In this document: positions 1-64,000 of the stretch, piece by piece
Position numbering within the stretch: position 1 is the first letter of the stretch
Layout: the number at the start of each line of letters is the position of its first letter
NCBI GenBank assembly: GCA_964543815.1
Contig: CAZIZG010000004.1
Location: forward strand, 5,438-69,437
DNA: 64,000 nt
Direction: 5' to 3'
DNA from: an uncultured Bdellovibrionales bacterium
Lineage (GTDB): Bacteria > Patescibacteriota > Minisyncoccia > Moranbacterales > UBA1568
The notes under the pieces: generated by a model
The model's input: the letters and a program-made list of their open reading frames with translations, nothing else
The model's database searches: none
What the model was told of the DNA's origin: nothing
Made by a program: the position numbers and the translations under genes

Positions 1-539
1 ACAATAATCTCATCTCCGATAGCGAGTTCTACTCCGGAGAGCGTGTACTGATGGCGAAAAATGAGGCAGGAGAGGAGACTCTCATCCTTACTATCCTTAA
101 TAGTGAAGTACACGACCCGCTCCCGCACATCGACACTCGACACCTCGCCCTGAATCCGCGCTGCCATCCCAGAAAGTTCGATATTGAGTCCATCCAAAAA
201 CTCACTGACCGAGATCGTCTTTTCCTCCGTTGGTGCTAATATTTCGTCCGGGGTACCCACGAGTGACTGAAAAAAAGCATCATTTTCACTTTTTTCTGGT
301 CTTGCCATTTCTGTCGTAACCAGACCACCGTTCTCAGCAATAATTCGCAAAAGAACCGCTCCGTATTTCCCAAACTTGGCCTCTTTGATGCCTTTAACCT
401 GGAGCATCTCTTCTTTCGTTCGTGGTAACGCGCCCACTAACGCTTCCAAAGTAGCATTGGACAGCACCCGATATTGCTCCACTCCTTCGATGCGTGCCTG
501 ATGATTACGCCAATTCCGAAGTTCATTCAAAAGAGACAT
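1..539 (-). CDS. Partial CDS running off the 5' edge. N-terminal HRDC-like domain, then an OB-fold resembling the N-terminus of exodeoxyribonuclease VII large subunit (XseA).
   Basis: Manual reverse-complement translation from ATG at 539-537. It reads MSLLNELRNWRNHQARIEGVEQYRVLSNATLEALVGALPRTKEEMLQVKGIKEAKFGKYGAVLLRII (HRDC pattern), then ...ISVSEFLDGLNIELSGMAARIQGEVSSVDVRERVVYFTIKDSKDESLLSCLIFRHQYTL (XseA-N OB-fold pattern). Absent from the ORF track because it is truncated by the window edge. Confidence 0.5.
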   Translation of the reverse strand, partial: MSLLNELRNWRNHQARIEGVEQYRVLSNATLEALVGALPRTKEEMLQVKGIKEAKFGKYGAVLLRIIAENGGLVTTEMARPEKSENDAFFQSLVGTPDEILAPTEEKTISVSEFLDGLNIELSGMAARIQGEVSSVDVRERVVYFTIKDSKDESLLSCLIFRHQYTLSGVELAIGDEII

Positions 540-826
540 TTACCCTGTGTAATAAGATTTAAGTCGATTGCGCAAAAACATCTTTCCCCTGTACGATTTC
601 AAGTACTTTTCTCGATGTGTTGCATCTTTCTGATTTAGACACGCCTCGTAATATATTAACTCAAGTGGCCTCCTTTCCTTTGTTGATTCTACTAATCCTT
701 TCTGATGTAGCTTAAATCTTAATCGCAAATTATTCGTGTATCCAGTATACATGTTTCCATCTGTTTTACTTTGCAGTATATAAGTATAGAACATACTATA
801 TAATTTGCGATATTACACAGGGTGGA
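539..826. mobile_element. Candidate miniature TIR-bounded unit carrying the GIY-YIG gene. Termini are TTTACCCTGTGTAAT (539-553) and ATTACACAGGGTGG (812-825).
   Basis: Perfect 12-nt inverted repeats bracket the 84-aa ORF. The same motif recurs at 4318-4330, 4440-4454 and 47593-47607. Confidence 0.35.
540..794 (-). CDS. Small stand-alone GIY-YIG nuclease (COG2827/YhbQ-like)
   Basis: 84 aa. Has YTYILQS...GNMYTGYTNNLRLRFKLH ... RPLELIYYEA...REKYLK, the canonical GIY-YIG motif pattern. Its stop codon abuts the ATG of the upstream HRDC/XseA-like gene. Confidence 0.8.
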   Translation of the reverse strand: MFYTYILQSKTDGNMYTGYTNNLRLRFKLHQKGLVESTKERRPLELIYYEACLNQKDATHREKYLKSYRGKMFLRNRLKSYYTG

Positions 827-827
827 A

Positions 828-3800
828 CTATCGTCCTTGGTTATAGAGCGCAGCAACCTCAGCAGCCGAAAAGGCTCGATTGTAAGTTCGCACCTCATCC
901 AATTGTCCACTGAAATACTGCCCATCCGCTGAAGATGCTATATAATCAATCGTTGTGTTCCCAGACTGAGCCACATCGGAAAAAAGACGCGTGGCTGAAC
1001 CGCCATCCACATACAAATCAACTTTGTTACTACTGTTCCTAGTCACTACCATATGGTGCCAGGCATTGACAGCCGCCGGCGCAACCGTGTTATCACTCGA
1101 GCCCCCACCAATAACCCGGATAAAGTAGTTTCCACTCACCAACCCATATTTTATATAAATCCCGCCCGTTGTATCCCCCCCAAGCATTATACCCGTTTGG
1201 GAGTTATTCGATGTTTTATACCACCAAGAATACGTGAATTCTCCAGTATATGTCGTATTCGTCACGTCAACATAGTCATTTGTTCCATCAAATGACAGGG
1301 CCTGACTAATCTTACCAATCGTCTTCGTTGGGCCATTGGTGAGCGTCCCAGTATTTCCTATCCCGCTCCGATCATAGGCTGTCGTCCCACTCATATCCTG
1401 ACCATTGAATGACCAGTAGCCTTTCAGACTGGTGTCGACTCCGGTAGGTGCGGTAAGGCGGTAGAGTCGAGAGATTTCATCACTAGAAAGACCTCGACTA
1501 TACACTCTTACGTCATCAACTGAACCAGGGAAATACTGAGAAGCAGAGCGAAGAGCCCCAACAGAGACACGATCAAAAGTTGTCGTCCCTAGAGTTGTAG
1601 TTGAACTCGCCTGCAAGACCCCATCAATATAGAATTTATGATCTCCAGCTGAGCTACTGACTCCTATGGCATGATGCCAGGTATTATCATTCAAACTACT
1701 CGATGTCGAACACATTGATGCCGAATTAAACTGACCATCATCTCTCACAATATACTTTACTTTTCCTCCCCCACAAGGATCAACACTCGAAGTAAACTGA
1801 AGTACTGCTAATGGATCACCAGAAGAAGCGTTTCCTACATTCACTACTGTTCGATAGCTATCAGTTGCATTAGAAGTCTTAAACCAGGCACTAACAGTCA
1901 GAGGAAATCTCGTTACCGTAGCCGCAGCAGTTGATATATGATCATCCGTCCCATCAAACGTCACAGCACTCCCGATTTGCCCTGTCGTCCAGGTCGGACC
2001 ATTGGTGAGCGTCCCGGTGTTACCATTCGTAGATACGTCGGTGGCACTGGTTCCACTCCCATTATCAAGTGGCCAATAGCCAGCAAGACCGCTATCGAGG
2101 CGGCCGGTCCCTTGAGGCTGAGAAACGCTCGAATTAGTCTTGTCATCAGCCCCAGCGTCATAAAGACCCTTCACTTCAGCCGCAGAAAGAGCTCGATTGT
2201 ACAATCGCCCCTCATCAAGAAGACCGGAGAAATCCCAGTTATTGCCATTTCCTCCAAAAGTAAAAGCGGAGCTCGATGACTGAATAGTGGAGACGGTGGC
2301 TGTCCCCTGATACAGTACCGTACCGTCAAGATAGAGCTTCATTCCATTTGACCCTGTCGTTCCGTCCCACGTCGCCATGAGATAATGCCACTGATTATCA
2401 AGAAGGGGTGTAGCACTCCCGGAAATAACATTGGCTGTTGTCCCATTGGAGGTCTGAAAATAGACGGCGCTCGAAAGAATGCCAATCTCATACACCTTGT
2501 TTGCAGAAAGATCAAAACATTTGTCACTTGATCCTATCGCCTTACTCATAATACAGCTATCAGTATCGCTGGTTTTAATCCATACCCCCATACTGATAGC
2601 TCCAGTGATATCAAGAGTATTGGCATCTGCGACCGTCACATAGTCATCTGTCCCATCAAACGAGAGGGCTTGACCCACTTTCCCAGTTACTTTCGTTGGA
2701 CTATTGGTAAGTGTCCCTGTGTTCTTCGCCCCAGAGCGATCGTAAGCCGTTGTTCCTGAAACATCCTGGCCATTGAATGACCAGTATCCTTTGAGTCCCG
2801 TATCGACTCCAGTAGGTGAGGTAAGCCGATAGAGCTGCGCCACTTCATCAGCGGAGAGAATACGGTTATAAAATCGTACTTCGTCTAAAGTGACATCTCC
2901 ATACAAATCTGGCGAACCACCTCCATTTCTGGCACCCATGATGGCGCTATTGATAGTCAGTCCAGTATTGGGGGTGGTCGTGGTACCACTCCCCGCAAAT
3001 ACTCCATCAATATAAAAGGTCATGAGATTGGCAGCTCCTGAAACCGCCGTTACCATATGCCAGTTGGTATCAGTAATAGTGGTTGTAGAAGTAATATCAA
3101 CAAACCCGGTACCAGTAACCCGAAAGATACAGTGGACCTTATTATCAGTTCCCATGTAGAAAAACAGCCCCTCTTCCTGAACAGAAGCATCCCGCTCCCA
3201 AAATATATAATCCACCTCTCCGGAAGCATCACGTTTCACCCAGGCAGATATGCTCATATTAGCCTGTGGTTTAATGGCAGCCGTTGGGGAGATGGTGATG
3301 TAATCATTGGTGCCATCAAAGGTCACTCCGCTCCCTATCTGCCCTGTGGCCCATGTCGGGCCATTGGTGAGAGTACCATTACTCCCGTTGGTCGAGGCAT
3401 CAGCCGCGCTCGTCCCGGTATTCTCATCAAGCTTCCAGTAGCCCGCCAGTCCTGAGTCAAGGCGACCGGTTCCTTGGGGCTGCAGGATGCTACTGTTCGT
3501 TTTGTCACTTTGACCAAGATTATAGAGAGACTGAATTTGAGCAGCCGTGAGGGCAGTATTATAGACACGGACCTCATCAATAGCTGCGTTTACATTGCGC
3601 TGTCCACCAGTATCATCACCCACGACAAAACTGTCACTATTAGAAACAGAACCGCTAGTAGCAGTCATCGAAGTATTGAAAACGCCATCGATATAGAGAT
3701 AGGTAGTACTCCCCGAACGGAGTCCTACATAATGATGCCACTGATTATCATTGGCTGTTGCTAGAGTAGCAGTGAGGTCATAGTCTGTCGTCCCATTACC

Positions 3801-4316
3801 AATAGCAAAAAGCATTTGATTAGCACTGGAATAACGAAAACCATAGCCAGCAGTGTTCGGGGCGTTCACATTCTTTTTCCCTACAGGAATATTAACCGAA
3901 CTCCCCTGTGATGAATACCCACTCCCTTTCATCCAGAACCCGACCGAAAAATCACCGGAACCGAAATCGAGCGTTCCACCTCCTGGATCACCCATCGTCA
4001 CATAAGCATCAGCATCAGAGCCACCGGGAAAGAAGTTAAGGGCCTGACCAACCTGGCCTTTGACCTTTGCCGGGCCATTAGTGAGTGTCCCGTTGTTCCC
4101 CGAGCCACTTCGATCATAGGCGGTAGTACCAGAAATATCATCTCCGTTAAATGACCAGAGACCAACCAGGCCATTCGTCACCATGTCGTTTTGAGACTGA
4201 TTGAGGGTGCTGCCATACACTTTGAAATACCAATAGGCACCAGCAAAAACGGCCAGTATTAAAACTATTCCAATCCATTGGAACATTCTGGCTTTAGTTG
4301 TTGAGTAGTTTGGCAT
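828..4316 (-). CDS. Giant membrane-anchored secreted protein with four tandem LamG / concanavalin-A-like lectin domains
   Basis: 1162 aa with an N-terminal TM helix (IGIVLILAVFAGAYWYF). Four ~230-aa repeats each end in the LamG signature LDEVRVYNRALSAAEV / LDEGRLYNRALSAAEV / LDEVRTYNRAFSAAEV. The DNA-level repeats are about 80% identical. The gene is flanked on both sides by the ATTACACAGGGT motif. Confidence 0.7.
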   Translation of the reverse strand: MPNYSTTKARMFQWIGIVLILAVFAGAYWYFKVYGSTLNQSQNDMVTNGLVGLWSFNGDDISGTTAYDRSGSGNNGTLTNGPAKVKGQVGQALNFFPGGSDADAYVTMGDPGGGTLDFGSGDFSVGFWMKGSGYSSQGSSVNIPVGKKNVNAPNTAGYGFRYSSANQMLFAIGNGTTDYDLTATLATANDNQWHHYVGLRSGSTTYLYIDGVFNTSMTATSGSVSNSDSFVVGDDTGGQRNVNAAIDEVRVYNTALTAAQIQSLYNLGQSDKTNSSILQPQGTGRLDSGLAGYWKLDENTGTSAADASTNGSNGTLTNGPTWATGQIGSGVTFDGTNDYITISPTAAIKPQANMSISAWVKRDASGEVDYIFWERDASVQEEGLFFYMGTDNKVHCIFRVTGTGFVDITSTTTITDTNWHMVTAVSGAANLMTFYIDGVFAGSGTTTTPNTGLTINSAIMGARNGGGSPDLYGDVTLDEVRFYNRILSADEVAQLYRLTSPTGVDTGLKGYWSFNGQDVSGTTAYDRSGAKNTGTLTNSPTKVTGKVGQALSFDGTDDYVTVADANTLDITGAISMGVWIKTSDTDSCIMSKAIGSSDKCFDLSANKVYEIGILSSAVYFQTSNGTTANVISGSATPLLDNQWHYLMATWDGTTGSNGMKLYLDGTVLYQGTATVSTIQSSSSAFTFGGNGNNWDFSGLLDEGRLYNRALSAAEVKGLYDAGADDKTNSSVSQPQGTGRLDSGLAGYWPLDNGSGTSATDVSTNGNTGTLTNGPTWTTGQIGSAVTFDGTDDHISTAAATVTRFPLTVSAWFKTSNATDSYRTVVNVGNASSGDPLAVLQFTSSVDPCGGGKVKYIVRDDGQFNSASMCSTSSSLNDNTWHHAIGVSSSAGDHKFYIDGVLQASSTTTLGTTTFDRVSVGALRSASQYFPGSVDDVRVYSRGLSSDEISRLYRLTAPTGVDTSLKGYWSFNGQDMSGTTAYDRSGIGNTGTLTNGPTKTIGKISQALSFDGTNDYVDVTNTTYTGEFTYSWWYKTSNNSQTGIMLGGDTTGGIYIKYGLVSGNYFIRVIGGGSSDNTVAPAAVNAWHHMVVTRNSSNKVDLYVDGGSATRLFSDVAQSGNTTIDYIASSADGQYFSGQLDEVRTYNRAFSAAEVAALYNQGR

Positions 4317-4317
4317 T

Positions 4318-4454
4318 CACCCTGTGTAATTCATGATTGAAATAATTTCAATCATGAATAAAATTATTTCCCTACGACCTCTTCATTTTACCATTTTTTT
4401 CCCTAGGATACACCGGGCACACATATGATACATTTTGCAATTACACAGGGTAAA
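4318..4454. repeat. ORF-less 135-bp unit bounded by the same inverted motif (CACCCTGTGTAAT ... ATTACACAGGGTAAA), with an internal 27-bp perfect palindrome at 4331-4357
   Basis: Termini match the GIY-YIG unit termini. The internal palindrome is tcatgattgaaataatttcaatcatga. No ORF. MITE-like derivative or regulatory module. Confidence 0.35.
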
Positions 4455-4460
4455 TAAAAA

Positions 4461-4493
4461 ACAGAGTTCTGCCTGAGGCAGAACTCTGTTTTA
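4461..4493. terminator. Rho-independent terminator hairpin downstream of the DsbA-like gene
   Basis: acagagttctgcc-tgag-ggcagaactctgt followed by TTTT, and A-rich on the other side (bidirectional). Confidence 0.6.
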
Positions 4494-4510
4494 TGCCCTA
4501 AAAAACCCTC

Positions 4511-5341
4511 TTATTTGAGATACTTCTCGATTGTCAGCTTGAAACCATCGATAGACTGAGCCCCAACTACCCGTTCACCGGTTACCGTCCCGTTACTCTC
4601 GAGCTTACCAATAACAAAACTCGGAGTACCAGAAATACCTGCTTTGCCGCCGTCAGCGATGTCCTTCTGAATTTCCTCCTTCACAGCGTCAGTAGCCGAG
4701 CACGTTGCAACCGTCTTGGCATTAGCTCCTACTTTCCCAATGAGCTCATCAAGCTTCCCTGCTACGAGACCTTTGCCGTTAGTCTGAGTATTCTCATACA
4801 ATGCCTTAGCAAAAGCAAAGTAGGCAGTATCACCCTTCTCCTTTCTCACACATTCAGCCGTTGCTGCCTCGATCGTAGCGTTCGGATCGTGAAATGAGAG
4901 CGGAAAATCACGGAAAACCACAATAGCCTTCCCGGTATCGACATAGTTTTTCACCAAAGCATCAAAGGTATCAGCATGAAACTTTTTACAGAAAGGACAT
5001 TCATAGTCGCTATACTCCACGATAGCCACTTTGGCTTTCTTCTTATCTCCGAGGACGGGATCATCATCAATAGAGGTGACAGCACTCGTATCCTGATTAC
5101 CCGGCGCTGCCTGCTGAGTTCCCTGAGCAGTACCCGTTCCTTTCGTAGCTCCCTGAGGAGAGAGCGTCAGGATAGAACCCGCAATGATAAGACTCCCTAA
5201 AAGGACCGCTCCGGCTACCAAAAGTGCCTCCTTCAGTAATTTCTTTTCACAGGCACCACACTTTCCACATTTCTGACATGCGGAACCATCAGCAACTGGC
5301 ACGACTGACTCTTCCTTTGTCGGCAAAACTTCATTTTCCAT
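4511..5341 (-). CDS. DsbA-family thiol:disulfide oxidoreductase, membrane-anchored, with a Cys-rich cytoplasmic N-terminus
   Basis: KVAIVEYSDYECPFCKKFH thioredoxin-fold active site. Has an N-terminal CQKCGKCGAC cluster, then a TM helix. Confidence 0.8.
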   Translation of the reverse strand: MENEVLPTKEESVVPVADGSACQKCGKCGACEKKLLKEALLVAGAVLLGSLIIAGSILTLSPQGATKGTGTAQGTQQAAPGNQDTSAVTSIDDDPVLGDKKKAKVAIVEYSDYECPFCKKFHADTFDALVKNYVDTGKAIVVFRDFPLSFHDPNATIEAATAECVRKEKGDTAYFAFAKALYENTQTNGKGLVAGKLDELIGKVGANAKTVATCSATDAVKEEIQKDIADGGKAGISGTPSFVIGKLESNGTVTGERVVGAQSIDGFKLTIEKYLK

Positions 5342-5397
5342 AGTCGTTACTTCTCAACGATTTAACTGCTCCAGTGTACCATAAAATGACGCCTCCC

Positions 5398-6111
5398 TCA
5401 AAGAGTCTTTGTCTCTTGAGACTGGCGAGAGAGATTATAGTCACGATAGCTCTTGGCTACAGCATCAATACCTCGCTTGAGGGGTGGCAAAAAATTCTGC
5501 CAAGCTAAAAGCTTGAGACTTATATACGCAAAAGTGATCAGAGCTGCTTGTATGAGAGCCAGAGGAGATATTCCTCGTTGAATGGAGAAATGATGAATGA
5601 GCACAAGCGGCAACACTACATATACCATCCGATGAAGACGCTTCCAGTTAATACCTCCCAAACTCCGCTGAGCCCAAACATTTGAAGTCAAAAGAAGAGG
5701 TAACGTAATACCATACGCTACCAATCCCAAGAAATACGGAATACTCTCCCCTGAAAGGCCAGTTTCTTGAAAAAGCGCCGTGATAGACCCGGCCCAGTCA
5801 GGATCAATGAAATACCCCAGTCCATGGACAGTGGCAAGGTATCCCATCATAATTCCCATCTCCCGCCGTAAAGCCATCAGCTGGAGCAATATTCTCGTCC
5901 GAAGAATTTTCGAGACTGGACTGAGAAACAATACTCCTAACAGCATAAGCTCAGCCGCGCTCCCAAAATTCCGACGTAATTCAGGAAAGAGCAATCCGAA
6001 CAATGCCAGATGAGCCACCACAAGCAATGTCCTTTTTATGAGAAGAAAGTGGGTTGCAAGTAAACTACTCGCCCAATCATGGAGTCGATATAACGGAAAA
6101 AGGTAGGTCAT
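5398..6111 (-). CDS. Ferric-reductase-like transmembrane domain protein (MsrQ/YedZ-like heme-binding membrane subunit)
   Basis: Six predicted TMs. Conserved His-bearing helices (ALRREMGIMMGYLATVHGLGYF; WKRLHRMVYVVLPLVLIHH). No Cys, so not VKOR-like. Confidence 0.45.
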   Translation of the reverse strand: MTYLFPLYRLHDWASSLLATHFLLIKRTLLVVAHLALFGLLFPELRRNFGSAAELMLLGVLFLSPVSKILRTRILLQLMALRREMGIMMGYLATVHGLGYFIDPDWAGSITALFQETGLSGESIPYFLGLVAYGITLPLLLTSNVWAQRSLGGINWKRLHRMVYVVLPLVLIHHFSIQRGISPLALIQAALITFAYISLKLLAWQNFLPPLKRGIDAVAKSYRDYNLSRQSQETKTL

Positions 6112-6324
6112 ACTCTGTATTTAATGAGAAAAAAAGAAATACATGCCCGTCAAAATAACAACGTGCATGAACGCCAGCCCTATTACTATCACAAGCGTTT
6201 TATCCATGATTCAAGAACAAGGGTATTATTTTTTATCATAGCGAAGAAACAAAGGAATGGGAAGAATTCCCCTTAGAAAAGGAGATGAAATGTGGTATCC
6301 TGAGGATACATTCGAAACACAAAC

Positions 6325-7629
6325 ATGAGCGATCCGATTATCGTCGTTGACAAGCTGCGCATCATCTACAATCAGGGGAAATCCAATGAAACCCGCGCGC
6401 TTGAAGAAACGAATTTAAGCATTTACCCGCAGGAATACGTCATTATTTTCGGCCCTTCCGGCTGTGGTAAGTCGACACTCCTCTATTCAATCTCCGGCCT
6501 ACAGTCGCCTACCTATGGTGATGTGCTTATTTCTGGCACTTCCATTGCCAAGATGACTCGCCGAGAGGAGCTAGAACTGCACCAAACAAAAATTGGTATG
6601 GTGTTTCAGGCCTTTTATCTCATTTCTTCACTCGATATCCTCGATAATGTCTGTTTACCTAAAGTCTTCCGGGGAGAAGCACCAAGTGAACGTAAACAAG
6701 TAGGCATCCAGCTCCTTCGTCGGTTTGGCATCGTCGAGCAAGCCGATAAATTTCCCAATCAACTCTCCGGTGGTCAAAAGCAGCGCGTCGCTATCGCTCG
6801 CTCGCTCGTGAACAATCCAGAAATTATTCTGGCTGATGAGCCAGTAGGAAACCTCGACAGTGAGAGCGCCGAGAACGTGCTCAAAATCCTGAAAGAGCTC
6901 AACACGGTCGACAAAAAAACGATCATCATGGTGACCCATAACCCAGAGCATCTCATTTATGCTGATCGGGTTATCCATATGAAGGATGGTCGGGTCATCA
7001 AAGAGGAAGTTTTCAAGGAAAAACGACCGATTGAGGCTAAGAAAAAACCAGAAGAGATTGATAGTCCCGAATCGAGTGAGCTCAAAATGCTCATGGCCTC
7101 GTTTAAAAGCCTCCTGCCTCAACAGGTTGATGTTCTCCTGGTGCCTTTCAAGGCCAAACAGCTTCTCTCACATCTCCTATCAGAACTTTCAGAAGAGCAG
7201 GTTAGCATGGCCGAAGCCTTCCTCAAGGAACTCCTGTTTAAAAATATTGATACCAACATTTTCAAGGAGCGCCTCGACCTCGATCTTGACGAAGGTGGTG
7301 CCGGCTGGAATCGTCTCCGAGCCGATTCCTTTGCAGCTCGCACCCAAACTATTCTTGATCAGTCTCAAAAACTTAAGGCCTCTCCCGAAACTGGTGCTGT
7401 TACACTTCAGGAATATCTCACTGAGCATTTCCACCTCAAATTAAGCGAGGAACAAAAACTTCGTCTCCAAGCAACGCTTAAACTCCGACTAGAAAGTAAA
7501 ATTGGCCAACTCGAGATGCAGCGCCGACTCGATACCCGTATCACAGAAAATGGGGTTGGTCTTCACAAGGGTACTGCTGAAAAAATGGTCCGGGAGATTG
7601 AAATTATCATGCTCCTCAAATACAGCTAA
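6325..7629 (+). CDS. ABC transporter ATP-binding protein (MacB/LolD/FtsE-type) with a ~200-aa C-terminal extension
   Basis: Walker A GPSGCGKST, signature LSGGQKQRVAIARSL, Walker B ILADEPVGNLD. The C-terminal 200 aa is coiled-coil-rich and has no recognisable domain. Confidence 0.85.
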   Translation: MSDPIIVVDKLRIIYNQGKSNETRALEETNLSIYPQEYVIIFGPSGCGKSTLLYSISGLQSPTYGDVLISGTSIAKMTRREELELHQTKIGMVFQAFYLISSLDILDNVCLPKVFRGEAPSERKQVGIQLLRRFGIVEQADKFPNQLSGGQKQRVAIARSLVNNPEIILADEPVGNLDSESAENVLKILKELNTVDKKTIIMVTHNPEHLIYADRVIHMKDGRVIKEEVFKEKRPIEAKKKPEEIDSPESSELKMLMASFKSLLPQQVDVLLVPFKAKQLLSHLLSELSEEQVSMAEAFLKELLFKNIDTNIFKERLDLDLDEGGAGWNRLRADSFAARTQTILDQSQKLKASPETGAVTLQEYLTEHFHLKLSEEQKLRLQATLKLRLESKIGQLEMQRRLDTRITENGVGLHKGTAEKMVREIEIIMLLKYS

Positions 7630-7632
7630 ACT

Positions 7633-8826
7633 ATGCGCTTCCTTGATGTTCTCAAACTGTCCATACGTATGTTCAAGGCCCGTACCATGCGGACCCTCTT
7701 GACCATTCTTGGTATGTCAGTCGGTATCGCCGCCATCATTTTTCTCGTATCTCTTGGCTACGGACTACAGCGAACCCTTCTTCAAAAAATTACTACTTCC
7801 GATGCCTTAGTCACCCTTGATGTTACGCTCGGTAAAGCTGAAAATGTCGCTCTCGATAACGCCGTCGTCGACACACTTAAAACAGTCCGTGATGTTGTGG
7901 ATGTTATCCCAGTCCTCGAACTCTCTGGTCAGGGAAAGTTTGATAACATCACCCTTGATGTAAATACCGTGAGCTCCTCAGCTTCTCTCCTTAAATCAGA
8001 GGGAATCAAGATCACCTACGGTCGACTCTTTACCAAAGATGAAGCTAACAAAATCGTTATTACCAAAGCCGTGGCTCAGGTCTTTGGTACTGCTCCCGAA
8101 GAAATGCTTGGAAAAACCGTTTCACTTACCCTCTTTCAAAATGACGCCAGCGGTCAGGTCAGTCGTAAAAATTCTTTCACTCCCAAGGAAGCCTATCAAA
8201 TTGCCGGCATCGCTGATGGTGATGAAAACATCGTCTACCTCTCTCTTGATTCACTCGAAGGCTTTCCACTGACCAACTATACTAAATTAAAAGTAAAATG
8301 TGCTTCAACCAGTGTACTCGATCAGGTCCGACAAGAAATTGAACAAAAAGGATTTGCTGCCTCCTCTATTTCTGAAACCATCGATCAGGCTAATAAAGTC
8401 TTCAGCGCCATCCAAATTGTCCTCATGGTCTTCGGTATGATTGCCCTTGTTGTTTCAGCTATTGGTATGTTCAATACTATGACCATTGCCCTCCTCGAAC
8501 GTACTGAGGAAATCGGTATCATGAAGGCTATCGGCGCCTCTCGGGGCAGTATCTCTCTTATGTTCGTTATGGAATCCACTCTCATGGGCTTTCTCGGTGC
8601 CTTAGGTGGTGTTATCCTGGGCTTTCTTGAGGGACAGGTGCTCAATTTCTTCATCAATCTCATTGCCTCACGCTTCGGCGGTGAATCTGTCAGTCTCTTC
8701 TATAGTCCCCTCTGGTTCGTTATGACCGTCATCGCTTTTGGGGCTTTCGTCGGCTTTATGACCGGTGTCTTTCCGGCCCGTAAAGCCTCCAGCATCGATA
8801 CACTCGATGCCCTTCGGTATAAATAA
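7633..8826 (+). CDS. ABC transporter permease, FtsX/MacB-like
   Basis: N-terminal TM, a large extracytoplasmic domain, and a C-terminal 3-TM FtsX-like region. Sits 3 bp downstream of the ATPase gene. Confidence 0.75.
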   Translation: MRFLDVLKLSIRMFKARTMRTLLTILGMSVGIAAIIFLVSLGYGLQRTLLQKITTSDALVTLDVTLGKAENVALDNAVVDTLKTVRDVVDVIPVLELSGQGKFDNITLDVNTVSSSASLLKSEGIKITYGRLFTKDEANKIVITKAVAQVFGTAPEEMLGKTVSLTLFQNDASGQVSRKNSFTPKEAYQIAGIADGDENIVYLSLDSLEGFPLTNYTKLKVKCASTSVLDQVRQEIEQKGFAASSISETIDQANKVFSAIQIVLMVFGMIALVVSAIGMFNTMTIALLERTEEIGIMKAIGASRGSISLMFVMESTLMGFLGALGGVILGFLEGQVLNFFINLIASRFGGESVSLFYSPLWFVMTVIAFGAFVGFMTGVFPARKASSIDTLDALRYK

Positions 8827-8872
8827 AAGACTTCCCTGGGGAAGTCTTTTATACTTTTATGCTCCTTGCCAA

Positions 8873-10642
8873 CTAATACGTTGAGCGAAGGGCATTGATA
8901 ATGACTACTGCATCGATAACCTCCTGCAAGATAGCACCATCAAGCACCGGTATAAAACCCAAAAAGGCAGCCACCATCCCAAGCGATGAAAGTCCAATAC
9001 CGAGACCGATACTCTGCAAGGCCACCCGATAGGAACGACGCCCAATATGAATAGCGTCACGGATACTGGAAGCATCTTTCCCAAGCAGGGCCACATCGGC
9101 CGCTTCAATCGAAGCACTGTTTTCATTCCCAGAAAAAACAATCCCCACATCAGCCAAAGCAAGCGCTGGTGCATCATTTACTCCATCACCAATCATCCCG
9201 ACTAATTGTCCTTTTTCCTGATATCTTTTGAGGAGCGCTACTTTCTTATCCGGTGTTGATTCGGCGTAAATAGGGAGATGGAAAGCCCCTAGAATTCGCT
9301 CGGCATTATGTTTCTTATCCCCCGTCAGAATTCCAAAAAAATACCCTCTCTCGCGTAAATAATCAAAAACAGGAGAGACATCCCCCTTCAGTTGATCATC
9401 GAAAAAGAACCGGGCAATAGGCGTGCCCTCATGAGTCAAATCAACTGCCAATCCTTCGGTCACACCAGCGGACTTCACTATCCCATAATGGCTATCGTGA
9501 AGTATCCCGAAAATCCCTTCACCTAGCCGTTCCTCAACCTGCTCGGCTCGTGGCACCTCCGTATGACAACGCTCTCCTTGTGCCTGAACCAACGAACGAG
9601 CCAACGGATGGAAAGAGTGTCGTTCCAAGGCTGCTGCCATATCAAGTGCTTGCTCCTCATCAAGTCCTCGGTCTAGTAAAACTATTTTTTCAAGTTTCGG
9701 TTCGCCGAGCGTCAAAGTACCTGTCTTATCAAAGAAAAATACTTTCGTTTTTGCCAGAAGCTCAAGAGCATAGGGACTTTTGACAATAATATTTTTCCGA
9801 GCTGCTTTGTTGAGACCACCAATAAAACTCATCGGGGCCGCGATAAGAAGCGGACAAGGTGTCGCGATAACGAGTACCGCTAAAAATCGACTCCAATCAC
9901 CAAACCAGGCGTAGGCCCCAAAAGAGAGAGCAACAGCAAAAAGAGAGAACCAAACGTTGTATTTTTCGGCAAGGCGCGTCAAGGGAGATGGGTGTTTTTT
10001 CCCTTCTTCCACCAATCGCAGAATCTTGCGATAGCTTGAATGTTCGAAGTCCCCCTGAACGGAAAGCAGGAGTGTATCACCAACATTAATACTACCGCTT
10101 TTAAGTAACTGGTGCTCCCGTGCCAGTACTGGCTCCATTTCGCCCGTAATATTGGCCTCATTTAACAGAGCACGCTGGGAAAGAAGGTGCCCATCAAATG
10201 CTAAGAGTTCATTTGGTCGAATCACCAAAACATCATGAGTTTGCACGCTTTGCAACGGCACTTCCGTTTCGTTGTCTCCGTGGCGTAACAACACTGTTTT
10301 TGGCAAGGCTTCAAAAAGACTCCGAATCGTCTTTTCCGCTTGTTTTGTACCATAGTTTTCAAGGGCCGCGCTCACCGTCACCATAAAAGCAATTACTGCT
10401 CCAGAAAGCCATTCCTGTAAAACTAAGGCGGATACCAGGGTAAGAAGAGCCAGGTAATCAAGACTCCACTTTCCCACAGCAATCCGCTCATAAGACTCAA
10501 CCACTAAGCGCCAGAGGCCAATGAACATAACCACGACCGAAAGTACCGGGAGTGACCACGTAAAAGCTCCGACTATCAAAAAAAGGAGAGCGAGTGGCAG
10601 ACGAAACTCCCGACTAATAATAATGTCTCTGATGCCTACCAT
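8873..10642 (-). CDS. P1B-type heavy-metal P-type ATPase (TPCP-motif subgroup), lacking an N-terminal metal-binding domain
   Basis: DKTGTLT phosphorylation motif, GDGVNDAPAL hinge, TPCP in the TM region. 589 aa. Confidence 0.8.
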   Translation of the reverse strand: MVGIRDIIISREFRLPLALLFLIVGAFTWSLPVLSVVVMFIGLWRLVVESYERIAVGKWSLDYLALLTLVSALVLQEWLSGAVIAFMVTVSAALENYGTKQAEKTIRSLFEALPKTVLLRHGDNETEVPLQSVQTHDVLVIRPNELLAFDGHLLSQRALLNEANITGEMEPVLAREHQLLKSGSINVGDTLLLSVQGDFEHSSYRKILRLVEEGKKHPSPLTRLAEKYNVWFSLFAVALSFGAYAWFGDWSRFLAVLVIATPCPLLIAAPMSFIGGLNKAARKNIIVKSPYALELLAKTKVFFFDKTGTLTLGEPKLEKIVLLDRGLDEEQALDMAAALERHSFHPLARSLVQAQGERCHTEVPRAEQVEERLGEGIFGILHDSHYGIVKSAGVTEGLAVDLTHEGTPIARFFFDDQLKGDVSPVFDYLRERGYFFGILTGDKKHNAERILGAFHLPIYAESTPDKKVALLKRYQEKGQLVGMIGDGVNDAPALALADVGIVFSGNENSASIEAADVALLGKDASSIRDAIHIGRRSYRVALQSIGLGIGLSSLGMVAAFLGFIPVLDGAILQEVIDAVVIINALRSTY

Positions 10643-10671
10643 ACTGTTTGTTTTTATCCTACTCTCCCGGT

Positions 10672-12111
10672 TTAAGAAGATTCCTTATCGGTCTCGATAT
10701 CGCGTGATAACACTCTCCTTTCATGCCGACGGAGTTCCTGTTCATCCGCTCGTAATCGACTCTCTAAAATTTCAATTTCTCGTTCCTCGCGACGCAGCTG
10801 ACGAAGCAGCCAATACATCATCATCCCTAGCACACCAAAGGAAAAGAGGCTCCCCCCAACAACATAGAGCAGTGGACTTTCTAGAGTACTCACGCCATCC
10901 CTGAATTCTTCCCAAAACGTATCTCGTGCCTCTCCCTGATTCTGCCAAGTGTGACATTTGAAAACATAGGGAGCAGTGATACCCTCTGTCAAAAAAGCCG
11001 AGTGGGTTATATTTGTCTTCATAAAATGTGTCAGTGCCGTATCGCAGTGACGTTCAGTAAAGGCCTGAAGACCGGCACGGAAGGCCTGGCCATAGACTCC
11101 CTCCTCCGGCAAAATTCGCCCCTCAAGAGCCTGCTCTTTGACAATCTCAATGGGAAGAGCAAAAGCAAAATTATCACCAGCAGAACGGGACAGCTCGTCA
11201 GTTTGAAAGGAAATCATACCAAGCACCTCCCCCTCTTCATTGAACAATGGACCGCCACTTGACCCCTGAGAAACCTTGGCATCAGTCTGAAATATTTTGA
11301 GTTGGCCGTCTTCAGTTTCACGTATGGCACTTACTACTCCTCGCGTAAAGGTGGCAACGGATGGATTATTCTGATTAATTTCCGCTGTCGCTGGAAAACC
11401 GAAAATAAAAACCTTTTTACCCAATGAAAGATCAGCCGAAGAGCCCAGAGAAAGAGCTGGCAGATTTCTCTCCTCGATTTTTAAGAGAGCGACATCCCGT
11501 TCATCCACAAAAAATTGCTCATGCGATGCCACAACCTGAGCTGGAAAACCGGATTGCATAAGGTCACGCATCGAAACATCTTTTGCTCCAGGTCGTAGTA
11601 CCGCAATATCGTGATTGAGATCAAAAACACTGTGATCAATGATAAACTGGATAATCTCTCGTGAGAATCTTTTACCGTCTTGATCATCCAAAAATTGCTG
11701 CATTTCTTCTTCACTGAGCGATAATGCATTTTCATATATGGCCGAAAGGGCGCTTTCAGAGGCTAAGGAATTTTTAATCGTCACGAGCGAGACTACATGG
11801 GCATTGGTTGCGATATACCCATCAGCATGGATGATAAAGCCACTCCCAGTAAGGTATTCATCCACCGCCACATCAGAGAAACGATCAGGTATCACTACTA
11901 CCGATTTCTGTCTCAAGTCCACTTTGACCAAAGGAACACGCGCCGTTCCAGTAACATGTTCGGCAATGCGCACCACTGAAGGTTTAATCAAATCGGCCAA
12001 GGCATCTTCAGAAAGGATAGTGGCGGCGCTGACGATGCCCACACTACAAAAAGAAAAAATGATAGAAAAGATACTGAGCCCAACAAGACGAAAAAGAATC
12101 GGGTATGCCAT
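10672..12111 (-). CDS. Trypsin-like serine protease (HtrA/DegP S1C family) with a C-terminal TM anchor and charged coiled-coil tail
   Basis: GSGFIIHADGYIATNAHVV (His region) and GSSGGPLF (Ser region). N-terminal signal/TM. No obvious PDZ domain. C-terminal TM plus RREEREIEILESRLRADEQELRRHERR tail. Confidence 0.75.
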   Translation of the reverse strand: MAYPILFRLVGLSIFSIIFSFCSVGIVSAATILSEDALADLIKPSVVRIAEHVTGTARVPLVKVDLRQKSVVVIPDRFSDVAVDEYLTGSGFIIHADGYIATNAHVVSLVTIKNSLASESALSAIYENALSLSEEEMQQFLDDQDGKRFSREIIQFIIDHSVFDLNHDIAVLRPGAKDVSMRDLMQSGFPAQVVASHEQFFVDERDVALLKIEERNLPALSLGSSADLSLGKKVFIFGFPATAEINQNNPSVATFTRGVVSAIRETEDGQLKIFQTDAKVSQGSSGGPLFNEEGEVLGMISFQTDELSRSAGDNFAFALPIEIVKEQALEGRILPEEGVYGQAFRAGLQAFTERHCDTALTHFMKTNITHSAFLTEGITAPYVFKCHTWQNQGEARDTFWEEFRDGVSTLESPLLYVVGGSLFSFGVLGMMMYWLLRQLRREEREIEILESRLRADEQELRRHERRVLSRDIETDKESS

Positions 12112-12155
12112 AGTGGTTTTTTCCTATTGTAACACGTTTTTATGAATAATTTTCA

Positions 12156-12184
12156 TTGACATCAGTCTCATTTTCTGCTACCAT
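12156..12184 (+). promoter_or_regulatory. Sigma70-like promoter for the HlyD/RND operon
   Basis: TTGACA, then a 17-nt spacer, then TACCAT, about 30 nt upstream of ATG 12214. Confidence 0.4.
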
Positions 12185-12213
12185 GAGCAGATTACTTCTA
12201 TTTAAAATGCCCT

Positions 12214-13368
12214 ATGTTTAAGCAATTTTCAGACATATTTCACCGAATTATAACTCAACTTGCCCAGTACCCAGGGTTAAGTTTTTTCATTCTACTTGTT
12301 CTGCTTTTTGGTACCATCGCACTCGGACACCTTTGGCGCACACCCCAATCATTAAGCGAGGATGCCAAGCGAGAACCAAAGCAAACCGCTCTTTTCGATC
12401 TCTCCCAAAATACAGCTTTTGTTACCGTACCAGCCAAAGTTAAAAAAGAAAGCATCGTCCATCTGACCGCGCTGGTACCCGGCATTGTTTCCGGGATACT
12501 CACAAGCCCCGGCCGATCAGTCGTCTCCGGTCAAACCATCCTTACACTTACCAATGACTACCAAAGTGGGGGTGCCGAACTCAAAAAACAACTGGCTGCA
12601 CAAAGTGACGCCCTGACTCAGGAAATCGCAAGTATCGACAAACGAATTACCGCCCTTAAGGAGAAACAAACGAAGCATGATGATTCTCTTGATGATACCG
12701 ATGAGGCACTGGCCCTTGATCAACTCAAAAAAGAACGGGCCCTTCGAAAAAGCACCCTAGAGCAGAGTCAAACTTCACTTCAAATAAGCCAAACGAATGA
12801 TGCCGCCTACAAACCAAAGGTGTTCGTTAATGGCACCGTCGAAAGTATTCGTGTCAAACGTGGTGACTGGGTGATAGCCGGGCAAGTCCTCGCTACGATT
12901 ACCACTCCCAAAGGGGCCACTACTCTCGAGGCGCTCCTTGATAAAAATTCTGCCGAGCTCTTTGATCCGAGTGCTGAGACATCTGTCCAAATTGGCACAG
13001 AGAAATTCACACTTCGCCCAACATATTTTTCCCGAAGCGAGAACGAAAACGGGTTATTTTCAGTCCTCTTTACTCTCTCTGAAACCATGAGGACTAAACT
13101 CATTAATGGAGAATTTGTGACCATGGACCTGCCATTAAGAAAAAGCACCGAGAGTCTCGCTCTTGTGCCCATCGATGCTATTTTCCAGGATGACAGCCAT
13201 GCTTGGATACTGGTAGAGCATGATGGTGTAGCTGAAGCCAGGAATGTTTCCCTTGGAAATCTCCACGGCAGCTTCGCTGAAATCCTCGACGGAGTAGAAC
13301 GAAATAGCCGCATTATTCTCAATCGTTCTGTGCTAGCTGGAGATACTATTGTTCCAACAGCACTGTAA
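12214..13368 (+). CDS. Efflux periplasmic adaptor (HlyD/membrane fusion protein family)
   Basis: N-terminal TM, lipoyl-like segment, long coiled coil, C-terminal beta domain. Overlaps the RND gene start by 20 bp. Confidence 0.6.
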   Translation: MFKQFSDIFHRIITQLAQYPGLSFFILLVLLFGTIALGHLWRTPQSLSEDAKREPKQTALFDLSQNTAFVTVPAKVKKESIVHLTALVPGIVSGILTSPGRSVVSGQTILTLTNDYQSGGAELKKQLAAQSDALTQEIASIDKRITALKEKQTKHDDSLDDTDEALALDQLKKERALRKSTLEQSQTSLQISQTNDAAYKPKVFVNGTVESIRVKRGDWVIAGQVLATITTPKGATTLEALLDKNSAELFDPSAETSVQIGTEKFTLRPTYFSRSENENGLFSVLFTLSETMRTKLINGEFVTMDLPLRKSTESLALVPIDAIFQDDSHAWILVEHDGVAEARNVSLGNLHGSFAEILDGVERNSRIILNRSVLAGDTIVPTAL

Positions 13369-16300
13369 CCACAAAAACCCTCGTATGGAGAAAGAATCTT
13401 CCTTCCTCGATCGTCTTACCTTCGATCCAGCCCAGACCAGAACACTTATTGCTGCCTACTTTAGGAATGTTCGCACTATCATCCTGATTGTTCTTACGCT
13501 CACTCTGGCAGGCGGAGCTACTTTCTTCACTCTTCCCAGAGAGCTCAACCCCAATATTCAAATACCGATTGTTTTTGTCTCAATTCCTTTCCCTGGGGCT
13601 GGTCCAGAAGACGTCGAGCAGCTCGTTACTGTGCCAATCGAAGATGCTATAAACGGCCTTTCTGGCGTCAAAAAAGTCTCTTCTGTTTCACAGGAGAATA
13701 TTGCCACTCTGAACATTGAATTTGAATCTGGTGTCGACCCAGAAAAAGCCAAACGAGATGTTCAAGGTGCCCTTGACGGTGTTAATGATCTCCCAACTGA
13801 TACTCAAACACCAAAAGTACAAGTACTTGATTTTCAAAATCAACCAGTCATGAATTTTATTCTTACTGGCGATACTGATAGCGCCACCCTGACGCGCTTG
13901 GCCGATATCCTCGAAGACAGGTTGGAGGACCTTTCAGGAATTGAAAAAGTTACCGTATCATACCGTCAGCCCGAAGAAATTACCATTAGCCTTTCTCCTC
14001 AGGTACTCGCCGAACGCAACCTGAAACCCCTGGCAATAGGAAACAGCATCAATCAGGCAATCGCCAATCATCCCGCCGGAACAGTGAGTACGAGCGGTAC
14101 CTCCTATGCGCTCACCCAATCCACCACCGCCCAAAGCGTAGAGAATTTACGTCTGCTTCCCCTCATGCTTGGAAAGGATGTTGTCCCCCTCGGCAACATC
14201 GCTCACATCACCACAACGCCAGCCCATAATGCCCCCGAAGGCCTGTATGCAGACGCTACCACGCCTCCGATACGCGGCATTATGTTCTCTGTCTGGAAAA
14301 CTGATAACGCTGATACTGCTGATGCTGTCACAAGCATCAACCAAACCATAGAGAAACTTAAGAAAGAAATAGGTGTTTCGTTCATCTTTGAGCCTATTTT
14401 TGATGGCGCCAAAGAAATCAAGAAAAGCTTCGATCAGCTTTTTCATGATTTTGCCCTCACGCTCCTCCTGGTCTTTTCAGTGCTCTACACCTTCTTTGGT
14501 TTGCGCCAATCCATCATCGCTGCCCTTGCTATCCCTCTTACCTTCCTTGGTACGTTTCTTGTGATGAATGCTTCTGGTATTTCTATCAACTTCATCGCTC
14601 TCTTCTCGCTCCTCCTCGCCCTCGGTATACTTGTTGACAACGCCATCGTCATTATTTCAGCCATGGCAAGTTACGAGCGGACCAAAAAATTTACTCCCGA
14701 TCAAGTAGCTCTCCTCGTTTGGCGCGATTTTCGAGCGGTTATCTTCACGACTACCATTACCACCGTTTGGGCCTTTCTCCCCCTCCTCCTGGCAAGCGGC
14801 GTCATAGGCGAATTCATCAAGCCTATTCCTATCGTTGTATCATCTTCCTTGGCAATTTCTGCGGTCATTGCCCTGCTCATCGTTATCCCCCTCATGGCTA
14901 TGCTGCTCAAGGGAGCTTTCCCTCGTCGTGTCGTCCTTCTCGTTTATGCCCTCCTCTTTCTCGGTGGAGCTACCCTTCTCTTCGTACTTATACCGGTTGG
15001 ACCCCAAAAAACATTGCTCTTTCTCATCGCTCTGTTTATCCTTTTTCTCGTTGGTAAACTTTCCCGCTCTGTCCGCCAAAGATGGCACCAGTATGAAGCC
15101 TCGCACTTCGCTACTTTTTTCCGCTCCTTCCATAGACTGTCTGACAATGGCCTCTTTAATTTTGACCCTCTCGCCCATCGATACGAGCGATTCATTGCCG
15201 GAGTGCTTGGTTCCAGAAAAGCCCGTCGTAAAACCATTGCCCTCCTCATCGTGTTTTCCATCTTTTCTTATGCTCTAGTTCCATTGGGATATGTCGTAAA
15301 TGAATTTTTTCCCAAGGATAATAAAGACACGATTTTTATCAGCGTCGAGCTCCCTAAAAACACCTCCTTAAAACAGAGTACCGATGAAGCAAGAACGTTG
15401 CTTGATCAGTTGCGCTCATACAAAGAAGCCCGATTTGTCGTCGCGGAAATTGGAGCCGCCCCACCAACAAATAATTTTGTTACTGGTAAAGACTGGAACA
15501 ATCTCCTCTTTACGATGATGGTAAATGGAGCCAAAGAACGTTCGATGACCTCAAGCGAGATTGTCTCAGATCTCAATCATCTCTATGCTAATTATAATCG
15601 TGGTAAACTCGTAGCCAGTCAGCTCTCCGGTGGTCCACCAGCCGGTAGCGATATTGAGCTCAAGCTCCTTGGAAATGACTTACCTGCATTGCAGGCCTAT
15701 GGCAAACATATAAGTGCCTTCCTGGAAGAGCAGCCTGGTATTACCAATGTCTCGACTTCGATTACCTCTGGATCAAGTAAAATAACCTTTGAACCAAATC
15801 AAGAACTCTTGGCTCAAAATGGCGTAAGCGAGAACGATACTTCTTTTCTGCTACGGACATTAGGAAGCGGCTACACCATTAAAAATGATGCTCGATTGAA
15901 AGATGAAAAGTTTGATATTGTCCTTCGCTTCGGCGGTACTACTCATCTCGAACACCCTGAAAGCATCAGCGCAGTGACTATTCTCGGTACGCACGGCCTT
16001 ATGCCACTCTCTGCTCTCGGTACCTTCTCACTTGAGTCTAATCCTACCCTCATCACTCGAGAAGACGGTAAGCGAACCCTTTCCGTCTCCGCAGGAGTAG
16101 CCGATGGCTACTCCGTGAGCACCCTCAACGCGTCTTTGGAAAAATTTGCTGACACTCTGAATCTTCCCGATGGCTATCGGTGGAAAACTGGCGGCGTCAA
16201 CGACGAAAATAACAAATCCGTTCAGTCCATTCTCGAGGCTATGCTTCTCTCAGCTATTCTCATTTTTGGCACAATGGCCATTCAGTTCAATTCCTTTCGA

Positions 16301-16723
16301 AAGGCTCTCATTGTACTTCTGGTGGTACCCCTTGCTGTTTCTGGTGTCTTCATCATGTTCTCGCTCTTTGGCATCCCACTCTCATTCCCAGCTCTCATTG
16401 GTATCCTAGCTCTCTTCGGTATTGTCGTTAATAATTCCATCATTATGGTTGATAAGATTAACCGCAATATGGAAAGTGGTCTTCCTCTTACCCAGGCCAT
16501 CAGTGAAGGCGCAGCCAGCCGACTAGAACCAATCCTCCTCACCGCTATCACCACCATCGTTGGACTCATCCCGATTACTCTCTCCGATCCTATCTGGCAG
16601 GGTCTCGGCGGCGCGATTATTGCTGGCCTGACCTTTTCTGGTGTAGCTAAACTTTTCTTTATTCCAGTCATCTATCAAATCTGGTTTCAAGAAAATGAGC
16701 GGTCAGTAATTCCAAAAGCATAA
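13349..16723 (+). CDS. RND-family efflux permease (AcrB/HAE1-like)
   Basis: 1124 aa with 12 TMs and two large periplasmic loops, showing typical RND sequence patterns throughout. Confidence 0.85.
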   Translation: MFQQHCNHKNPRMEKESSFLDRLTFDPAQTRTLIAAYFRNVRTIILIVLTLTLAGGATFFTLPRELNPNIQIPIVFVSIPFPGAGPEDVEQLVTVPIEDAINGLSGVKKVSSVSQENIATLNIEFESGVDPEKAKRDVQGALDGVNDLPTDTQTPKVQVLDFQNQPVMNFILTGDTDSATLTRLADILEDRLEDLSGIEKVTVSYRQPEEITISLSPQVLAERNLKPLAIGNSINQAIANHPAGTVSTSGTSYALTQSTTAQSVENLRLLPLMLGKDVVPLGNIAHITTTPAHNAPEGLYADATTPPIRGIMFSVWKTDNADTADAVTSINQTIEKLKKEIGVSFIFEPIFDGAKEIKKSFDQLFHDFALTLLLVFSVLYTFFGLRQSIIAALAIPLTFLGTFLVMNASGISINFIALFSLLLALGILVDNAIVIISAMASYERTKKFTPDQVALLVWRDFRAVIFTTTITTVWAFLPLLLASGVIGEFIKPIPIVVSSSLAISAVIALLIVIPLMAMLLKGAFPRRVVLLVYALLFLGGATLLFVLIPVGPQKTLLFLIALFILFLVGKLSRSVRQRWHQYEASHFATFFRSFHRLSDNGLFNFDPLAHRYERFIAGVLGSRKARRKTIALLIVFSIFSYALVPLGYVVNEFFPKDNKDTIFISVELPKNTSLKQSTDEARTLLDQLRSYKEARFVVAEIGAAPPTNNFVTGKDWNNLLFTMMVNGAKERSMTSSEIVSDLNHLYANYNRGKLVASQLSGGPPAGSDIELKLLGNDLPALQAYGKHISAFLEEQPGITNVSTSITSGSSKITFEPNQELLAQNGVSENDTSFLLRTLGSGYTIKNDARLKDEKFDIVLRFGGTTHLEHPESISAVTILGTHGLMPLSALGTFSLESNPTLITREDGKRTLSVSAGVADGYSVSTLNASLEKFADTLNLPDGYRWKTGGVNDENNKSVQSILEAMLLSAILIFGTMAIQFNSFRKALIVLLVVPLAVSGVFIMFSLFGIPLSFPALIGILALFGIVVNNSIIMVDKINRNMESGLPLTQAISEGAASRLEPILLTAITTIVGLIPITLSDPIWQGLGGAIIAGLTFSGVAKLFFIPVIYQIWFQENERSVIPKA

Positions 16724-16751
16724 AAAATTCCCTCCTTCCGGAGGGTATTTT

Positions 16752-17471
16752 TTATTGCTCTTCTATTGTAACGCTCGTAACCGTTACCGGATTTACTGGA
16801 CTCGAATTTTCACCGCCCGGCTTCGTTGGCGCCGTAGCAATTTTGTCCACGGTATCGAGTCCCTCTATAACTTTACCAAAAATCACATAGTTTGGTGGCA
16901 ATGGATTATCTTTATGCATAATGAAAAACTGACTACCATTAGTATCAGGACCGGCATTGGCCATAGCAAGCGTACCGCGTTCATATTTCCCAGAAAATTT
17001 TTCGTCCTCAAATTTATAACCTGGACCACCCATCCCCGTCCCCTCTGGATCACCACCCTGAATCATAAAACCAGGAATCGTACGGTGGAATACGGTATTA
17101 TCGTAAAACTTTTCCTTGGCCAAAAAAACGAAATTATTAACCGTAATAGGTGTCTCTTTGGCATACAGCGACACTACTATAGTACCAAGTGAGGTCGTAA
17201 GAGTAGCTCGATACTCCTTACTTGGATTAATTGACATGACCGGTGGATACGTATACATTTTCTTGTTGGTTACAGGCTGATTAACTGACTTATTCTCATT
17301 CGCGGACGGTGGAGTTTTGGCTGCCAATTGACTTTCAGTAGCGGCCTTTTTCATTTCCGTAAAATCCAGACCATCCTCAACTGGCTTATCTTGACGTACC
17401 TCTGGAGTAGTGCAACCAGCCAAGAGCAAAGCCGCTGTCCCGAGCGCAAAAATTGAAATCTCTCTCTTCAT
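16752..17471 (-). CDS. Cyclophilin-type peptidyl-prolyl cis-trans isomerase, lipoprotein
   Basis: FHRTIPGFMIQGGDP...GTGMGGPGYKFEDE. N-terminal LLLAGCTTP lipobox. Confidence 0.9.
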   Translation of the reverse strand: MKREISIFALGTAALLLAGCTTPEVRQDKPVEDGLDFTEMKKAATESQLAAKTPPSANENKSVNQPVTNKKMYTYPPVMSINPSKEYRATLTTSLGTIVVSLYAKETPITVNNFVFLAKEKFYDNTVFHRTIPGFMIQGGDPEGTGMGGPGYKFEDEKFSGKYERGTLAMANAGPDTNGSQFFIMHKDNPLPPNYVIFGKVIEGLDTVDKIATAPTKPGGENSSPVNPVTVTSVTIEEQ

Positions 17472-17529
17472 AAAAAAATGATATGACTCTTCCTAGTATA
17501 CCCTAAAGATTATGTTTTTTCGAGAGAAA

Positions 17530-19278
17530 TCAGGAAAAGGTGAAGGCATACACCGCTACTCCAGGCGATACCAGGAGTTCAAGTGTATGTTCCCCAGAAG
17601 TTCCCTGTATCAATTCATAGAGGCGATCTTCATGAACCGTGACAACTCCCTCTCGCACATCAATACCAGAAATAGCTTTCTCAAGCGGTTTTCCATCCAT
17701 AACTATCTGAACCGTTCCAAGTCCAGTTGCTGGTGGTGCCATCACGAGAAAAACTTTTTTTCCCTGAAATCGAAGTTGTAATCGTGCCTTCTCTCCGGCG
17801 ATGGCTCGTTCTTGCTCCACTAACCACTCACCTCCAAAACCAAAAGTGTCGGACAGAAGCGCCTTTGGTAAGGTAAAGTGCTGTTTGGTACCTATCACCT
17901 GTTCGGATGAAGAAAAACGCTCCATACGTTTTGATCCGAGATATGTTTCCGGTGTTTGTGGTTCAGGGACCAGTCTATCCCCTGAGTGATTATCCGTCAC
18001 ATCCCCCTCTATTTCCTGCCCCGCCTCACCCAGGAGAAGTTGAATTGCTCGCTCCGTTTCCTCATACCCTCCTTCGCCAAAGTGATACTGCCGAACGTTC
18101 CCTGAAGCATCAATCAGATAGTGGGCTGGCCAGTATCGATTATGATAGGCCTGCCATGTTCCGTAGGAATTATCCTGAGCTACCGGATACGTAATCCCGT
18201 ATCGCACGAGGGCATCCGCCACATTGGCTGTTTTCTTCTCAAACTCAAACTCTGGAGTATGGACACCAATAATAACGAGTCCTTTGTCTTGATAGCGCTC
18301 ATACCATTGCGTAAGGTACGGCAGTGTCCGTACGCAATTGATACAGCTGTATGTCCAAAAATCAATGAGGACAACCTTGCCACGAAGTTCCCCAAGTGTG
18401 AGAGGTCGATCGATATTGAGCCAATTCATAATACCCGTAAACTCCGGGGCCATTCCATAGTTCTCTAGTACCGGCATTTGTTTTGATGGCACATCCGGCA
18501 CCTTAAACGGTGACTCTTGTGTCTCTTTCCGAAGGCTATCCAAGGCTTGAGTCACAATGCCATTTGTTTGAAAACGATCTAAAAACGTAATGCCATTTGC
18601 AGAACAAAACTCAGCAAAACGTACCTGAAGTTTCTGATCATAACCCGTATAAATAGCTAGAGCAGAAAATATCGTGAGAACCCCGAAAGCCTGTTGGATT
18701 CTTGTTGTATAGGGAGCAAAAATTCGTGTGCGTCGAAGCACCTGCTGACCAAGCACGGTCAAAATAAAGAGAGGTACCCCCACTCCCGAAACAAAAGCGA
18801 CCGTAACAAGAACCGTTGAGATACTCAGTGCTTGAGTCGCGGCCAACGTGGCTACTGTGGCCAGAATAGGTCCAGCACATGGCGACCAAATGATACCTAG
18901 AGCGAAGCCTGTTATTAACCCTCCCTTAAAGCCCGACTGCTTTCCTAGTATCTCGCCACCGAGATAAGAAAAGCGACTCACGAACGCCTCCAACATGATT
19001 CCTATCCCCGGTACTACCATGGTAACACCGAGTAAGCTTATGACAATAACCGCAAAGAGACGAAGCGTGTCTGGATCGATCGGGACAACACGAAGCAACG
19101 AAGAAAGCGCCAAGGTAAAAAAAGTAAAACTAGTAACAAGGCCCGCGACAATACCAATAGGCCGCCGCTCACCACCAGAAACCCCAACTGAAAGGATAAT
19201 AGGAAGAAGCGGCCAAATACAAGGAGCAAATATAGTTACGACACCAGATAAGAAAGCGAAGAGGATAAGTAGAATCAT
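17530..19278 (-). CDS. DipZ-like fusion: CcdA/DsbD-type transmembrane domain, plus a thioredoxin-like (redoxin) domain, plus a C-terminal beta domain
   Basis: N-terminal 240 aa is multi-TM with paired Cys (FAPCIWP, SPCAGP). Central FWTYSCINCVRTLPYL is a thioredoxin CxxC. Confidence 0.75.
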   Translation of the reverse strand: MILLILFAFLSGVVTIFAPCIWPLLPIILSVGVSGGERRPIGIVAGLVTSFTFFTLALSSLLRVVPIDPDTLRLFAVIVISLLGVTMVVPGIGIMLEAFVSRFSYLGGEILGKQSGFKGGLITGFALGIIWSPCAGPILATVATLAATQALSISTVLVTVAFVSGVGVPLFILTVLGQQVLRRTRIFAPYTTRIQQAFGVLTIFSALAIYTGYDQKLQVRFAEFCSANGITFLDRFQTNGIVTQALDSLRKETQESPFKVPDVPSKQMPVLENYGMAPEFTGIMNWLNIDRPLTLGELRGKVVLIDFWTYSCINCVRTLPYLTQWYERYQDKGLVIIGVHTPEFEFEKKTANVADALVRYGITYPVAQDNSYGTWQAYHNRYWPAHYLIDASGNVRQYHFGEGGYEETERAIQLLLGEAGQEIEGDVTDNHSGDRLVPEPQTPETYLGSKRMERFSSSEQVIGTKQHFTLPKALLSDTFGFGGEWLVEQERAIAGEKARLQLRFQGKKVFLVMAPPATGLGTVQIVMDGKPLEKAISGIDVREGVVTVHEDRLYELIQGTSGEHTLELLVSPGVAVYAFTFS

Positions 19279-19324
19279 AAAATGACGCTAAGGTTGTTAT
19301 CCTATTGTAACACGCCACATACCC

Positions 19325-19353
19325 TTGACTTTTCTCTTTTTTTGCGCTATAAT
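19325..19353 (+). promoter_or_regulatory. Near-perfect consensus sigma70 promoter (TTGACT-17-TATAAT)
   Basis: TTGACT at 19325-19330, a 17-nt spacer, TATAAT at 19348-19353. Confidence 0.5.
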
Positions 19354-19373
19354 GAATGTGTTGAGAAGTGAAA

Positions 19374-19410
19374 AACGGGTGAGGACGTCCACGTCTACAG
19401 CCCGTTTTTT
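19374..19410 (+). terminator. Attenuator-like hairpin plus T-run about 20 nt downstream of the consensus promoter
   Basis: acgggtgaggacgtccacgtctacagcccgt followed by TTTTTT. A second hairpin, gcccgccggagggacgggc, follows. Confidence 0.4.
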
Positions 19411-19490
19411 CTTTCTCAACCCCTCTTTTAACAAAGCCCGCCGGAGGGACGGGCAACATAAATACATACAGACGTATGGAGGAAGTAAAA

Positions 19491-19643
19491 ATGGAGACGC
19501 TTGAGTCTCAGGAGAGTGGTTGCACAACCTGTGCCCACACTGCCAAGGTAGCTCGAGAAAGCGAAGAAGTGGCTCTCGCCTTTCTGCTCGCTCTCATGCC
19601 GGTGATTACCCTCACCTTCTTCGGACAAGTCGGTCTCTTGTAA
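19491..19643 (+). CDS. Unannotated 50-aa CxxC membrane miniprotein
   Basis: Strong RBS GGAGGAAG 5 nt before ATG. Sequence METLESQESGCTTCAHTAKVARESEEVALAFLLALMPVITLTFFGQVGLL, with a C-terminal TM helix. A clean terminator follows. It is below the 60-aa cutoff of the ORF track. Confidence 0.45.
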   Translation: METLESQESGCTTCAHTAKVARESEEVALAFLLALMPVITLTFFGQVGLL

Positions 19644-19654
19644 GACCGAGTCCC

Positions 19655-19687
19655 CCGCCCCCAGCCTCCGGCTGGGGGTCTTTTTTA
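19655..19687 (+). terminator. Rho-independent terminator after the miniprotein gene
   Basis: cccccagcc-tccg-gctggggg followed by TTTTTT. Confidence 0.6.
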
Positions 19688-19708
19688 TCTTCCTAAAAAT
19701 AAAGGGGG

Positions 19709-20197
19709 CTATCTTTGTAAAATCTTTACTGCCAATCTTTTTTCAAGCAAATACAAATACAGCGTAAAAAGTATGAGTCCTTCCTTCAAAATCATCAGGG
19801 GAAACCATCGTTCAGTACCTACTGGATCAAGCACCGCCCAGCCCAATAGAACACAGAGGGTATACATTACTTCCCAGAACCACTGAGGTGAGTTCGCCCT
19901 TTCGAAGGTATAAGCAAAATTAAAAACAAGCAAGGCTCCGTAGGCAAGCAGGAGAAACCACCAAATTTCCTCCGGTATAAACACCTCGGCCTCTTGATAA
20001 GTAACAGCGGCTACCTCATCTATTCGTGGTCCATCAATCTCTGATATCCGAAGGGGTGTTAAGCGAGACAACGATATATCTGAAGAAAAAAAGAAAAGTG
20101 ACGCCCCTTCAATTAAAAGAAGACTCACTAGTAACAAAACGACACGAAAGCGTGTTAATAGGTGTCTACAGGTTTCCATAGGAGTAAGTATGTTCAA
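19709..20197 (-). CDS. Hypothetical membrane protein, co-operonic with the sortase
   Basis: 162 aa with several TM helices. Overlaps the sortase gene by 4 bp. Confidence 0.4.
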   Translation of the reverse strand: MNILTPMETCRHLLTRFRVVLLLVSLLLIEGASLFFFSSDISLSRLTPLRISEIDGPRIDEVAAVTYQEAEVFIPEEIWWFLLLAYGALLVFNFAYTFERANSPQWFWEVMYTLCVLLGWAVLDPVGTERWFPLMILKEGLILFTLYLYLLEKRLAVKILQR

Positions 20198-20913
20198 TAA
20201 TTTTCATTCTGTGCGGCGATAACCAAGAGTCTTTCAAGAGTCGTACCGGCTGGATAGCACGTCATGAGAGTAAGTGTTCTGCTATTCCTATTCCCTGAAA
20301 GATATTCCACTTGCTCGGGCTTCACCCTTTTCTTTTCAATGACATGATACGCTATTCTCTTTTTCTGATAAAAAACAACTATTTCATCCCCCTGTTGCAG
20401 TTTATCAATCAGATAGAAGAGGGCATTGTAACGATTGGCCTGAAATGCATCGATGCCCGAATGAGCAAAGAAAAAAACGTTTCCGAAATCACCAGGGCTG
20501 GCTGTTCCCTTTGCTTGGGCCACCCCTAAAGTAAGCGCTTGTTGATACTCAGATGGGTTGCGCCAATCAACATCTGGAATTACTACTGCATTGGCACCAA
20601 TCTTAGGAATTACTATCCCAAATTCCTCACTGACGGGTATAAGTACCTGGGACGAGTCAAGCTTCCGATCTTGCCGTTCCGTCTCTGTCATAACTTTCTT
20701 CCCTTCCTGTGAAGGAAGCAACTGATACTTTGCTTCTTCTTTCAAGACGGGGAAAAAATGCAAAAAGAGCAGAAAAACAGACACTACCACAAGGGCAATG
20801 CCTGTTTTTTCGATCCAAAAGCCACTGATACATTCACTACTCTGACTGGACATGCTTGTTGTGATAAGCGTGATATCCGATATACCCGACAAGACCGATA
20901 ATAAAAATTCCAA
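20194..20913 (-). CDS. Sortase-family transpeptidase
   Basis: TLMTCYP (TLxTC catalytic Cys motif). N-terminal TM. Overlaps the 3' end of the giant LPXTG ORF. Confidence 0.7.
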   Translation of the reverse strand: MEFLLSVLSGISDITLITTSMSSQSSECISGFWIEKTGIALVVVSVFLLFLHFFPVLKEEAKYQLLPSQEGKKVMTETERQDRKLDSSQVLIPVSEEFGIVIPKIGANAVVIPDVDWRNPSEYQQALTLGVAQAKGTASPGDFGNVFFFAHSGIDAFQANRYNALFYLIDKLQQGDEIVVFYQKKRIAYHVIEKKRVKPEQVEYLSGNRNSRTLTLMTCYPAGTTLERLLVIAAQNENY

Positions 20914-23900
20914 AAAGCAATCGCCACGGACGCGCTTTTAGATTATCCTGCAAACTGTCACCTTCTCCAGGAGTCTCGGTCGTATCACCCAGAACTGATT
21001 TCTGATTCAAGATAGCGTCTTCATTATCCTTTCCAGACTCCTGAACAGTGGCTACTCCTTCCACTTGGCCCTCAATCACAGCTCTGTCCTGAGAAACAGG
21101 GATAGCTCCTGATGATGCAGAGGCCTCCTGAAGCGTCACCGTGGTTGTTTTTTTCTTAATTATCGTATGAGTATCAACATTAACATCTTTATCCCCCACA
21201 AAACCCGAATCATTCCCGTTGACGGCCACTGCTCGCATAGCATAATACGCGTCATTGCTGCACCCCGGAGCAACCTCAACAAAGCCACCGTTTGTATTAG
21301 AACCAATGATTTGCTCATCCACCTTGGTCGCTGCATCAGCAATAAACGTCGTTTCAAAGGAACGATAGAGTTCAACTTTTACTGTCTTGCCACCGTCATC
21401 GGCCGTTGTAAACGTAATAACATTTTGGCAAGAGGCATCACTCCGCTGATAATGAGAGGGGACACCTGGTAACAAAGAGGCCAGTGTCAACGAGACGTGA
21501 TTGCTTTCAGCGGTCTCATTACCAAAACCAGAAGCACGTACCTTTACGTAAAACTCATACAATCCATCAGTAGGCATCACACTACTATCAATCTGACAAT
21601 CACCCGAGTTTCCTCCAAAACTTGATGGCAGCACCATTGAAACAAAAGGTGATACATCGCTATTCTTGTAGCACTCCACGGTGAGAGGCCGTCCCAAAAC
21701 ATCAAGTGTCACGAAACCTATCTTCTGTGTAGCAGAATCCACTACCAATTTTGGAGTTTCAATTTTCACAGAAAGTCCGGCCGCCTGCACTGTATGTGGT
21801 GAAAGTATCACTATCCCCAACAAAATAAGAACTGGTGTCATCATTTTCTTTCGACGCGATACATAGACAAGCATCAACCCAATGACGATGCCTAATACTG
21901 ATAAAAGAGGTGTATTGATACTCGCTCCCGTCATTGGTAATATCGTCGTTGCCCCAAGTACGTATTGTGTCTTTTTCTGTGTTTTTTCTACCTGCTTGTT
22001 TTCGTTATCCTCCGGTATCACTACTATCTGCTTATTCGGAAGAACAACGTTGACCTCTGTCCCAACAAAGGGGTCAGCCACGCTATTTGCTAGGATTGTC
22101 TCGGTATCAGCACTCCCCCTCGCAAAAGCCAAATCCCGATAGAGGCCAGCGTCTTGAGCATCACTAATCTTTGTTTTGTAAGTAAGAGTCTTTGTTTCAC
22201 CAGCAACCATATCACCCAAATCCCAAATTCCTGGCGAAGCATACTCATGGAGGAACGGTGCCCCTTCACCACTGCCTGGTACATAGACAAATCCCTCCGG
22301 TGGCAGATCTGTTACCGTCACATTGTCTACTGCTCCCTCCAAGGCTGTCACCTCAAGGGTATACGCCACTTCATTACCAGGAACCTCATCCCCAATACTA
22401 TTATTGAACTTACGGAGCTGCAGTCGTGGTACCCGCTCCTTCTCTCTTTTGACATTCCAGGCCACACAATAATACGTTGATGCATTTTCCGAGGCATCCA
22501 TGAAGTCATAGTTATCATAATTCACTACGTCTTTATGACAGTAGAATTCAGCAGAGACATCATCGCTATTGGGATCTTCCGAATTTTTACCGTAGGTAAA
22601 CGGGATATACTGATCACTCCAAATCTCCCGGACCCAAAGAAGCGGCGAACTCTTCAGATCAACATCAACACTCGCTTCACCACTCACACCAGTAGGTCCA
22701 AAGGTATGCCAGTCAGGACTGGCTGACTCACCGGTGTTATCACCAGGATTATCATTACTATAGTAAGCCCACTGAAATCGCCAATCCTCCTCAAAGCGGC
22801 ATCCTTCATGAGTATTTACCCAATCAGTAGCCGTTATTGCTGTCATATCCGGACCACCCAAGCCGTAGTTAGGTAAATCACTCTCGCTCTCACAAACAAT
22901 CTTGGTAGCTACAATGTGAGCAACCTGCTGATTCTTAAAAGTACACGTTACGGTTTCACCTGGGTTCAAATCAATGGCATTAGGCTTACTTCCATCACTA
23001 CAAAAAGCGCTTTCGAGCCTCCAGCCAGTCATCGGTAATTCCGTCACCGAGTACGTACCGGAGGTAAGGCTCCCCCTACTGTATTCTTCACCATCAGTCA
23101 GGGAAAATCCTCCTTCAGAGAAGTTCGTGCTAAAAGAAAATATCTGGTCACTCCCTGCCGGATCTGTTTGCTTTTTAACTATAATCTTCGCAGGCTTTTC
23201 AACATTCCACGCCACACAGTAATACGTTCCACCAGCAACCGGCCGATCAATCCAGTCCCAATTATCATAATTCACCACGTCTTTATGACAGTAGAATTCG
23301 GCCGTGACATTATCATTATTCGGTTCTTCCGGATTCTTACCATAAGTAAACGGGATGTAGTTTTCATCCCAGACTTCACGTAACCAGACTGGTCGCGTTG
23401 CATCACCCTCGAAACCAGCCAATGGCACAATGGTAGTACCACTGAAGACATGCCAATCGCCACTAGTCACACCCGTATTATCTCCAGGATTGGGTACGCC
23501 ATCATAACTCCACTCAAATTGCCAATCACGCTTTATATGGCAACCAGGGTGGGTCGCCACCCATAAACTCGCTGTTACTGCTGTCATATCCGGACCACCC
23601 AAGCCGTAGTTAGGTAAATCACTCTCGCTCTCACAAACAATCTTGGTAGCTACAATTTCAATCGGAGCATCATCATTGGTTATAACACAATAAGCATCAC
23701 CACCAGCCTGAAGCTGGCCTTCACAGCCCTTACTATAACTGGTTTCATATCCAAGAGCTGGCTCCTCTGTCACTCCGTACGATCCTGGCAATAAGACAAG
23801 ATCGCTAGTACCATCACTATCAAAAGCTGCAGCCTCTCCCTCATTCAACACATAAGAAAAGTCTTCTGGACGACCAGTGCCGCCATCATCATTTATCACT

Positions 23901-26110
23901 ACTTTAGTAATATGAAGCGTTCCTGGATTTGCAACAAGATGACAATCTTGAGAACAGGAGTATTGTCCACCCTCTACTCCCCCGTCACACTCCTCACTCT
24001 CTTGGTTCACCATATTATCCCCACAGTAAGGATCAGCTACTATTTTTGTATTGGTATAAGTACAAGTAATATTTTCTCCTGGCATTAGAGTAATATCCGC
24101 TGTAGCATTCGCTGGCATATCAAGAGAAACATTCGATGCAACACAGTTCATGTCCGAAAGTTCCCAGCCAGAAACCGCATTTTCCGTAAAGGAATACTGT
24201 CCCGGCAAGAGTGAGGAGAAACTTACGGTATTAGAAAGTCCATTTTCATTATCACCATCATCATCAAGCACAAAACTACTTATTTCAGTTCCTGTTGTTG
24301 TGAAAGAAAAATCCTGTACATCATTAGGTACGGCATTTTTCACAATAGTAATCGAGCCTCTCTTTACAGCATTACTGAAGGTGCAAACCGTAGCGCTATC
24401 AGCCACTACCCGTACCAAAGCCCCCGCTCCCTCTGGCAATAGAGTACAATTCGCCCCAGAAACCTCGGCGATGCTATACGATGCCAGACCAATTTCTGTG
24501 ATAGTGTGCTGCCCAGTCGGAACCGCACCAAAGTCTACTAACCCATTCGTATCAGCTGTAATAGGCGCATTGTTATCCAGCTGAAAACTCCATGCTGAGA
24601 GTGAGGAACCATCATCAACTATTTTCACTACTTTTAAACTTCCTGTCGCCACGCAGTTGTTATTCCACACAGCCTGACCGCCCGCATCCCAATTTTGACC
24701 AGGATAGTGAGTCTCCCCTACCACAAAGGCCGGGATAATATCCGCGCTATGCTCGGTAGCATGAGCACTACCCATCACTGAATCATCATCTACCTGTATC
24801 GATTCATAACCATTGGCAGCAGTATCCGGCGGAGTAGCATGACAAATAGTAATCGGCACGTGTTGTACCACCGGAGTAGCCACTACCTCAAAGGCATCAG
24901 AGAAAGTAGTAGGCCCGGTACAGCCAGAGGTACCGTATTCTTTCAGCTCCGCTGCCCAATGGGTAGAAACCGTGGCACTTCCTGGTAGAACATAAGTGGC
25001 TGAATATGTTGTCACTCCATCGCCTGGATTGAAACAACTGCTATTAGGAATAGAAAATGAGCTTCCTACTGGAGGATTAATAAAAATTTTATAAAACTTA
25101 CTATCATTGAGACCAGTCGCCTTTACGTAGACTGTATCTCCTGGCATATAGCTACTTTTATCAACAGAAAATGCCACATCGCCATACGTAGCCACAAACA
25201 AGGTAAAGTGATCCAGGTTTACACTTACCGCTGTATCATTTTTCTCTATATATCTATCAGAAACAGTGGCTGCGTGTTCAATATCAGTGGCATCTTCAGT
25301 ATATTTTACTCGAACATCCTTTTTTTCGCCTTTTGGAATAGGGAGAGTAAGCGTATAGGCAAACGTCCCATTCTCCATAGAAGAAGTGACTTCATAGGCC
25401 GTATGAGAAAACGCTCCAAGGAGAGCCACTTGTTCATCCGACAGTGTCACTGTTTCAATAGAGAGGGTTCCTGAATCATCTGGCAACTTAGTAAAAACTA
25501 CCGTTACTCCGTCATTTTGCGGAGCTACATACTTTTCATTGAGAATAACCTTATGCCTTGTTGTGGCTTTTTTTCCGTTCTGTTCCCAGATGGAGATGGA
25601 ATCGTCCTTCATTTTTATTGAGGGCCCCTCCTGTTCTGTTGTTTCAACCACACTCTCAGTTTTTGTGGCTGAAAAATCCGTCAGGGGCACTGGTTCGGCT
25701 GAGACCTGGTCAGTCTCATTCGATACTGACTCCTCTCCCGCCTCTTCAGCCAACTCTCCTCCCAACACTAAAGCAGCTGACGCCATTCCATCGGAATCAT
25801 TTAGCGAAGGCTCTGAAGTAACCACTTCGGTAGCGGAATGTTCGTCATTCTTTTTTATCTCTGTTTCTTTCTCAGTTTCATTTTTTTCAGAATCCAATTC
25901 TGTTCCTTGCTTGTCATCTGAAACTGCCATTACCTCTGATACTACCTCTTCATCAGCCGCCACCGCCACACTCTTACTCAAGGAAAAAGTTCCTGAAACA
26001 CCTGCCACACTTATCGGTTGTAACACCAGGGCGAATATTACCCCTAAATTTAATCCCCTCTCCAAAAGAACGCGTGCTCCTCGTTTCATACCTTTTCGGA
26101 ATATCCGCAT
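20837..26110 (-). CDS. Giant cell-surface protein with an internal canonical LPXTG sorting signal and a tandem-duplicated ~247-aa domain
   Basis: 1757 aa with an N-terminal signal/TM. At about nt 21850-21950 it reads LPMTGAS + hydrophobic stretch + SRRKK. This is followed in frame by MMTPVLILLGIVILSPHTVQAAG (signal-peptide-like), a ~330-aa domain and a C-terminal TM. Confidence 0.7.
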   Translation of the reverse strand: MRIFRKGMKRGARVLLERGLNLGVIFALVLQPISVAGVSGTFSLSKSVAVAADEEVVSEVMAVSDDKQGTELDSEKNETEKETEIKKNDEHSATEVVTSEPSLNDSDGMASAALVLGGELAEEAGEESVSNETDQVSAEPVPLTDFSATKTESVVETTEQEGPSIKMKDDSISIWEQNGKKATTRHKVILNEKYVAPQNDGVTVVFTKLPDDSGTLSIETVTLSDEQVALLGAFSHTAYEVTSSMENGTFAYTLTLPIPKGEKKDVRVKYTEDATDIEHAATVSDRYIEKNDTAVSVNLDHFTLFVATYGDVAFSVDKSSYMPGDTVYVKATGLNDSKFYKIFINPPVGSSFSIPNSSCFNPGDGVTTYSATYVLPGSATVSTHWAAELKEYGTSGCTGPTTFSDAFEVVATPVVQHVPITICHATPPDTAANGYESIQVDDDSVMGSAHATEHSADIIPAFVVGETHYPGQNWDAGGQAVWNNNCVATGSLKVVKIVDDGSSLSAWSFQLDNNAPITADTNGLVDFGAVPTGQHTITEIGLASYSIAEVSGANCTLLPEGAGALVRVVADSATVCTFSNAVKRGSITIVKNAVPNDVQDFSFTTTGTEISSFVLDDDGDNENGLSNTVSFSSLLPGQYSFTENAVSGWELSDMNCVASNVSLDMPANATADITLMPGENITCTYTNTKIVADPYCGDNMVNQESEECDGGVEGGQYSCSQDCHLVANPGTLHITKVVINDDGGTGRPEDFSYVLNEGEAAAFDSDGTSDLVLLPGSYGVTEEPALGYETSYSKGCEGQLQAGGDAYCVITNDDAPIEIVATKIVCESESDLPNYGLGGPDMTAVTASLWVATHPGCHIKRDWQFEWSYDGVPNPGDNTGVTSGDWHVFSGTTIVPLAGFEGDATRPVWLREVWDENYIPFTYGKNPEEPNNDNVTAEFYCHKDVVNYDNWDWIDRPVAGGTYYCVAWNVEKPAKIIVKKQTDPAGSDQIFSFSTNFSEGGFSLTDGEEYSRGSLTSGTYSVTELPMTGWRLESAFCSDGSKPNAIDLNPGETVTCTFKNQQVAHIVATKIVCESESDLPNYGLGGPDMTAITATDWVNTHEGCRFEEDWRFQWAYYSNDNPGDNTGESASPDWHTFGPTGVSGEASVDVDLKSSPLLWVREIWSDQYIPFTYGKNSEDPNSDDVSAEFYCHKDVVNYDNYDFMDASENASTYYCVAWNVKREKERVPRLQLRKFNNSIGDEVPGNEVAYTLEVTALEGAVDNVTVTDLPPEGFVYVPGSGEGAPFLHEYASPGIWDLGDMVAGETKTLTYKTKISDAQDAGLYRDLAFARGSADTETILANSVADPFVGTEVNVVLPNKQIVVIPEDNENKQVEKTQKKTQYVLGATTILPMTGASINTPLLSVLGIVIGLMLVYVSRRKKMMTPVLILLGIVILSPHTVQAAGLSVKIETPKLVVDSATQKIGFVTLDVLGRPLTVECYKNSDVSPFVSMVLPSSFGGNSGDCQIDSSVMPTDGLYEFYVKVRASGFGNETAESNHVSLTLASLLPGVPSHYQRSDASCQNVITFTTADDGGKTVKVELYRSFETTFIADAATKVDEQIIGSNTNGGFVEVAPGCSNDAYYAMRAVAVNGNDSGFVGDKDVNVDTHTIIKKKTTTVTLQEASASSGAIPVSQDRAVIEGQVEGVATVQESGKDNEDAILNQKSVLGDTTETPGEGDSLQDNLKARPWRLLFGIFIIGLVGYIGYHAYHNKHVQSE
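22180..23660. repeat. Tandem duplication (2 x ~741 bp) inside the giant surface-protein gene
   Basis: A 74-bp identical block occurs at 22842-22915 and 23583-23656. The protein repeats begin HIVATKIVCESESDLPNYGLGGPDMTA. Confidence 0.7.
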
Positions 26111-26326
26111 ACATGTTTACTAAAAATAAAGCGACAGGGCGGCATATTTTAAAAAATAATTTCTACACCAGCCATGAATGAGAAAGTAAAGTACTTTGTG
26201 AGCAGCTTTCATATCAGACTATTCCCCAGACTTTCTTCTGTCAAGTTATTTTTTCAACATATTTTTTAAACAATGTCAACAATAAGAAAAGCCACCCTTG
26301 GCGAGGGTGGCTTTATTTCCTGAACA

Positions 26327-28114
26327 CTACTTTTTTCTTCCAGCTTTCGTACGATCAGTCTCTGTTAACAACTGTTTACGCAAACGCACGGAGAGCGGTG
26401 TCACTTCAAGATATTCATCCACAAGCATAATCTCGAGTCCTCGCTCAATAGTCAACTCAATTGGTGGCACCAATTTGATAGCCTCATCGGCTCCTGAGGA
26501 CCGCATATTGCTCATGGCCTTACCTTTGATAGGATTCACTGCCATATCAGTACCCTTTGTTACATTTCCCACTACCATACCCTCGTAAACCTCGGTAGAA
26601 GGTGCGATATAGAGTAAACCTCGTTCCTGAAGGTTATTCAGAGAAAAAGCCAGGGCCTTGCCAGTTGCCATAGAAACCATGGAGCCCTCATCACGTTTCT
26701 TGATATCCCCAGCATACGGACGGAACCCAAGAACCCGAGAATAGAGTGTCCCCTCTCCTCTGGTATCAACCATAAATTCACCTCTATATCCAAGAAGTCC
26801 TCGGGTTGGCACTTCAAAAATAAGTCGGGTGTATCCACCTGAGCCCTCCTTCATTTCCATCATGATGCCCTTGCGCTTACCCATTTTCTCAATAACAGTG
26901 CCCGATACTTCCATAGGGCACTCAACCGTCACTTCTTCAAATGGCTCAGATTTGATACCTTCCACATCTTTAATAATAACTTGGGGTTGCGACACTTGCA
27001 CCTCATACCCCTCACGTCGCATATTTTCAAGTAAAATCGCTATGTGAAGCTCCCCCCGACCATACACTTTGTACGAACCATCAAAGAAATCAATTTTTAA
27101 TCCAACATTTATTTCCAACTCCTTTTCCAATCGCTCTCGGAGTTGTTTGTTGGTGACATATTTTCCTTCACGACCAGCAAAAGGTGAGTCATTCACCAAA
27201 AAATTAAGAGAAATAGTTGGCTCATCAATAGCAATCGCCGGCAAAAGCTCCTCGTCAACGAGAGTGCTGATAGTGTCACCAATTTCAATCGTTGGTAATC
27301 CAGCAATCATCGCAATATCTCCTGCCTGCACCTCTTCTGTCTCGACACGCTCCAAACCACGAAAAGTGAACAGCTTTACAATCCGACCCGTTTCGTTTTT
27401 CCCGGCACTGTTACGAATAAACACCGAATCATTGACTCGCAATTTCCCCTGATAGAGACGAGCCACGGCCAACCGACCAACAAAGTTATCATACCCGAGG
27501 TTAAACGGCTGAGCTCGCAAGGATAAATCAGTATTATGAAGTGCTGCCGGCACCCTCTCAAGGATAGTATCCAAAAGCGGCGACAAATCCTTTCCTTCAT
27601 CGGTCAGAGAAAGCTTGGCCACACCCTGCCGAGCAATAGCGTAAACCACCTTGAAATTCAACTGCTCATCACTTGCTCCCAAATCAAGAAAGAGTTCAAA
27701 TACCATTTCTTCAACAATTTCAGGACGAGCGGCTGGTTTATCAATTTTATTCAGTACCACAATTGGCTTCAGACCCAATTCGAGTGATTTCTTCAAAACA
27801 AAGCGGGTCTGCGGCATCGGTCCTTCCTGAGCATCTACCACCAAGACGACGCTATCAATTGAACGAAGAACTCGCTCTACTTCCGAACCAAAATCCGCGT
27901 GGCCAGGAGTATCAACGATGTTAATCTTCGTGTCTTTATAAAAAAGAGCGGCATTTTTGGCGTAAATAGTAATCCCTCGCTCTTGCTCCAGGGCGTTAGA
28001 ATCCATGGAAACGTTTTCTGCCGTCACCATACCTGTCTGACGCATCAAAGCATCAGTCAGTGTTGTTTTACCATGATCAACGTGAGCAATAATAGCAATA
28101 TTTCTAATTTCCAT
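26327..28114 (-). CDS. bipA: Translational GTPase BipA/TypA
   Basis: [28 protein letters not shown] ... DTPGHADF. 595 aa. Confidence 0.95.
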   Translation of the reverse strand: MEIRNIAIIAHVDHGKTTLTDALMRQTGMVTAENVSMDSNALEQERGITIYAKNAALFYKDTKINIVDTPGHADFGSEVERVLRSIDSVVLVVDAQEGPMPQTRFVLKKSLELGLKPIVVLNKIDKPAARPEIVEEMVFELFLDLGASDEQLNFKVVYAIARQGVAKLSLTDEGKDLSPLLDTILERVPAALHNTDLSLRAQPFNLGYDNFVGRLAVARLYQGKLRVNDSVFIRNSAGKNETGRIVKLFTFRGLERVETEEVQAGDIAMIAGLPTIEIGDTISTLVDEELLPAIAIDEPTISLNFLVNDSPFAGREGKYVTNKQLRERLEKELEINVGLKIDFFDGSYKVYGRGELHIAILLENMRREGYEVQVSQPQVIIKDVEGIKSEPFEEVTVECPMEVSGTVIEKMGKRKGIMMEMKEGSGGYTRLIFEVPTRGLLGYRGEFMVDTRGEGTLYSRVLGFRPYAGDIKKRDEGSMVSMATGKALAFSLNNLQERGLLYIAPSTEVYEGMVVGNVTKGTDMAVNPIKGKAMSNMRSSGADEAIKLVPPIELTIERGLEIMLVDEYLEVTPLSVRLRKQLLTETDRTKAGRKK

Positions 28115-28270
28115 AGCTTCTCTACAAAGATTGAATTACCTGAACTAAGGGAATCGAAAAAAGGCGCATCACGCCTTTTCCTTACCTAAACATCAGACAT
28201 GATTATACCTGAAACCTTCGTTTTTGACAAGTCGGATAAGTACCACCTCATCTAAGATGGATTCCCGCCT

Positions 28271-29653
28271 CTACCGACCGAGAAGATTCGTGCGATTGGC
28301 TCCAACTGTCAGTGCCTCTCGAACGTTCTTTTCTCCCCGGACAACACTATCTATCATATCAATAAATATGCCGTCCAAAGCCTCCGGATTGCCCTGATAC
28401 CAGTTTTTAGCAATAAGGTTACCGTAAGCAAAGGGGGCAAGCGTCACGTCATTCTGCTCTGCTGCAATCAAATCACGTCGAGCCGCTGGCTTATGCGTTA
28501 TGTCGAGATACTCCTTGGTTGGATCAGTTAATAATGGGAACTCCTTACTGGTACCAGAAAGTCCATTAATAAGAGTGACCGTCTTCTTTTGTCCATGAAG
28601 CGTGAGAAACTTGAGGAACTGCCAAGACTCAAACACTCGCAAATAATTCTGCTTCTCCGGGTTCGTTGGAGTACTCTGTGGCGTCTTATCCTTTGAAACA
28701 GCATACCCCCAGTAATTGGCTAAATTCACTGGAGCCTCCCTGTTAAACTGAGGCAACAACGCTACTCCAATATTCAGTTTGGCGTTCTTCTGTTTAATTG
28801 TTTCGTACTGCCAAGAGTAATTAACCATCATGGCGGCCGTTCCTTCATAAAACGCATCGATGGAATAATGCTGTCTTGCATTCCAGGTATACACTGGAGA
28901 TCCGATACGTGAAAATTGAGTATAGAACTCAAAAGCCTGCTGACTAGACTGGTCACCGAAATTTACCCGATCAGTCCCTGAGTCTTTCATCTGAGACCCC
29001 ATTTGCAGCATAAGCACTGTCAAAATATCAGAAGAACGATTGATATTTGTTCCTGTACCAAGGGCAATACCAGAACGGGTAATATTTCCGAATTGATCAA
29101 TAACGGTCAATCGCTTAACGTCATCAGCTACTTCCTCCCAGGTTTCTGGAGCCCGAGAAATACCCGCTGCATTAAACAGGTCCTTGTTATAATACAAGGC
29201 TAGGGAATCAACTGACGCTGGAATACCATAAATCTTGTTGTCAGTACCTATAAAATCAGTTGCGGCGACATCAGGCAACGCTCCTCGATATTCGCGCTCT
29301 GTAAGTAATACTTCTGGAGCCGGAGCGGTTTTATCCTCAAAGGGCGCTCGCCATGAATTACGAATCATGAAAATATCTGGCCCTTTGCCCGATGCGAACG
29401 CATTAATTAAATCCTCTTTGTATGTCTCTGGGGAAAGCTTTCGGTACTGAATATCCTTTACGTATGGGTTAATCTTTCGGTAGGCAGAAATAGCATTAGC
29501 GTAGGCGTCACTATCATCAAAAACACCCCAAATTTCCAGGGAAACCTGATACCCCTCTGGGGCCGAGCTTTTAAAGCCACAACCAGAGAGTCCTAAACCA
29601 CCCAAAAAAACAAACATCAGTAACCCTACTCGTTTAATCCACAAAGTCGACAT
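28271..29653 (-). CDS. Extracellular solute-binding protein (ABC family-1 type), lipoprotein, orphan
   Basis: LSGCGF lipobox. Family-1 SBP-like sequence. No cognate permease or ATPase adjacent. Confidence 0.55.
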   Translation of the reverse strand: MSTLWIKRVGLLMFVFLGGLGLSGCGFKSSAPEGYQVSLEIWGVFDDSDAYANAISAYRKINPYVKDIQYRKLSPETYKEDLINAFASGKGPDIFMIRNSWRAPFEDKTAPAPEVLLTEREYRGALPDVAATDFIGTDNKIYGIPASVDSLALYYNKDLFNAAGISRAPETWEEVADDVKRLTVIDQFGNITRSGIALGTGTNINRSSDILTVLMLQMGSQMKDSGTDRVNFGDQSSQQAFEFYTQFSRIGSPVYTWNARQHYSIDAFYEGTAAMMVNYSWQYETIKQKNAKLNIGVALLPQFNREAPVNLANYWGYAVSKDKTPQSTPTNPEKQNYLRVFESWQFLKFLTLHGQKKTVTLINGLSGTSKEFPLLTDPTKEYLDITHKPAARRDLIAAEQNDVTLAPFAYGNLIAKNWYQGNPEALDGIFIDMIDSVVRGEKNVREALTVGANRTNLLGR

Positions 29654-29662
29654 AATCAGGTA

Positions 29663-30208
29663 TTATTTTTTGACGATAAAGGCATAATGAAATCCGCCTA
29701 CGCTCAACTCACGATCAACCGTAAAGCCAGCAGTTCTGACAAGTGACTGAAGCTCAGTCTTGCTGACCCGTAGACTTTTTTCTGGGCCAACCAAGGCCTC
29801 CTCTGGACTCCATTCCATAATAAGTGCTGACCCACCCGGCTTCAACACTCTCCCTACTTCGCGAACGATAACATCTCGTTTCTGGTTTTGAAAAAGCATA
29901 TCTTTGAGAATAACCCAATCCACACTTCCATTGCCCAATCCTGATCCCTGTTCACGCTCCAGATTAACCCGTTTCGGGATAACATTAGTCATGCCGGCTG
30001 TTTTAGCATGACTTGCAACCGCCTCAAGTGCTGATGGCAAAACATCCAGAGCATACACCACGCCATCGCCACCTACTCGCCGAGCGCACTCAAAAGAAAA
30101 GTACCCAGAACCACAACCAAAATCAGCTACGGCATTACCAGGCAAAATACTGAGCTGACTCACGACAGCACCCGGATCAACAAAATTCAAATTTTGTACA
30201 GCACTCAT
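29663..30208 (-). CDS. Class I SAM-dependent methyltransferase
   Basis: VADFGCGSGYFS motif I. 181 aa. Confidence 0.8.
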   Translation of the reverse strand: MSAVQNLNFVDPGAVVSQLSILPGNAVADFGCGSGYFSFECARRVGGDGVVYALDVLPSALEAVASHAKTAGMTNVIPKRVNLEREQGSGLGNGSVDWVILKDMLFQNQKRDVIVREVGRVLKPGGSALIMEWSPEEALVGPEKSLRVSKTELQSLVRTAGFTVDRELSVGGFHYAFIVKK

Positions 30209-30296
30209 AGTGAAAAAGAAACTCTAAAAGTACTTCTAGTATACAATGAATGAAAAGAAAACTGAAGCATAATTTAATCAAACCAACACCACCATA

Positions 30297-31400
30297 TTAA
30301 TAGATACCTGGTAAAAATCGATACTTGACTCTCTTCATGTATGCCTGATATTCCAAATCTGTCGAAAGATGACGCTCCTCAGTCAGAGCACGGATATAAT
30401 AGATACCGCTCCACGCCATCAAACTAAGAATAGGTGCCAAGCCCAGAAGAAGATTATCGAATGGGATTATCCAAATAACTCCAATTTTTTGAGGTACTAA
30501 GTAAGTCAAAGAAGACAGGACCGCTGGCATACCCATAATCCACCAGGTCAGGTTCTTGCTTACGTAGGCTGGATGACGAACAACAGCATATACGCCACTG
30601 GAAACAACGCCTCGATTGGTCAAATTCGAAGCCTTCCAACCAAGAGCATAACTGGCAGAAACATAGAAGCCCATCAAAATGAGAGCCATCCCACCGGTCA
30701 GTAGATTCAAAGTGACATTCCCAAAATCACTGAAGTCACTACTATGCCAACCAAGAATAAGCTGGGTAATATCGTTGAACGGAGGATAACAGAGCAGAGC
30801 AGATAGCCATCCAAGGGCGGTAGCATCAACTGATCGTACTCGGTTACCAAGAGCATCCGACTCAACAATGTAACCCACAAAAAAATATCCCGTATCAACA
30901 AGCAATAACAAGCTCAGAAGAAAGGGGTAAAGGATTCCCAACAAAAATGAGGCCGTAAAAACTTCTCCGGAGAGCAAACTCGGCCAAAATGAGAAGACAT
31001 GCAGAGAGTTCTGCAGTAAAAACTTCAACATGATTGGTGTAAAGAAGAACTTGACGAAGAAGAGGAGGAGTGATGTGTGCTCTACTGACGTTAAATCCGG
31101 CTTAAGTGTTCCGGAAGCAAGGCTCTTGAAAATCTTAGTAAAGGCCACCAGTGTCACATAGGCTCGACTACGATAGAGAGCGCCCGGTGGTATTTTCACG
31201 ATGAGTAGTACCAACGTGAAGTATAAAAGAATGAAAATGAGGATTCCCAGCGGTGACAATCCATACGGCAATTGAATATCGAGGAGCGTTCGATAATACG
31301 GGAGTAAGGCGTAAGCCCCAATTGGCAAGCCATACAGAATCAAATACGCCCCAACCAAGAGGATTTTCTCTTCATAGATATGGATACGTAAAAATTTCAT
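30297..31400 (-). CDS. Membrane protein with a C-terminal ICMT/PEMT-family methyltransferase domain and an N-terminal multi-TM extension
   Basis: C-terminal RHPAYVSKNL...EERHLSTDLEYQAYMKRVKYRFLPGIY. N-terminal ~200 aa has 5-6 TMs. Confidence 0.55.
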   Translation of the reverse strand: MKFLRIHIYEEKILLVGAYLILYGLPIGAYALLPYYRTLLDIQLPYGLSPLGILIFILLYFTLVLLIVKIPPGALYRSRAYVTLVAFTKIFKSLASGTLKPDLTSVEHTSLLLFFVKFFFTPIMLKFLLQNSLHVFSFWPSLLSGEVFTASFLLGILYPFLLSLLLLVDTGYFFVGYIVESDALGNRVRSVDATALGWLSALLCYPPFNDITQLILGWHSSDFSDFGNVTLNLLTGGMALILMGFYVSASYALGWKASNLTNRGVVSSGVYAVVRHPAYVSKNLTWWIMGMPAVLSSLTYLVPQKIGVIWIIPFDNLLLGLAPILSLMAWSGIYYIRALTEERHLSTDLEYQAYMKRVKYRFLPGIY

Positions 31401-31500
31401 GTTGCGTGGTTAGATGATAGAAATTAAGTCATTTACTTAGCTTCAAACCTTGATTCAAGTGCCTTTTTCCTGTACAACAGAACAGTGTAGCATACTCTAC

Positions 31501-31589
31501 GGAAAGGTGGCCGAGTGGTTGAAGGCACCGCTCTCGAAAAGCGGCATACCCGAAAGGGTATCGAGAGTTCGAATCTCTCCCTTTCCGCA
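31501..31589 (+). tRNA. tRNA-Ser (anticodon CGA), class II with a long variable arm
   Basis: Acceptor GGAAAGG/CCTTTCC. Anticodon loop CTCGAAA. T-arm GAGAG-TTCGAAT-CTCTC. Followed by a terminator hairpin. Confidence 0.85.
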
Positions 31590-31641
31590 ACTAAAAAACA
31601 GAGTCGCGAGGCTCTGTTTTTATTCTAAAGATACATTGTTC

Positions 31642-32286
31642 TTAGCGACCAGGATAGGAAGTTGGCACCATACCCTTTACCTGATCCATCATTTTTTTAC
31701 TTTGTTCCATCATGGCACATTGATCCACAAACGTAATGTCCTTTGGTACCGCAAAGATAAGCGACATATCAGTCTCTACTGGCTCACATTTCACATTCTG
31801 TGCCTGATTCAGTGTTTGCTGATAATCTTCGGGTCGAGCTTCTCCCACGGGACTCTTCTCGGAAAATTCTGACTTTAGTCTCTCAAGACAGCCTTGGCTC
31901 ATCTTCATACCCTGAGTGCTTCCGCTCGTCCAAACATACTGCGTTTCACCATCAAAGAGAGCTTCTGTTTTTACGCTACTCACCATCGCCTCAGTCTTAA
32001 ATTTTTTCCCCGAAACGTACACGGTGGCATTCGTTCCTTCCTGCCCTGAAGAAGCACTATAGGTACACTGTAATGGACTGCCAAAACTCATGGCGTCCTT
32101 TAAAGAGGCAATCATCGACGGTTTCGCAGCATCGGGAGCGACATCGGTCACGGTATCAGTATTCATATCCGTCTTCACTTGGGACACTGCCAGATTCTCA
32201 TTCATATTTTTTCCAACGAACAAAAACCACACTCCCCCACCAACGAGTATAATCACTCCCAGGATAAGTATTGCTTTCATAGTCAA
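31642..32286 (-). CDS. Hypothetical secreted/membrane-anchored protein
   Basis: N-terminal TM, 214 aa, no recognisable domain. Confidence 0.4.
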   Translation of the reverse strand: MTMKAILILGVIILVGGGVWFLFVGKNMNENLAVSQVKTDMNTDTVTDVAPDAAKPSMIASLKDAMSFGSPLQCTYSASSGQEGTNATVYVSGKKFKTEAMVSSVKTEALFDGETQYVWTSGSTQGMKMSQGCLERLKSEFSEKSPVGEARPEDYQQTLNQAQNVKCEPVETDMSLIFAVPKDITFVDQCAMMEQSKKMMDQVKGMVPTSYPGR

Positions 32287-32426
32287 ACTATTTTACCAAT
32301 AACACCCGTAGCATAGCACCTTCCCTTGTATTTCTGAAGTCCGCATCTGTCAACTTTCCCCGAGCGAAACATATCAAAAATCCCTTTACAACAAGCCAAA
32401 AACGTGATACCGTAGCGAACAAAGCC

Positions 32427-32960
32427 TTGAGCCTCATCCTCATGTTTGGTTTTTTCCCAGAGCTCTCAATCTCAACCCTCCAAATAATGATTTTTTGTCT
32501 TATTGGAGCCATAATCTCTATTGGCGGACTCGTCGTCTTCCAGCTCTGGCGTCTCAGGAAAATCGAACATGCCTTAAAAATCTTTCTCTCGGGAAAAACC
32601 GGCAGAGATTTGGAACGCGTCCTCCTTGATCAAAGAGAGGAAGTAAAAGCACTTGATCAGGAAATTCAAGAATTGTTCGAAATTTCAAATCGCCTTAGAG
32701 AGCTTTGTCTCAAAAGTCTTCACAAGATAAGCATCGTCCGTTTTAACCCGTTCAAAGAAGTCGGTGGGAACCAGAGTTTCAGTGTCGTCCTCCTGGATGG
32801 TAAGAATTCCGGCATCATCCTTTCATCACTCCATACACGAGAGGGCACTCGAATTTATGCCAAACCCGTGCTCCATGGAGAGGCTGACGGGTTTCCTTTT
32901 ACTGAAGAGGAAAAACAGACTATCACTCAAGCCCTCAACGGCAAAAGCGGTGGCCGCTAA
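32427..32960 (+). CDS. Hypothetical protein with an N-terminal TM
   Basis: 177 aa, no recognisable domain. Confidence 0.4.
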   Translation: MSLILMFGFFPELSISTLQIMIFCLIGAIISIGGLVVFQLWRLRKIEHALKIFLSGKTGRDLERVLLDQREEVKALDQEIQELFEISNRLRELCLKSLHKISIVRFNPFKEVGGNQSFSVVLLDGKNSGIILSSLHTREGTRIYAKPVLHGEADGFPFTEEEKQTITQALNGKSGGR

Positions 32961-32995
32961 TCTCATCGACATAATACGCATCATCATACAACATC

Positions 32996-34768
32996 ATGAC
33001 TACCGAAACCCCTTCTCAAAAAATAAACCTCCCAACGTCAGTCACCGTCAAAAAACTGGCTGAATTATTACACGTTCCCGTTGCCTCGGTCATTACAGAG
33101 CTCATGAAAAATGGCATTTTAGCCACCATTAATGAGGAAATCGATTTTGATACCGCGAGTGTTATCGCTTCAGATTTGGGTATCGAGACAGCACTCGCCG
33201 AGGAGGAAATTCTCGAAGGACAGCTCACCCTGGAGGGACTAGACAAAATCCTTGCTGAGGAAAAAAACTCGGGAAAAAATCTTTCGCCGCGAGCCCCCAT
33301 CGTAACCATCCTTGGTCATGTCGACCATGGAAAAACGACTCTCCTCGATACCATTCGCAAGGCCAGTGTAGCTGCTGGCGAAGCCGGAGGAATCACGCAG
33401 CATATTAGCGCTTACCAGGCGAAGAAACACAAGGAAATTATTACCTTTATTGACACACCTGGTCATGAGGCCTTCTCTGCCATGAGAAAGCGTGGTCTTT
33501 CCATAGCTGATATTGCTATTTTGGTCGTAGCGGCTGATGACGGCGTCCGACCACAAACAAAGGAAGTAATCGAATACCTGAAGGAGCACAAGCTCCCTGT
33601 TATTGTTGCTATCAACAAAATTGACAAACCAGAGGCCAAACCTGAGCGCGTGAAGCAAGAACTGGCCGAACATGGCATTCTTTTTGAGGAATGGGGTGGA
33701 GATACCATGTGTACAGAAATTAGCGCCAAAAGCAACATTAATATCGATAAGCTCCTGGATAACATCCTGCTTTTGGCTGAAGTGGAAGACTTTCGAGCAG
33801 ACCAGAAACGGGATGGTTTTGCCGTCATTCTGGAATCACACCTCGATCCGCAGAAAGGTCCGGTAGCAACTGCTCTAGTACGTACCGGGACGCTCAAGGT
33901 TGGACAAGATGTAGTAGCCGGTAGCGCTTTTGGTCGCATTCGACGCATTGAAGACTGGGGTGGTAAGAGCCTGACACAGGCCGGACCATCCATGCCAGCC
34001 ACCATCTACGGCTTTAACACCACCCCGCATACCAATGATGTCGTTCAAGTGGTCGGTGGGAAAAGCGTTGCTCGCTTGCGCTCCAAGGAAGCCCTGCTTA
34101 AAGATAGTGGCAAGAACAAGAATAATAAAATCCAGAGTGAGGACGAAAAAGAAATGAAAAGACTGCCCATCGTTCTCAAAGCTGATGTCCAGGGCTCACT
34201 TGAGGCCATTGAACAAATTCTTTCAACCATTGAGTCCCCTGAGGTTATACTTGAAATTGTTGACTCTGGTGTGGGAAGCATTACTGAATCAGATGTTCGA
34301 ACTGCTGAAAACTCCGGGGCGCTCCTCGTGGGTTTCAACAGTGACCCAACCTCTGTTGCCAAACGCCTAGCAGAAACCAGCAAAGTTGAGATTGTTACCT
34401 ATAACATCATTTATAAGTTGGTAGACTCCCTCAAGGAACGCTTAACTGCCCTCCTTCCTCCTGAAACTGTTCGTACTGACTCCGGCCGGCTTTCGGTTTT
34501 GGCTATTTTTAAAACCGGAAAACACGATATGATTGTCGGAGGTCGCGTCTCCGAAGGTAAACTCCTCCGAGGCTCACTCATTGAAATCAAACGCGGCGAC
34601 GAAATTGTCGGGCAGGGAAAAATGCAAAATCTCCAACAAAACAAACAAAATGCCGACGAAGTCGGACAAGGTAACGAGTGTGGGGTTGTTTTTGAAGGTC
34701 AAACAAAAATCCAAGTTGGTGATACCCTCATCTGCTACAAGGAAGAGCTGAAAAAGCGCGTTCTGTAA
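32996..34768 (+). CDS. infB: Translation initiation factor IF-2 (short form)
   Basis: [27 protein letters not shown]. 590 aa. Confidence 0.95.
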
Positions 34769-34796
34769 CACCCTTCCGGGCCACCATTGATTTTTC

Positions 34797-36317
34797 TTGT
34801 TTTTTCAACGTATCGCCATGCATGCCAAGATTCCACTGCCTGTTTTGAACATACTCGAAACCTTGCAAAAGGCTGATTTTGAAGCATACATTGTTGGCGG
34901 ATGCGTCCGAGACCTTATCCTCAATCGTTCACCCAAAGATTGGGATATCACCACAAATGCCGTACCGGAGGCTATTTTAAAGCTTTTTCCTGATAGCTTT
35001 TATGAAAATGAATTTGGTACCGTCGGGGTCAAGGTACCACGTTTTCTCAAAGCTACCTCTCTCGAATACGATACCGACGTTATTGAAGTAACAACCTATC
35101 GGACTGAATCTGACTATAATGATAAACGTCATCCCCAGACAATTCGTTTCAGCACTTCGCTTCATGAAGATTTAGCCCGTCGTGACTTTACGATGAACGC
35201 CCTAGCCTATGGCAAGGACAGAAGTGGTCAATGGACACTCGTTGACCTCTTTGAGGGTCAAAAACATATCACGGAAAAAGTTATCTGCGCCGTAGGTAAT
35301 CCAGCCGAGCGTTTCCGAGAAGATGCTCTGCGCCTCATGCGGGCCGTGCGCTTCCAAGCAGAACTCCGACAACCGGAATCAAACATCCTCAAATACGATT
35401 GGCACATCGATTCAGCTAGCTTTGAAGCCATCCAGTTATTGGCTGATAATATCAAGCATGTTTCACAGGAACGAATTCGCGATGAATTTTCAAGGATACT
35501 CCTCTCAGCTAGTCCAGCCCACGGCATACAAACACTTCATGACACCGGACTGCTGCGAACAATTATGCCAGAACTCGAACTCGGAATTGGTGTAACGCAA
35601 AACCTACACCATATCTACACTGTCTGGGAGCACAATCTTCGTGCTCTTGCCACCTGTCCATCAGAAAAACTCTCGGTTCGTCTGGCCTGCCTTCTTCATG
35701 ACATAGGAAAACCACATACCAAGCGGGGTGAAGGGTACCACGCAACTTTTTACAACCACGATCATGTGGGTGCTCGTCTCACTCGAGATATTCTCACTCG
35801 CCTGCGCTATCCAAAAGAAATCGTGACCCACGCTACTCTACTCGTTGATAATCATCTCTTCTATTACAACGTCGGTGAAGTAACAGAAGCATCGGTTCGC
35901 CGTCTTATTAAACGGGTCGGGCTTGAAAACATGGACGACTTGATGGCTGTGCGAATTGGTGATAGACTGGGCTCCGGCGTACCTAAAGGTAAACCTTATA
36001 AGCTTCGGCATCTGGAATACATGATTGAAAAAGTTTCCCGAGATCCGATTTCTGTCAAAATGCTGGCCATACGGGGCGATGATTTAATGAAGGAACTCAG
36101 CCTCCCCGCCTCACCAAAAATTGGTGCGCTTCTCGAAGTTCTTCTTGGCTTCGTAATTGATGATCCCAAAGAAAATACTCGCGAATCACTCATAAAAAAA
36201 GCCGAAGCACTGGCACATCATGACCTGGGGCAACTGAGGAAACTAGCATCTGAAAAGATTGCTGAGTCTCGACAAGAAGCCGACGCTGCCATAAAAAAAC
36301 GATACTGGGTAGAGTAA
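34797..36317 (+). CDS. cca: CCA-adding tRNA nucleotidyltransferase with an HD domain
   Basis: GGCVRDLIL polymerase-beta head. HD motif LLHDIGK. Confidence 0.85.
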   Translation: MFFQRIAMHAKIPLPVLNILETLQKADFEAYIVGGCVRDLILNRSPKDWDITTNAVPEAILKLFPDSFYENEFGTVGVKVPRFLKATSLEYDTDVIEVTTYRTESDYNDKRHPQTIRFSTSLHEDLARRDFTMNALAYGKDRSGQWTLVDLFEGQKHITEKVICAVGNPAERFREDALRLMRAVRFQAELRQPESNILKYDWHIDSASFEAIQLLADNIKHVSQERIRDEFSRILLSASPAHGIQTLHDTGLLRTIMPELELGIGVTQNLHHIYTVWEHNLRALATCPSEKLSVRLACLLHDIGKPHTKRGEGYHATFYNHDHVGARLTRDILTRLRYPKEIVTHATLLVDNHLFYYNVGEVTEASVRRLIKRVGLENMDDLMAVRIGDRLGSGVPKGKPYKLRHLEYMIEKVSRDPISVKMLAIRGDDLMKELSLPASPKIGALLEVLLGFVIDDPKENTRESLIKKAEALAHHDLGQLRKLASEKIAESRQEADAAIKKRYWVE

Positions 36318-36328
36318 AGAGTGGCTTT

Positions 36329-36401
36329 CGGAGTGTGGTATAGTGGCATTACGTGCGCTTCGGGTGCGTATAACCCGGGTTCGATTCCCGGCACTCCGAC
36401 A
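36329..36401 (+). tRNA. tRNA-Pro (anticodon CGG)
   Basis: Acceptor CGGAGTG/CACTCCG. U8, A14, GG18-19. Anticodon loop TTCGGGT. T-arm CCGGG-TTCGATT-CCCGG. Confidence 0.8.
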
Positions 36402-36712
36402 TGAAAATTCATATTGAGGCTATTTCCGAGAATCCTGTTTCGCTCCTCCGCAGAGCTGGGTATGTATTTCAACACCAGGAGGGAGGCGAGATGAGTTTTG
36501 TGCGTGTTTTTGGACAATCAGGCTATCCACGCTTCCACTGCTACACACGATTGGAAGGGTTATCACTGAGCATTAATCTCCACCTTGATCAAAAAAAGCA
36601 CACTTACGGTGATCATACTCGCCATCATGGCGAGTATGAGGATAGTAGTCCAGTCAAAGAAGAAAGAGACCGACTTATTCGATGTTTCGGCAACCAAGCA
36701 AGAAAAGTATAG
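36401..36712 (+). CDS. Small hypothetical ORF sandwiched between tRNA-Pro and tRNA-Leu
   Basis: 103 aa, His-rich, no recognisable domain. The ATG overlaps the tRNA 3' end, so it may be spurious. Confidence 0.3.
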   Translation: MKIHIEAISENPVSLLRRAGYVFQHQEGGEMSFVRVFGQSGYPRFHCYTRLEGLSLSINLHLDQKKHTYGDHTRHHGEYEDSSPVKEERDRLIRCFGNQARKV

Positions 36713-36722
36713 CTAAAAAAGC

Positions 36723-36807
36723 GCTGTGGTGGTGGAATGGTAGACACACTAGCCTTAGGAGCTAGCGGGGGCAACCCCATGAGAGTTCGAGTCTCTCCCA
36801 CAGCACC
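36723..36807 (+). tRNA. tRNA-Leu (anticodon TAG), class II
   Basis: Acceptor GCTGTGG/CCACAGC. Anticodon loop CTTAGGA. Long variable arm. T-arm GAGAG-TTCGAGT-CTCTC. Terminator at 36819-36858. Confidence 0.85.
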
Positions 36808-36862
36808 TATTCATACTAAAACACCTTCTGATGTATTCAGAAGGTGTTTTTATTCTCATTCA

Positions 36863-39748
36863 CTAGTCATTCCGACGCCGAAAACTGCCCGGTAGAGTTG
36901 CCTGCTCTGGCAACAAGACAAAAAGAATATTAGCTGTAAACAGAATGAGGATAACGGCCAATACTATCCGGAAAGAAAACATAACAGAAGCGGGGATATA
37001 GGAGGCGATAGCAGCCAGGTATTTCTTCATTCCTGGCAGTGTTCCTTGGGCAAATCCAGATTCTTTCAACTCTACTTGGATAGTGGCTGAAAAGTGAATT
37101 TCCGGAGAATCCAACTGGGAAATACTCCATATGTCACTGAGGGCTTTCCGGGTCTCTTGTGGTTGCGATACCGACGCCTGGAGGGCAATATTATAGACAT
37201 CCGGAGCTGTCTTGAGTGCTGAAAAAGAAATAGCTCCGCCGGGAACGCTTCCTGATTCAGCTACGATAGAGCCATCAACTGTCCATTGTCGTACTGATGC
37301 GTCTTTAAGGAAATCAGGCATGAACGCGCTCTGAAAAGAAAAGGTTTCACCGGAATACCCTTGAAAAACGGTATCGCTATATTCTGGACATACTCCCTGT
37401 GGACAATTCGTTGGATCAGCTCCACCGATATCCTTATATTGTCCCAGAAGCTTAGCCCACGCATTAGCATCACGTGACTTTATTGAAAGCTCTGGCTTCA
37501 CCACATGAAAACTCCGGGACAGCGTAACAATCTTATCTGACTTTGTAGCCGACGATAAATCATTCGCCGTAAGCGTCACTGTATAGGTATCTCCCACATC
37601 CCCGGTCACCGGAAAGAAATTGACTCCGTTTGGCTTATCATCCTCACAGTCAGGCGAAACAGCGGCCTTAGTACAAGTAAGTGGCTTTCCATTTATCGTC
37701 CACTTGAAATCACTCAGTCCCGTCGGATCAACAGAAAGACCAATAATCTCATTCTTAATCACCCGACAAGAAGACTTATCGAGATTATTCGGATCAGTTG
37801 GATCAGTAGCGTTACCCTGACAAATCTTCCCCGTTGGCGACTTATCATAAATAACCCGCATGAGGGATCCTACCGGTACTGCCTGTACTTTATAAGCAGT
37901 AATCTTCTGTTTGGTAGAAGTAAATTTCACAATGACATCACTCTTCCCTTTACGGACAACTCCCGAAGAAAAGCTCTCAGTAGCCGAGGCTGTAAATTTC
38001 ATGTACCCTACTCCTCCTGTGAGATAGCTCGAAAGCTGCTTACCGCCAAAGGTTTTAGTCGGATCGTTTGGCATATCCAGCTTTACTCGCAGTGTATCAA
38101 GCGCAATCCCCTTCGTTCCACCCACCAGATTTTTTGATTTCAAATCGCTCGTAACGCTCTTGGCGATAAGCGACCCACCGTCATCAATAAATTGAGGATT
38201 ATTACTGAGTTTCACATCCCAATCAAACAGGATATCACTCAAGCTACGTGAGGCATTAGAGAGACTGGCTTGAGCGGCGATAGTATCACCTGATTCATCC
38301 GTTGATTCATCGTTATTCGGATTATCAGGCGTAGCCGAAACACTCACATCCAAATTTGTTGCCTGCCCACCCTGAGTCGGATCAACCAGATTACGCTCGA
38401 TACATTTATTAAGATCCATCTGAGCAGTCAGGATATTCACATCATATCCCTTGATCTTTTTCGTTACGGCACCAGTGCTCTTAGCGAGCGAAATTGGACA
38501 GTCATTTTTAGAAAACGCCCACATAATCATCGACGATGAATCATCATACTTGGTATTAATCATGGAGGTTCCCTCAATAACCACTCCCACCTGATCGCCA
38601 ACGCCGTAGTTCCAGGTCAGATTATTCTGTCCCAATCCGACGACATTGGCTTCATCTTTATTGCCATTATCAGCCGTGTCAGGATCCTTGGGATTCGTAC
38701 CCCACTTTTCTTCTTCACCCTGATTAAAAGTTCCGTCACCCGTTGTAAATCCGGATGCATTCGGAAAAAGATGCCGACACGCCAGCGTCTGAGTGGAAGC
38801 CCCAGAGCACACGGTCAGTGCTGTACCACACGTGGTATTACTGGTTGGATCTGCCAAGCAACGCGGCTCTCCAACGTAACATTTTGGACCAGTGGAAGAA
38901 CACGTAGGAAGACCAGACACACGACAAACCGTTGAGTTTACAAAATCAAAAGGAGCGGTTGAAGTGGTAGTGCTGGTTTCAGTAGAATCACCAGTTACCG
39001 GATCAGTATTACCTGTAGTAGTGGTGGTGCTCGTCTGATCGTTTGGATCAATCGTCACGTCACCTTCAAGACATACCGGTTCAGTTCCAGAAGGACAAGT
39101 AAAATCTGTGGTATCAGCACTCCCGTCAAGCAACTCATAGTTCTTCCCAGACGCGGGATCGTTGACGTAGCAATGATCCGGAGCGCCTGTTTTATTATCA
39201 CCACCAAAACGCGCTTTATATCCGTCATCATCCGCATCTGTCGCATACGAGACCCCTGTTTTATCAAAACCGTTTTGAGCCAAAATCGTCATGGCCTCAA
39301 TTTTCCAATCTTCAATGGTAATTTTTGAATCATTATCTCGGTCACACAAAGATCGTACTGTAGCACTCGGAGAACTACTCAATCCACACTGGGCATGCTT
39401 GATATACCAGGTGTAGTACAATTGGTTTTCCTTATTGGAAAAATACATAGGAAAAGCTTTGGCTGAAAGTTTTTCCCCAGGCTTTGGATCACTGGGACTA
39501 AAAAAAAGTGTCACCTGAGGTGTTGGCCGCTTGTTATCAGCCACATTGAGACTTTCCCCCTGATTCTGAATACTCCCTGTATCCATATGGTAACGTTTTT
39601 CCATATCAGAAAACATCGACGTGGCCGAAGGAAGCTTAGGGCCACTAAACAGACCAGCACTGACTGGGAGGATATTTCCGACAAAAAGCTGTGTTATTAA
39701 CACGACACTTGAGAAACGAACTATATTTTTTCGAAAAGAAACACTCAT
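36863..39748 (-). CDS. Large secreted protein with a Thr-rich linker and a C-terminal TM anchor; begins the co-directional T4SS-like cluster
   Basis: 961 aa. N-terminal signal peptide, Thr/Ser-rich low-complexity stretch, C-terminal hydrophobic helix. Confidence 0.5.
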   Translation of the reverse strand: MSVSFRKNIVRFSSVVLITQLFVGNILPVSAGLFSGPKLPSATSMFSDMEKRYHMDTGSIQNQGESLNVADNKRPTPQVTLFFSPSDPKPGEKLSAKAFPMYFSNKENQLYYTWYIKHAQCGLSSSPSATVRSLCDRDNDSKITIEDWKIEAMTILAQNGFDKTGVSYATDADDDGYKARFGGDNKTGAPDHCYVNDPASGKNYELLDGSADTTDFTCPSGTEPVCLEGDVTIDPNDQTSTTTTTGNTDPVTGDSTETSTTTSTAPFDFVNSTVCRVSGLPTCSSTGPKCYVGEPRCLADPTSNTTCGTALTVCSGASTQTLACRHLFPNASGFTTGDGTFNQGEEEKWGTNPKDPDTADNGNKDEANVVGLGQNNLTWNYGVGDQVGVVIEGTSMINTKYDDSSSMIMWAFSKNDCPISLAKSTGAVTKKIKGYDVNILTAQMDLNKCIERNLVDPTQGGQATNLDVSVSATPDNPNNDESTDESGDTIAAQASLSNASRSLSDILFDWDVKLSNNPQFIDDGGSLIAKSVTSDLKSKNLVGGTKGIALDTLRVKLDMPNDPTKTFGGKQLSSYLTGGVGYMKFTASATESFSSGVVRKGKSDVIVKFTSTKQKITAYKVQAVPVGSLMRVIYDKSPTGKICQGNATDPTDPNNLDKSSCRVIKNEIIGLSVDPTGLSDFKWTINGKPLTCTKAAVSPDCEDDKPNGVNFFPVTGDVGDTYTVTLTANDLSSATKSDKIVTLSRSFHVVKPELSIKSRDANAWAKLLGQYKDIGGADPTNCPQGVCPEYSDTVFQGYSGETFSFQSAFMPDFLKDASVRQWTVDGSIVAESGSVPGGAISFSALKTAPDVYNIALQASVSQPQETRKALSDIWSISQLDSPEIHFSATIQVELKESGFAQGTLPGMKKYLAAIASYIPASVMFSFRIVLAVILILFTANILFVLLPEQATLPGSFRRRND

Positions 39749-39758
39749 ACAAATAAAA

Positions 39759-40412
39759 TCAATGTAATACGAGACGAAACATATCTATAAGAAAGTAAAA
39801 AAACCAACTCGCCCCCCAAGCGTACCACAACGATCCCGAATAATACACTATGAGACCCGAAAAAAGAGAGAATATGAGAGCGGGCACTCGCTGCCAAGAG
39901 AGATCATCAGCCAAAAAGAGAAGTCCAACGAAAAGGAATGCCTGAATAAAAACAGCAACCAATCCAAAGGAACTTAGCCACAGACGCTGCACGAGTCCTC
40001 GAAAAAAGACTTCATACAACAAAGCCATAAAAGGAACAAGGAGCGCTTCATACAAGAGAAACCACAAAAAATTTGACTGGATGGTATACGAAAGCGTATA
40101 GCCGGTACCAAAACTCGTGTATCGGTCCAGTGCAAAAATGATAGCCAGCGCTACTGATACCGAGATGATACTAAAAAACATGCCAGGAAATATCCTTCCC
40201 GTTTGCCAGCCAATATTTTTTAAAGGTTCCTTCAGTATTATTTTACAATATAACATTGGAACTACCAAGAAGAAGGTAAGACTCACCAAAAAAGTCTGAA
40301 ACACCGGATTCACCTTATCACTTTGACTAAAAAGACCAAGGAAGAGAACCGTAAATACTACCAAGAGTCCGGTAATAAGAAAACGTTTATCAAGCGATAT
40401 TCTCTCATTCAT
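39759..40412 (-). CDS. CPBP-family (CAAX-protease-like) intramembrane protein
   Basis: Multi-TM. LLYEVFFRG resembles the EExxxR motif. Low certainty. Confidence 0.4.
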   Translation of the reverse strand: MNERISLDKRFLITGLLVVFTVLFLGLFSQSDKVNPVFQTFLVSLTFFLVVPMLYCKIILKEPLKNIGWQTGRIFPGMFFSIISVSVALAIIFALDRYTSFGTGYTLSYTIQSNFLWFLLYEALLVPFMALLYEVFFRGLVQRLWLSSFGLVAVFIQAFLFVGLLFLADDLSWQRVPALIFSLFSGLIVYYSGSLWYAWGASWFFYFLIDMFRLVLH

Positions 40413-40416
40413 AGTT

Positions 40417-40980
40417 TTAGGCTACTTTCTCTGCGGGTGTATTAGAGTATTGAGCATCATTAACAGCTTCTGCTGCCTCCTCAGCCATCATAGCCTGCTG
40501 TGCCATCTGAGCCTGAAAACGATAGGCTTCGGCCTGCCGATTGGCATTATCTTTCTTTTGCTCTTCCCAGAGACGCTTCTGTTCTTTCTTTGCCGCTGAC
40601 TTCGCCATAACATAGAGCGCAATAACAGTCAGGGTTTCTATTGGGAGAAAATTCAGACCAAATCCAATAGCTTCCAAAAGAGAAAGAAAGAGGAGCACCA
40701 GGCTGCGAGCAATCTGATTATTCTGCTTCCCTCCAGATTTATCAAACATCGTCATGAGAATCCAGATAAGAAAACTGAAGCACAGCGTTATGACCGTTCC
40801 TATTCCTGGTAACGAACCCACTCCTACCAAATCAAGTAGATCTTTAAGGAGCGCAACTAATGCCAGCCCTAAATACAGCATAAAAGAAGGCTTCACAGCG
40901 GTAAAGCTTGCTGTTTTGCCACTGGTTGCCTTGTTGTAGGCACTCACGAGCATTCGTGCCTGTGGTGGGAGTACCGCCAT
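40417..40980 (-). CDS. Hypothetical membrane protein (3-4 TMs plus C-terminal coiled coil) in the T4SS-like cluster
   Basis: 187 aa. Hydropathy pattern only. Confidence 0.4.
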   Translation of the reverse strand: MAVLPPQARMLVSAYNKATSGKTASFTAVKPSFMLYLGLALVALLKDLLDLVGVGSLPGIGTVITLCFSFLIWILMTMFDKSGGKQNNQIARSLVLLFLSLLEAIGFGLNFLPIETLTVIALYVMAKSAAKKEQKRLWEEQKKDNANRQAEAYRFQAQMAQQAMMAEEAAEAVNDAQYSNTPAEKVA

Positions 40981-40997
40981 ACCAATACCCTACTAGT

Positions 40998-43187
40998 TTA
41001 GTTGCCCGAATCAAAATCTTTCTTTGCTTCTTCAATTTCCAATAACTGACGTGGATCCGAGGTAATAATCTGATCTTCACTATAGGAAGCAATGACTTTG
41101 ATAGCGGCATGCTTTGTCCCGGCAAAGAAAATCCCTTCACCGACATTGCTTTCCAAAAGAAGAAACTTCTCATGATCGGTCAGAAAAAATGTCTCCGCTA
41201 CCAAATCGATAGACGAGGGCGATTGACGAAGAAGCAATTGAAGCGACGAGTTGGTAATAATTGGCTTCCCATAGCGTGAAGACATAAAATCCCCAATATC
41301 CTGAGTAATAGTCGTCAGCCCAGTAAAGTACTTACGGCAGCGTTTAGCAATACCAAAAAGGAAAGCGGCAGCGTCTTCATGTTGCATCATTACCCAGGCC
41401 TCATCCACCACAATCACCCGTTTCTTCATATGGGTACGAATCTCATTCCAAATGAACTGAAGAATAATGTACATAGCGATTGGGCGCAATTCTTCTTCCA
41501 GATCACGAATGTTAAATACTACTAACTGATTCTCCATCTCAATGTTGGTTTGTTTATCAAGAAATCCCCCAAAAATACCCTCCGTGTAACGTTCCAGGCG
41601 AGCTGAGAGCGATTCCGCACCATCCATATTCTGTAAAACAGCGTACAAATCTGACATGGTCGGAAAAGAAGTACTCGTCAATTGAGAAAAATCACTAACA
41701 CCCGTAATATCCCGAATAGCATACGTTTCACGTATAGCCCGATCCAATATAGAATCTTCTTCCGGAGTAACTGATCCGAGCATGAGATGAAGCAAACCAA
41801 TCAGGTTGGCAATGGTGTTACGAAACAATCCTTCTGTATCCTCATCTTCCACTTGTTTAGGCAAATCAAAAGGATTCAAATGTACATTAGAATTGAGTGA
41901 CACCTTGAGAAAGGTGCCGCCGACGGCCTCACAGAGGTGTTTATATTCATTTTCAGGATCGAGAATGATAACACTCGAATTAAACATCATGGCCCGCAGG
42001 ACCTCAAGTTTGACGGTATAACTCTTACCAGCACCAGACTTAGCAAACACTACCATGTTGGCATTCTCCATTTTGAATCGATCAAAAAGAATCAAGCTGT
42101 TATTGTGCCGATTGATGCCGTAGAGCACCCCTTGATTAGATGACAGATCAGAAGAAACAAACGGGAAAGTGGTCGACAACGGCTCAGTGTTCAAGTTATT
42201 CCCGACGTCAAGCACGTCCATAGCAAGCGGCCGAGTCGCTGCAAATCCCTGATCCATCCGAAGGATAGCAGCTTTTGTATACACAAGCTGCGCTTCAAGA
42301 ATAGATTCAATTGACCGACACTTATCATTCAAATCGGCATCATCTTTGCCATATACCGTCATGTAAAGACCAGCCCGGAAAAATTTTTCCGTTCCTTGCT
42401 GCAGTTTGTCCCGCAAACTTTCAATGTCAGTAAGAGCAGTTTCAAGCATGGGATCGCGGATTTTACCGTCCTCTGTTTCAATATGGATTTGTGACTGTAC
42501 CTGCGTCGCCGACTTACGTAAATTCTTCATTATCTCCGCCGTATCAATCGGATGGATAAAAAGGGCAATATCCATGCTGAAATCAATGTTGATAATCGGC
42601 GAAAACCAGTTCGTCGAGAGATACCGGGGATACGCAACCACAAAATAGGTCCGAGCCAGTACCCCGCCAATACGCATACTATTGGAATTGACCTGAATAG
42701 CCGGAGGAGCAATAAGATCACGCAGGGTGGCGATGCCCTGACGATACAGAGCTTCAGCCTCCTTGGTATTTTCGTTCCGACCAGAAAGAGTCAGGCCGGC
42801 TGATGACTGTGGCACAGCCTGCGGTGGCATTAGCACGGATACCTCAGACACGATTGGCTCCGACGTAACATCTACTACTGGCTCTTCCGTTACTATTGGT
42901 TTCGGAATCACGGGCTCATCCGCTCCACTCCGGAAAGTCTCCTCTTGATGAGCTGGAAGCGAAGTTTCATCTTTTTCCCCCTCCTCCTTGGACACTGGTG
43001 CCATCGAAACCGTTTCCGCTCCAAAGGTAATAGGTGGCTGAGTTATCTCTTCCTTCTTCTCTGCTTCTAAAACAACCACGGGCTGTTCTTCCTTGATTTC
43101 TTCAGGGGGAAGTGGCGTAGAGATAATGACCGGTGACTGCCCATTCAGGAGTGGTCCTTTGTTGTCTCGAAATACGATGCGATCCAT
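40998..43187 (-). CDS. VirB4/TrbE-family T4SS ATPase (ATPase domains), with an N-terminal Pro/Glu-rich low-complexity region
   Basis: Walker A FAKSGAGKSYTVK, DPENEY, Walker B VIVVDEAWVM. Confidence 0.85.
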   Translation of the reverse strand: MDRIVFRDNKGPLLNGQSPVIISTPLPPEEIKEEQPVVVLEAEKKEEITQPPITFGAETVSMAPVSKEEGEKDETSLPAHQEETFRSGADEPVIPKPIVTEEPVVDVTSEPIVSEVSVLMPPQAVPQSSAGLTLSGRNENTKEAEALYRQGIATLRDLIAPPAIQVNSNSMRIGGVLARTYFVVAYPRYLSTNWFSPIINIDFSMDIALFIHPIDTAEIMKNLRKSATQVQSQIHIETEDGKIRDPMLETALTDIESLRDKLQQGTEKFFRAGLYMTVYGKDDADLNDKCRSIESILEAQLVYTKAAILRMDQGFAATRPLAMDVLDVGNNLNTEPLSTTFPFVSSDLSSNQGVLYGINRHNNSLILFDRFKMENANMVVFAKSGAGKSYTVKLEVLRAMMFNSSVIILDPENEYKHLCEAVGGTFLKVSLNSNVHLNPFDLPKQVEDEDTEGLFRNTIANLIGLLHLMLGSVTPEEDSILDRAIRETYAIRDITGVSDFSQLTSTSFPTMSDLYAVLQNMDGAESLSARLERYTEGIFGGFLDKQTNIEMENQLVVFNIRDLEEELRPIAMYIILQFIWNEIRTHMKKRVIVVDEAWVMMQHEDAAAFLFGIAKRCRKYFTGLTTITQDIGDFMSSRYGKPIITNSSLQLLLRQSPSSIDLVAETFFLTDHEKFLLLESNVGEGIFFAGTKHAAIKVIASYSEDQIITSDPRQLLEIEEAKKDFDSGN

Positions 43188-43197
43188 GATGCTGTAA

Positions 43198-43878
43198 TTA
43201 GGCGAGTTCTATTTTGCTCACGTCTTTCATTACCGTCGAGGTAAAGAGCGACGGGTTGTAGCTATTATAAAGCAATTCGATAATTTCCTCTGTATTAAGT
43301 TGGGTCACCTTGACTCCAGCTCCCGACATAGCTGCCGCAATATGATCCACCCGTTGGAGTAATTGGCTTTTGTAAGTTTCAAATAACCCACTCTTCATGG
43401 AACTCGCTTGTTTAGGACGGAATATACCGAGTAGCTTATCGAGTAGTCCACTCGCTTGATCTTCCACGGGTGAAAATGGCACTACAATATAAAAATACTT
43501 CGACATGATATTGGAAACCTCACTCAAATTCTTGATGAAATTCTTGTACTCACTAATCTGAAACCGGAGAAGTTCATTCATCTGCTGCTTTTCTTCCTCT
43601 GCGAGCAACTCGACGTAAGGACCGATATTGAAACGCCTTGATTGAATGACAATTTGAACTGGAAAATCAAGCGAATTAAGAAAAGCTTGATACTGAGCAA
43701 TAATAGCATCCTGCTCCTGACTTGATTTGAGGTCGAAATTAATAGAGGAAACCAAAAGTACAGCCCGGAGCGCTCCACTTTTAAGCACCATCACGCCGTC
43801 ACGCATCTCCTCCACATCAACATACTTTTGGGTACTTGATGCACTCACTCCCGGCTTTTTAGCTTTCAATAATTCCAT
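43198..43878 (-). CDS. Stand-alone VirB4 N-terminal-domain-like protein (CagE/TrbE/VirB N-domain pattern)
   Basis: DGVMVLKSGALRAVLLVSSINFDLKSSQEQDAIIAQYQAFLNSLDFPVQIVIQSRR matches the VirB4 N-domain pattern. Sits 11 bp upstream of the ATPase ORF, in a different frame. Confidence 0.5.
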   Translation of the reverse strand: MELLKAKKPGVSASSTQKYVDVEEMRDGVMVLKSGALRAVLLVSSINFDLKSSQEQDAIIAQYQAFLNSLDFPVQIVIQSRRFNIGPYVELLAEEEKQQMNELLRFQISEYKNFIKNLSEVSNIMSKYFYIVVPFSPVEDQASGLLDKLLGIFRPKQASSMKSGLFETYKSQLLQRVDHIAAAMSGAGVKVTQLNTEEIIELLYNSYNPSLFTSTVMKDVSKIELA

Positions 43879-43910
43879 AGATTCACGCTACTGAAGTTAC
43901 CACCTTCCTT

Positions 43911-44309
43911 CTAACGTTGATCAATTAACCGGGCTAATTCTGCCAACTTCTCACGCGTCAACTCCTTTTCCATTGGCGCTTGGACTTGGGTCTTTTGATT
44001 CGTTGGTGCTTTAACCGTAGGAAGAACCGCAACCGGACGTTCCCAAACCGCTACCTTGGGACGGAAAACGAACAACGTTGCACTTCCGAGAAAAGTAGTC
44101 ATCGGGAGACCACTCGGCTGGTAGAAAGCCATCGCGCAGAAAATAAGCACAACTGGAATAGCGATAATAATCGAAAGCGATGTATCAAAAATACTAAATA
44201 CGACAAGTAGTACACCAGCCATACCAATCATCCAGAGGAGTTGTTTCCAGGTTAGAGGACCGACAATTTTGTCCTCAACATCAATAAATTGTGGGACGGA
44301 AAACATCAT
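43911..44309 (-). CDS. VirB3/PrgI-like small two-TM protein
   Basis: 132 aa with two adjacent TM helices, positioned directly upstream of VirB4 as in T4SS operons. Confidence 0.4.
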   Translation of the reverse strand: MMFSVPQFIDVEDKIVGPLTWKQLLWMIGMAGVLLVVFSIFDTSLSIIIAIPVVLIFCAMAFYQPSGLPMTTFLGSATLFVFRPKVAVWERPVAVLPTVKAPTNQKTQVQAPMEKELTREKLAELARLIDQR

Positions 44310-44312
44310 ACA

Positions 44313-45341
44313 CTATTCTTTACCGAGACTGACTGGACGAATACGAAAAGGATTAGCCTTAGGAGCAGCAGCTGGGACCGAAGTTGGCATTTGAGGCTTT
44401 GGAGTTACTGGAGCAACCGGAACGTTCCCTAGAGCTGGATTTTTCTCGGCTGGAAAAACATGTTTCGAGGTAAACGAAAGGGCACCTCCTGATTTTTCGC
44501 CGCCCGCCATCCCACCCTTCCCAAAATTAAAAGCTGCGTTAGAAAGCGACTGAGAAGCTGCCGCAGACTGTAGCTGTGACCCTTCACGAGGCATTTCAAA
44601 ACGAGGAAAGATAATCTCACTTCGTTCCGTGTCTATATCAAGCGGATAATTCTCTTCAATCGACTTCAGGACCAGATTGACTCGCTCACGCTCTTCGGAT
44701 GAAAGACGTTTGCCATTTTCCGATCGAAACAAAAAGTTTCCCCGCTGCACGCTGTCATGATGACCAATACCAAGTTCGTCTCGGTAGTACTTAATCCAGT
44801 ACAGGAGTGATGGGCGCACCGGCTCGGACTGTGACTTTACCGAGATACGTTCCTGAGTAATTTGTTGACTACCCAATTGTTCATACTTAGAAAGAGCTTG
44901 GAGTAGTGGCAATTTGACCAGTACTGGCGCTTTCTGTGGTTCGACCGGAACCTCCTCTACTTTTGGTTTTGGTTTAATAGTCAAAATTTCATTTTGGATA
45001 AATTGCACAATTTCTTTGGCCTTATTGTCATTATCATTGTTTGTAGCAAGCGATTTTTTTAAGCTCACTTCAGCATCAGAAACGGAAATTTCGCCAAAAA
45101 ATATTTTTCGAATATGAAGACTCACCGCTCCAACAACTGGTTCAGATAATCCAAATTTTTTTTGTAGTTCGAAAATCTTTAAAGGAATCTGTTCATCCGT
45201 AATAGTGTCCTGAAGCTTTTGTGAAGTAGTGTAAAATTTTTTCCAAACATCTTGATTTTCTTCATGCGACATAGGCCTGTTCTCACCAGTAGAGGGAACA
45301 AGCATAGGAAAATAAACAATTTTTTTTATCTGAGAATCCAT
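44313..45341 (-). CDS. Hypothetical protein in the T4SS-like cluster
   Basis: 342 aa, no TM, Pro-rich C-terminus. Confidence 0.4.
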   Translation of the reverse strand: MDSQIKKIVYFPMLVPSTGENRPMSHEENQDVWKKFYTTSQKLQDTITDEQIPLKIFELQKKFGLSEPVVGAVSLHIRKIFFGEISVSDAEVSLKKSLATNNDNDNKAKEIVQFIQNEILTIKPKPKVEEVPVEPQKAPVLVKLPLLQALSKYEQLGSQQITQERISVKSQSEPVRPSLLYWIKYYRDELGIGHHDSVQRGNFLFRSENGKRLSSEERERVNLVLKSIEENYPLDIDTERSEIIFPRFEMPREGSQLQSAAASQSLSNAAFNFGKGGMAGGEKSGGALSFTSKHVFPAEKNPALGNVPVAPVTPKPQMPTSVPAAAPKANPFRIRPVSLGKE

Positions 45342-45349
45342 AATAACAG

Positions 45350-47452
45350 CTACAATACAGAAGCCACATTACCCTTCGCTTGTTTTTTAATCTCCTGATA
45401 CCTCTGAGGATTTGATTGTTGTAGATCCTGAACAACACTAATAGCAACCGGCGCATAAGGAGAACTCGTAAAGAGCGAAGATTGGTCAGCTATTTCGCCT
45501 ACCTTCATATTATTAAGTATGTTCTGAATTATAGCCTTTTCTTGTTGCTGACTCACTGGCCCAGCCGATCGAGCTTCGTTAATCTGATGATCAACAATGA
45601 GAGCAGCCCCTCCTTCTTTCTTTATCTTGTACTCAAGTGCCCCTCGAAGACTTGCATGCCGTGGATCATTCGGGTTCGACATAGCTGGGGTGCTCAGTAC
45701 TGACGCATAGTCAGCGGCCGAACCTGAAAAGGCAGAATCATCCAATTTGGAAATTAAATCGTTGATTGCCTTCTCATTATTACCGAGTGAACTAATTACT
45801 GATTGTAAGTTTTGCAAACCAGACTTAGCCGGCATGGTTCCAGTGGCTGGCGTAGCAGCGATAATCTTCTTATCAGCCTTGCTTATTATTTCCAGTGCCT
45901 TCTCATCATAAGTTGGGTCTGGAATAGTGCGTAGACCAGTAGCCGGATCAACCTTCTTCAAGGCATCAAGGGCCCTGGTCAAATCTTCCATGCTTTGAAT
46001 ACCATTGTCCATGTTTGCCAAGGAACCAGCACCCGAAATACGCATGATGTCATCTGTCGATTTGAGCCGATCAAGCGCATCTGTTCGACTAATCTTATTC
46101 TCTTTATCCTTAGCCATCTGTTCATGAATTTGTTTATCTTTGAACTTCTGTAGCTCGGATTTCTGAGCTTTCTTAGCGCCCCCTACCATGCCGGTCGGAG
46201 TAGCAATTCCCTTTGCAGCACCTTTGCCCCAAGATTCGAAGGTACTTGGGCTGGCGAAAAATCGCCCAACTTTACTCGTTTCAAAACGTGACGTCGCTCC
46301 CTTACTAACACCACTCGCGAACTTCCTTCCAGGATACGTAAGTCCTGCGGCACTCTTTCTTCCAAACCACTTAATAAATTTTTGACCCTGACCAGTGACA
46401 GCACCGGCACCCATGATAGAAAAGGAGGTGGCCAATCCGATAGCCATCCACAGCATAACGATTGGAATCGTGAACATAGCCATGGAACTAATAAAGCCCG
46501 CTGTCTCTGGTGTGCCGTTTTGGATACCATACTTCAAGAATTGTGCCTGCGTATTATCTTTCGCAATCTCGGCAAAAAACTGGGTAGCAATATAAAGCAT
46601 GAGCATCGCCGCTGGCCCAAAGAGGCTGTATTGCCAGAGTTTTTCCCACCACATATTGCCATACTTTTCCATCCCGGGAATAACCGAGGCAGCAAACCCT
46701 ACTGAAGCAAAAATAAGGAGAATGATAAGGGCAGCCAAACGCACAACAAAAAGCACTGCGAGTACCAGAAGTGAAATGGAAAAAATAAAGAGAAAAACAA
46801 TAGCCATCAGTATTTGTGAAACACCAATTTGACTGAACTTAACCTCACTAATGCCCACATCGGAACCAGGTATAAGTATGCCCTGGATTCGTGAGGCACT
46901 TAGAACAGTACCTAAGTAGGAATCTTTACCAGAAACCGTACCAATTTGGTTCACAAAATAGTACATTGGAACATTGGTCATATCAATAATGACCCGAGTC
47001 AAAGGAAAGCTAAAGTTTACAAAAAGGGCTGCGAGCACAATAGAGAGGAGGGTTTTTTTGTAGTCCTTAGCTACCTGAAAAACGATGGTGAAGGCAGTGT
47101 AGAGCAACGTGAGAATGAAGAAGAGGTTGAAGAAATCCCGAATGAACTTCCACATGACATACACACTATTCCTATTGAGCAGTCCATCATTGCCGGAAAT
47201 GTAATTTGGATCAATAGCCCATCCAAAAAGCGTTACAGCAACAGATGCGAACCATCCAAACATGGTAAAAATACCATAGAGCAATCCTTTAAAAACATTA
47301 CTCACAGAATCGACTACTGCATCTGTCGCAAAGCCCCAAAAACCATCAGCATGAACTGCAGGTGGTGCAAGAAAAAAGATACTTGAAGAAAAAACAAACA
47401 GTGCCAAGACAAAAACTATCCCCTTTTGTTTTTTGTTTTTTGGAGAAAACAT
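45350..47452 (-). CDS. VirB6/TrbL-like polytopic membrane protein with a long soluble C-terminal extension
   Basis: Signal peptide, then ~8 TMs over 330 aa, then a 350-aa soluble tail. Confidence 0.5.
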   Translation of the reverse strand: MFSPKNKKQKGIVFVLALFVFSSSIFFLAPPAVHADGFWGFATDAVVDSVSNVFKGLLYGIFTMFGWFASVAVTLFGWAIDPNYISGNDGLLNRNSVYVMWKFIRDFFNLFFILTLLYTAFTIVFQVAKDYKKTLLSIVLAALFVNFSFPLTRVIIDMTNVPMYYFVNQIGTVSGKDSYLGTVLSASRIQGILIPGSDVGISEVKFSQIGVSQILMAIVFLFIFSISLLVLAVLFVVRLAALIILLIFASVGFAASVIPGMEKYGNMWWEKLWQYSLFGPAAMLMLYIATQFFAEIAKDNTQAQFLKYGIQNGTPETAGFISSMAMFTIPIVMLWMAIGLATSFSIMGAGAVTGQGQKFIKWFGRKSAAGLTYPGRKFASGVSKGATSRFETSKVGRFFASPSTFESWGKGAAKGIATPTGMVGGAKKAQKSELQKFKDKQIHEQMAKDKENKISRTDALDRLKSTDDIMRISGAGSLANMDNGIQSMEDLTRALDALKKVDPATGLRTIPDPTYDEKALEIISKADKKIIAATPATGTMPAKSGLQNLQSVISSLGNNEKAINDLISKLDDSAFSGSAADYASVLSTPAMSNPNDPRHASLRGALEYKIKKEGGAALIVDHQINEARSAGPVSQQQEKAIIQNILNNMKVGEIADQSSLFTSSPYAPVAISVVQDLQQSNPQRYQEIKKQAKGNVASVL

Positions 47453-47592
47453 ACGTTACACGAGAGAGAAGCCCGTAATCAAAGACTCAATCATGAACGA
47501 AAAAAATCTGTTTCGTTCGCGCGTATTATACCACAAGAAATCGGAAATATAAAAACCCTGCGTAATTTCGCGAAGCAGATTGGCTCTGCCAG

Positions 47593-47607
47593 ATTACACA
47601 GGGTAAA
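47593..47607 (+). repeat. Solo copy of the ATTACACAGGGTAAA motif
   Basis: Exact 15-mer, identical to 4440-4454 and to the reverse complement of 539-553. Confidence 0.5.
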
Positions 47608-47642
47608 GATTCTATTTCATTGATATTCTTGTGATTCTGAAG

Positions 47643-48734
47643 CTAGTAAATGTAGCCCTTGATAACTCGGCTCGATCCAGAGAGGGTACGAGAACTCTTT
47701 TTTCCCCAACCCACATAATTCATCTCAGAAACCGTAATCATGCCGTTACTCACTTTCTCTACCAAAGCCACATGACCGTAGTAGCGATTTTCTGTAGTCA
47801 CCACCATGGCACCCACCGCTGGCGTTCGGCCGGTTCGATATCCCATCGCTTTGGCATTATAGAGCCAGGCACCAGCATTGCCACTCCATGGAACGTACCG
47901 CTTCTGAGCTACATACCAAGTACAGTAACCATAAGGAAACCGATGTCCCGTTCCTGCTTTGCCATCAAGTTTACGAAAACCGGAAGAAATATCAGTCGCC
48001 GTCCCTCCTGTCGAGGTAGCATACTGGCGCCGTTCCAAGCCACCGTCAGTAGCTGGCTTAGGCACCTCATCCTTCTTACCATCAGGAATGATGATGAGTT
48101 CCCCAACTTGTAATTCACCATTAGCCGGTAACTCATTAAAAGAAATGATTTTTTCCTTATTTGCCTTGTATTTGGCAGCAATTGAATCAATCGTATCACC
48201 CGATTTGACGGCATAGGACAGTCCAGCCACCGGCAAAATAAAGATTTGATCGCCCGGTTTAATCTGATCAACGTTATCCAAATCATTCGCCCACAGAATC
48301 GTGTTGACAGTAATACCATTTTGGGCCGCGATGCCACTAACCGTGTCACCCGATTTGACCGTATAAATCTTAACGCCTCCGTCTTCTTCGGGATCCTTGG
48401 CAATAGAAGAGCCAGCCTGTGAAGAAAGCATAATCTGGCCTTCAAGGGCACTGCTCTGCATATCAAAAAGCGAAATATCATCCTTTTGCTCCGGATCAAC
48501 CACGCTTGCCACGCTTCCCAAGGGCACCAGAGACAAATTTTCTTTTTTGCTCACTTGGGCCGCGATGCGATGCTTCGTGGTCGGAGTACTTTCAGCAGAA
48601 GCATTTGTTCCGTTTACATAGCCGAAAAGAAGACTCTCTGAATCCTTGCCTTGGGTAAAGTTGCTCACGGAAACCAGGAGAGCGCTTGAAGTGACGATTG
48701 AAAAGGCTGAGTAGCTCCGAAACAGCCGGACCAC
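47643..48734 (-). CDS. Secreted peptidoglycan hydrolase: 2 x LysM plus a C-terminal CHAP/NlpC-P60 amidase (VirB1-like role)
   Basis: YTVKSGDTVSGIAAQNGITVNTILWAN and YAVKSGDTIDSIAAKYKANKEKIISFN. C-terminal GYCTWYVAQKR ... GHVALVEKV. N-terminal signal/TM. Confidence 0.8.
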   Translation of the reverse strand: MVRLFRSYSAFSIVTSSALLVSVSNFTQGKDSESLLFGYVNGTNASAESTPTTKHRIAAQVSKKENLSLVPLGSVASVVDPEQKDDISLFDMQSSALEGQIMLSSQAGSSIAKDPEEDGGVKIYTVKSGDTVSGIAAQNGITVNTILWANDLDNVDQIKPGDQIFILPVAGLSYAVKSGDTIDSIAAKYKANKEKIISFNELPANGELQVGELIIIPDGKKDEVPKPATDGGLERRQYATSTGGTATDISSGFRKLDGKAGTGHRFPYGYCTWYVAQKRYVPWSGNAGAWLYNAKAMGYRTGRTPAVGAMVVTTENRYYGHVALVEKVSNGMITVSEMNYVGWGKKSSRTLSGSSRVIKGYIY

Positions 48735-49210
48735 ACGATAGCCAGAAATTTCTTTGATGAAATGGAGGAAGCGAGTTTGGAGACGATGGATGCGCGTATG
48801 TAAGACACGAAAAGAGGCTATACGACCTCCTTTTTCCTGTCCAATAAGAACGCCCCGCCAGAATTGACGAGCCTGTTTACCTATGGCAGAAAAGAAAAGC
48901 TTAGTACGAATAAAACCATTGCCTTTCGATTGATAAAAGGGCTGAGAACGAAATTTTCGTACCTTCCGAAAACAGCGCTCATCACCACTTTTACCCTAAT
49001 TTTTACAAAGGTCAGTATAGCTTTTGATAGGGCTTCCGTCAAGCAAAAAATAGCCTGTTTTCTAAAATATTGCTTTATTTAAAGCATTTTTTTAGTGTAT
49101 AACTCTAGCCATATTTGGATGATTTCAATGCCCAGAGCCAGTACCTGTTTTCTCTGTCCCATCTCCGACCCATGATACAATACACTTGTTTATATCCACC
49201 AAAGCGCATG

Positions 49211-50164
49211 ACCCCCTTCGAAAAACCAAACCATCCTGTTGAAATTCTGGCGAAGCGTTTTCTTGAACATTTGGAAATTGAGCTTTCCCGATCACCCCGC
49301 ACCCTCGAAAGCTATGGCCGAGTCCTTCGAGCTTTTTTCACTTGGGGTACCATTGTCACACCATCGGATATCACTTCTGAAGTAGTGCGTGAATACCGTA
49401 TCCACCTCAACCGTCAGGTGAACCGCCGGGGAGACCGGCTGAAAAAAAATACTCAATCCTACCACGCTATTGTACTTCGTACCTTTCTCAAGTATCTCGC
49501 CAAACAGGATGTGGCCGTTCTCCCAGCCGAAAAAATCGAAGTAGGGAAGGCTGAAGACCGTCAAATTGACTTCTTAGAATACGATGAGGTACGTCACCTC
49601 ATCGAGTCAAGTACTGGCAAAAACCCGAGGAATCTCAGAGATCAAGCTATACTTGAACTTCTTTTCTCATCTGGACTACGCGTCTCTGAGCTTGTTTCTC
49701 TTGATCGCCAACACCTCAATCTTGAAAAAGAAGAGTTCAGCGTTCGGGGTAAGGGTAGAAAATTACGTATCGTTTTCATTTCTCCGGAAGCAAAGAAGGC
49801 GCTCGAACGCTACCTCGCAGTACGTTCAGACGTTGATCCAGCTCTTTTTATCGCCTATCCCAAAAAAGGCCTAGTAAATACTCAGGCCGGTAAACGTGAC
49901 ACTCTTCGACTCACTCCTCGTAGTATTGCCCGCATTGTGAAATACTATGCCACCAAAGCCGGTATCATAAAGGATGTTCATCCGCACACTCTACGCCACA
50001 GCTTCGCTACAGATCTCCTGGTCAATGGCGCGGACATTAGAAGCGTCCAGGCCATGCTTGGTCATGCTTCCATTACTACTACTCAAATCTATACTCATAT
50101 CACCAACGAACGGCTCAAGGAAGTACACCGATCATTCCACGCTAAAAGAAAAAAGAAGTCCTAG
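49211..50164 (+). CDS. Tyrosine site-specific recombinase, XerC/XerD-like
   Basis: HTLRHSFATDLLVNGADIRSVQAMLGHASITTTQIYTH. The ORF track starts at 49115; the start is more plausibly the M of MTPFEKP. Confidence 0.8.
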   Translation, partial: TPFEKPNHPVEILAKRFLEHLEIELSRSPRTLESYGRVLRAFFTWGTIVTPSDITSEVVREYRIHLNRQVNRRGDRLKKNTQSYHAIVLRTFLKYLAKQDVAVLPAEKIEVGKAEDRQIDFLEYDEVRHLIESSTGKNPRNLRDQAILELLFSSGLRVSELVSLDRQHLNLEKEEFSVRGKGRKLRIVFISPEAKKALERYLAVRSDVDPALFIAYPKKGLVNTQAGKRDTLRLTPRSIARIVKYYATKAGIIKDVHPHTLRHSFATDLLVNGADIRSVQAMLGHASITTTQIYTHITNERLKEVHRSFHAKRKKKS

Positions 50165-50178
50165 GACTTCTTTTTAAT

Positions 50179-52431
50179 TTAAAGTTTTTTGAGGGGCGCT
50201 ACCCCCAGCATCATTTTTTTAACACCAGACCGTTTAAAGGCGATCGTGGCAAGAGTTCCCGAAAGAGACACAATGAGTCCGCCGCCAAACTGCGGATGCT
50301 CAACCATATCACCTGGCCGCACATCCCCTAGAGTAAGTGGCTTTATTTCTTCGTTATTCCCACTGCTTTCAGTTCGTTTCAATGCCTCTTTGAGAGATCC
50401 GACCTTTTTGGTAGCAACGGGAAACGTATGAAATGATTGTCGGAAGTGCCGCTTACCCATCATCCCAGAACGTTTCAGCTCCCGTTCTTCGATAAGATGA
50501 TTCGGTATCTCCGTGAGAAATCGTGACGGTGGGTTGACCTGAGTCGAACCAAAAATGGTGCGCTGTTCGGTATAAAGGAGATAAACACGTTCTTTGGCTC
50601 GGGTAAGGCCAACATACATGAGACGGCGCTCTTCTTCCATCTCTGCTGGTGAAAGAGCACTGCGGGAATGCGGAAAAACGCCCTCTTCCAGACCAAGGAT
50701 GAAAACAACAGGAAATTCCAACCCCTTGGCGCTGTGCACTGTCATCACATGGACAGCATCGCTTTCTCGATGAATTTCATCCGTATCAGAAGAAAGTGCC
50801 ACTTCTTCCAAAAATCGTTCCAGTGCCTGATCAAGAGACGATTCCTGATACTTTTGTGCCACCGAAAGAAGCTCTCGGACGTTTTCTTGACGAACTTCTC
50901 CCTCGCTCGTTCCATCAGCCAGGTTTTCAAAATATCCACTTTCCCGGGTCAGGATATCAAGAAGTTCGGGTAATTTCATATCAGTCCGAGCTTCCATCAT
51001 TGATCGTGTCTTGAGGAAAATATCAGCAAACTGCTGGATTGATTTAATCTTTCCGTCCCGAAGCTCACTCTCGCTGTTTAAAGCATAGGCTGCTTCCATT
51101 ACACTCATGTCCCGAGAGCGAGCAAAATCAATCCAACGATTGAGTGTCGCCTGACCAATTCCTCTTTTTGGTTCATTGACAATGCGCTCTAAAGCCAGTA
51201 CGTCTTTGGGATTTTGAAATAAACGCACATAGGCAATGACATCCTTTATTTCCTTACGTTGATAAAATTTGAGTCCCCCGACGATACGATAATTAATCGA
51301 GAAGCGCAGAAACATTTCCTCTACCATGCGCGACTGGGCATTCGTTCGATAGAGCACCGCAAAGTTACTCGCCGTTCGTCCCTGTCGCAGTCCTTCTTGA
51401 ATCACTTCTGCGACGAAACGTGCTTCGGCCTCCTCATCCTCGGCCGGACAGAGCGTGATGAGGTCTCCAGCTTTGGTTTCTGTCCAAAGTTTTTTATGCC
51501 GTTGATTCTTATTTTTTTCAATTACTCCATGGGCAGCATCAAGAATAACCTGGGTAGAGCGGTAGTTCTGATCAAGCACAATAACAGCCGCTTCCGGATA
51601 ATCCTTCTCAAAATTCAAAATATTGCGAATATCTGCTTGCCGCCAACCATAGATAGACTGATAATCATCACCGATGACAAAAATATTACCGTGCTTCGAG
51701 GCCAGCTGATGAATAAGGGTGTATTGGAGTGAATTGGTATCTTGATACTCATCTACCATAATGTACTGAAAAAGTGTTTGATACTTCTCGAGAGCATCCG
51801 GGTAATCATGGAAAAGTTTAACGGTAAGACGAATCATGTCGTCAAAATCCAAAGAGTTGGTATTTTTAAGTTCTTTCTGATAGCGCTCGTAGACTTTGGC
51901 GGCCAACTCTTCATAGTAACTCCCTGTCTGAAGCAAATACTGGTCGGGTTCCATTTGTGCATTCTTGGCTCGGGAGATAGCTTCGAGAAGCGAACGAGGC
52001 CGAATCTGGTCCGGGTCCATCTCGAGCTCCTTCATGGCTTTTTTGACTATAGACTGCTGATCCTGATCATCGATAATATTGAAATTACGACCGTACCCCA
52101 ATATCTCAATCTCACGACGCAATATCTTGGCACAAATGTTGTGAAAAGTTCCAATATGAGGTGGCAACACGAGTGCTCCATACTCAGCTGCTTCACTCTC
52201 TTGGAGTAGACGCTCGATACGTTCTCGCATCTCCTGGGCGGCCTTATTAGTAAAAGTAACGGCCAGTATCCGTTCTGGGTTGACCCGTTTCTCCTCAATG
52301 AGATAGGCAATACGATGTGTTAAGGTCTTGGTTTTGCCTGAGCCAGCTCCGGCCAATATCAAAACTGCCCCCTCCGTTTGAAGTACGGCTCGCCGCTGTT
52401 CTGAGTTCAGCCCTTTTTCCCAAAATTTCAT
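50179..52431 (-). CDS. UvrD/PcrA-family ATP-dependent DNA helicase
   Basis: AGAGSGKTKTLTHRIAYLI Walker A. 750 aa. Confidence 0.9.
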   Translation of the reverse strand: MKFWEKGLNSEQRRAVLQTEGAVLILAGAGSGKTKTLTHRIAYLIEEKRVNPERILAVTFTNKAAQEMRERIERLLQESEAAEYGALVLPPHIGTFHNICAKILRREIEILGYGRNFNIIDDQDQQSIVKKAMKELEMDPDQIRPRSLLEAISRAKNAQMEPDQYLLQTGSYYEELAAKVYERYQKELKNTNSLDFDDMIRLTVKLFHDYPDALEKYQTLFQYIMVDEYQDTNSLQYTLIHQLASKHGNIFVIGDDYQSIYGWRQADIRNILNFEKDYPEAAVIVLDQNYRSTQVILDAAHGVIEKNKNQRHKKLWTETKAGDLITLCPAEDEEAEARFVAEVIQEGLRQGRTASNFAVLYRTNAQSRMVEEMFLRFSINYRIVGGLKFYQRKEIKDVIAYVRLFQNPKDVLALERIVNEPKRGIGQATLNRWIDFARSRDMSVMEAAYALNSESELRDGKIKSIQQFADIFLKTRSMMEARTDMKLPELLDILTRESGYFENLADGTSEGEVRQENVRELLSVAQKYQESSLDQALERFLEEVALSSDTDEIHRESDAVHVMTVHSAKGLEFPVVFILGLEEGVFPHSRSALSPAEMEEERRLMYVGLTRAKERVYLLYTEQRTIFGSTQVNPPSRFLTEIPNHLIEERELKRSGMMGKRHFRQSFHTFPVATKKVGSLKEALKRTESSGNNEEIKPLTLGDVRPGDMVEHPQFGGGLIVSLSGTLATIAFKRSGVKKMMLGVAPLKKL

Positions 52432-52503
52432 AGACGTTTCATCATTTTAGCATATTGAGTAACAACCCTCTAGACTCGGAGAAAATGTGTTAGAATACCT
52501 CGT

Positions 52504-54141
52504 ATGAAAGCCTTCTTGCTTAGTTTCATACGTCGTATCGAAGCGTCACCATTGACGTTGGTTTCGTTTACCATTAGTTTCCTCGCTCTCATTCTTGCAC
52601 GACTCACCGTAGAGAGTGCCCTAGGATTTTTTACTGAACGCACTTTCTTTTTTCTCTTCTTTGAACTCACTCATACCCTTCTCTTTTTTCTGTGTTCCTT
52701 TTTGATTATTATCCCCATTGTCCGCTATGCCGGGGCGGATAATCTCAAACAAGCCTGCAATGTACTTCTTTTTGGTTTTCTCATTATTTTGACACCCCCG
52801 ATTATTGATACCTATATTTTTCGTGACAGCACCTTCTGGAGCTTCTATGAATTTGATGGTCTCAACGGATTAATAATTCGCTTCTTTACTCTCTTTGGGG
52901 ATACACCAGATATTGGCATCACCTATGGCGTACGGATTGAAGTAGTTTTTGTGACTCTTGCTTTGTCGCTTTATGCCATTCTCAAGACAAAAAAAATGAC
53001 TCGGGCTTTGGCAGTGGCCTTTCTCACTTACCTTGCCCTCTTTATTCTTGGTACCTTTCCTTCATGGGTTACGCTCTTCACACTCTCATTTGAAAAGGGC
53101 CTCATGGCCATCCGTGATACCGATGTCGCCGCCCTCTTTCTTACTCCGAAGCAGGTTCTGGGTCGAGATTTATCTGATTTTCGCAGCGTTCTCAACTTTA
53201 AAATGAGCCTCGTCTACGGATTACTCTCTAGTTTTTTGGTGTCGCTGTATCTCTGGAAACATCTTCCTCGTCACCTACGGGCTTTAGCCTACAATGCCCG
53301 CGTACCACAACTTTGTTATCATGCTGGACTTCTCTTTTTAGGCATGATTTTGTCAGTTATTTTTTCGAATGGACATATCAGATTTGAACTCTTTGATATT
53401 CTTGGCATTTCACTCTTACTTATTGCTGTCGAATGTGCCTGGATAGCCTCAGTCATCGCTAATGACCTCTATGATACAGTTATTGATTCTGTTACCAATC
53501 CACATCGTCCCCTCATTGAAGCAACCATCCCACCAGAAACGTATCGGTGGTATGGATTCTTTTTCTTTGGCGCCTCACTCCTCCTTGCTGGAATTATCAG
53601 TTTTGGAGCACTCCTTCTCCTTCTTGCCTATCAAGCGCTCGCCTGGCTCTACTCCGCCCCACCACTTCGTCTCAAACAATATCCCGGATTAGCAACACTT
53701 ATTGCGGCCTGTGCCGGCATCCTTATTTTAGTTACGGGGTTTGTTTCAGTTGGGCTCACTCGTGACATCACAGCTCTGCCACTCCCCCTTCTTACCTATC
53801 TTTTTTTTGCCTATTTCCTAGCCATCCCCATTAAGGACTTTAAGGATATCGCTGGAGATAAAAAAGATGGGGTACACACCATCCCAGTTCTCTTAGGAGA
53901 ATCCTTCGGTAAACATGTCATCGGCAGCTGCCTCTTTCTTCTCTTTGCTGGAAGTCCGTTAGTACTTCATGCTCCCTCTCTTTTTCTGCCGGCACTTTTT
54001 TTTGGTAGCCTCGCTTTTCTAGCGCTTGAAAAAGGCACTGCTCAAGAAGTTGATTTTTTTGCCTACCGAAAACTTCCCGGTATTATTCTTGGCATTACGA
54101 CCTTATATGGACTCTGTATTTCCCTGGTTCTTCTAGGCTAA
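52504..54141 (+). CDS. UbiA-family prenyltransferase with a ~270-aa N-terminal multi-TM extension
   Basis: NDLYDTVIDSVTNPHRPL and DFKDIAGDKKDGVHT motifs in the C-terminal half. Confidence 0.65.
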   Translation: MKAFLLSFIRRIEASPLTLVSFTISFLALILARLTVESALGFFTERTFFFLFFELTHTLLFFLCSFLIIIPIVRYAGADNLKQACNVLLFGFLIILTPPIIDTYIFRDSTFWSFYEFDGLNGLIIRFFTLFGDTPDIGITYGVRIEVVFVTLALSLYAILKTKKMTRALAVAFLTYLALFILGTFPSWVTLFTLSFEKGLMAIRDTDVAALFLTPKQVLGRDLSDFRSVLNFKMSLVYGLLSSFLVSLYLWKHLPRHLRALAYNARVPQLCYHAGLLFLGMILSVIFSNGHIRFELFDILGISLLLIAVECAWIASVIANDLYDTVIDSVTNPHRPLIEATIPPETYRWYGFFFFGASLLLAGIISFGALLLLLAYQALAWLYSAPPLRLKQYPGLATLIAACAGILILVTGFVSVGLTRDITALPLPLLTYLFFAYFLAIPIKDFKDIAGDKKDGVHTIPVLLGESFGKHVIGSCLFLLFAGSPLVLHAPSLFLPALFFGSLAFLALEKGTAQEVDFFAYRKLPGIILGITTLYGLCISLVLLG

Positions 54142-54957
54142 ATCCTGTTCCTTTTTATTCCATACATCAACGAGTCGCTCCCAATCATCAACAGAAAGAG
54201 CCTGAGCCCGAATATCTGCTCGTAAACCAGCGGACCGTAGGCACTCTTCAACCAGAGGACGCGAGAGGGAGAAACTCGTCGCAAGGTTGTTAGCTAATGT
54301 CTTCCGACGAGCCGCGAATCCCACCCGAACCAACCGAAAAAATCTGCGATCGTTTTCCAAATTATATACCCTCTTCGGATACAGGGTGATGATGGCGCTG
54401 TCCACATTAGGCACTGGATCAAAAGCGGTCCTAGGAACAAATAGCCTCTTTTCAACCTGAGCATAGTACTGCGCCATAACAGAAAGGAGGCTCATGGCTC
54501 CCGGCTTGGCAGCAAGCCGCTCTGCCACTTCATCCTGCACCATCAGGGTCAGTGAGTGAGGTTGTGTCCGAAGTGAAAGTAACGTCCGAATAATGGGGGC
54601 GGTTATATAATACGGTATATTGGCAATAATTTTGTACGGCTGCACGACAAACCCGGATGATTCTAAAATCTCTTCTATATTGATACGAAGAATGTCCCCC
54701 GCCAAAATGGTTACTCTTTTTGAATCAACAAACTGACTCTGTAGTCGGGCCGCCAGATCTTGGTCAATTTCAATAGCCAGTAATCGCTTCACTCGACTCG
54801 CCAGCTTCATAGTAAGAGCTCCGGTACCGGGACCAATTTCAAAGACCCAGTCAGTTGGGGTTACCTCTGCCACAAAAAAGATTTCATCAATAACTGATTC
54901 GTCTTTGAGAAAATTCTGGCCTAAGTGTTTTTTCGCTACCACTTTTTTCATACGCAC
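54133..54957 (-). CDS. rsmA: 16S rRNA dimethyladenosine transferase RsmA/KsgA
   Basis: HLGQNFL ... EIGPGTGALT. Confidence 0.9.
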   Translation of the reverse strand: MRMKKVVAKKHLGQNFLKDESVIDEIFFVAEVTPTDWVFEIGPGTGALTMKLASRVKRLLAIEIDQDLAARLQSQFVDSKRVTILAGDILRINIEEILESSGFVVQPYKIIANIPYYITAPIIRTLLSLRTQPHSLTLMVQDEVAERLAAKPGAMSLLSVMAQYYAQVEKRLFVPRTAFDPVPNVDSAIITLYPKRVYNLENDRRFFRLVRVGFAARRKTLANNLATSFSLSRPLVEECLRSAGLRADIRAQALSVDDWERLVDVWNKKEQDLA

Positions 54958-54959
54958 TC

Positions 54960-55925
54960 CTAGTTAACAATTTCCTCCATTTTCACAGATATTACTCCGG
55001 CACCCGGAGAGGCAATTTTAGCAAAAGCCACTTTGTCGAGATCAATGATTCGACCAGGCACAAATGGTCCTCGATCATTAATAACTACAATAACACTCTT
55101 TCCATTCTCCAAGTTGGTCACTTTAACATAACTTCCTTTCGGAAGCCAGGGGTTAGCAGCGGCTAATGTCCCCGTAAAAGCGTACCATGACGCTGCACCC
55201 GTATGACTTTTCCCGAGTTTTACAAAAGTGCCCTGAGTAACAATCTCCGGGACTGGCTCCTTTATTCGTTCGCTTCCCACTAATTTTCGATTTACCTCTT
55301 TCCCATCATGAGTACTCACCCGATACGTTAACCGATCTATACCCTTCTCTCCCTTCTGAGTCACTATAGTTTTACGCCAGGAAAGCTCATTATCTTCAAT
55401 TGTTTTCTTTTCAAAAGGAATCGTTTTTTCCATCGCTTGTTCTTCTACAACCACCCGCGTCACAGTAATTTCCTGGCCCTGAAAAGAAAAGTCTTCACGA
55501 TTTGGTTTAACGATATCATCATCATCAAGTGAGATGCCAGCTTCAGTAAGTGCCTCCGCAACAGAAACTCCTAACACTGAGAGCTTTTTTGACCCACCAT
55601 CCATATGAACCGTAACATCATGTACCCGCCTAACTATAATCGTCATCCCAGAAGTCAACCGCGTACGAATATCCGGAAAAACTGTTTCCTGTTCTTTGAG
55701 GGGAAATTTATTTTTATTTAAAAATTCCCCGACAGTACCTTCGGCCACATCATCAAAAATAACGGGAAATCCATTTTCCAGTACCACAATTCTTTTGGGC
55801 ACCCCAGCAAAATAATCAGGCTTTTCTTGAAAGAAAAAGAAGCTCCCACCGGTACTAAGTAGGAGAATCATCATAATTGGCACTATTCTTCGTATTTTCA
55901 ATTTTATCAACCGTTTACGCCACAT
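54960..55925 (-). CDS. Membrane-anchored G5 domain plus RlpA-like double-psi beta-barrel (3D) protein
   Basis: G5-like EKTIPFEKKTIEDNELSWRKTIVTQKGEKG. C-terminal AASWYAFTGTLAAANPWLPKGSYVKVTNLENGKSVIVVINDRGPF. Confidence 0.7.
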   Translation of the reverse strand: MWRKRLIKLKIRRIVPIMMILLLSTGGSFFFFQEKPDYFAGVPKRIVVLENGFPVIFDDVAEGTVGEFLNKNKFPLKEQETVFPDIRTRLTSGMTIIVRRVHDVTVHMDGGSKKLSVLGVSVAEALTEAGISLDDDDIVKPNREDFSFQGQEITVTRVVVEEQAMEKTIPFEKKTIEDNELSWRKTIVTQKGEKGIDRLTYRVSTHDGKEVNRKLVGSERIKEPVPEIVTQGTFVKLGKSHTGAASWYAFTGTLAAANPWLPKGSYVKVTNLENGKSVIVVINDRGPFVPGRIIDLDKVAFAKIASPGAGVISVKMEEIVN

Positions 55926-55930
55926 GATAA

Positions 55931-57499
55931 CTATTCCTTAAAGCGATATTGGAGCGCCTCAGCAATGTGTGATATACGTATGTCCTGCGCGCCCTCCAAA
56001 TCAGCAATGGTACGGGCTACTTTGAGTATCCGCATATACCCACGTGCAGACAAACGAAGCCTACTGACAGCTTCTCGTAGCATGGTTCGTGAGGCCTCAT
56101 CAAGAACACAGACGTCCTTAACCACCTGACTCCCCATCTCAGCATTGGTATAAAATTTTTTTTCTGCAAATCGCTCTTTTTGCCTTGCTCGCGCCTGTTC
56201 CACCCGAGTCCGGATAACCCGACTTGATTCACCTAATACTCCCCCTTGATCCAATTTTTCAATCTTAAGGCGAGGCACTTCAACATGAAGATCAATCCGA
56301 TCCATAATTGGCCCCGAAATCTTGAGTCGATAACGATTTGCTTGGGAAGGAGCACAAGCGCAAACCCGCTCCGGATCACCAGCATATCCACACGGACACG
56401 GATTCATCGCTGCTACCAACATAAACCGTGCTGGGAAACGAAGCGACCCCTTGGCCCGAGATACCGTTACCTGCCCATCCTCAAGCGGCTGACGTAAATT
56501 TTCCAAAACTGCCCGCGAAAATTCCGCAAACTCATCAAGGAAAAGAACTCCTCGATGAGCCAAACTGATCTCACCAGGGCGAGGATAAGTTCCACCACCA
56601 ACCAATGAAACAGCACTTGCTGTGTGGTGTGGTGCTCGAAATGGACGCTTCGTTACCAACACATCTCCACGAGAGAGTTTTCCAGCAACGGAAAAAATCT
56701 TTGTTACTTCAAGACTCTCCGCGAAATCAAGCTTGGGTAAAATAGTAGGCAGCGTCTGAGCGAGTAACGTCTTACCACTTCCGGGAGGGCCAACAAAGAG
56801 GATATTGTGTCCACCAGCGGCAGCAATCTCGAGGGCGCGCTTGGCATGCTCCTGCCCCCGTACGTAGGCCATATCTGTTTCCTCTTCCAAGTTCTCGGTA
56901 TCGTCTGGTTGATACACAAAGGGCGTAATGGACGTCTCGCCCCGTAAGTGTCCAATAAGCCGAAAGAGATTTGAAACGGGAAACACCGTAATGCCAGTCA
57001 CGAGCGCCGCCTCTTTAGCATTTTCTTCTGGGACATAAATCTCGGTAAATCCTGATTCCTGCGCAAAAAGAGTAATCGGTAATACCCCCTGAATACGCCT
57101 CACCATACCATCAAGTGCTAATTCACCAACAAACAACTTCTTTTCAACCGAGAATGAGAGCTGCTTTGTAGCCAAGAGAAAACCAAGCGCCATGGGCAGA
57201 TCGTAGATGGGAGTATTTTTTGGTAAATCAGCTGGAGCCAAATTGACCGTAATCCGCCCACTTTGGTGCGGCGGCTTAAACCCGCTATTCTTCAATGCAG
57301 CACTTACCCGATCACGTGATTCTTTGATGGCTGTATCGGGTAAACCGACCAAAGTGAACGCATGGAGACCCTGAGGCAACACATCCACTTCAACTTCGAC
57401 GAGGACGCTTTCAAGACCAACGGTGGCGGCAGAATAAACTTTTGCGGACATACATCCGGCCATTACGAGGGATTTCAGATTTTTCGTATCCCCCTCCAT
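55931..57499 (-). CDS. comM: YifB/ComM Mg-chelatase-like AAA+ ATPase
   Basis: ILFVGPPGSGKTLLAQTLP, GVLFLDEFAEF. The true start is probably near 57451. Confidence 0.9.
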   Translation of the reverse strand: MEGDTKNLKSLVMAGCMSAKVYSAATVGLESVLVEVEVDVLPQGLHAFTLVGLPDTAIKESRDRVSAALKNSGFKPPHQSGRITVNLAPADLPKNTPIYDLPMALGFLLATKQLSFSVEKKLFVGELALDGMVRRIQGVLPITLFAQESGFTEIYVPEENAKEAALVTGITVFPVSNLFRLIGHLRGETSITPFVYQPDDTENLEEETDMAYVRGQEHAKRALEIAAAGGHNILFVGPPGSGKTLLAQTLPTILPKLDFAESLEVTKIFSVAGKLSRGDVLVTKRPFRAPHHTASAVSLVGGGTYPRPGEISLAHRGVLFLDEFAEFSRAVLENLRQPLEDGQVTVSRAKGSLRFPARFMLVAAMNPCPCGYAGDPERVCACAPSQANRYRLKISGPIMDRIDLHVEVPRLKIEKLDQGGVLGESSRVIRTRVEQARARQKERFAEKKFYTNAEMGSQVVKDVCVLDEASRTMLREAVSRLRLSARGYMRILKVARTIADLEGAQDIRISHIAEALQYRFKE

Positions 57500-57996
57500 C
57501 CTAAAAATACCACACTTACGGTCAAGAGAACATCAGCTACATTAAAAGAAGGAAAGGGCCCAAAAGAGAGGTAGTCAAAGATGCATCCAAAAGAGAGACG
57601 TTCCACAAAATTACCCCCCCCTGCAGCAAGAAGCAAAAGCCAAAAAAAACTACTCATCATATCAGTTTCTTGCCACCAGCAAACCAGAAAAAAGCTGCTC
57701 GCCATAAGAAATCCCACTGTGAGGAGAGAAAAGGGGAGAGGCCAGCCAAAGGGACCGGCTTCATTACAGATTCCTACCAATGAAAAAGCACTCCTGGCAA
57801 AGAATGCTATGCCCTGGAGCGACAAAATAAAAGAGGCCACGTATACTGACCCAAAAAGGACCTTCCGTAGCCTCATACAGATTAAATTAGAGTGCGGTAC
57901 GAGCCGCTGGATACACACTGAGACGATCGAATGAAATAGCTTCACCAGTCGTTTCACAGACACCATAGGTGCCAGCTTCCATTTTTGCAAGAGCAT
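57475..57996 (-). CDS. lspA: Lipoprotein signal peptidase II
   Basis: GGGNFVERLSFG ... FPSFNVADVLLTV. The real start is likely the internal Met near 57876; this avoids overlap with the dksA-like gene. Confidence 0.75.
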   Translation of the reverse strand: MLLQKWKLAPMVSVKRLVKLFHSIVSVCIQRLVPHSNLICMRLRKVLFGSVYVASFILSLQGIAFFARSAFSLVGICNEAGPFGWPLPFSLLTVGFLMASSFFLVCWWQETDMMSSFFWLLLLAAGGGNFVERLSFGCIFDYLSFGPFPSFNVADVLLTVSVVFLGWRGIRKI

Positions 57997-58228
57997 CTAT
58001 CACATCTTTGAGTTGCCCCTCCAGGTTCTGTTCCAAGCCAAGGTTATCCACGTATTCTTCAACTTCAGAGGCATTTTCATCTGGATCTGTGCCCATATCT
58101 TCAATTCGAGTCTCGTAGTTTCCCGAACCCTGAGCATCAGCAAAACGAGAAAGTTCACTCTCCAAACGAACTTTTTCCTCCAGGAGCTTCTCTTTCAGCT
58201 GGGCGAGCATCTCTGTATCAAGTGCCAT
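57887..58228 (-). CDS. DksA/TraR-family protein with a degenerate zinc finger
   Basis: GTYGVCETTGEAISFDRLSVYPAARTAL matches the family C-terminal pattern but has a single Cys. Confidence 0.6.
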   Translation of the reverse strand: MALDTEMLAQLKEKLLEEKVRLESELSRFADAQGSGNYETRIEDMGTDPDENASEVEEYVDNLGLEQNLEGQLKDVIDALAKMEAGTYGVCETTGEAISFDRLSVYPAARTAL

Positions 58229-58290
58229 AGTGTTTCATTTCAAAAGTTACCCTACTTACTTACTCATTATAGCAAAGGCAGTAGGTCTGT

Positions 58291-58680
58291 CTAGAAGAAA
58301 ATATGCTCCAAATGCCGAATAGAGGCTTTTTTTAGCTTAACATCGTAGAGGAGAGCAATGGCGTCAAAATGGTATGGGCTTGATTCATACCTATTCTCCC
58401 TTAAATAGCACTGGGCAATCCTATCCAGCTTACGAAGCTTTTCTCGCGTAATATTTACTTCTGGTAAAACATCGCTCGTCCCCTTCTCAAGACGACTCTT
58501 CACCTCAACAAAAATAATCTCTTTCCCTCTTTTAGCTACGATATCAATTTCTCCCAATCGTCGTCCCAGACTGTTGCAATAATTCACAGCCAAAATCTGG
58601 TACCCTTTATCTTTAAGGTAACGACACCCTATTTCTTCGCCCAATACCCCAAGTTCCGAGGTATTATGATAGGTTCCCAT
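58291..58680 (-). CDS. yraN: YraN-family (UPF0102) endonuclease
   Basis: GEIDIVAKRGKEIIFVEVKSR. Confidence 0.85.
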   Translation of the reverse strand: MGTYHNTSELGVLGEEIGCRYLKDKGYQILAVNYCNSLGRRLGEIDIVAKRGKEIIFVEVKSRLEKGTSDVLPEVNITREKLRKLDRIAQCYLRENRYESSPYHFDAIALLYDVKLKKASIRHLEHIFF

Positions 58681-59395
58681 GTCTCAAACATAGGCCAAAA
58701 TATTGAAATTGACAACAAAAAAACACCCTACTGGGAGTCCTAAACGAGAGAATGCGCTATGTTGGTGTCCCGGCGTACTGCCGGCCAAAAAATAAATTCT
58801 TGCCTGTACGCCGGAACGTTGCATGTGCCAACAGATAAGTAGGCTTCTTCGCTCGACGGGTGAGCAGAGCGAGAGCAGTCCATTTCAAATCTGTATTTTG
58901 TGCAGATGCATTATTTCGCGATGATCCTAACGTTTTCATCACTTCTCCCTTCACCGTTCTCTGGCACGAAGCCTTTTGATTTTTTTGAAAGAACTTGTTT
59001 TTCTGTTTCTTTTTGTTTTTCTCCTGCGTGTATTATTTTTCAGGAGTTTTTTGTTTTTGTTTGAGTCTCCGTGTTAGGACGGAGCGGTTGTGGTACATTG
59101 CCACAACTCTTGAACAGTGAAAGAATCCCCTTCACAATTAGGGGGAAATTGTGATTGGGAACTCTTTCACCGTTCATTACGGTTAAAGGAAGCTAGTTGT
59201 CAAAGAAATTTCAACGTCACAAGTCAATTATAGCAGAAAAATAAGGTCGAGTCAATAAAAAACAGATAAGAATCGCACAGGAGAAGCATTTTGTTACTCG
59301 TATTCAAAAATTTTTTCGTCACAAGAAAAAAAATGAGAAAAAAATAAGTAATTTACTTTCTTTTATTACAAAAAATTTGGCTTTTTTAAGCTACG

Positions 59396-60430
59396 TTACT
59401 GCCTCTTATCCAAAATAGCACGCAGTGTATCTTTACTTGTTCCAATAAACCAATTCTTGTCTCTAATGGCATAGTCAAATGAGGTATTTTGAGCAGCATC
59501 AATATTCACAAAACGAACTGGCTGCGTATTGTAGACACCGGAACGGAATGAAGCATCTTTTGGAACATTTAGTGCATCAAAAAATATGTTTCGAAATGCA
59601 TACGGAAGGAATCCATCCTTTGAAAGATACGCTACTCCATCCGTAGTAATAGTTAACCCTAACCCTAGGGTTATTTTTCCCTGGTCATTATAGAGAAAGA
59701 GCGAGAAAGATTCGCCAATGGTAGCCAAAAAATCAGGCTTGAGATCAAGATTCATAAGGTAGGCAAAGCGACTAAACGCCAGCGGATTATTATTCTTATC
59801 GGTCAACAAAAATTCCACTGGAGTACCAATATTTGATTGGTAAATCCGATCTATCGGCTGTTTGAGTACCTCTCGAAAGAGAGCTGGGGTGATTGATTCC
59901 GTATCAAGTGAAAGATAGTTAGGAGAAACAAGGGAGTAAGGTGGATCTTGAGGCTTTTCTGGTGTAATTTGCGGTACCACCTGAACTTCAACCACCGGAG
60001 TCACCACCTCTATTTTTTCAGGTAAACGAAAGAAAAACCACCACACCACACCACTCGTAAACAGTAAAGCAACAACACCAATGCCACCAAAAAGATACCA
60101 CTTCTTGGTCATTTCAGTCTTTTTAGCCTGAGGATTAGCTTCAAAAAGAGGTTTTAGTTCAGGGGCAGCTGGTGGTGTCCAATTCGGCGCCAAGGAGACC
60201 GAAGCCTCAGGAAGTTCTTCGATAGTTGCTGCGCCACTCTCTTCGAGAAATGGGCTGCTACTTCGCTGTGGCAAAGAAGTTTCCGCTTCAGATTTCTTTG
60301 ACACTGACTCGGGTACGTCTAACCGACCCATCGTCGTTACGGCCTGCCGTACTTCCTCAGGAATATCAGAAACGCCTTCGGTTGGTATTTGACCCTTGCG
60401 TGAAAAAAAAGAAGACAGACTCATACACAA
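59396..60430 (-). CDS. Hypothetical single-pass membrane protein
   Basis: 344 aa with a central TM helix (WYLFGGIGVVALLFTSGVVWWFFF). Confidence 0.4.
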   Translation of the reverse strand: MCMSLSSFFSRKGQIPTEGVSDIPEEVRQAVTTMGRLDVPESVSKKSEAETSLPQRSSSPFLEESGAATIEELPEASVSLAPNWTPPAAPELKPLFEANPQAKKTEMTKKWYLFGGIGVVALLFTSGVVWWFFFRLPEKIEVVTPVVEVQVVPQITPEKPQDPPYSLVSPNYLSLDTESITPALFREVLKQPIDRIYQSNIGTPVEFLLTDKNNNPLAFSRFAYLMNLDLKPDFLATIGESFSLFLYNDQGKITLGLGLTITTDGVAYLSKDGFLPYAFRNIFFDALNVPKDASFRSGVYNTQPVRFVNIDAAQNTSFDYAIRDKNWFIGTSKDTLRAILDKRQ

Positions 60431-60495
60431 AAAACATAAGAGAGACGAACTCGTCTCTCTTAGTATACTAGAGATTGAATAATTTCGGTAGACAG

Positions 60496-62616
60496 TTATG
60501 CCTGCCCCTGCTCCATTCTACGCTTGGCCATTTTATGAGAGAGATTGATTCTTCCCTGGGCATCAATTTCCTTCACAATGACCGGAATAACATCTCCTAC
60601 CTTCGCTACATCCTCTACCCGCTCCACTCGCTCATCCGAAAATTCTGAGATGTGTACCAGGCCTTCTTGATTTGGTAGCACCTCTACAAAAGCACCGAAG
60701 TTCATCAGTCGTGTTACCCGACCCTGAAAGAGCTCGCCAGCTACTACTTCACGTGTGATATTTCGCACCCATTCAACGGCCTTTTTAGCACTCATTTCAT
60801 CAATTGAGGTAATAAAGACTGATCCATCATCTTCGATATCAATAGAAACCCCTGTCTCATCGATAATCTGATTGATCATCTTGCCACCAGGACCGATAAC
60901 ATCACGAATCTTCTCTGGATTGATATGGAGAGTGATGATACGCGGAGCATACGGCGACATAGTCTTTCGCACTTCTGGCATCACTTCAAGCATCTTGCCC
61001 ATAATAAACATCCGTCCCTCTTTGGCCTGAGCAATCGCCACCGAAAGCATATCAGGAGTCAAACCATCGATTTTTACATCCATTTGCATGGCGGTAATAC
61101 CCTCTTTAGTACCGGCCACCTTAAAATCCATATCACCGTAATGATCCTCGAGTCCCTGTATGTCCGAAAGGACTTTGTAAGCCCCATTCTTGCCAGTAAT
61201 AACACCCATAGCGATACCAGCCACTGGCTTCTTAATAGGCACACCCGCATCCATAAGAGAAAGAGTTGAGCCACAAGTAGAAGCCATGGAGGATGAACCA
61301 TTTGATTCGAGCACCTCTGAAACAAGCAGAATAGTATATGGGAACTCTTCCTTGCTTGGTAGCACTGGTATGAGTGCCTTCTCTGCGAGCGCCCCGTGAC
61401 CAACCTCTCGACGACCAGGCCCACGCATCGGCCTTACCTCTCCTACGGAATAGGGAGGAAAATTGTAGAAATGCATGTAACGCTTCTTTTCGTCTGTTTC
61501 CATGGTATCAACCACCATTTCATCACCAGGAGCACCAAGCGTTGTCACTGTAAGAGCCTGGGTTTCACCCCGGGTAAAAACACCTGTGCCGTGGGTTCGT
61601 GGCAACACGCCTACCTTACACCAGATGGGACGAATTTCAGTAAGCTTACGACCATCAGGTCGCGCTTCCTTATCCAAGATATTATGATGAACTGCCTCAT
61701 CAGCTACTTCATCCGTAATAAGTGATAGAAGTTCCGAGAGATTCTTCTGCTCTGGATATTTTTCTCCTGCATAAGCAGCAATACTGGCGTTAATTTCGGC
61801 TGTCTTCGCCTCCATCGCTTGCTTTGGGAGAAGGTAGAGGGCCTCTGCCAAGCCGGATCCTTCGGCAAACTGTCGGATATCGGCTTCAAACTCCTCTGAA
61901 CCACGAAGAACGGCGGCAGCTCGTTTCTCTTTACCTGCCTCTTTGCGAATATCCTCTATAAAAGAAGCAATTTTCTGAATGGCTTCAAATCCAAAATGAA
62001 ATGCTTCGGTCATTTTTTCTTCCGTAATCTCCTGTGCCCCTGCTTCAATCATGTTAATTTTTTCTTTGGTACCCGAAAGAAGCAAGTCGAGAGCACTTAC
62101 CTTACGCTCCTCACTTACTGGATTCAAAATAAAGCTTCCATCCGCAGCCATACCAACCCGCACCGCACCAATTGGTCCATTCCAAGGAATATCAGAAAGG
62201 GTCAGCGCCGCTGAAGCGCCAATCATCGCCACGAGATCCGGGTCATTCTCACCATCGATGGACAATGTCGTCACTACTACCTGCACTTCATTGCGCATAC
62301 GACTGTCGAATAATGGTCGTACCGTACGATCCACCGCCCGACCTGAAAGAACGGCATCATCAGATGGCCGACCCTCACGCTTGATGAAGCGTGAACCCTT
62401 GATCTTTCCCGCAGCATAGTAGCGCTCTTCGTAATCCACCATCAATGGGAAATAGCCCGTAATTTTGGACATTTCCTTACTCATGACTGCTGTCGCAAGG
62501 ACCACTGTATCGCCATACCGGGCCGTCACGGCGCCACTCGCCTGCTTGGCAAACACACCCGTCTCAATAACGAGCTCTCGCCCCCCTAATTGGAGGGACC
62601 ATTTCTTTCCTTCCAT
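60496..62616 (-). CDS. pnp: Polyribonucleotide nucleotidyltransferase (PNPase)
   Basis: Two RNase PH domains, KH, and a C-terminal S1. The ORF track extends to 62706; the likely start is MEGKKW at about 62616. Confidence 0.95.
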   Translation of the reverse strand: MEGKKWSLQLGGRELVIETGVFAKQASGAVTARYGDTVVLATAVMSKEMSKITGYFPLMVDYEERYYAAGKIKGSRFIKREGRPSDDAVLSGRAVDRTVRPLFDSRMRNEVQVVVTTLSIDGENDPDLVAMIGASAALTLSDIPWNGPIGAVRVGMAADGSFILNPVSEERKVSALDLLLSGTKEKINMIEAGAQEITEEKMTEAFHFGFEAIQKIASFIEDIRKEAGKEKRAAAVLRGSEEFEADIRQFAEGSGLAEALYLLPKQAMEAKTAEINASIAAYAGEKYPEQKNLSELLSLITDEVADEAVHHNILDKEARPDGRKLTEIRPIWCKVGVLPRTHGTGVFTRGETQALTVTTLGAPGDEMVVDTMETDEKKRYMHFYNFPPYSVGEVRPMRGPGRREVGHGALAEKALIPVLPSKEEFPYTILLVSEVLESNGSSSMASTCGSTLSLMDAGVPIKKPVAGIAMGVITGKNGAYKVLSDIQGLEDHYGDMDFKVAGTKEGITAMQMDVKIDGLTPDMLSVAIAQAKEGRMFIMGKMLEVMPEVRKTMSPYAPRIITLHINPEKIRDVIGPGGKMINQIIDETGVSIDIEDDGSVFITSIDEMSAKKAVEWVRNITREVVAGELFQGRVTRLMNFGAFVEVLPNQEGLVHISEFSDERVERVEDVAKVGDVIPVIVKEIDAQGRINLSHKMAKRRMEQGQA

Positions 62617-62812
62617 AGACTCTTGGTCCGGAAGGCAAGCTAACAAACACGCGGCTGGGGCCCAGGGCCACACTCGTGTACTTATTAACCGGTACCTGCC
62701 GGACAAAACAATGATTAAGGACCACCCCCACTCTAGCCTCCTTTTACCCTCTTTGTCAAAGAAAATCCCACCTTTATCAGAAGAAAAAAGGTGGGATTTT
62801 TCACATCTGGCT

Positions 62813-63310
62813 TTAAATCAAGTATTTTTTCTTATCATCTGAGAGATTGGTAAAATCATCCGCTTGTTCAATAAGCTTCGCTGAGGCTGATTCAGCAAAA
62901 GCCACTACCTCCACTCGACACCCGTAGGTATTTTGAAGATACTCAACAAGCGAGATATAATCACCATCTCCCGAAACAATGACAATCACGTCCAGCTTGG
63001 GAGCCATTTTGATAGCGTCAATCGCTATACCGACGTCCCAATCTCCTTTTTTGGAGCCGTCATGAAAAATTTGGAGGTCCTTGGTCTTTACCTCATAACC
63101 ACTCTTCCCGAGGGCCTCGAAGAATTTATCTTCGGTTGCTTCCACCGTCTTGATACCATAAGCTAAAGCGCGGATAACTTTTCGGTCACCCACAGCCGAA
63201 AGAAGTACATTTTTAAAATTCACCTTCTTGCTATAGAGCACGCGGGCACTATAGTACATGTTTTGAATATCAACGAAAACCCCTACTCGCTGTTCGGCAA
63301 ATTTGGCCAT
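62813..63310 (-). CDS. NYN-domain (LabA/DUF88-like) protein between rpsO and pnp
   Basis: VGVFVDIQNMYYS ... LDVIVIVSGDGDY. The likely start is MAKFAEQ, downstream of the rpsO terminator hairpin. Confidence 0.75.
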   Translation of the reverse strand: MAKFAEQRVGVFVDIQNMYYSARVLYSKKVNFKNVLLSAVGDRKVIRALAYGIKTVEATEDKFFEALGKSGYEVKTKDLQIFHDGSKKGDWDVGIAIDAIKMAPKLDVIVIVSGDGDYISLVEYLQNTYGCRVEVVAFAESASAKLIEQADDFTNLSDDKKKYLI

Positions 63311-63362
63311 ACTCTTTATAAAAATTGCTGCTGGTTTAAAATCTTCCAAAAAACAAAGGGGC

Positions 63363-63626
63363 CTAGAGCCCCAGTGTTTTGACAAGTGTCTTGTGTGATT
63401 TCTCGTTAGTCTTCTCCAAATACGAGAGCAGTTTCTTGCGCTTTGACACCATTTTCAAGAGTCCGCGCCGTGAGTGAAAATCCTTCTTGTTCTTTTTGAG
63501 GTGCGTCGTTAAACGCTTGATTTCTTCCGTAAACTTGGCCACCTGGTACTCTGGGGAGCCCGTGTCCTTATCGTGCCGCTTTACCGGTGCCGTCACCTTC
63601 TCCTTTTGCTTGTGCGTCAGTGCCAT
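63363..63626 (-). CDS. rpsO: Ribosomal protein S15
   Basis: MALTHKQKEKV...DTGSPEYQVAKFTEEIKRLTTHLKKNKKDFHSRRGLLKMVSKRKKLL. The ORF track start (63725) is too far upstream. Confidence 0.9.
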   Translation of the reverse strand: MALTHKQKEKVTAPVKRHDKDTGSPEYQVAKFTEEIKRLTTHLKKNKKDFHSRRGLLKMVSKRKKLLSYLEKTNEKSHKTLVKTLGL

Positions 63627-63798
63627 AGCATTGTCAGCAAGATACTCGTCCACTCTCTCAAGTGAACCAACATCTGCTCGTGATAAATAATAACAAAAAC
63701 ACAATAGCACAACTTGATAATTCACGCAATCTCAATCTTGACAAAGTTGATTACTACCTGGTTGAATTACAACATCCGCAAGGAGCCAAGGAGGCAAC

Positions 63799-64000
63799 AT
63801 GATACAGGCAACTACTAAGCTTCCGATAGGGATATTCCCTGTCCTCACTCGATGGAATGAGATCATGGGGGGCTACGAGGACGAGCGATCAAGCGACATC
63901 ACATTCCAGGATCCAATCACGGGAGAGCACAGGGTCACGGCAGTTGTCATTCTCTCTGGGCCAGCAAACCCGCTGGATAAGCCCGGGATGCGTGCGCAGA
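63799..64000 (+). CDS. Partial CDS running off the 3' edge
   Basis: Perfect RBS AAGGAGG 5 nt before ATG at 63799. Open to the window end. GC-rich. Confidence 0.5.
   Translation, partial: MIQATTKLPIGIFPVLTRWNEIMGGYEDERSSDITFQDPITGEHRVTAVVILSGPANPLDKPGMRAQ

Follow-up and report, generated by a model that had tools for sequence, protein, structure and literature searches.

A probable gene fusion encoding a secreted polyprotein of sortase-anchored adhesin and Ig-like membrane protein in Patescibacteria

Three described systems resemble the locus analysed here: the canonical LPXTG sorting signal of Gram-positive bacteria (TIGR01167 / PF00746), dedicated sortase-substrate operons (class C pilus loci and the class GN 'marine' single-target sortase) and the structural polyproteins of Flaviviridae and alphaviruses, where host signal peptidase cuts an internal signal sequence that comes after a stop-transfer helix (PMC11721386). 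The locus lies in a 64,000-nucleotide stretch of DNA (the window) from an uncultured ultra-small bacterium of the Patescibacteria/CPR that is Moranbacteria-like. It shares with the canonical signal a tripartite LPMTG, ~23-aa hydrophobic segment and basic cluster that scores above cut-off, a neighbouring cognate sortase with His, Cys (TLxTC) and Arg, and a fibrillar adhesin with isopeptide-type stalk domains as cargo. In contrast to that system, the signal is not C-terminal; because 335 in-frame residues follow it, the basic 'tail' becomes the cytoplasmic loop of a hairpin. In addition, the host is a Patescibacterium rather than a classical Gram-positive, and the sortase falls outside curated classes A-F/GN. 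As in class C pilus and class GN operons, the sortase is encoded beside its presumed substrate, and its nearest curated model and solved structures are class C/D-like, but it scores far below all class cut-offs and a further conserved membrane protein, in some loci fused to the substrate, sits between substrate and sortase. Unlike class C pilus loci, the window locus showed no pilin motif and no second pilin. The similarity to the viral polyproteins is one of mechanism, not homology: one ORF encodes successive ectodomains parted by a two-helix membrane hairpin, whose second helix would be the signal peptide of the next product, with a small-x-small site on the outer face. The host here is a bacterium, however, there are only two products, and the first cut is proposed to be sortase transpeptidation instead of proteolytic cleavage.

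The following features were assigned:

20840..26110, reverse strand: polyprotein CDS, 1757 aa (ORF list, translation; stop codon TAG at 20837-20839)
25955..26110, reverse strand: N-terminal Sec-type signal peptide region, aa 1-~52 (hydrophobicity scan and sequence, by inspection)
22421..25954, reverse strand: variable adhesin stalk (Pfam SpaA_4, SpaA_2 and SpaA matches)
22076..22420, reverse strand: CLIPPER/DUF11 (PF01345) CnaA-like stalk domain (Pfam DUF11 at aa 1244-1343; AF2)
21926..21961, reverse strand: extended sortase recognition motif VLGATTILPMTG (invariant residues, TIGR01167, motif retention)
21857..21925, reverse strand: TM1, stop-transfer segment of the sorting signal, aa 1396-1418 (hydrophobicity, AF2 helix)
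21845..21856, reverse strand: RRKK, cytoplasmic basic loop of the hairpin, aa 1419-1422 (loop charge in homologues)
21782..21844, reverse strand: TM2, internal signal peptide MMTPVLILLGIVILSPHTVQA, aa 1423-1443 (AxA motif, alignment to free-standing homologues)
21116..21775, reverse strand: globular part of the C-terminal module, aa 1446-1665 (AF2, Foldseek, conservation table)
20927..21115, reverse strand: low-complexity linker, aa 1666-1728 (AF2 pLDDT below 50; homologue consensus)
20840..20926, reverse strand: TM3, aa ~1729-1749, and short cytoplasmic tail (hydrophobicity, AF2 helix)
20197..20853, reverse strand: sortase, 219 aa (PF04203, TIGR01076, PDB 6ixz alignment, residue positions)
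19709..20179, reverse strand: 156-aa multi-pass membrane protein (called on contig L001; adjoins the sortase downstream)

The observations of an initial annotation of this DNA were in part confirmed, and its interpretation was partly supported. The 1757-aa ORF is real (20837..26110, reverse strand; ORF list and translation) and an identical protein is called on a separate 7.6-kb contig (L001), which matches the window with 100% identity over 7610 nt and probably derives from the same population. The reported internal LPMTG, hydrophobic stretch and RRKK are present at aa 1391-1422, and the distance to the ORF end, given as about 335 aa, is exactly 335 aa after RRKK. The signal-peptide-like segment directly past RRKK was likewise found (MMTPVLILLGIVILSPHTVQA|AG; sequence and hydrophobicity), as were the second domain's own C-terminal membrane segment, at aa ~1729-1749, and the overlapping sortase gene, identified by its PF04203 match, whose overlap with the long ORF is 17 or 77 nt depending on the start chosen. 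The sole failure was an exact-duplicated 741-bp domain in the adhesin. This is a diverged tandem duplication (aa 820-1066 and 1067-~1318; window 22157-23653), in which 741 nt is the spacing between the starts of the copies (aa 820 and aa 1067). A repeat finder gave 78-81% nucleotide identity over blocks of 141-152 nt. Global identity is 62% for nucleotides and 47% for protein, the protein match being far closer over the first ~155 aa, and no exact run exceeds 75 nt.

The adhesin begins with a signal peptide featuring a basic n-region, a hydrophobic stretch at aa 19-42 and an approximate cleavage site at AVA|AD. Pfam places SpaA-type prealbumin-like domains at aa ~490-690 of the stalk, and across the family the length of this part ranges from about 330 to >2700 aa. 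A further LPMTG, at aa 1025, falls in a SpaA-like globular domain and has no hydrophobic tail; it is a chance match. The CLIPPER domain has been characterised previously (PMC12617251), and AF2 models the CLIPPER/DUF11 region as a confident beta-domain. Homology to all fused and split relatives begins at about aa 1200, and this domain opens the family-wide conserved module.

Within the internal sorting signal, LPMTG occupies aa 1391-1395 and the cognate sortase would cut the predicted target peptide VLGATTILPMTGAS between T1394 and G1395. NCBIfam TIGR01167 (LPXTG_anchor) matches aa 1391-1422 with 19.7 bits against a curated cut-off of 15.9, and the V, L, G and A of VLGA and the L, P, T and G of LPxTG are invariant across 37 aligned homologues with identities down to 34%, so the signal is more than a chance occurrence. 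PF00746 also exceeds its cut-off on the internal signal of one homologue (P0016). TM1 is 19-23 aa long in 40 homologues, every one of the 40 fused proteins examined has a basic loop of net charge +3 to +7, and L[PA]xTG is kept within 70 aa upstream of the C-terminal module in 128 of 134 fused family members.

Directly past RRKK, two in-frame Met codons begin at window 21844. The junction reads CGT CGA AAG AAA ATG ATG, and translation of the window gives no stop codon between RRKK and the Met pair, which is the relic start codon of a once-separate gene. Since one A less in the AAAA run (window 21845-21848) would restore RRKK-TGA with an overlapping ATG, a perfect split arrangement, the window's own fused state hangs on the length of one homopolymer. 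TM2, modelled by AF2 as a short helix with low confidence, corresponds in alignments to the signal peptides that begin free-standing homologues, and the signal-peptidase cut is predicted after A1443 (V-Q-A). This (A/V)-x-A motif, with Ala at -1 in 120/135 fused and 47/57 free-standing proteins, is as strongly kept in fused as in free-standing forms.

Comparison across Patescibacteria shows a conserved three-gene unit, predicted to encode an LPxTG adhesin with a terminal CLIPPER domain, a ~320-aa membrane protein with two Ig-like domains and a sortase. Among species-representative genomes, which came from different assembly projects, 46 of 70 loci are fused in frame and 24 are not, and a sortase is directly downstream in 68 of the 70; 134 of the 191 family members retrieved are fused. 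The split loci (such as L005, L036 and L040) have the same three components in the same order with the sortase directly downstream, the same CLIPPER-VLGA-LPxTG adhesin end and the same Ig-like module with signal peptide, linker and anchor. The upstream gene ends in a canonical sorting signal in all 19 readable cases (LPxTG-TM-RRKYA followed by a stop), with an 8-nt overlap with the next gene's ATG in 17 of these (pattern xAT Gyz TAA). A GGAGG lies within the Arg-Arg codons (CGGAGG) of this tail, which double as the second gene's Shine-Dalgarno sequence. In the window, by contrast, a one-base frame change has merged the genes, and no ribosome-binding site is left. Loss of one nucleotide from a split locus would join the genes in frame as ...RRK(K)-M..., as seen in the RRKK-MM of the window. 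The suggestion that two genes were fused was thus right in the evolutionary sense, as relatives have two overlapping genes.

A sequencing error or missed stop, the other branch offered initially, was rejected. Two genes could have been joined falsely in the window if the A-run were off by one base or a stop codon had been lost, given a junction that is a single A-deletion from the textbook split arrangement and relatives that have that arrangement, but this is extremely improbable. The full-length orthologues in L008-L010 (62-64% identity) align as a single tblastn match from aa ~135-178 to aa 1756 that crosses the junction, and the closest orthologues (L007-L010) are fused through differing junction sequences (SRRRALVPV..., ARRRVMMPV...), three of them with no Met before TM2. 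The separately assembled contig L001 is identical, although probably from the same population, and the Shine-Dalgarno mark of true split loci is absent in the window. A neighbour-joining (NJ) tree without support values implies at least nine changes between fused and split states, with the Moranbacteria-like clade fused throughout. Orthologues, comparison with which the initial annotation had proposed, therefore do not consistently encode two separate genes.

The ATG ATG pair also bears on whether these are in-frame nested genes, with the C-terminal module also or mainly made by internal initiation at aa 1423 and the fusion amounting to leaky read-through with little effect. Two in-frame ATGs are retained exactly where the signal-peptide-like segment begins, a relic '...LMK' precedes TM2 in several homologues, and some internal initiation is possible in the window because the relic start is still in place. 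We nevertheless consider this quite unlikely as an account of the locus. No Shine-Dalgarno sequence was found upstream of the window ATGs, and the internal ribosome-binding site is lost in fused loci, only 3/47 of which have a Shine-Dalgarno of at least 5 bases near any in-frame start, versus 14/24 split loci. In addition, the loop and the beginning of TM2 contain no Met in 23 of 40 fused proteins. With no stop codon to end the adhesin, ribosomes that translate it have to continue into the C-terminal module whether or not internal starts are also used.

Collectively, the locus is probably a stable, real gene fusion whose product is a secreted polyprotein processed by sortase and signal peptidase, as implied by dozens of related species sharing the fusion. 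The N-terminal signal peptide would start Sec export of the ~1340-aa adhesin until TM1 stops transfer (outside to inside), leaving RRKK in the cytoplasm; TM2, once a signal peptide, would then re-insert (inside to outside) and restart export of the Ig-like module, which TM3 would anchor in the membrane. Cleavage at LPMT|G by the sortase encoded next to it would attach the adhesin to the cell envelope, with lipid II/peptidoglycan as the assumed acceptor, and signal peptidase I would make the other cut, after V-Q-A1443. Three products are expected: the anchored adhesin, a hairpin remnant of 49 aa (G1395-A1443) and a membrane-anchored protein of 314 aa (A1444-E1757). As neither signal changes its topology inside the hairpin, fusion would cost nothing and guarantee 1:1 synthesis, and it appears to have arisen repeatedly. 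The proposal of a 'bona fide polyprotein' has hence gained comparative support from retention of LPxTG, basic loop and signal-peptidase motif and loss of the internal ribosome-binding site, and its cleavage is the part we infer.

A three-pass membrane protein that is never processed, with LPMTG as a fossil and both ectodomains displayed from the TM1-TM2 hairpin and TM3, would have a topology that is viable without any cleavage; AF2 sets no constraint here, and both cleavages rest on sequence conservation. This is very unlikely, as a fossil should decay, yet LPxTG and VLGA are invariant in the 37 homologues, the motif persists in nearly all fused members with a sortase downstream in almost every locus, and the (A/V)-x-A site is no less conserved than in signal peptides of the free-standing proteins. 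Furthermore, all of 39 homologues with 33-66% identity have L[PA]xTG, a 19-23-aa TM1, a basic loop and a TM2 with AxA, followed by the conserved start of the mature C-terminal module (LSVKIETPE).

The polyprotein's C-terminal module comprises two beta-sandwich (FN3/Ig-like) domains (AF2 pLDDT 90) for which Foldseek matches are tandem FN3 pairs (best E 8e-7). An extracytoplasmic location of the module is consistent with its four near-invariant Cys in the conservation table and its confident Ig-like folds. Neither Pfam nor NCBIfam has an entry that matches it, and the family, which spans 742 representative clusters at 50% identity, is undescribed. Homologue consensus sequences show conserved GAIPV and VLG motifs in the linker, and TM3, found in fused and free-standing homologues, is the likely membrane anchor of the C-terminal product. 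The obligatory 1:1 coupling suggests that this protein is a stoichiometric partner of adhesin or sortase rather than a catalyst.

Such a partnership could extend to sortase-mediated ligation, in which adhesin Thr1394 is joined to the new N-terminal amine or a side chain of the Ig-like membrane protein and not to peptidoglycan, giving a covalent membrane-anchored two-part fibre. This variant differs from sortase and signal peptidase processing with envelope attachment solely in the acceptor, and it would explain the constant adjacency and 1:1 production (via 8-nt overlap or fusion), the partner's long linker and membrane anchor, and the small mature N-terminal residue before a highly conserved strand (A, N/S/D/T/G, LSVRIExPK). 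We regard it as unlikely, since no Lys in the partner is invariant (maximum 77%) and the predicted new N-terminus can be A, S, G, V or T. Moreover, the hairpin is never lost, although simply deleting it would give an identical linear product with no need for sortase.

The longest sortase ORF (20194..20913, reverse strand) matches PF04203 at 76.4 bits and overlaps the polyprotein gene by 77 nt; the likely start is the ATG at 20853, as called on L001, which reduces this to 17 nt. The protein has an N-terminal membrane segment, H131, C199 (TLMTC) and R208, aligns to PDB 6ixz, and scores 50.7 bits against TIGR01076 (cut-off 39.35). No curated sortase class model passes; the best, class C, reaches 66 bits where 160 are required. 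The adjoining 156-aa membrane protein has no Pfam or NCBIfam match, and its homologues (26-58% identity) occur in the same place in 15 loci of the Moranbacteria clade; it is a candidate for a clade-specific fourth component.

The window encodes a sortase and, overlapping its gene on the minus strand, a 1757-aa ORF that joins an adhesin, an internal sorting signal and a C-terminal Ig-like membrane module. The best reading of this ORF, from sequence comparison, is a conserved and recurrent gene fusion whose polyprotein product would be resolved by sortase and signal peptidase. Its features and those of the genes that follow are given here in window coordinates or polyprotein residues (aa).

20837..26110, minus strand: polyprotein ORF, 1757 aa (ORF listing and translation)
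aa 19-42 (hydrophobic window), minus strand: N-terminal Sec signal peptide, MRIFRKGMKRGARVLLERGLNLGVIFALVLQPISVAG...AVA↓AD, recognised by inspection
aa 1244-1343, minus strand: one CLIPPER/DUF11 domain, forming the stalk together with SpaA-type prealbumin-like domains (Pfam)
aa 1391-1395, 1396-1418 and 1419-1422, minus strand: LPMTG (within VLGATTI-LPMTG), a 23-residue hydrophobic stretch (TM1) and RRKK (hydrophobicity and sequence)
21844, minus strand: junction without a stop codon, ATG ATG and then MMTPVLILLGIVILSPHTVQA-AG (sequence)
aa ~1729-1749, minus strand: final membrane segment (TM3) of a C-terminal part that also comprises a ~220-aa globular region and a low-complexity linker (hydrophobicity and sequence)
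ATG likely at 20853, minus strand: sortase (PF04203), overlapping the polyprotein ORF by 17 nt
19709-20179, minus strand: 156-aa multi-pass membrane protein directly after the sortase, without a family match

CLIPPER is a CnaA-like isopeptide stalk domain found in fibrillar adhesins (PMC12617251). The adhesin also contains a duplicated ~155-aa Cys-containing domain (VATKIVCESESDLPNYGLGGPDMTA...YYCVAWNV; window 22913-23653 and 22157-22912, aa 820-~975 and 1067-~1222) that has no Pfam match, and each copy is followed by a SpaA_4-like domain. The initial annotation had described an exact 741-bp duplicate here, but 741 nt is the distance between the starts of the copies, which share ~62% nucleotide identity overall, 78-81% in blocks and a longest exact run of 75 nt. 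The remainder of that observation (the ORF, an internal LPMTG-TM-RRKK, a signal-peptide-like segment and an adjacent sortase) proved to be real. In an AF2 model of aa 1231-1757, CLIPPER and the Ig-like domains are confident and helices are present at TM1 and TM3, while the LPXTG region, the second hydrophobic segment (TM2, aa 1423-1443) and the linker are of low confidence; this picture agrees with ‘beads joined by cleavable signals’ without proving it.

Sortase sorting signals are conventionally defined, and sought, as C-terminal elements. The signal of the polyprotein is followed by 335 residues in frame beyond RRKK, and an internal rather than extreme C-terminal position is likewise found in 46 of 70 related genomes. 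It nevertheless has all three canonical parts (LPXTG, a hydrophobic segment of about 20 aa and a basic cluster) and scores 19.7 bits with TIGR01167 (NCBIfam LPXTG_anchor) against a curated cut-off of 15.9, so that in sequence terms it is a full LPXTG signal save for the defining C-terminal position. An alignment of 37 homologues showed V-L-G-A and L-P-x-T-G to be invariant, and the window peptide around the sortase motif reads VLGATTILPMTGASI. A second LPMTG at aa 1025 was dismissed as a chance match, as it lies within a SpaA-like domain and lacks a hydrophobic tail. No other LPxTG protein was found among the large ORFs of the window.

Residues 1419-1443 consist of RRKK, then MMTPVLILLGIVIL, then SPHTVQA↓A, and thus feature the basic n-region, hydrophobic h-region and small residues at -3 and -1 that signal peptidase I recognises. 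Such a segment is normally N-terminal, and here only relatives with the module as a separate protein have it in that place; in the window and 46 of 70 relatives its position is internal. The family was delineated with a module profile (alignment A2) built from window aa 1423-1757 and six free-standing homologues of ~320 aa, which retrieved 742 clusters at 50% identity (E < 1e-30 for 491). The module sits at the extreme C-terminus of proteins of ~410-3050 aa in 134 of 191 retrieved members, and the other 57 are free-standing or N-terminally cut. An L[PA]xTG occurs within 70 aa upstream of the module in 128 of the 134 fused members, with MPxTG or FPxTG in four of the remaining six. At position -1 (the column of window A1443), Ala is found in 120/135 fused and 47/57 free-standing members, and at -3 there is A/V/T/S/G in 126/135 and 49/57, respectively. 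This equal conservation argues that TM2 is constrained in the same way as true N-terminal signal peptides are, and a signal-peptidase cut is predicted at VQA↓AGLSV.

A missing stop codon or sequencing error had been raised in the initial annotation as an explanation for the long ORF. The fused state of the window does hang on a run of four A, where one A fewer would give RRKK-TGA overlapping an ATG. A 7.6-kb contig from a separate assembly has the same sequence as the window, although this is weak evidence because it probably represents the same population. The orthologues and the family-wide pattern were decisive. When aa 1231-1757 was used as a junction-spanning query, 39 proteins were recovered at 33-66% identity with 72-100% coverage (≥95% in 35/39), all with an internal L[PA]xTG. 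They share a pattern of L[PA]xTG, a TM1 of 19-23 hydrophobic residues, a basic loop of 3-17 aa with a net charge of +3 to +7, a second hydrophobic segment with a small-x-small end, and a conserved LSVKIETPE. The comparison with orthologues that the initial annotation had proposed gave the same answer at full length: the orthologues of three species-representative genomes (L008-L010) each align across the junction in a single tblastn alignment from aa ~135-178 to 1756 at 62-64% identity, with junctions of the type SRRRALVPV... or ARRRVMMPV.... Different projects and assemblers produced the fused loci, which makes a common artefact implausible, and given these orthologues an error at the A4 run of the window is unlikely. 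Programmed frameshifting or slippage at the junction was also considered and rejected: the sequence on both sides already shares one frame, the run of A is limited to 4 nt, and a heptamer of the form X XXY YYZ is absent. An alternative genetic code has no bearing, since the junction lacks an in-frame stop; the TGA of a split locus (L005) is in a different frame from the gene downstream.

Applied to species-representative genomes, the module profile yielded 70 loci. All loci with an informative organism name belong to Patescibacteria (Moran-, Gottesman-, Shapiro-, Levy-, Roizman-, Woese- and Chisholmbacteria, Saccharimonadales and Parcubacteria). At the DNA level, 46/70 loci are fused in frame and 24/70 are not, and in 68/70 a sortase gene lies on the same strand, -37 to +101 nt from the stop; the two exceptions are at contig ends. 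Wherever the upstream sequence of a split locus was readable (19 loci), the upstream gene ends in a canonical sorting signal, for example LPATG-AQTFWLYVALALVTGGLTFGGLGWFL-RRKYA-stop, and in 17 of these 19 the ATG of the downstream gene overlaps the upstream gene end by exactly 8 nt. The split-locus DNA reads ...CGG AGG AAA TAT GCG TAA: the Arg-Arg codons of the sorting-signal tail form a GGAGG Shine-Dalgarno sequence, the ATG lies within the Tyr-Ala codons (Tyr/His/Asn-Ala/Glu/Val) and the stop falls within codons two and three of the following gene. A protein-sorting feature and a translation signal are here encoded in the same bases, an unusually tight arrangement. It is seen, ~30 nt before the start of the Ig-like gene, in L036, L040, L041, L053 and other split loci, while L005 and L006 have a variant with a 1-nt spacer.

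The downstream frame of split loci is +1 relative to the upstream frame, so the loss of one base fuses the genes into ...RRK-M..., as in the RRKK-MM of the window. A Shine-Dalgarno match of at least five bases before an in-frame start is present in 3/47 fused versus 14/24 split loci and absent from the window, and 23/40 fused proteins have no Met at the junction. By sequence, fused loci have therefore lost the ribosome-binding site, although some internal initiation at the relic ATG ATG is conceivable in the genome of the window. A neighbour-joining tree of the module requires at least nine changes between fused and split states, a count that is indicative only because the tree has no support values; the Moranbacteria-like clade that holds the window is wholly fused. 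This represents a very clean case of overlapping, translationally coupled genes fused by a single-base change with function kept.

In the proposed pathway, the N-terminal signal peptide would begin Sec export of the adhesin and TM1 would halt transfer, with RRKK remaining cytoplasmic according to the positive-inside rule. TM2 would then restart export, now of the Ig-like module, which TM3 would anchor. Sortase would cut between Thr and Gly of LPMTG and pass the ~1340-aa adhesin to an envelope acceptor, while signal peptidase would cut after A1443, leaving a 49-aa hairpin remnant and a 314-aa membrane-anchored protein. A sorting signal placed ahead of a signal peptide already makes a valid hairpin, so fusion would alter neither topology nor processing, which would explain why it is tolerated and recurrent. 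The protein combines the elements of a polyprotein hairpin: one ORF, two exported domains, a two-helix hairpin and a signal-peptidase site on the second helix. Its closest mechanistic analogue would be the stop-transfer/internal-signal hairpin of flavivirus and alphavirus structural polyproteins, a functional analogy rather than family membership, as these share no sequence or structural homology with the window protein.

The C-terminal module has no Pfam or NCBIfam match. It features four near-invariant Cys (98-100%) and two beta-sandwich domains (AF2, pLDDT 90), for which Foldseek against the PDB returned only generic tandem FN3/Ig pairs plus Caf1M-type chaperones at comparably weak TM-scores. 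The Cys residues and Ig-like folds fit an exported, disulfide-bonded module; a DsbD-thioredoxin gene is encoded nearby (17530-19278, Pfam). The linker (window 20927-21115, aa 1666-1728) and its homologues contain conserved GAIPV and (S/G)VLG(D/E)xT motifs, the latter resembling the VLGAxT ahead of the LPxTG of the adhesin; this VLG motif is possibly a docking element for sortase or a sorting signal that has degenerated.

That module and adhesin are strictly coupled 1:1, through overlap or fusion, points to a stoichiometric role for the module. A bolder and rather improbable version is that sortase ligates the adhesin not to the wall but to the co-translated Ig-like membrane protein, whose N-terminus signal peptidase has freed. 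The TM1-loop-TM2 hairpin would then be removed and its two flanks reconnected extracellularly, amounting to an enzymatic ‘protein splicing’ that would yield a membrane-anchored fibre; in split loci, two separate gene products would be linked in this way. Such a role for sortase would, if real, be new, and it would account for the obligatory 1:1 coupling. In a sortase-assembled pilus (class C sortase plus pilins), a conserved pilin-motif Lys of a partner subunit acts as the nucleophile; in the Ig-like partner no Lys is invariant across 192 members (maximum 77%, at K1575), which weighs against this partner as acceptor. Resolution of the polyprotein by sortase and signal peptidase, with transfer of the adhesin to an envelope acceptor, is the reading that we prefer.

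The sortase scored 76.4 with PF04203 (threshold 26.6) and 50.7 with TIGR01076 (39.35) and has the catalytic residues H131, C199 (in TLMTC) and R208; TLMTCYPAG..ERLLV aligns with PDB 6ixz. None of the class A-F/GN cut-offs (NCBIfam NF0337xx, TIGR03784) is reached: class C scored best at 66.4/160, followed by E (45.5/160), D (35.2/165), GN (25.4/158) and F (20.8/166), and the closest solved structures are class C/D-like. The 156-aa membrane protein has homologues at the same position in 15 Moranbacteria-clade loci (26-58% identity) and, by gene linkage, may be likened to sortase-linked small membrane proteins such as SafA of Actinobacteria (PMC9282373). In three loci with ~700-aa homologues (L002, 997-5998; L003 and L004, 417-5997), one or two genes of the Peptidase_M73 family (camelysin/TasA-like) lie ahead of the fused gene, together with a gene for a ~200-aa S24/S26 signal-peptidase-like protein (possibly SipW-like) and one for a ~720-aa LTD-domain protein that lacks LPxTG. 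The set resembles a fibre cluster of the TasA/SipW type beside the sortase unit; it is absent from the window, which has BipA upstream in its place. Upstream LTD-domain proteins in homologous loci were ruled out as extra sortase substrates, as they lack LPxTG.

A search of the non-subscription literature for internal sorting signals, sortase polyproteins, CPR sortase and bacterial internal signal peptides found no prior description of this arrangement; Méheust et al. 2019 only note a sortase family enriched in CPR (PMC6744442). The family indicates that a complete sorting signal can work, or at least stay strictly conserved, when it forms half of a hairpin and lies hundreds of residues away from the C-terminus. 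Pipelines that annotate sorting signals only at the C-terminus will therefore overlook or wrongly label proteins of this kind. The module itself defines a large uncharacterised family of Ig-like membrane partners obligatorily tied to a Patescibacteria sortase, and the fused form would amount to a naturally occurring polyprotein of bacteria that two envelope enzymes resolve. Patescibacteria are thought to live attached to hosts. Together with sortase enrichment (PMC6744442), this makes the locus a good candidate for an attachment apparatus.

The window has no rRNA genes, and its taxonomic placement is drawn from named relatives and synteny. Elsewhere in it, a seven-gene run on the minus strand (36863-47452) encodes, among others, a P-loop ATPase of the VirB4/TraC/TraG type (729 aa, 40998-43187) and a CAAX protease resembling Rce1 (39759-40412). 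For several of its large proteins there is no family match, and the run probably represents a conjugation-like or type IV secretion cluster. Related loci in CAY*/CAZ* MAG records (L007-L011, L013, L014 and others) are titled ‘uncultured Bdellovibrionales’, ‘Gammaproteobacteria’ or ‘Pseudomonadales’, names that are probably wrong because these loci cluster with named Moranbacteria and Microgenomates and are syntenic with the window. A 1162-aa protein with five Laminin_G_3 (concanavalin-like lectin) repeats and no LPxTG, encoded at 828-4316 on the minus strand, is a putative further large surface or adhesion protein.
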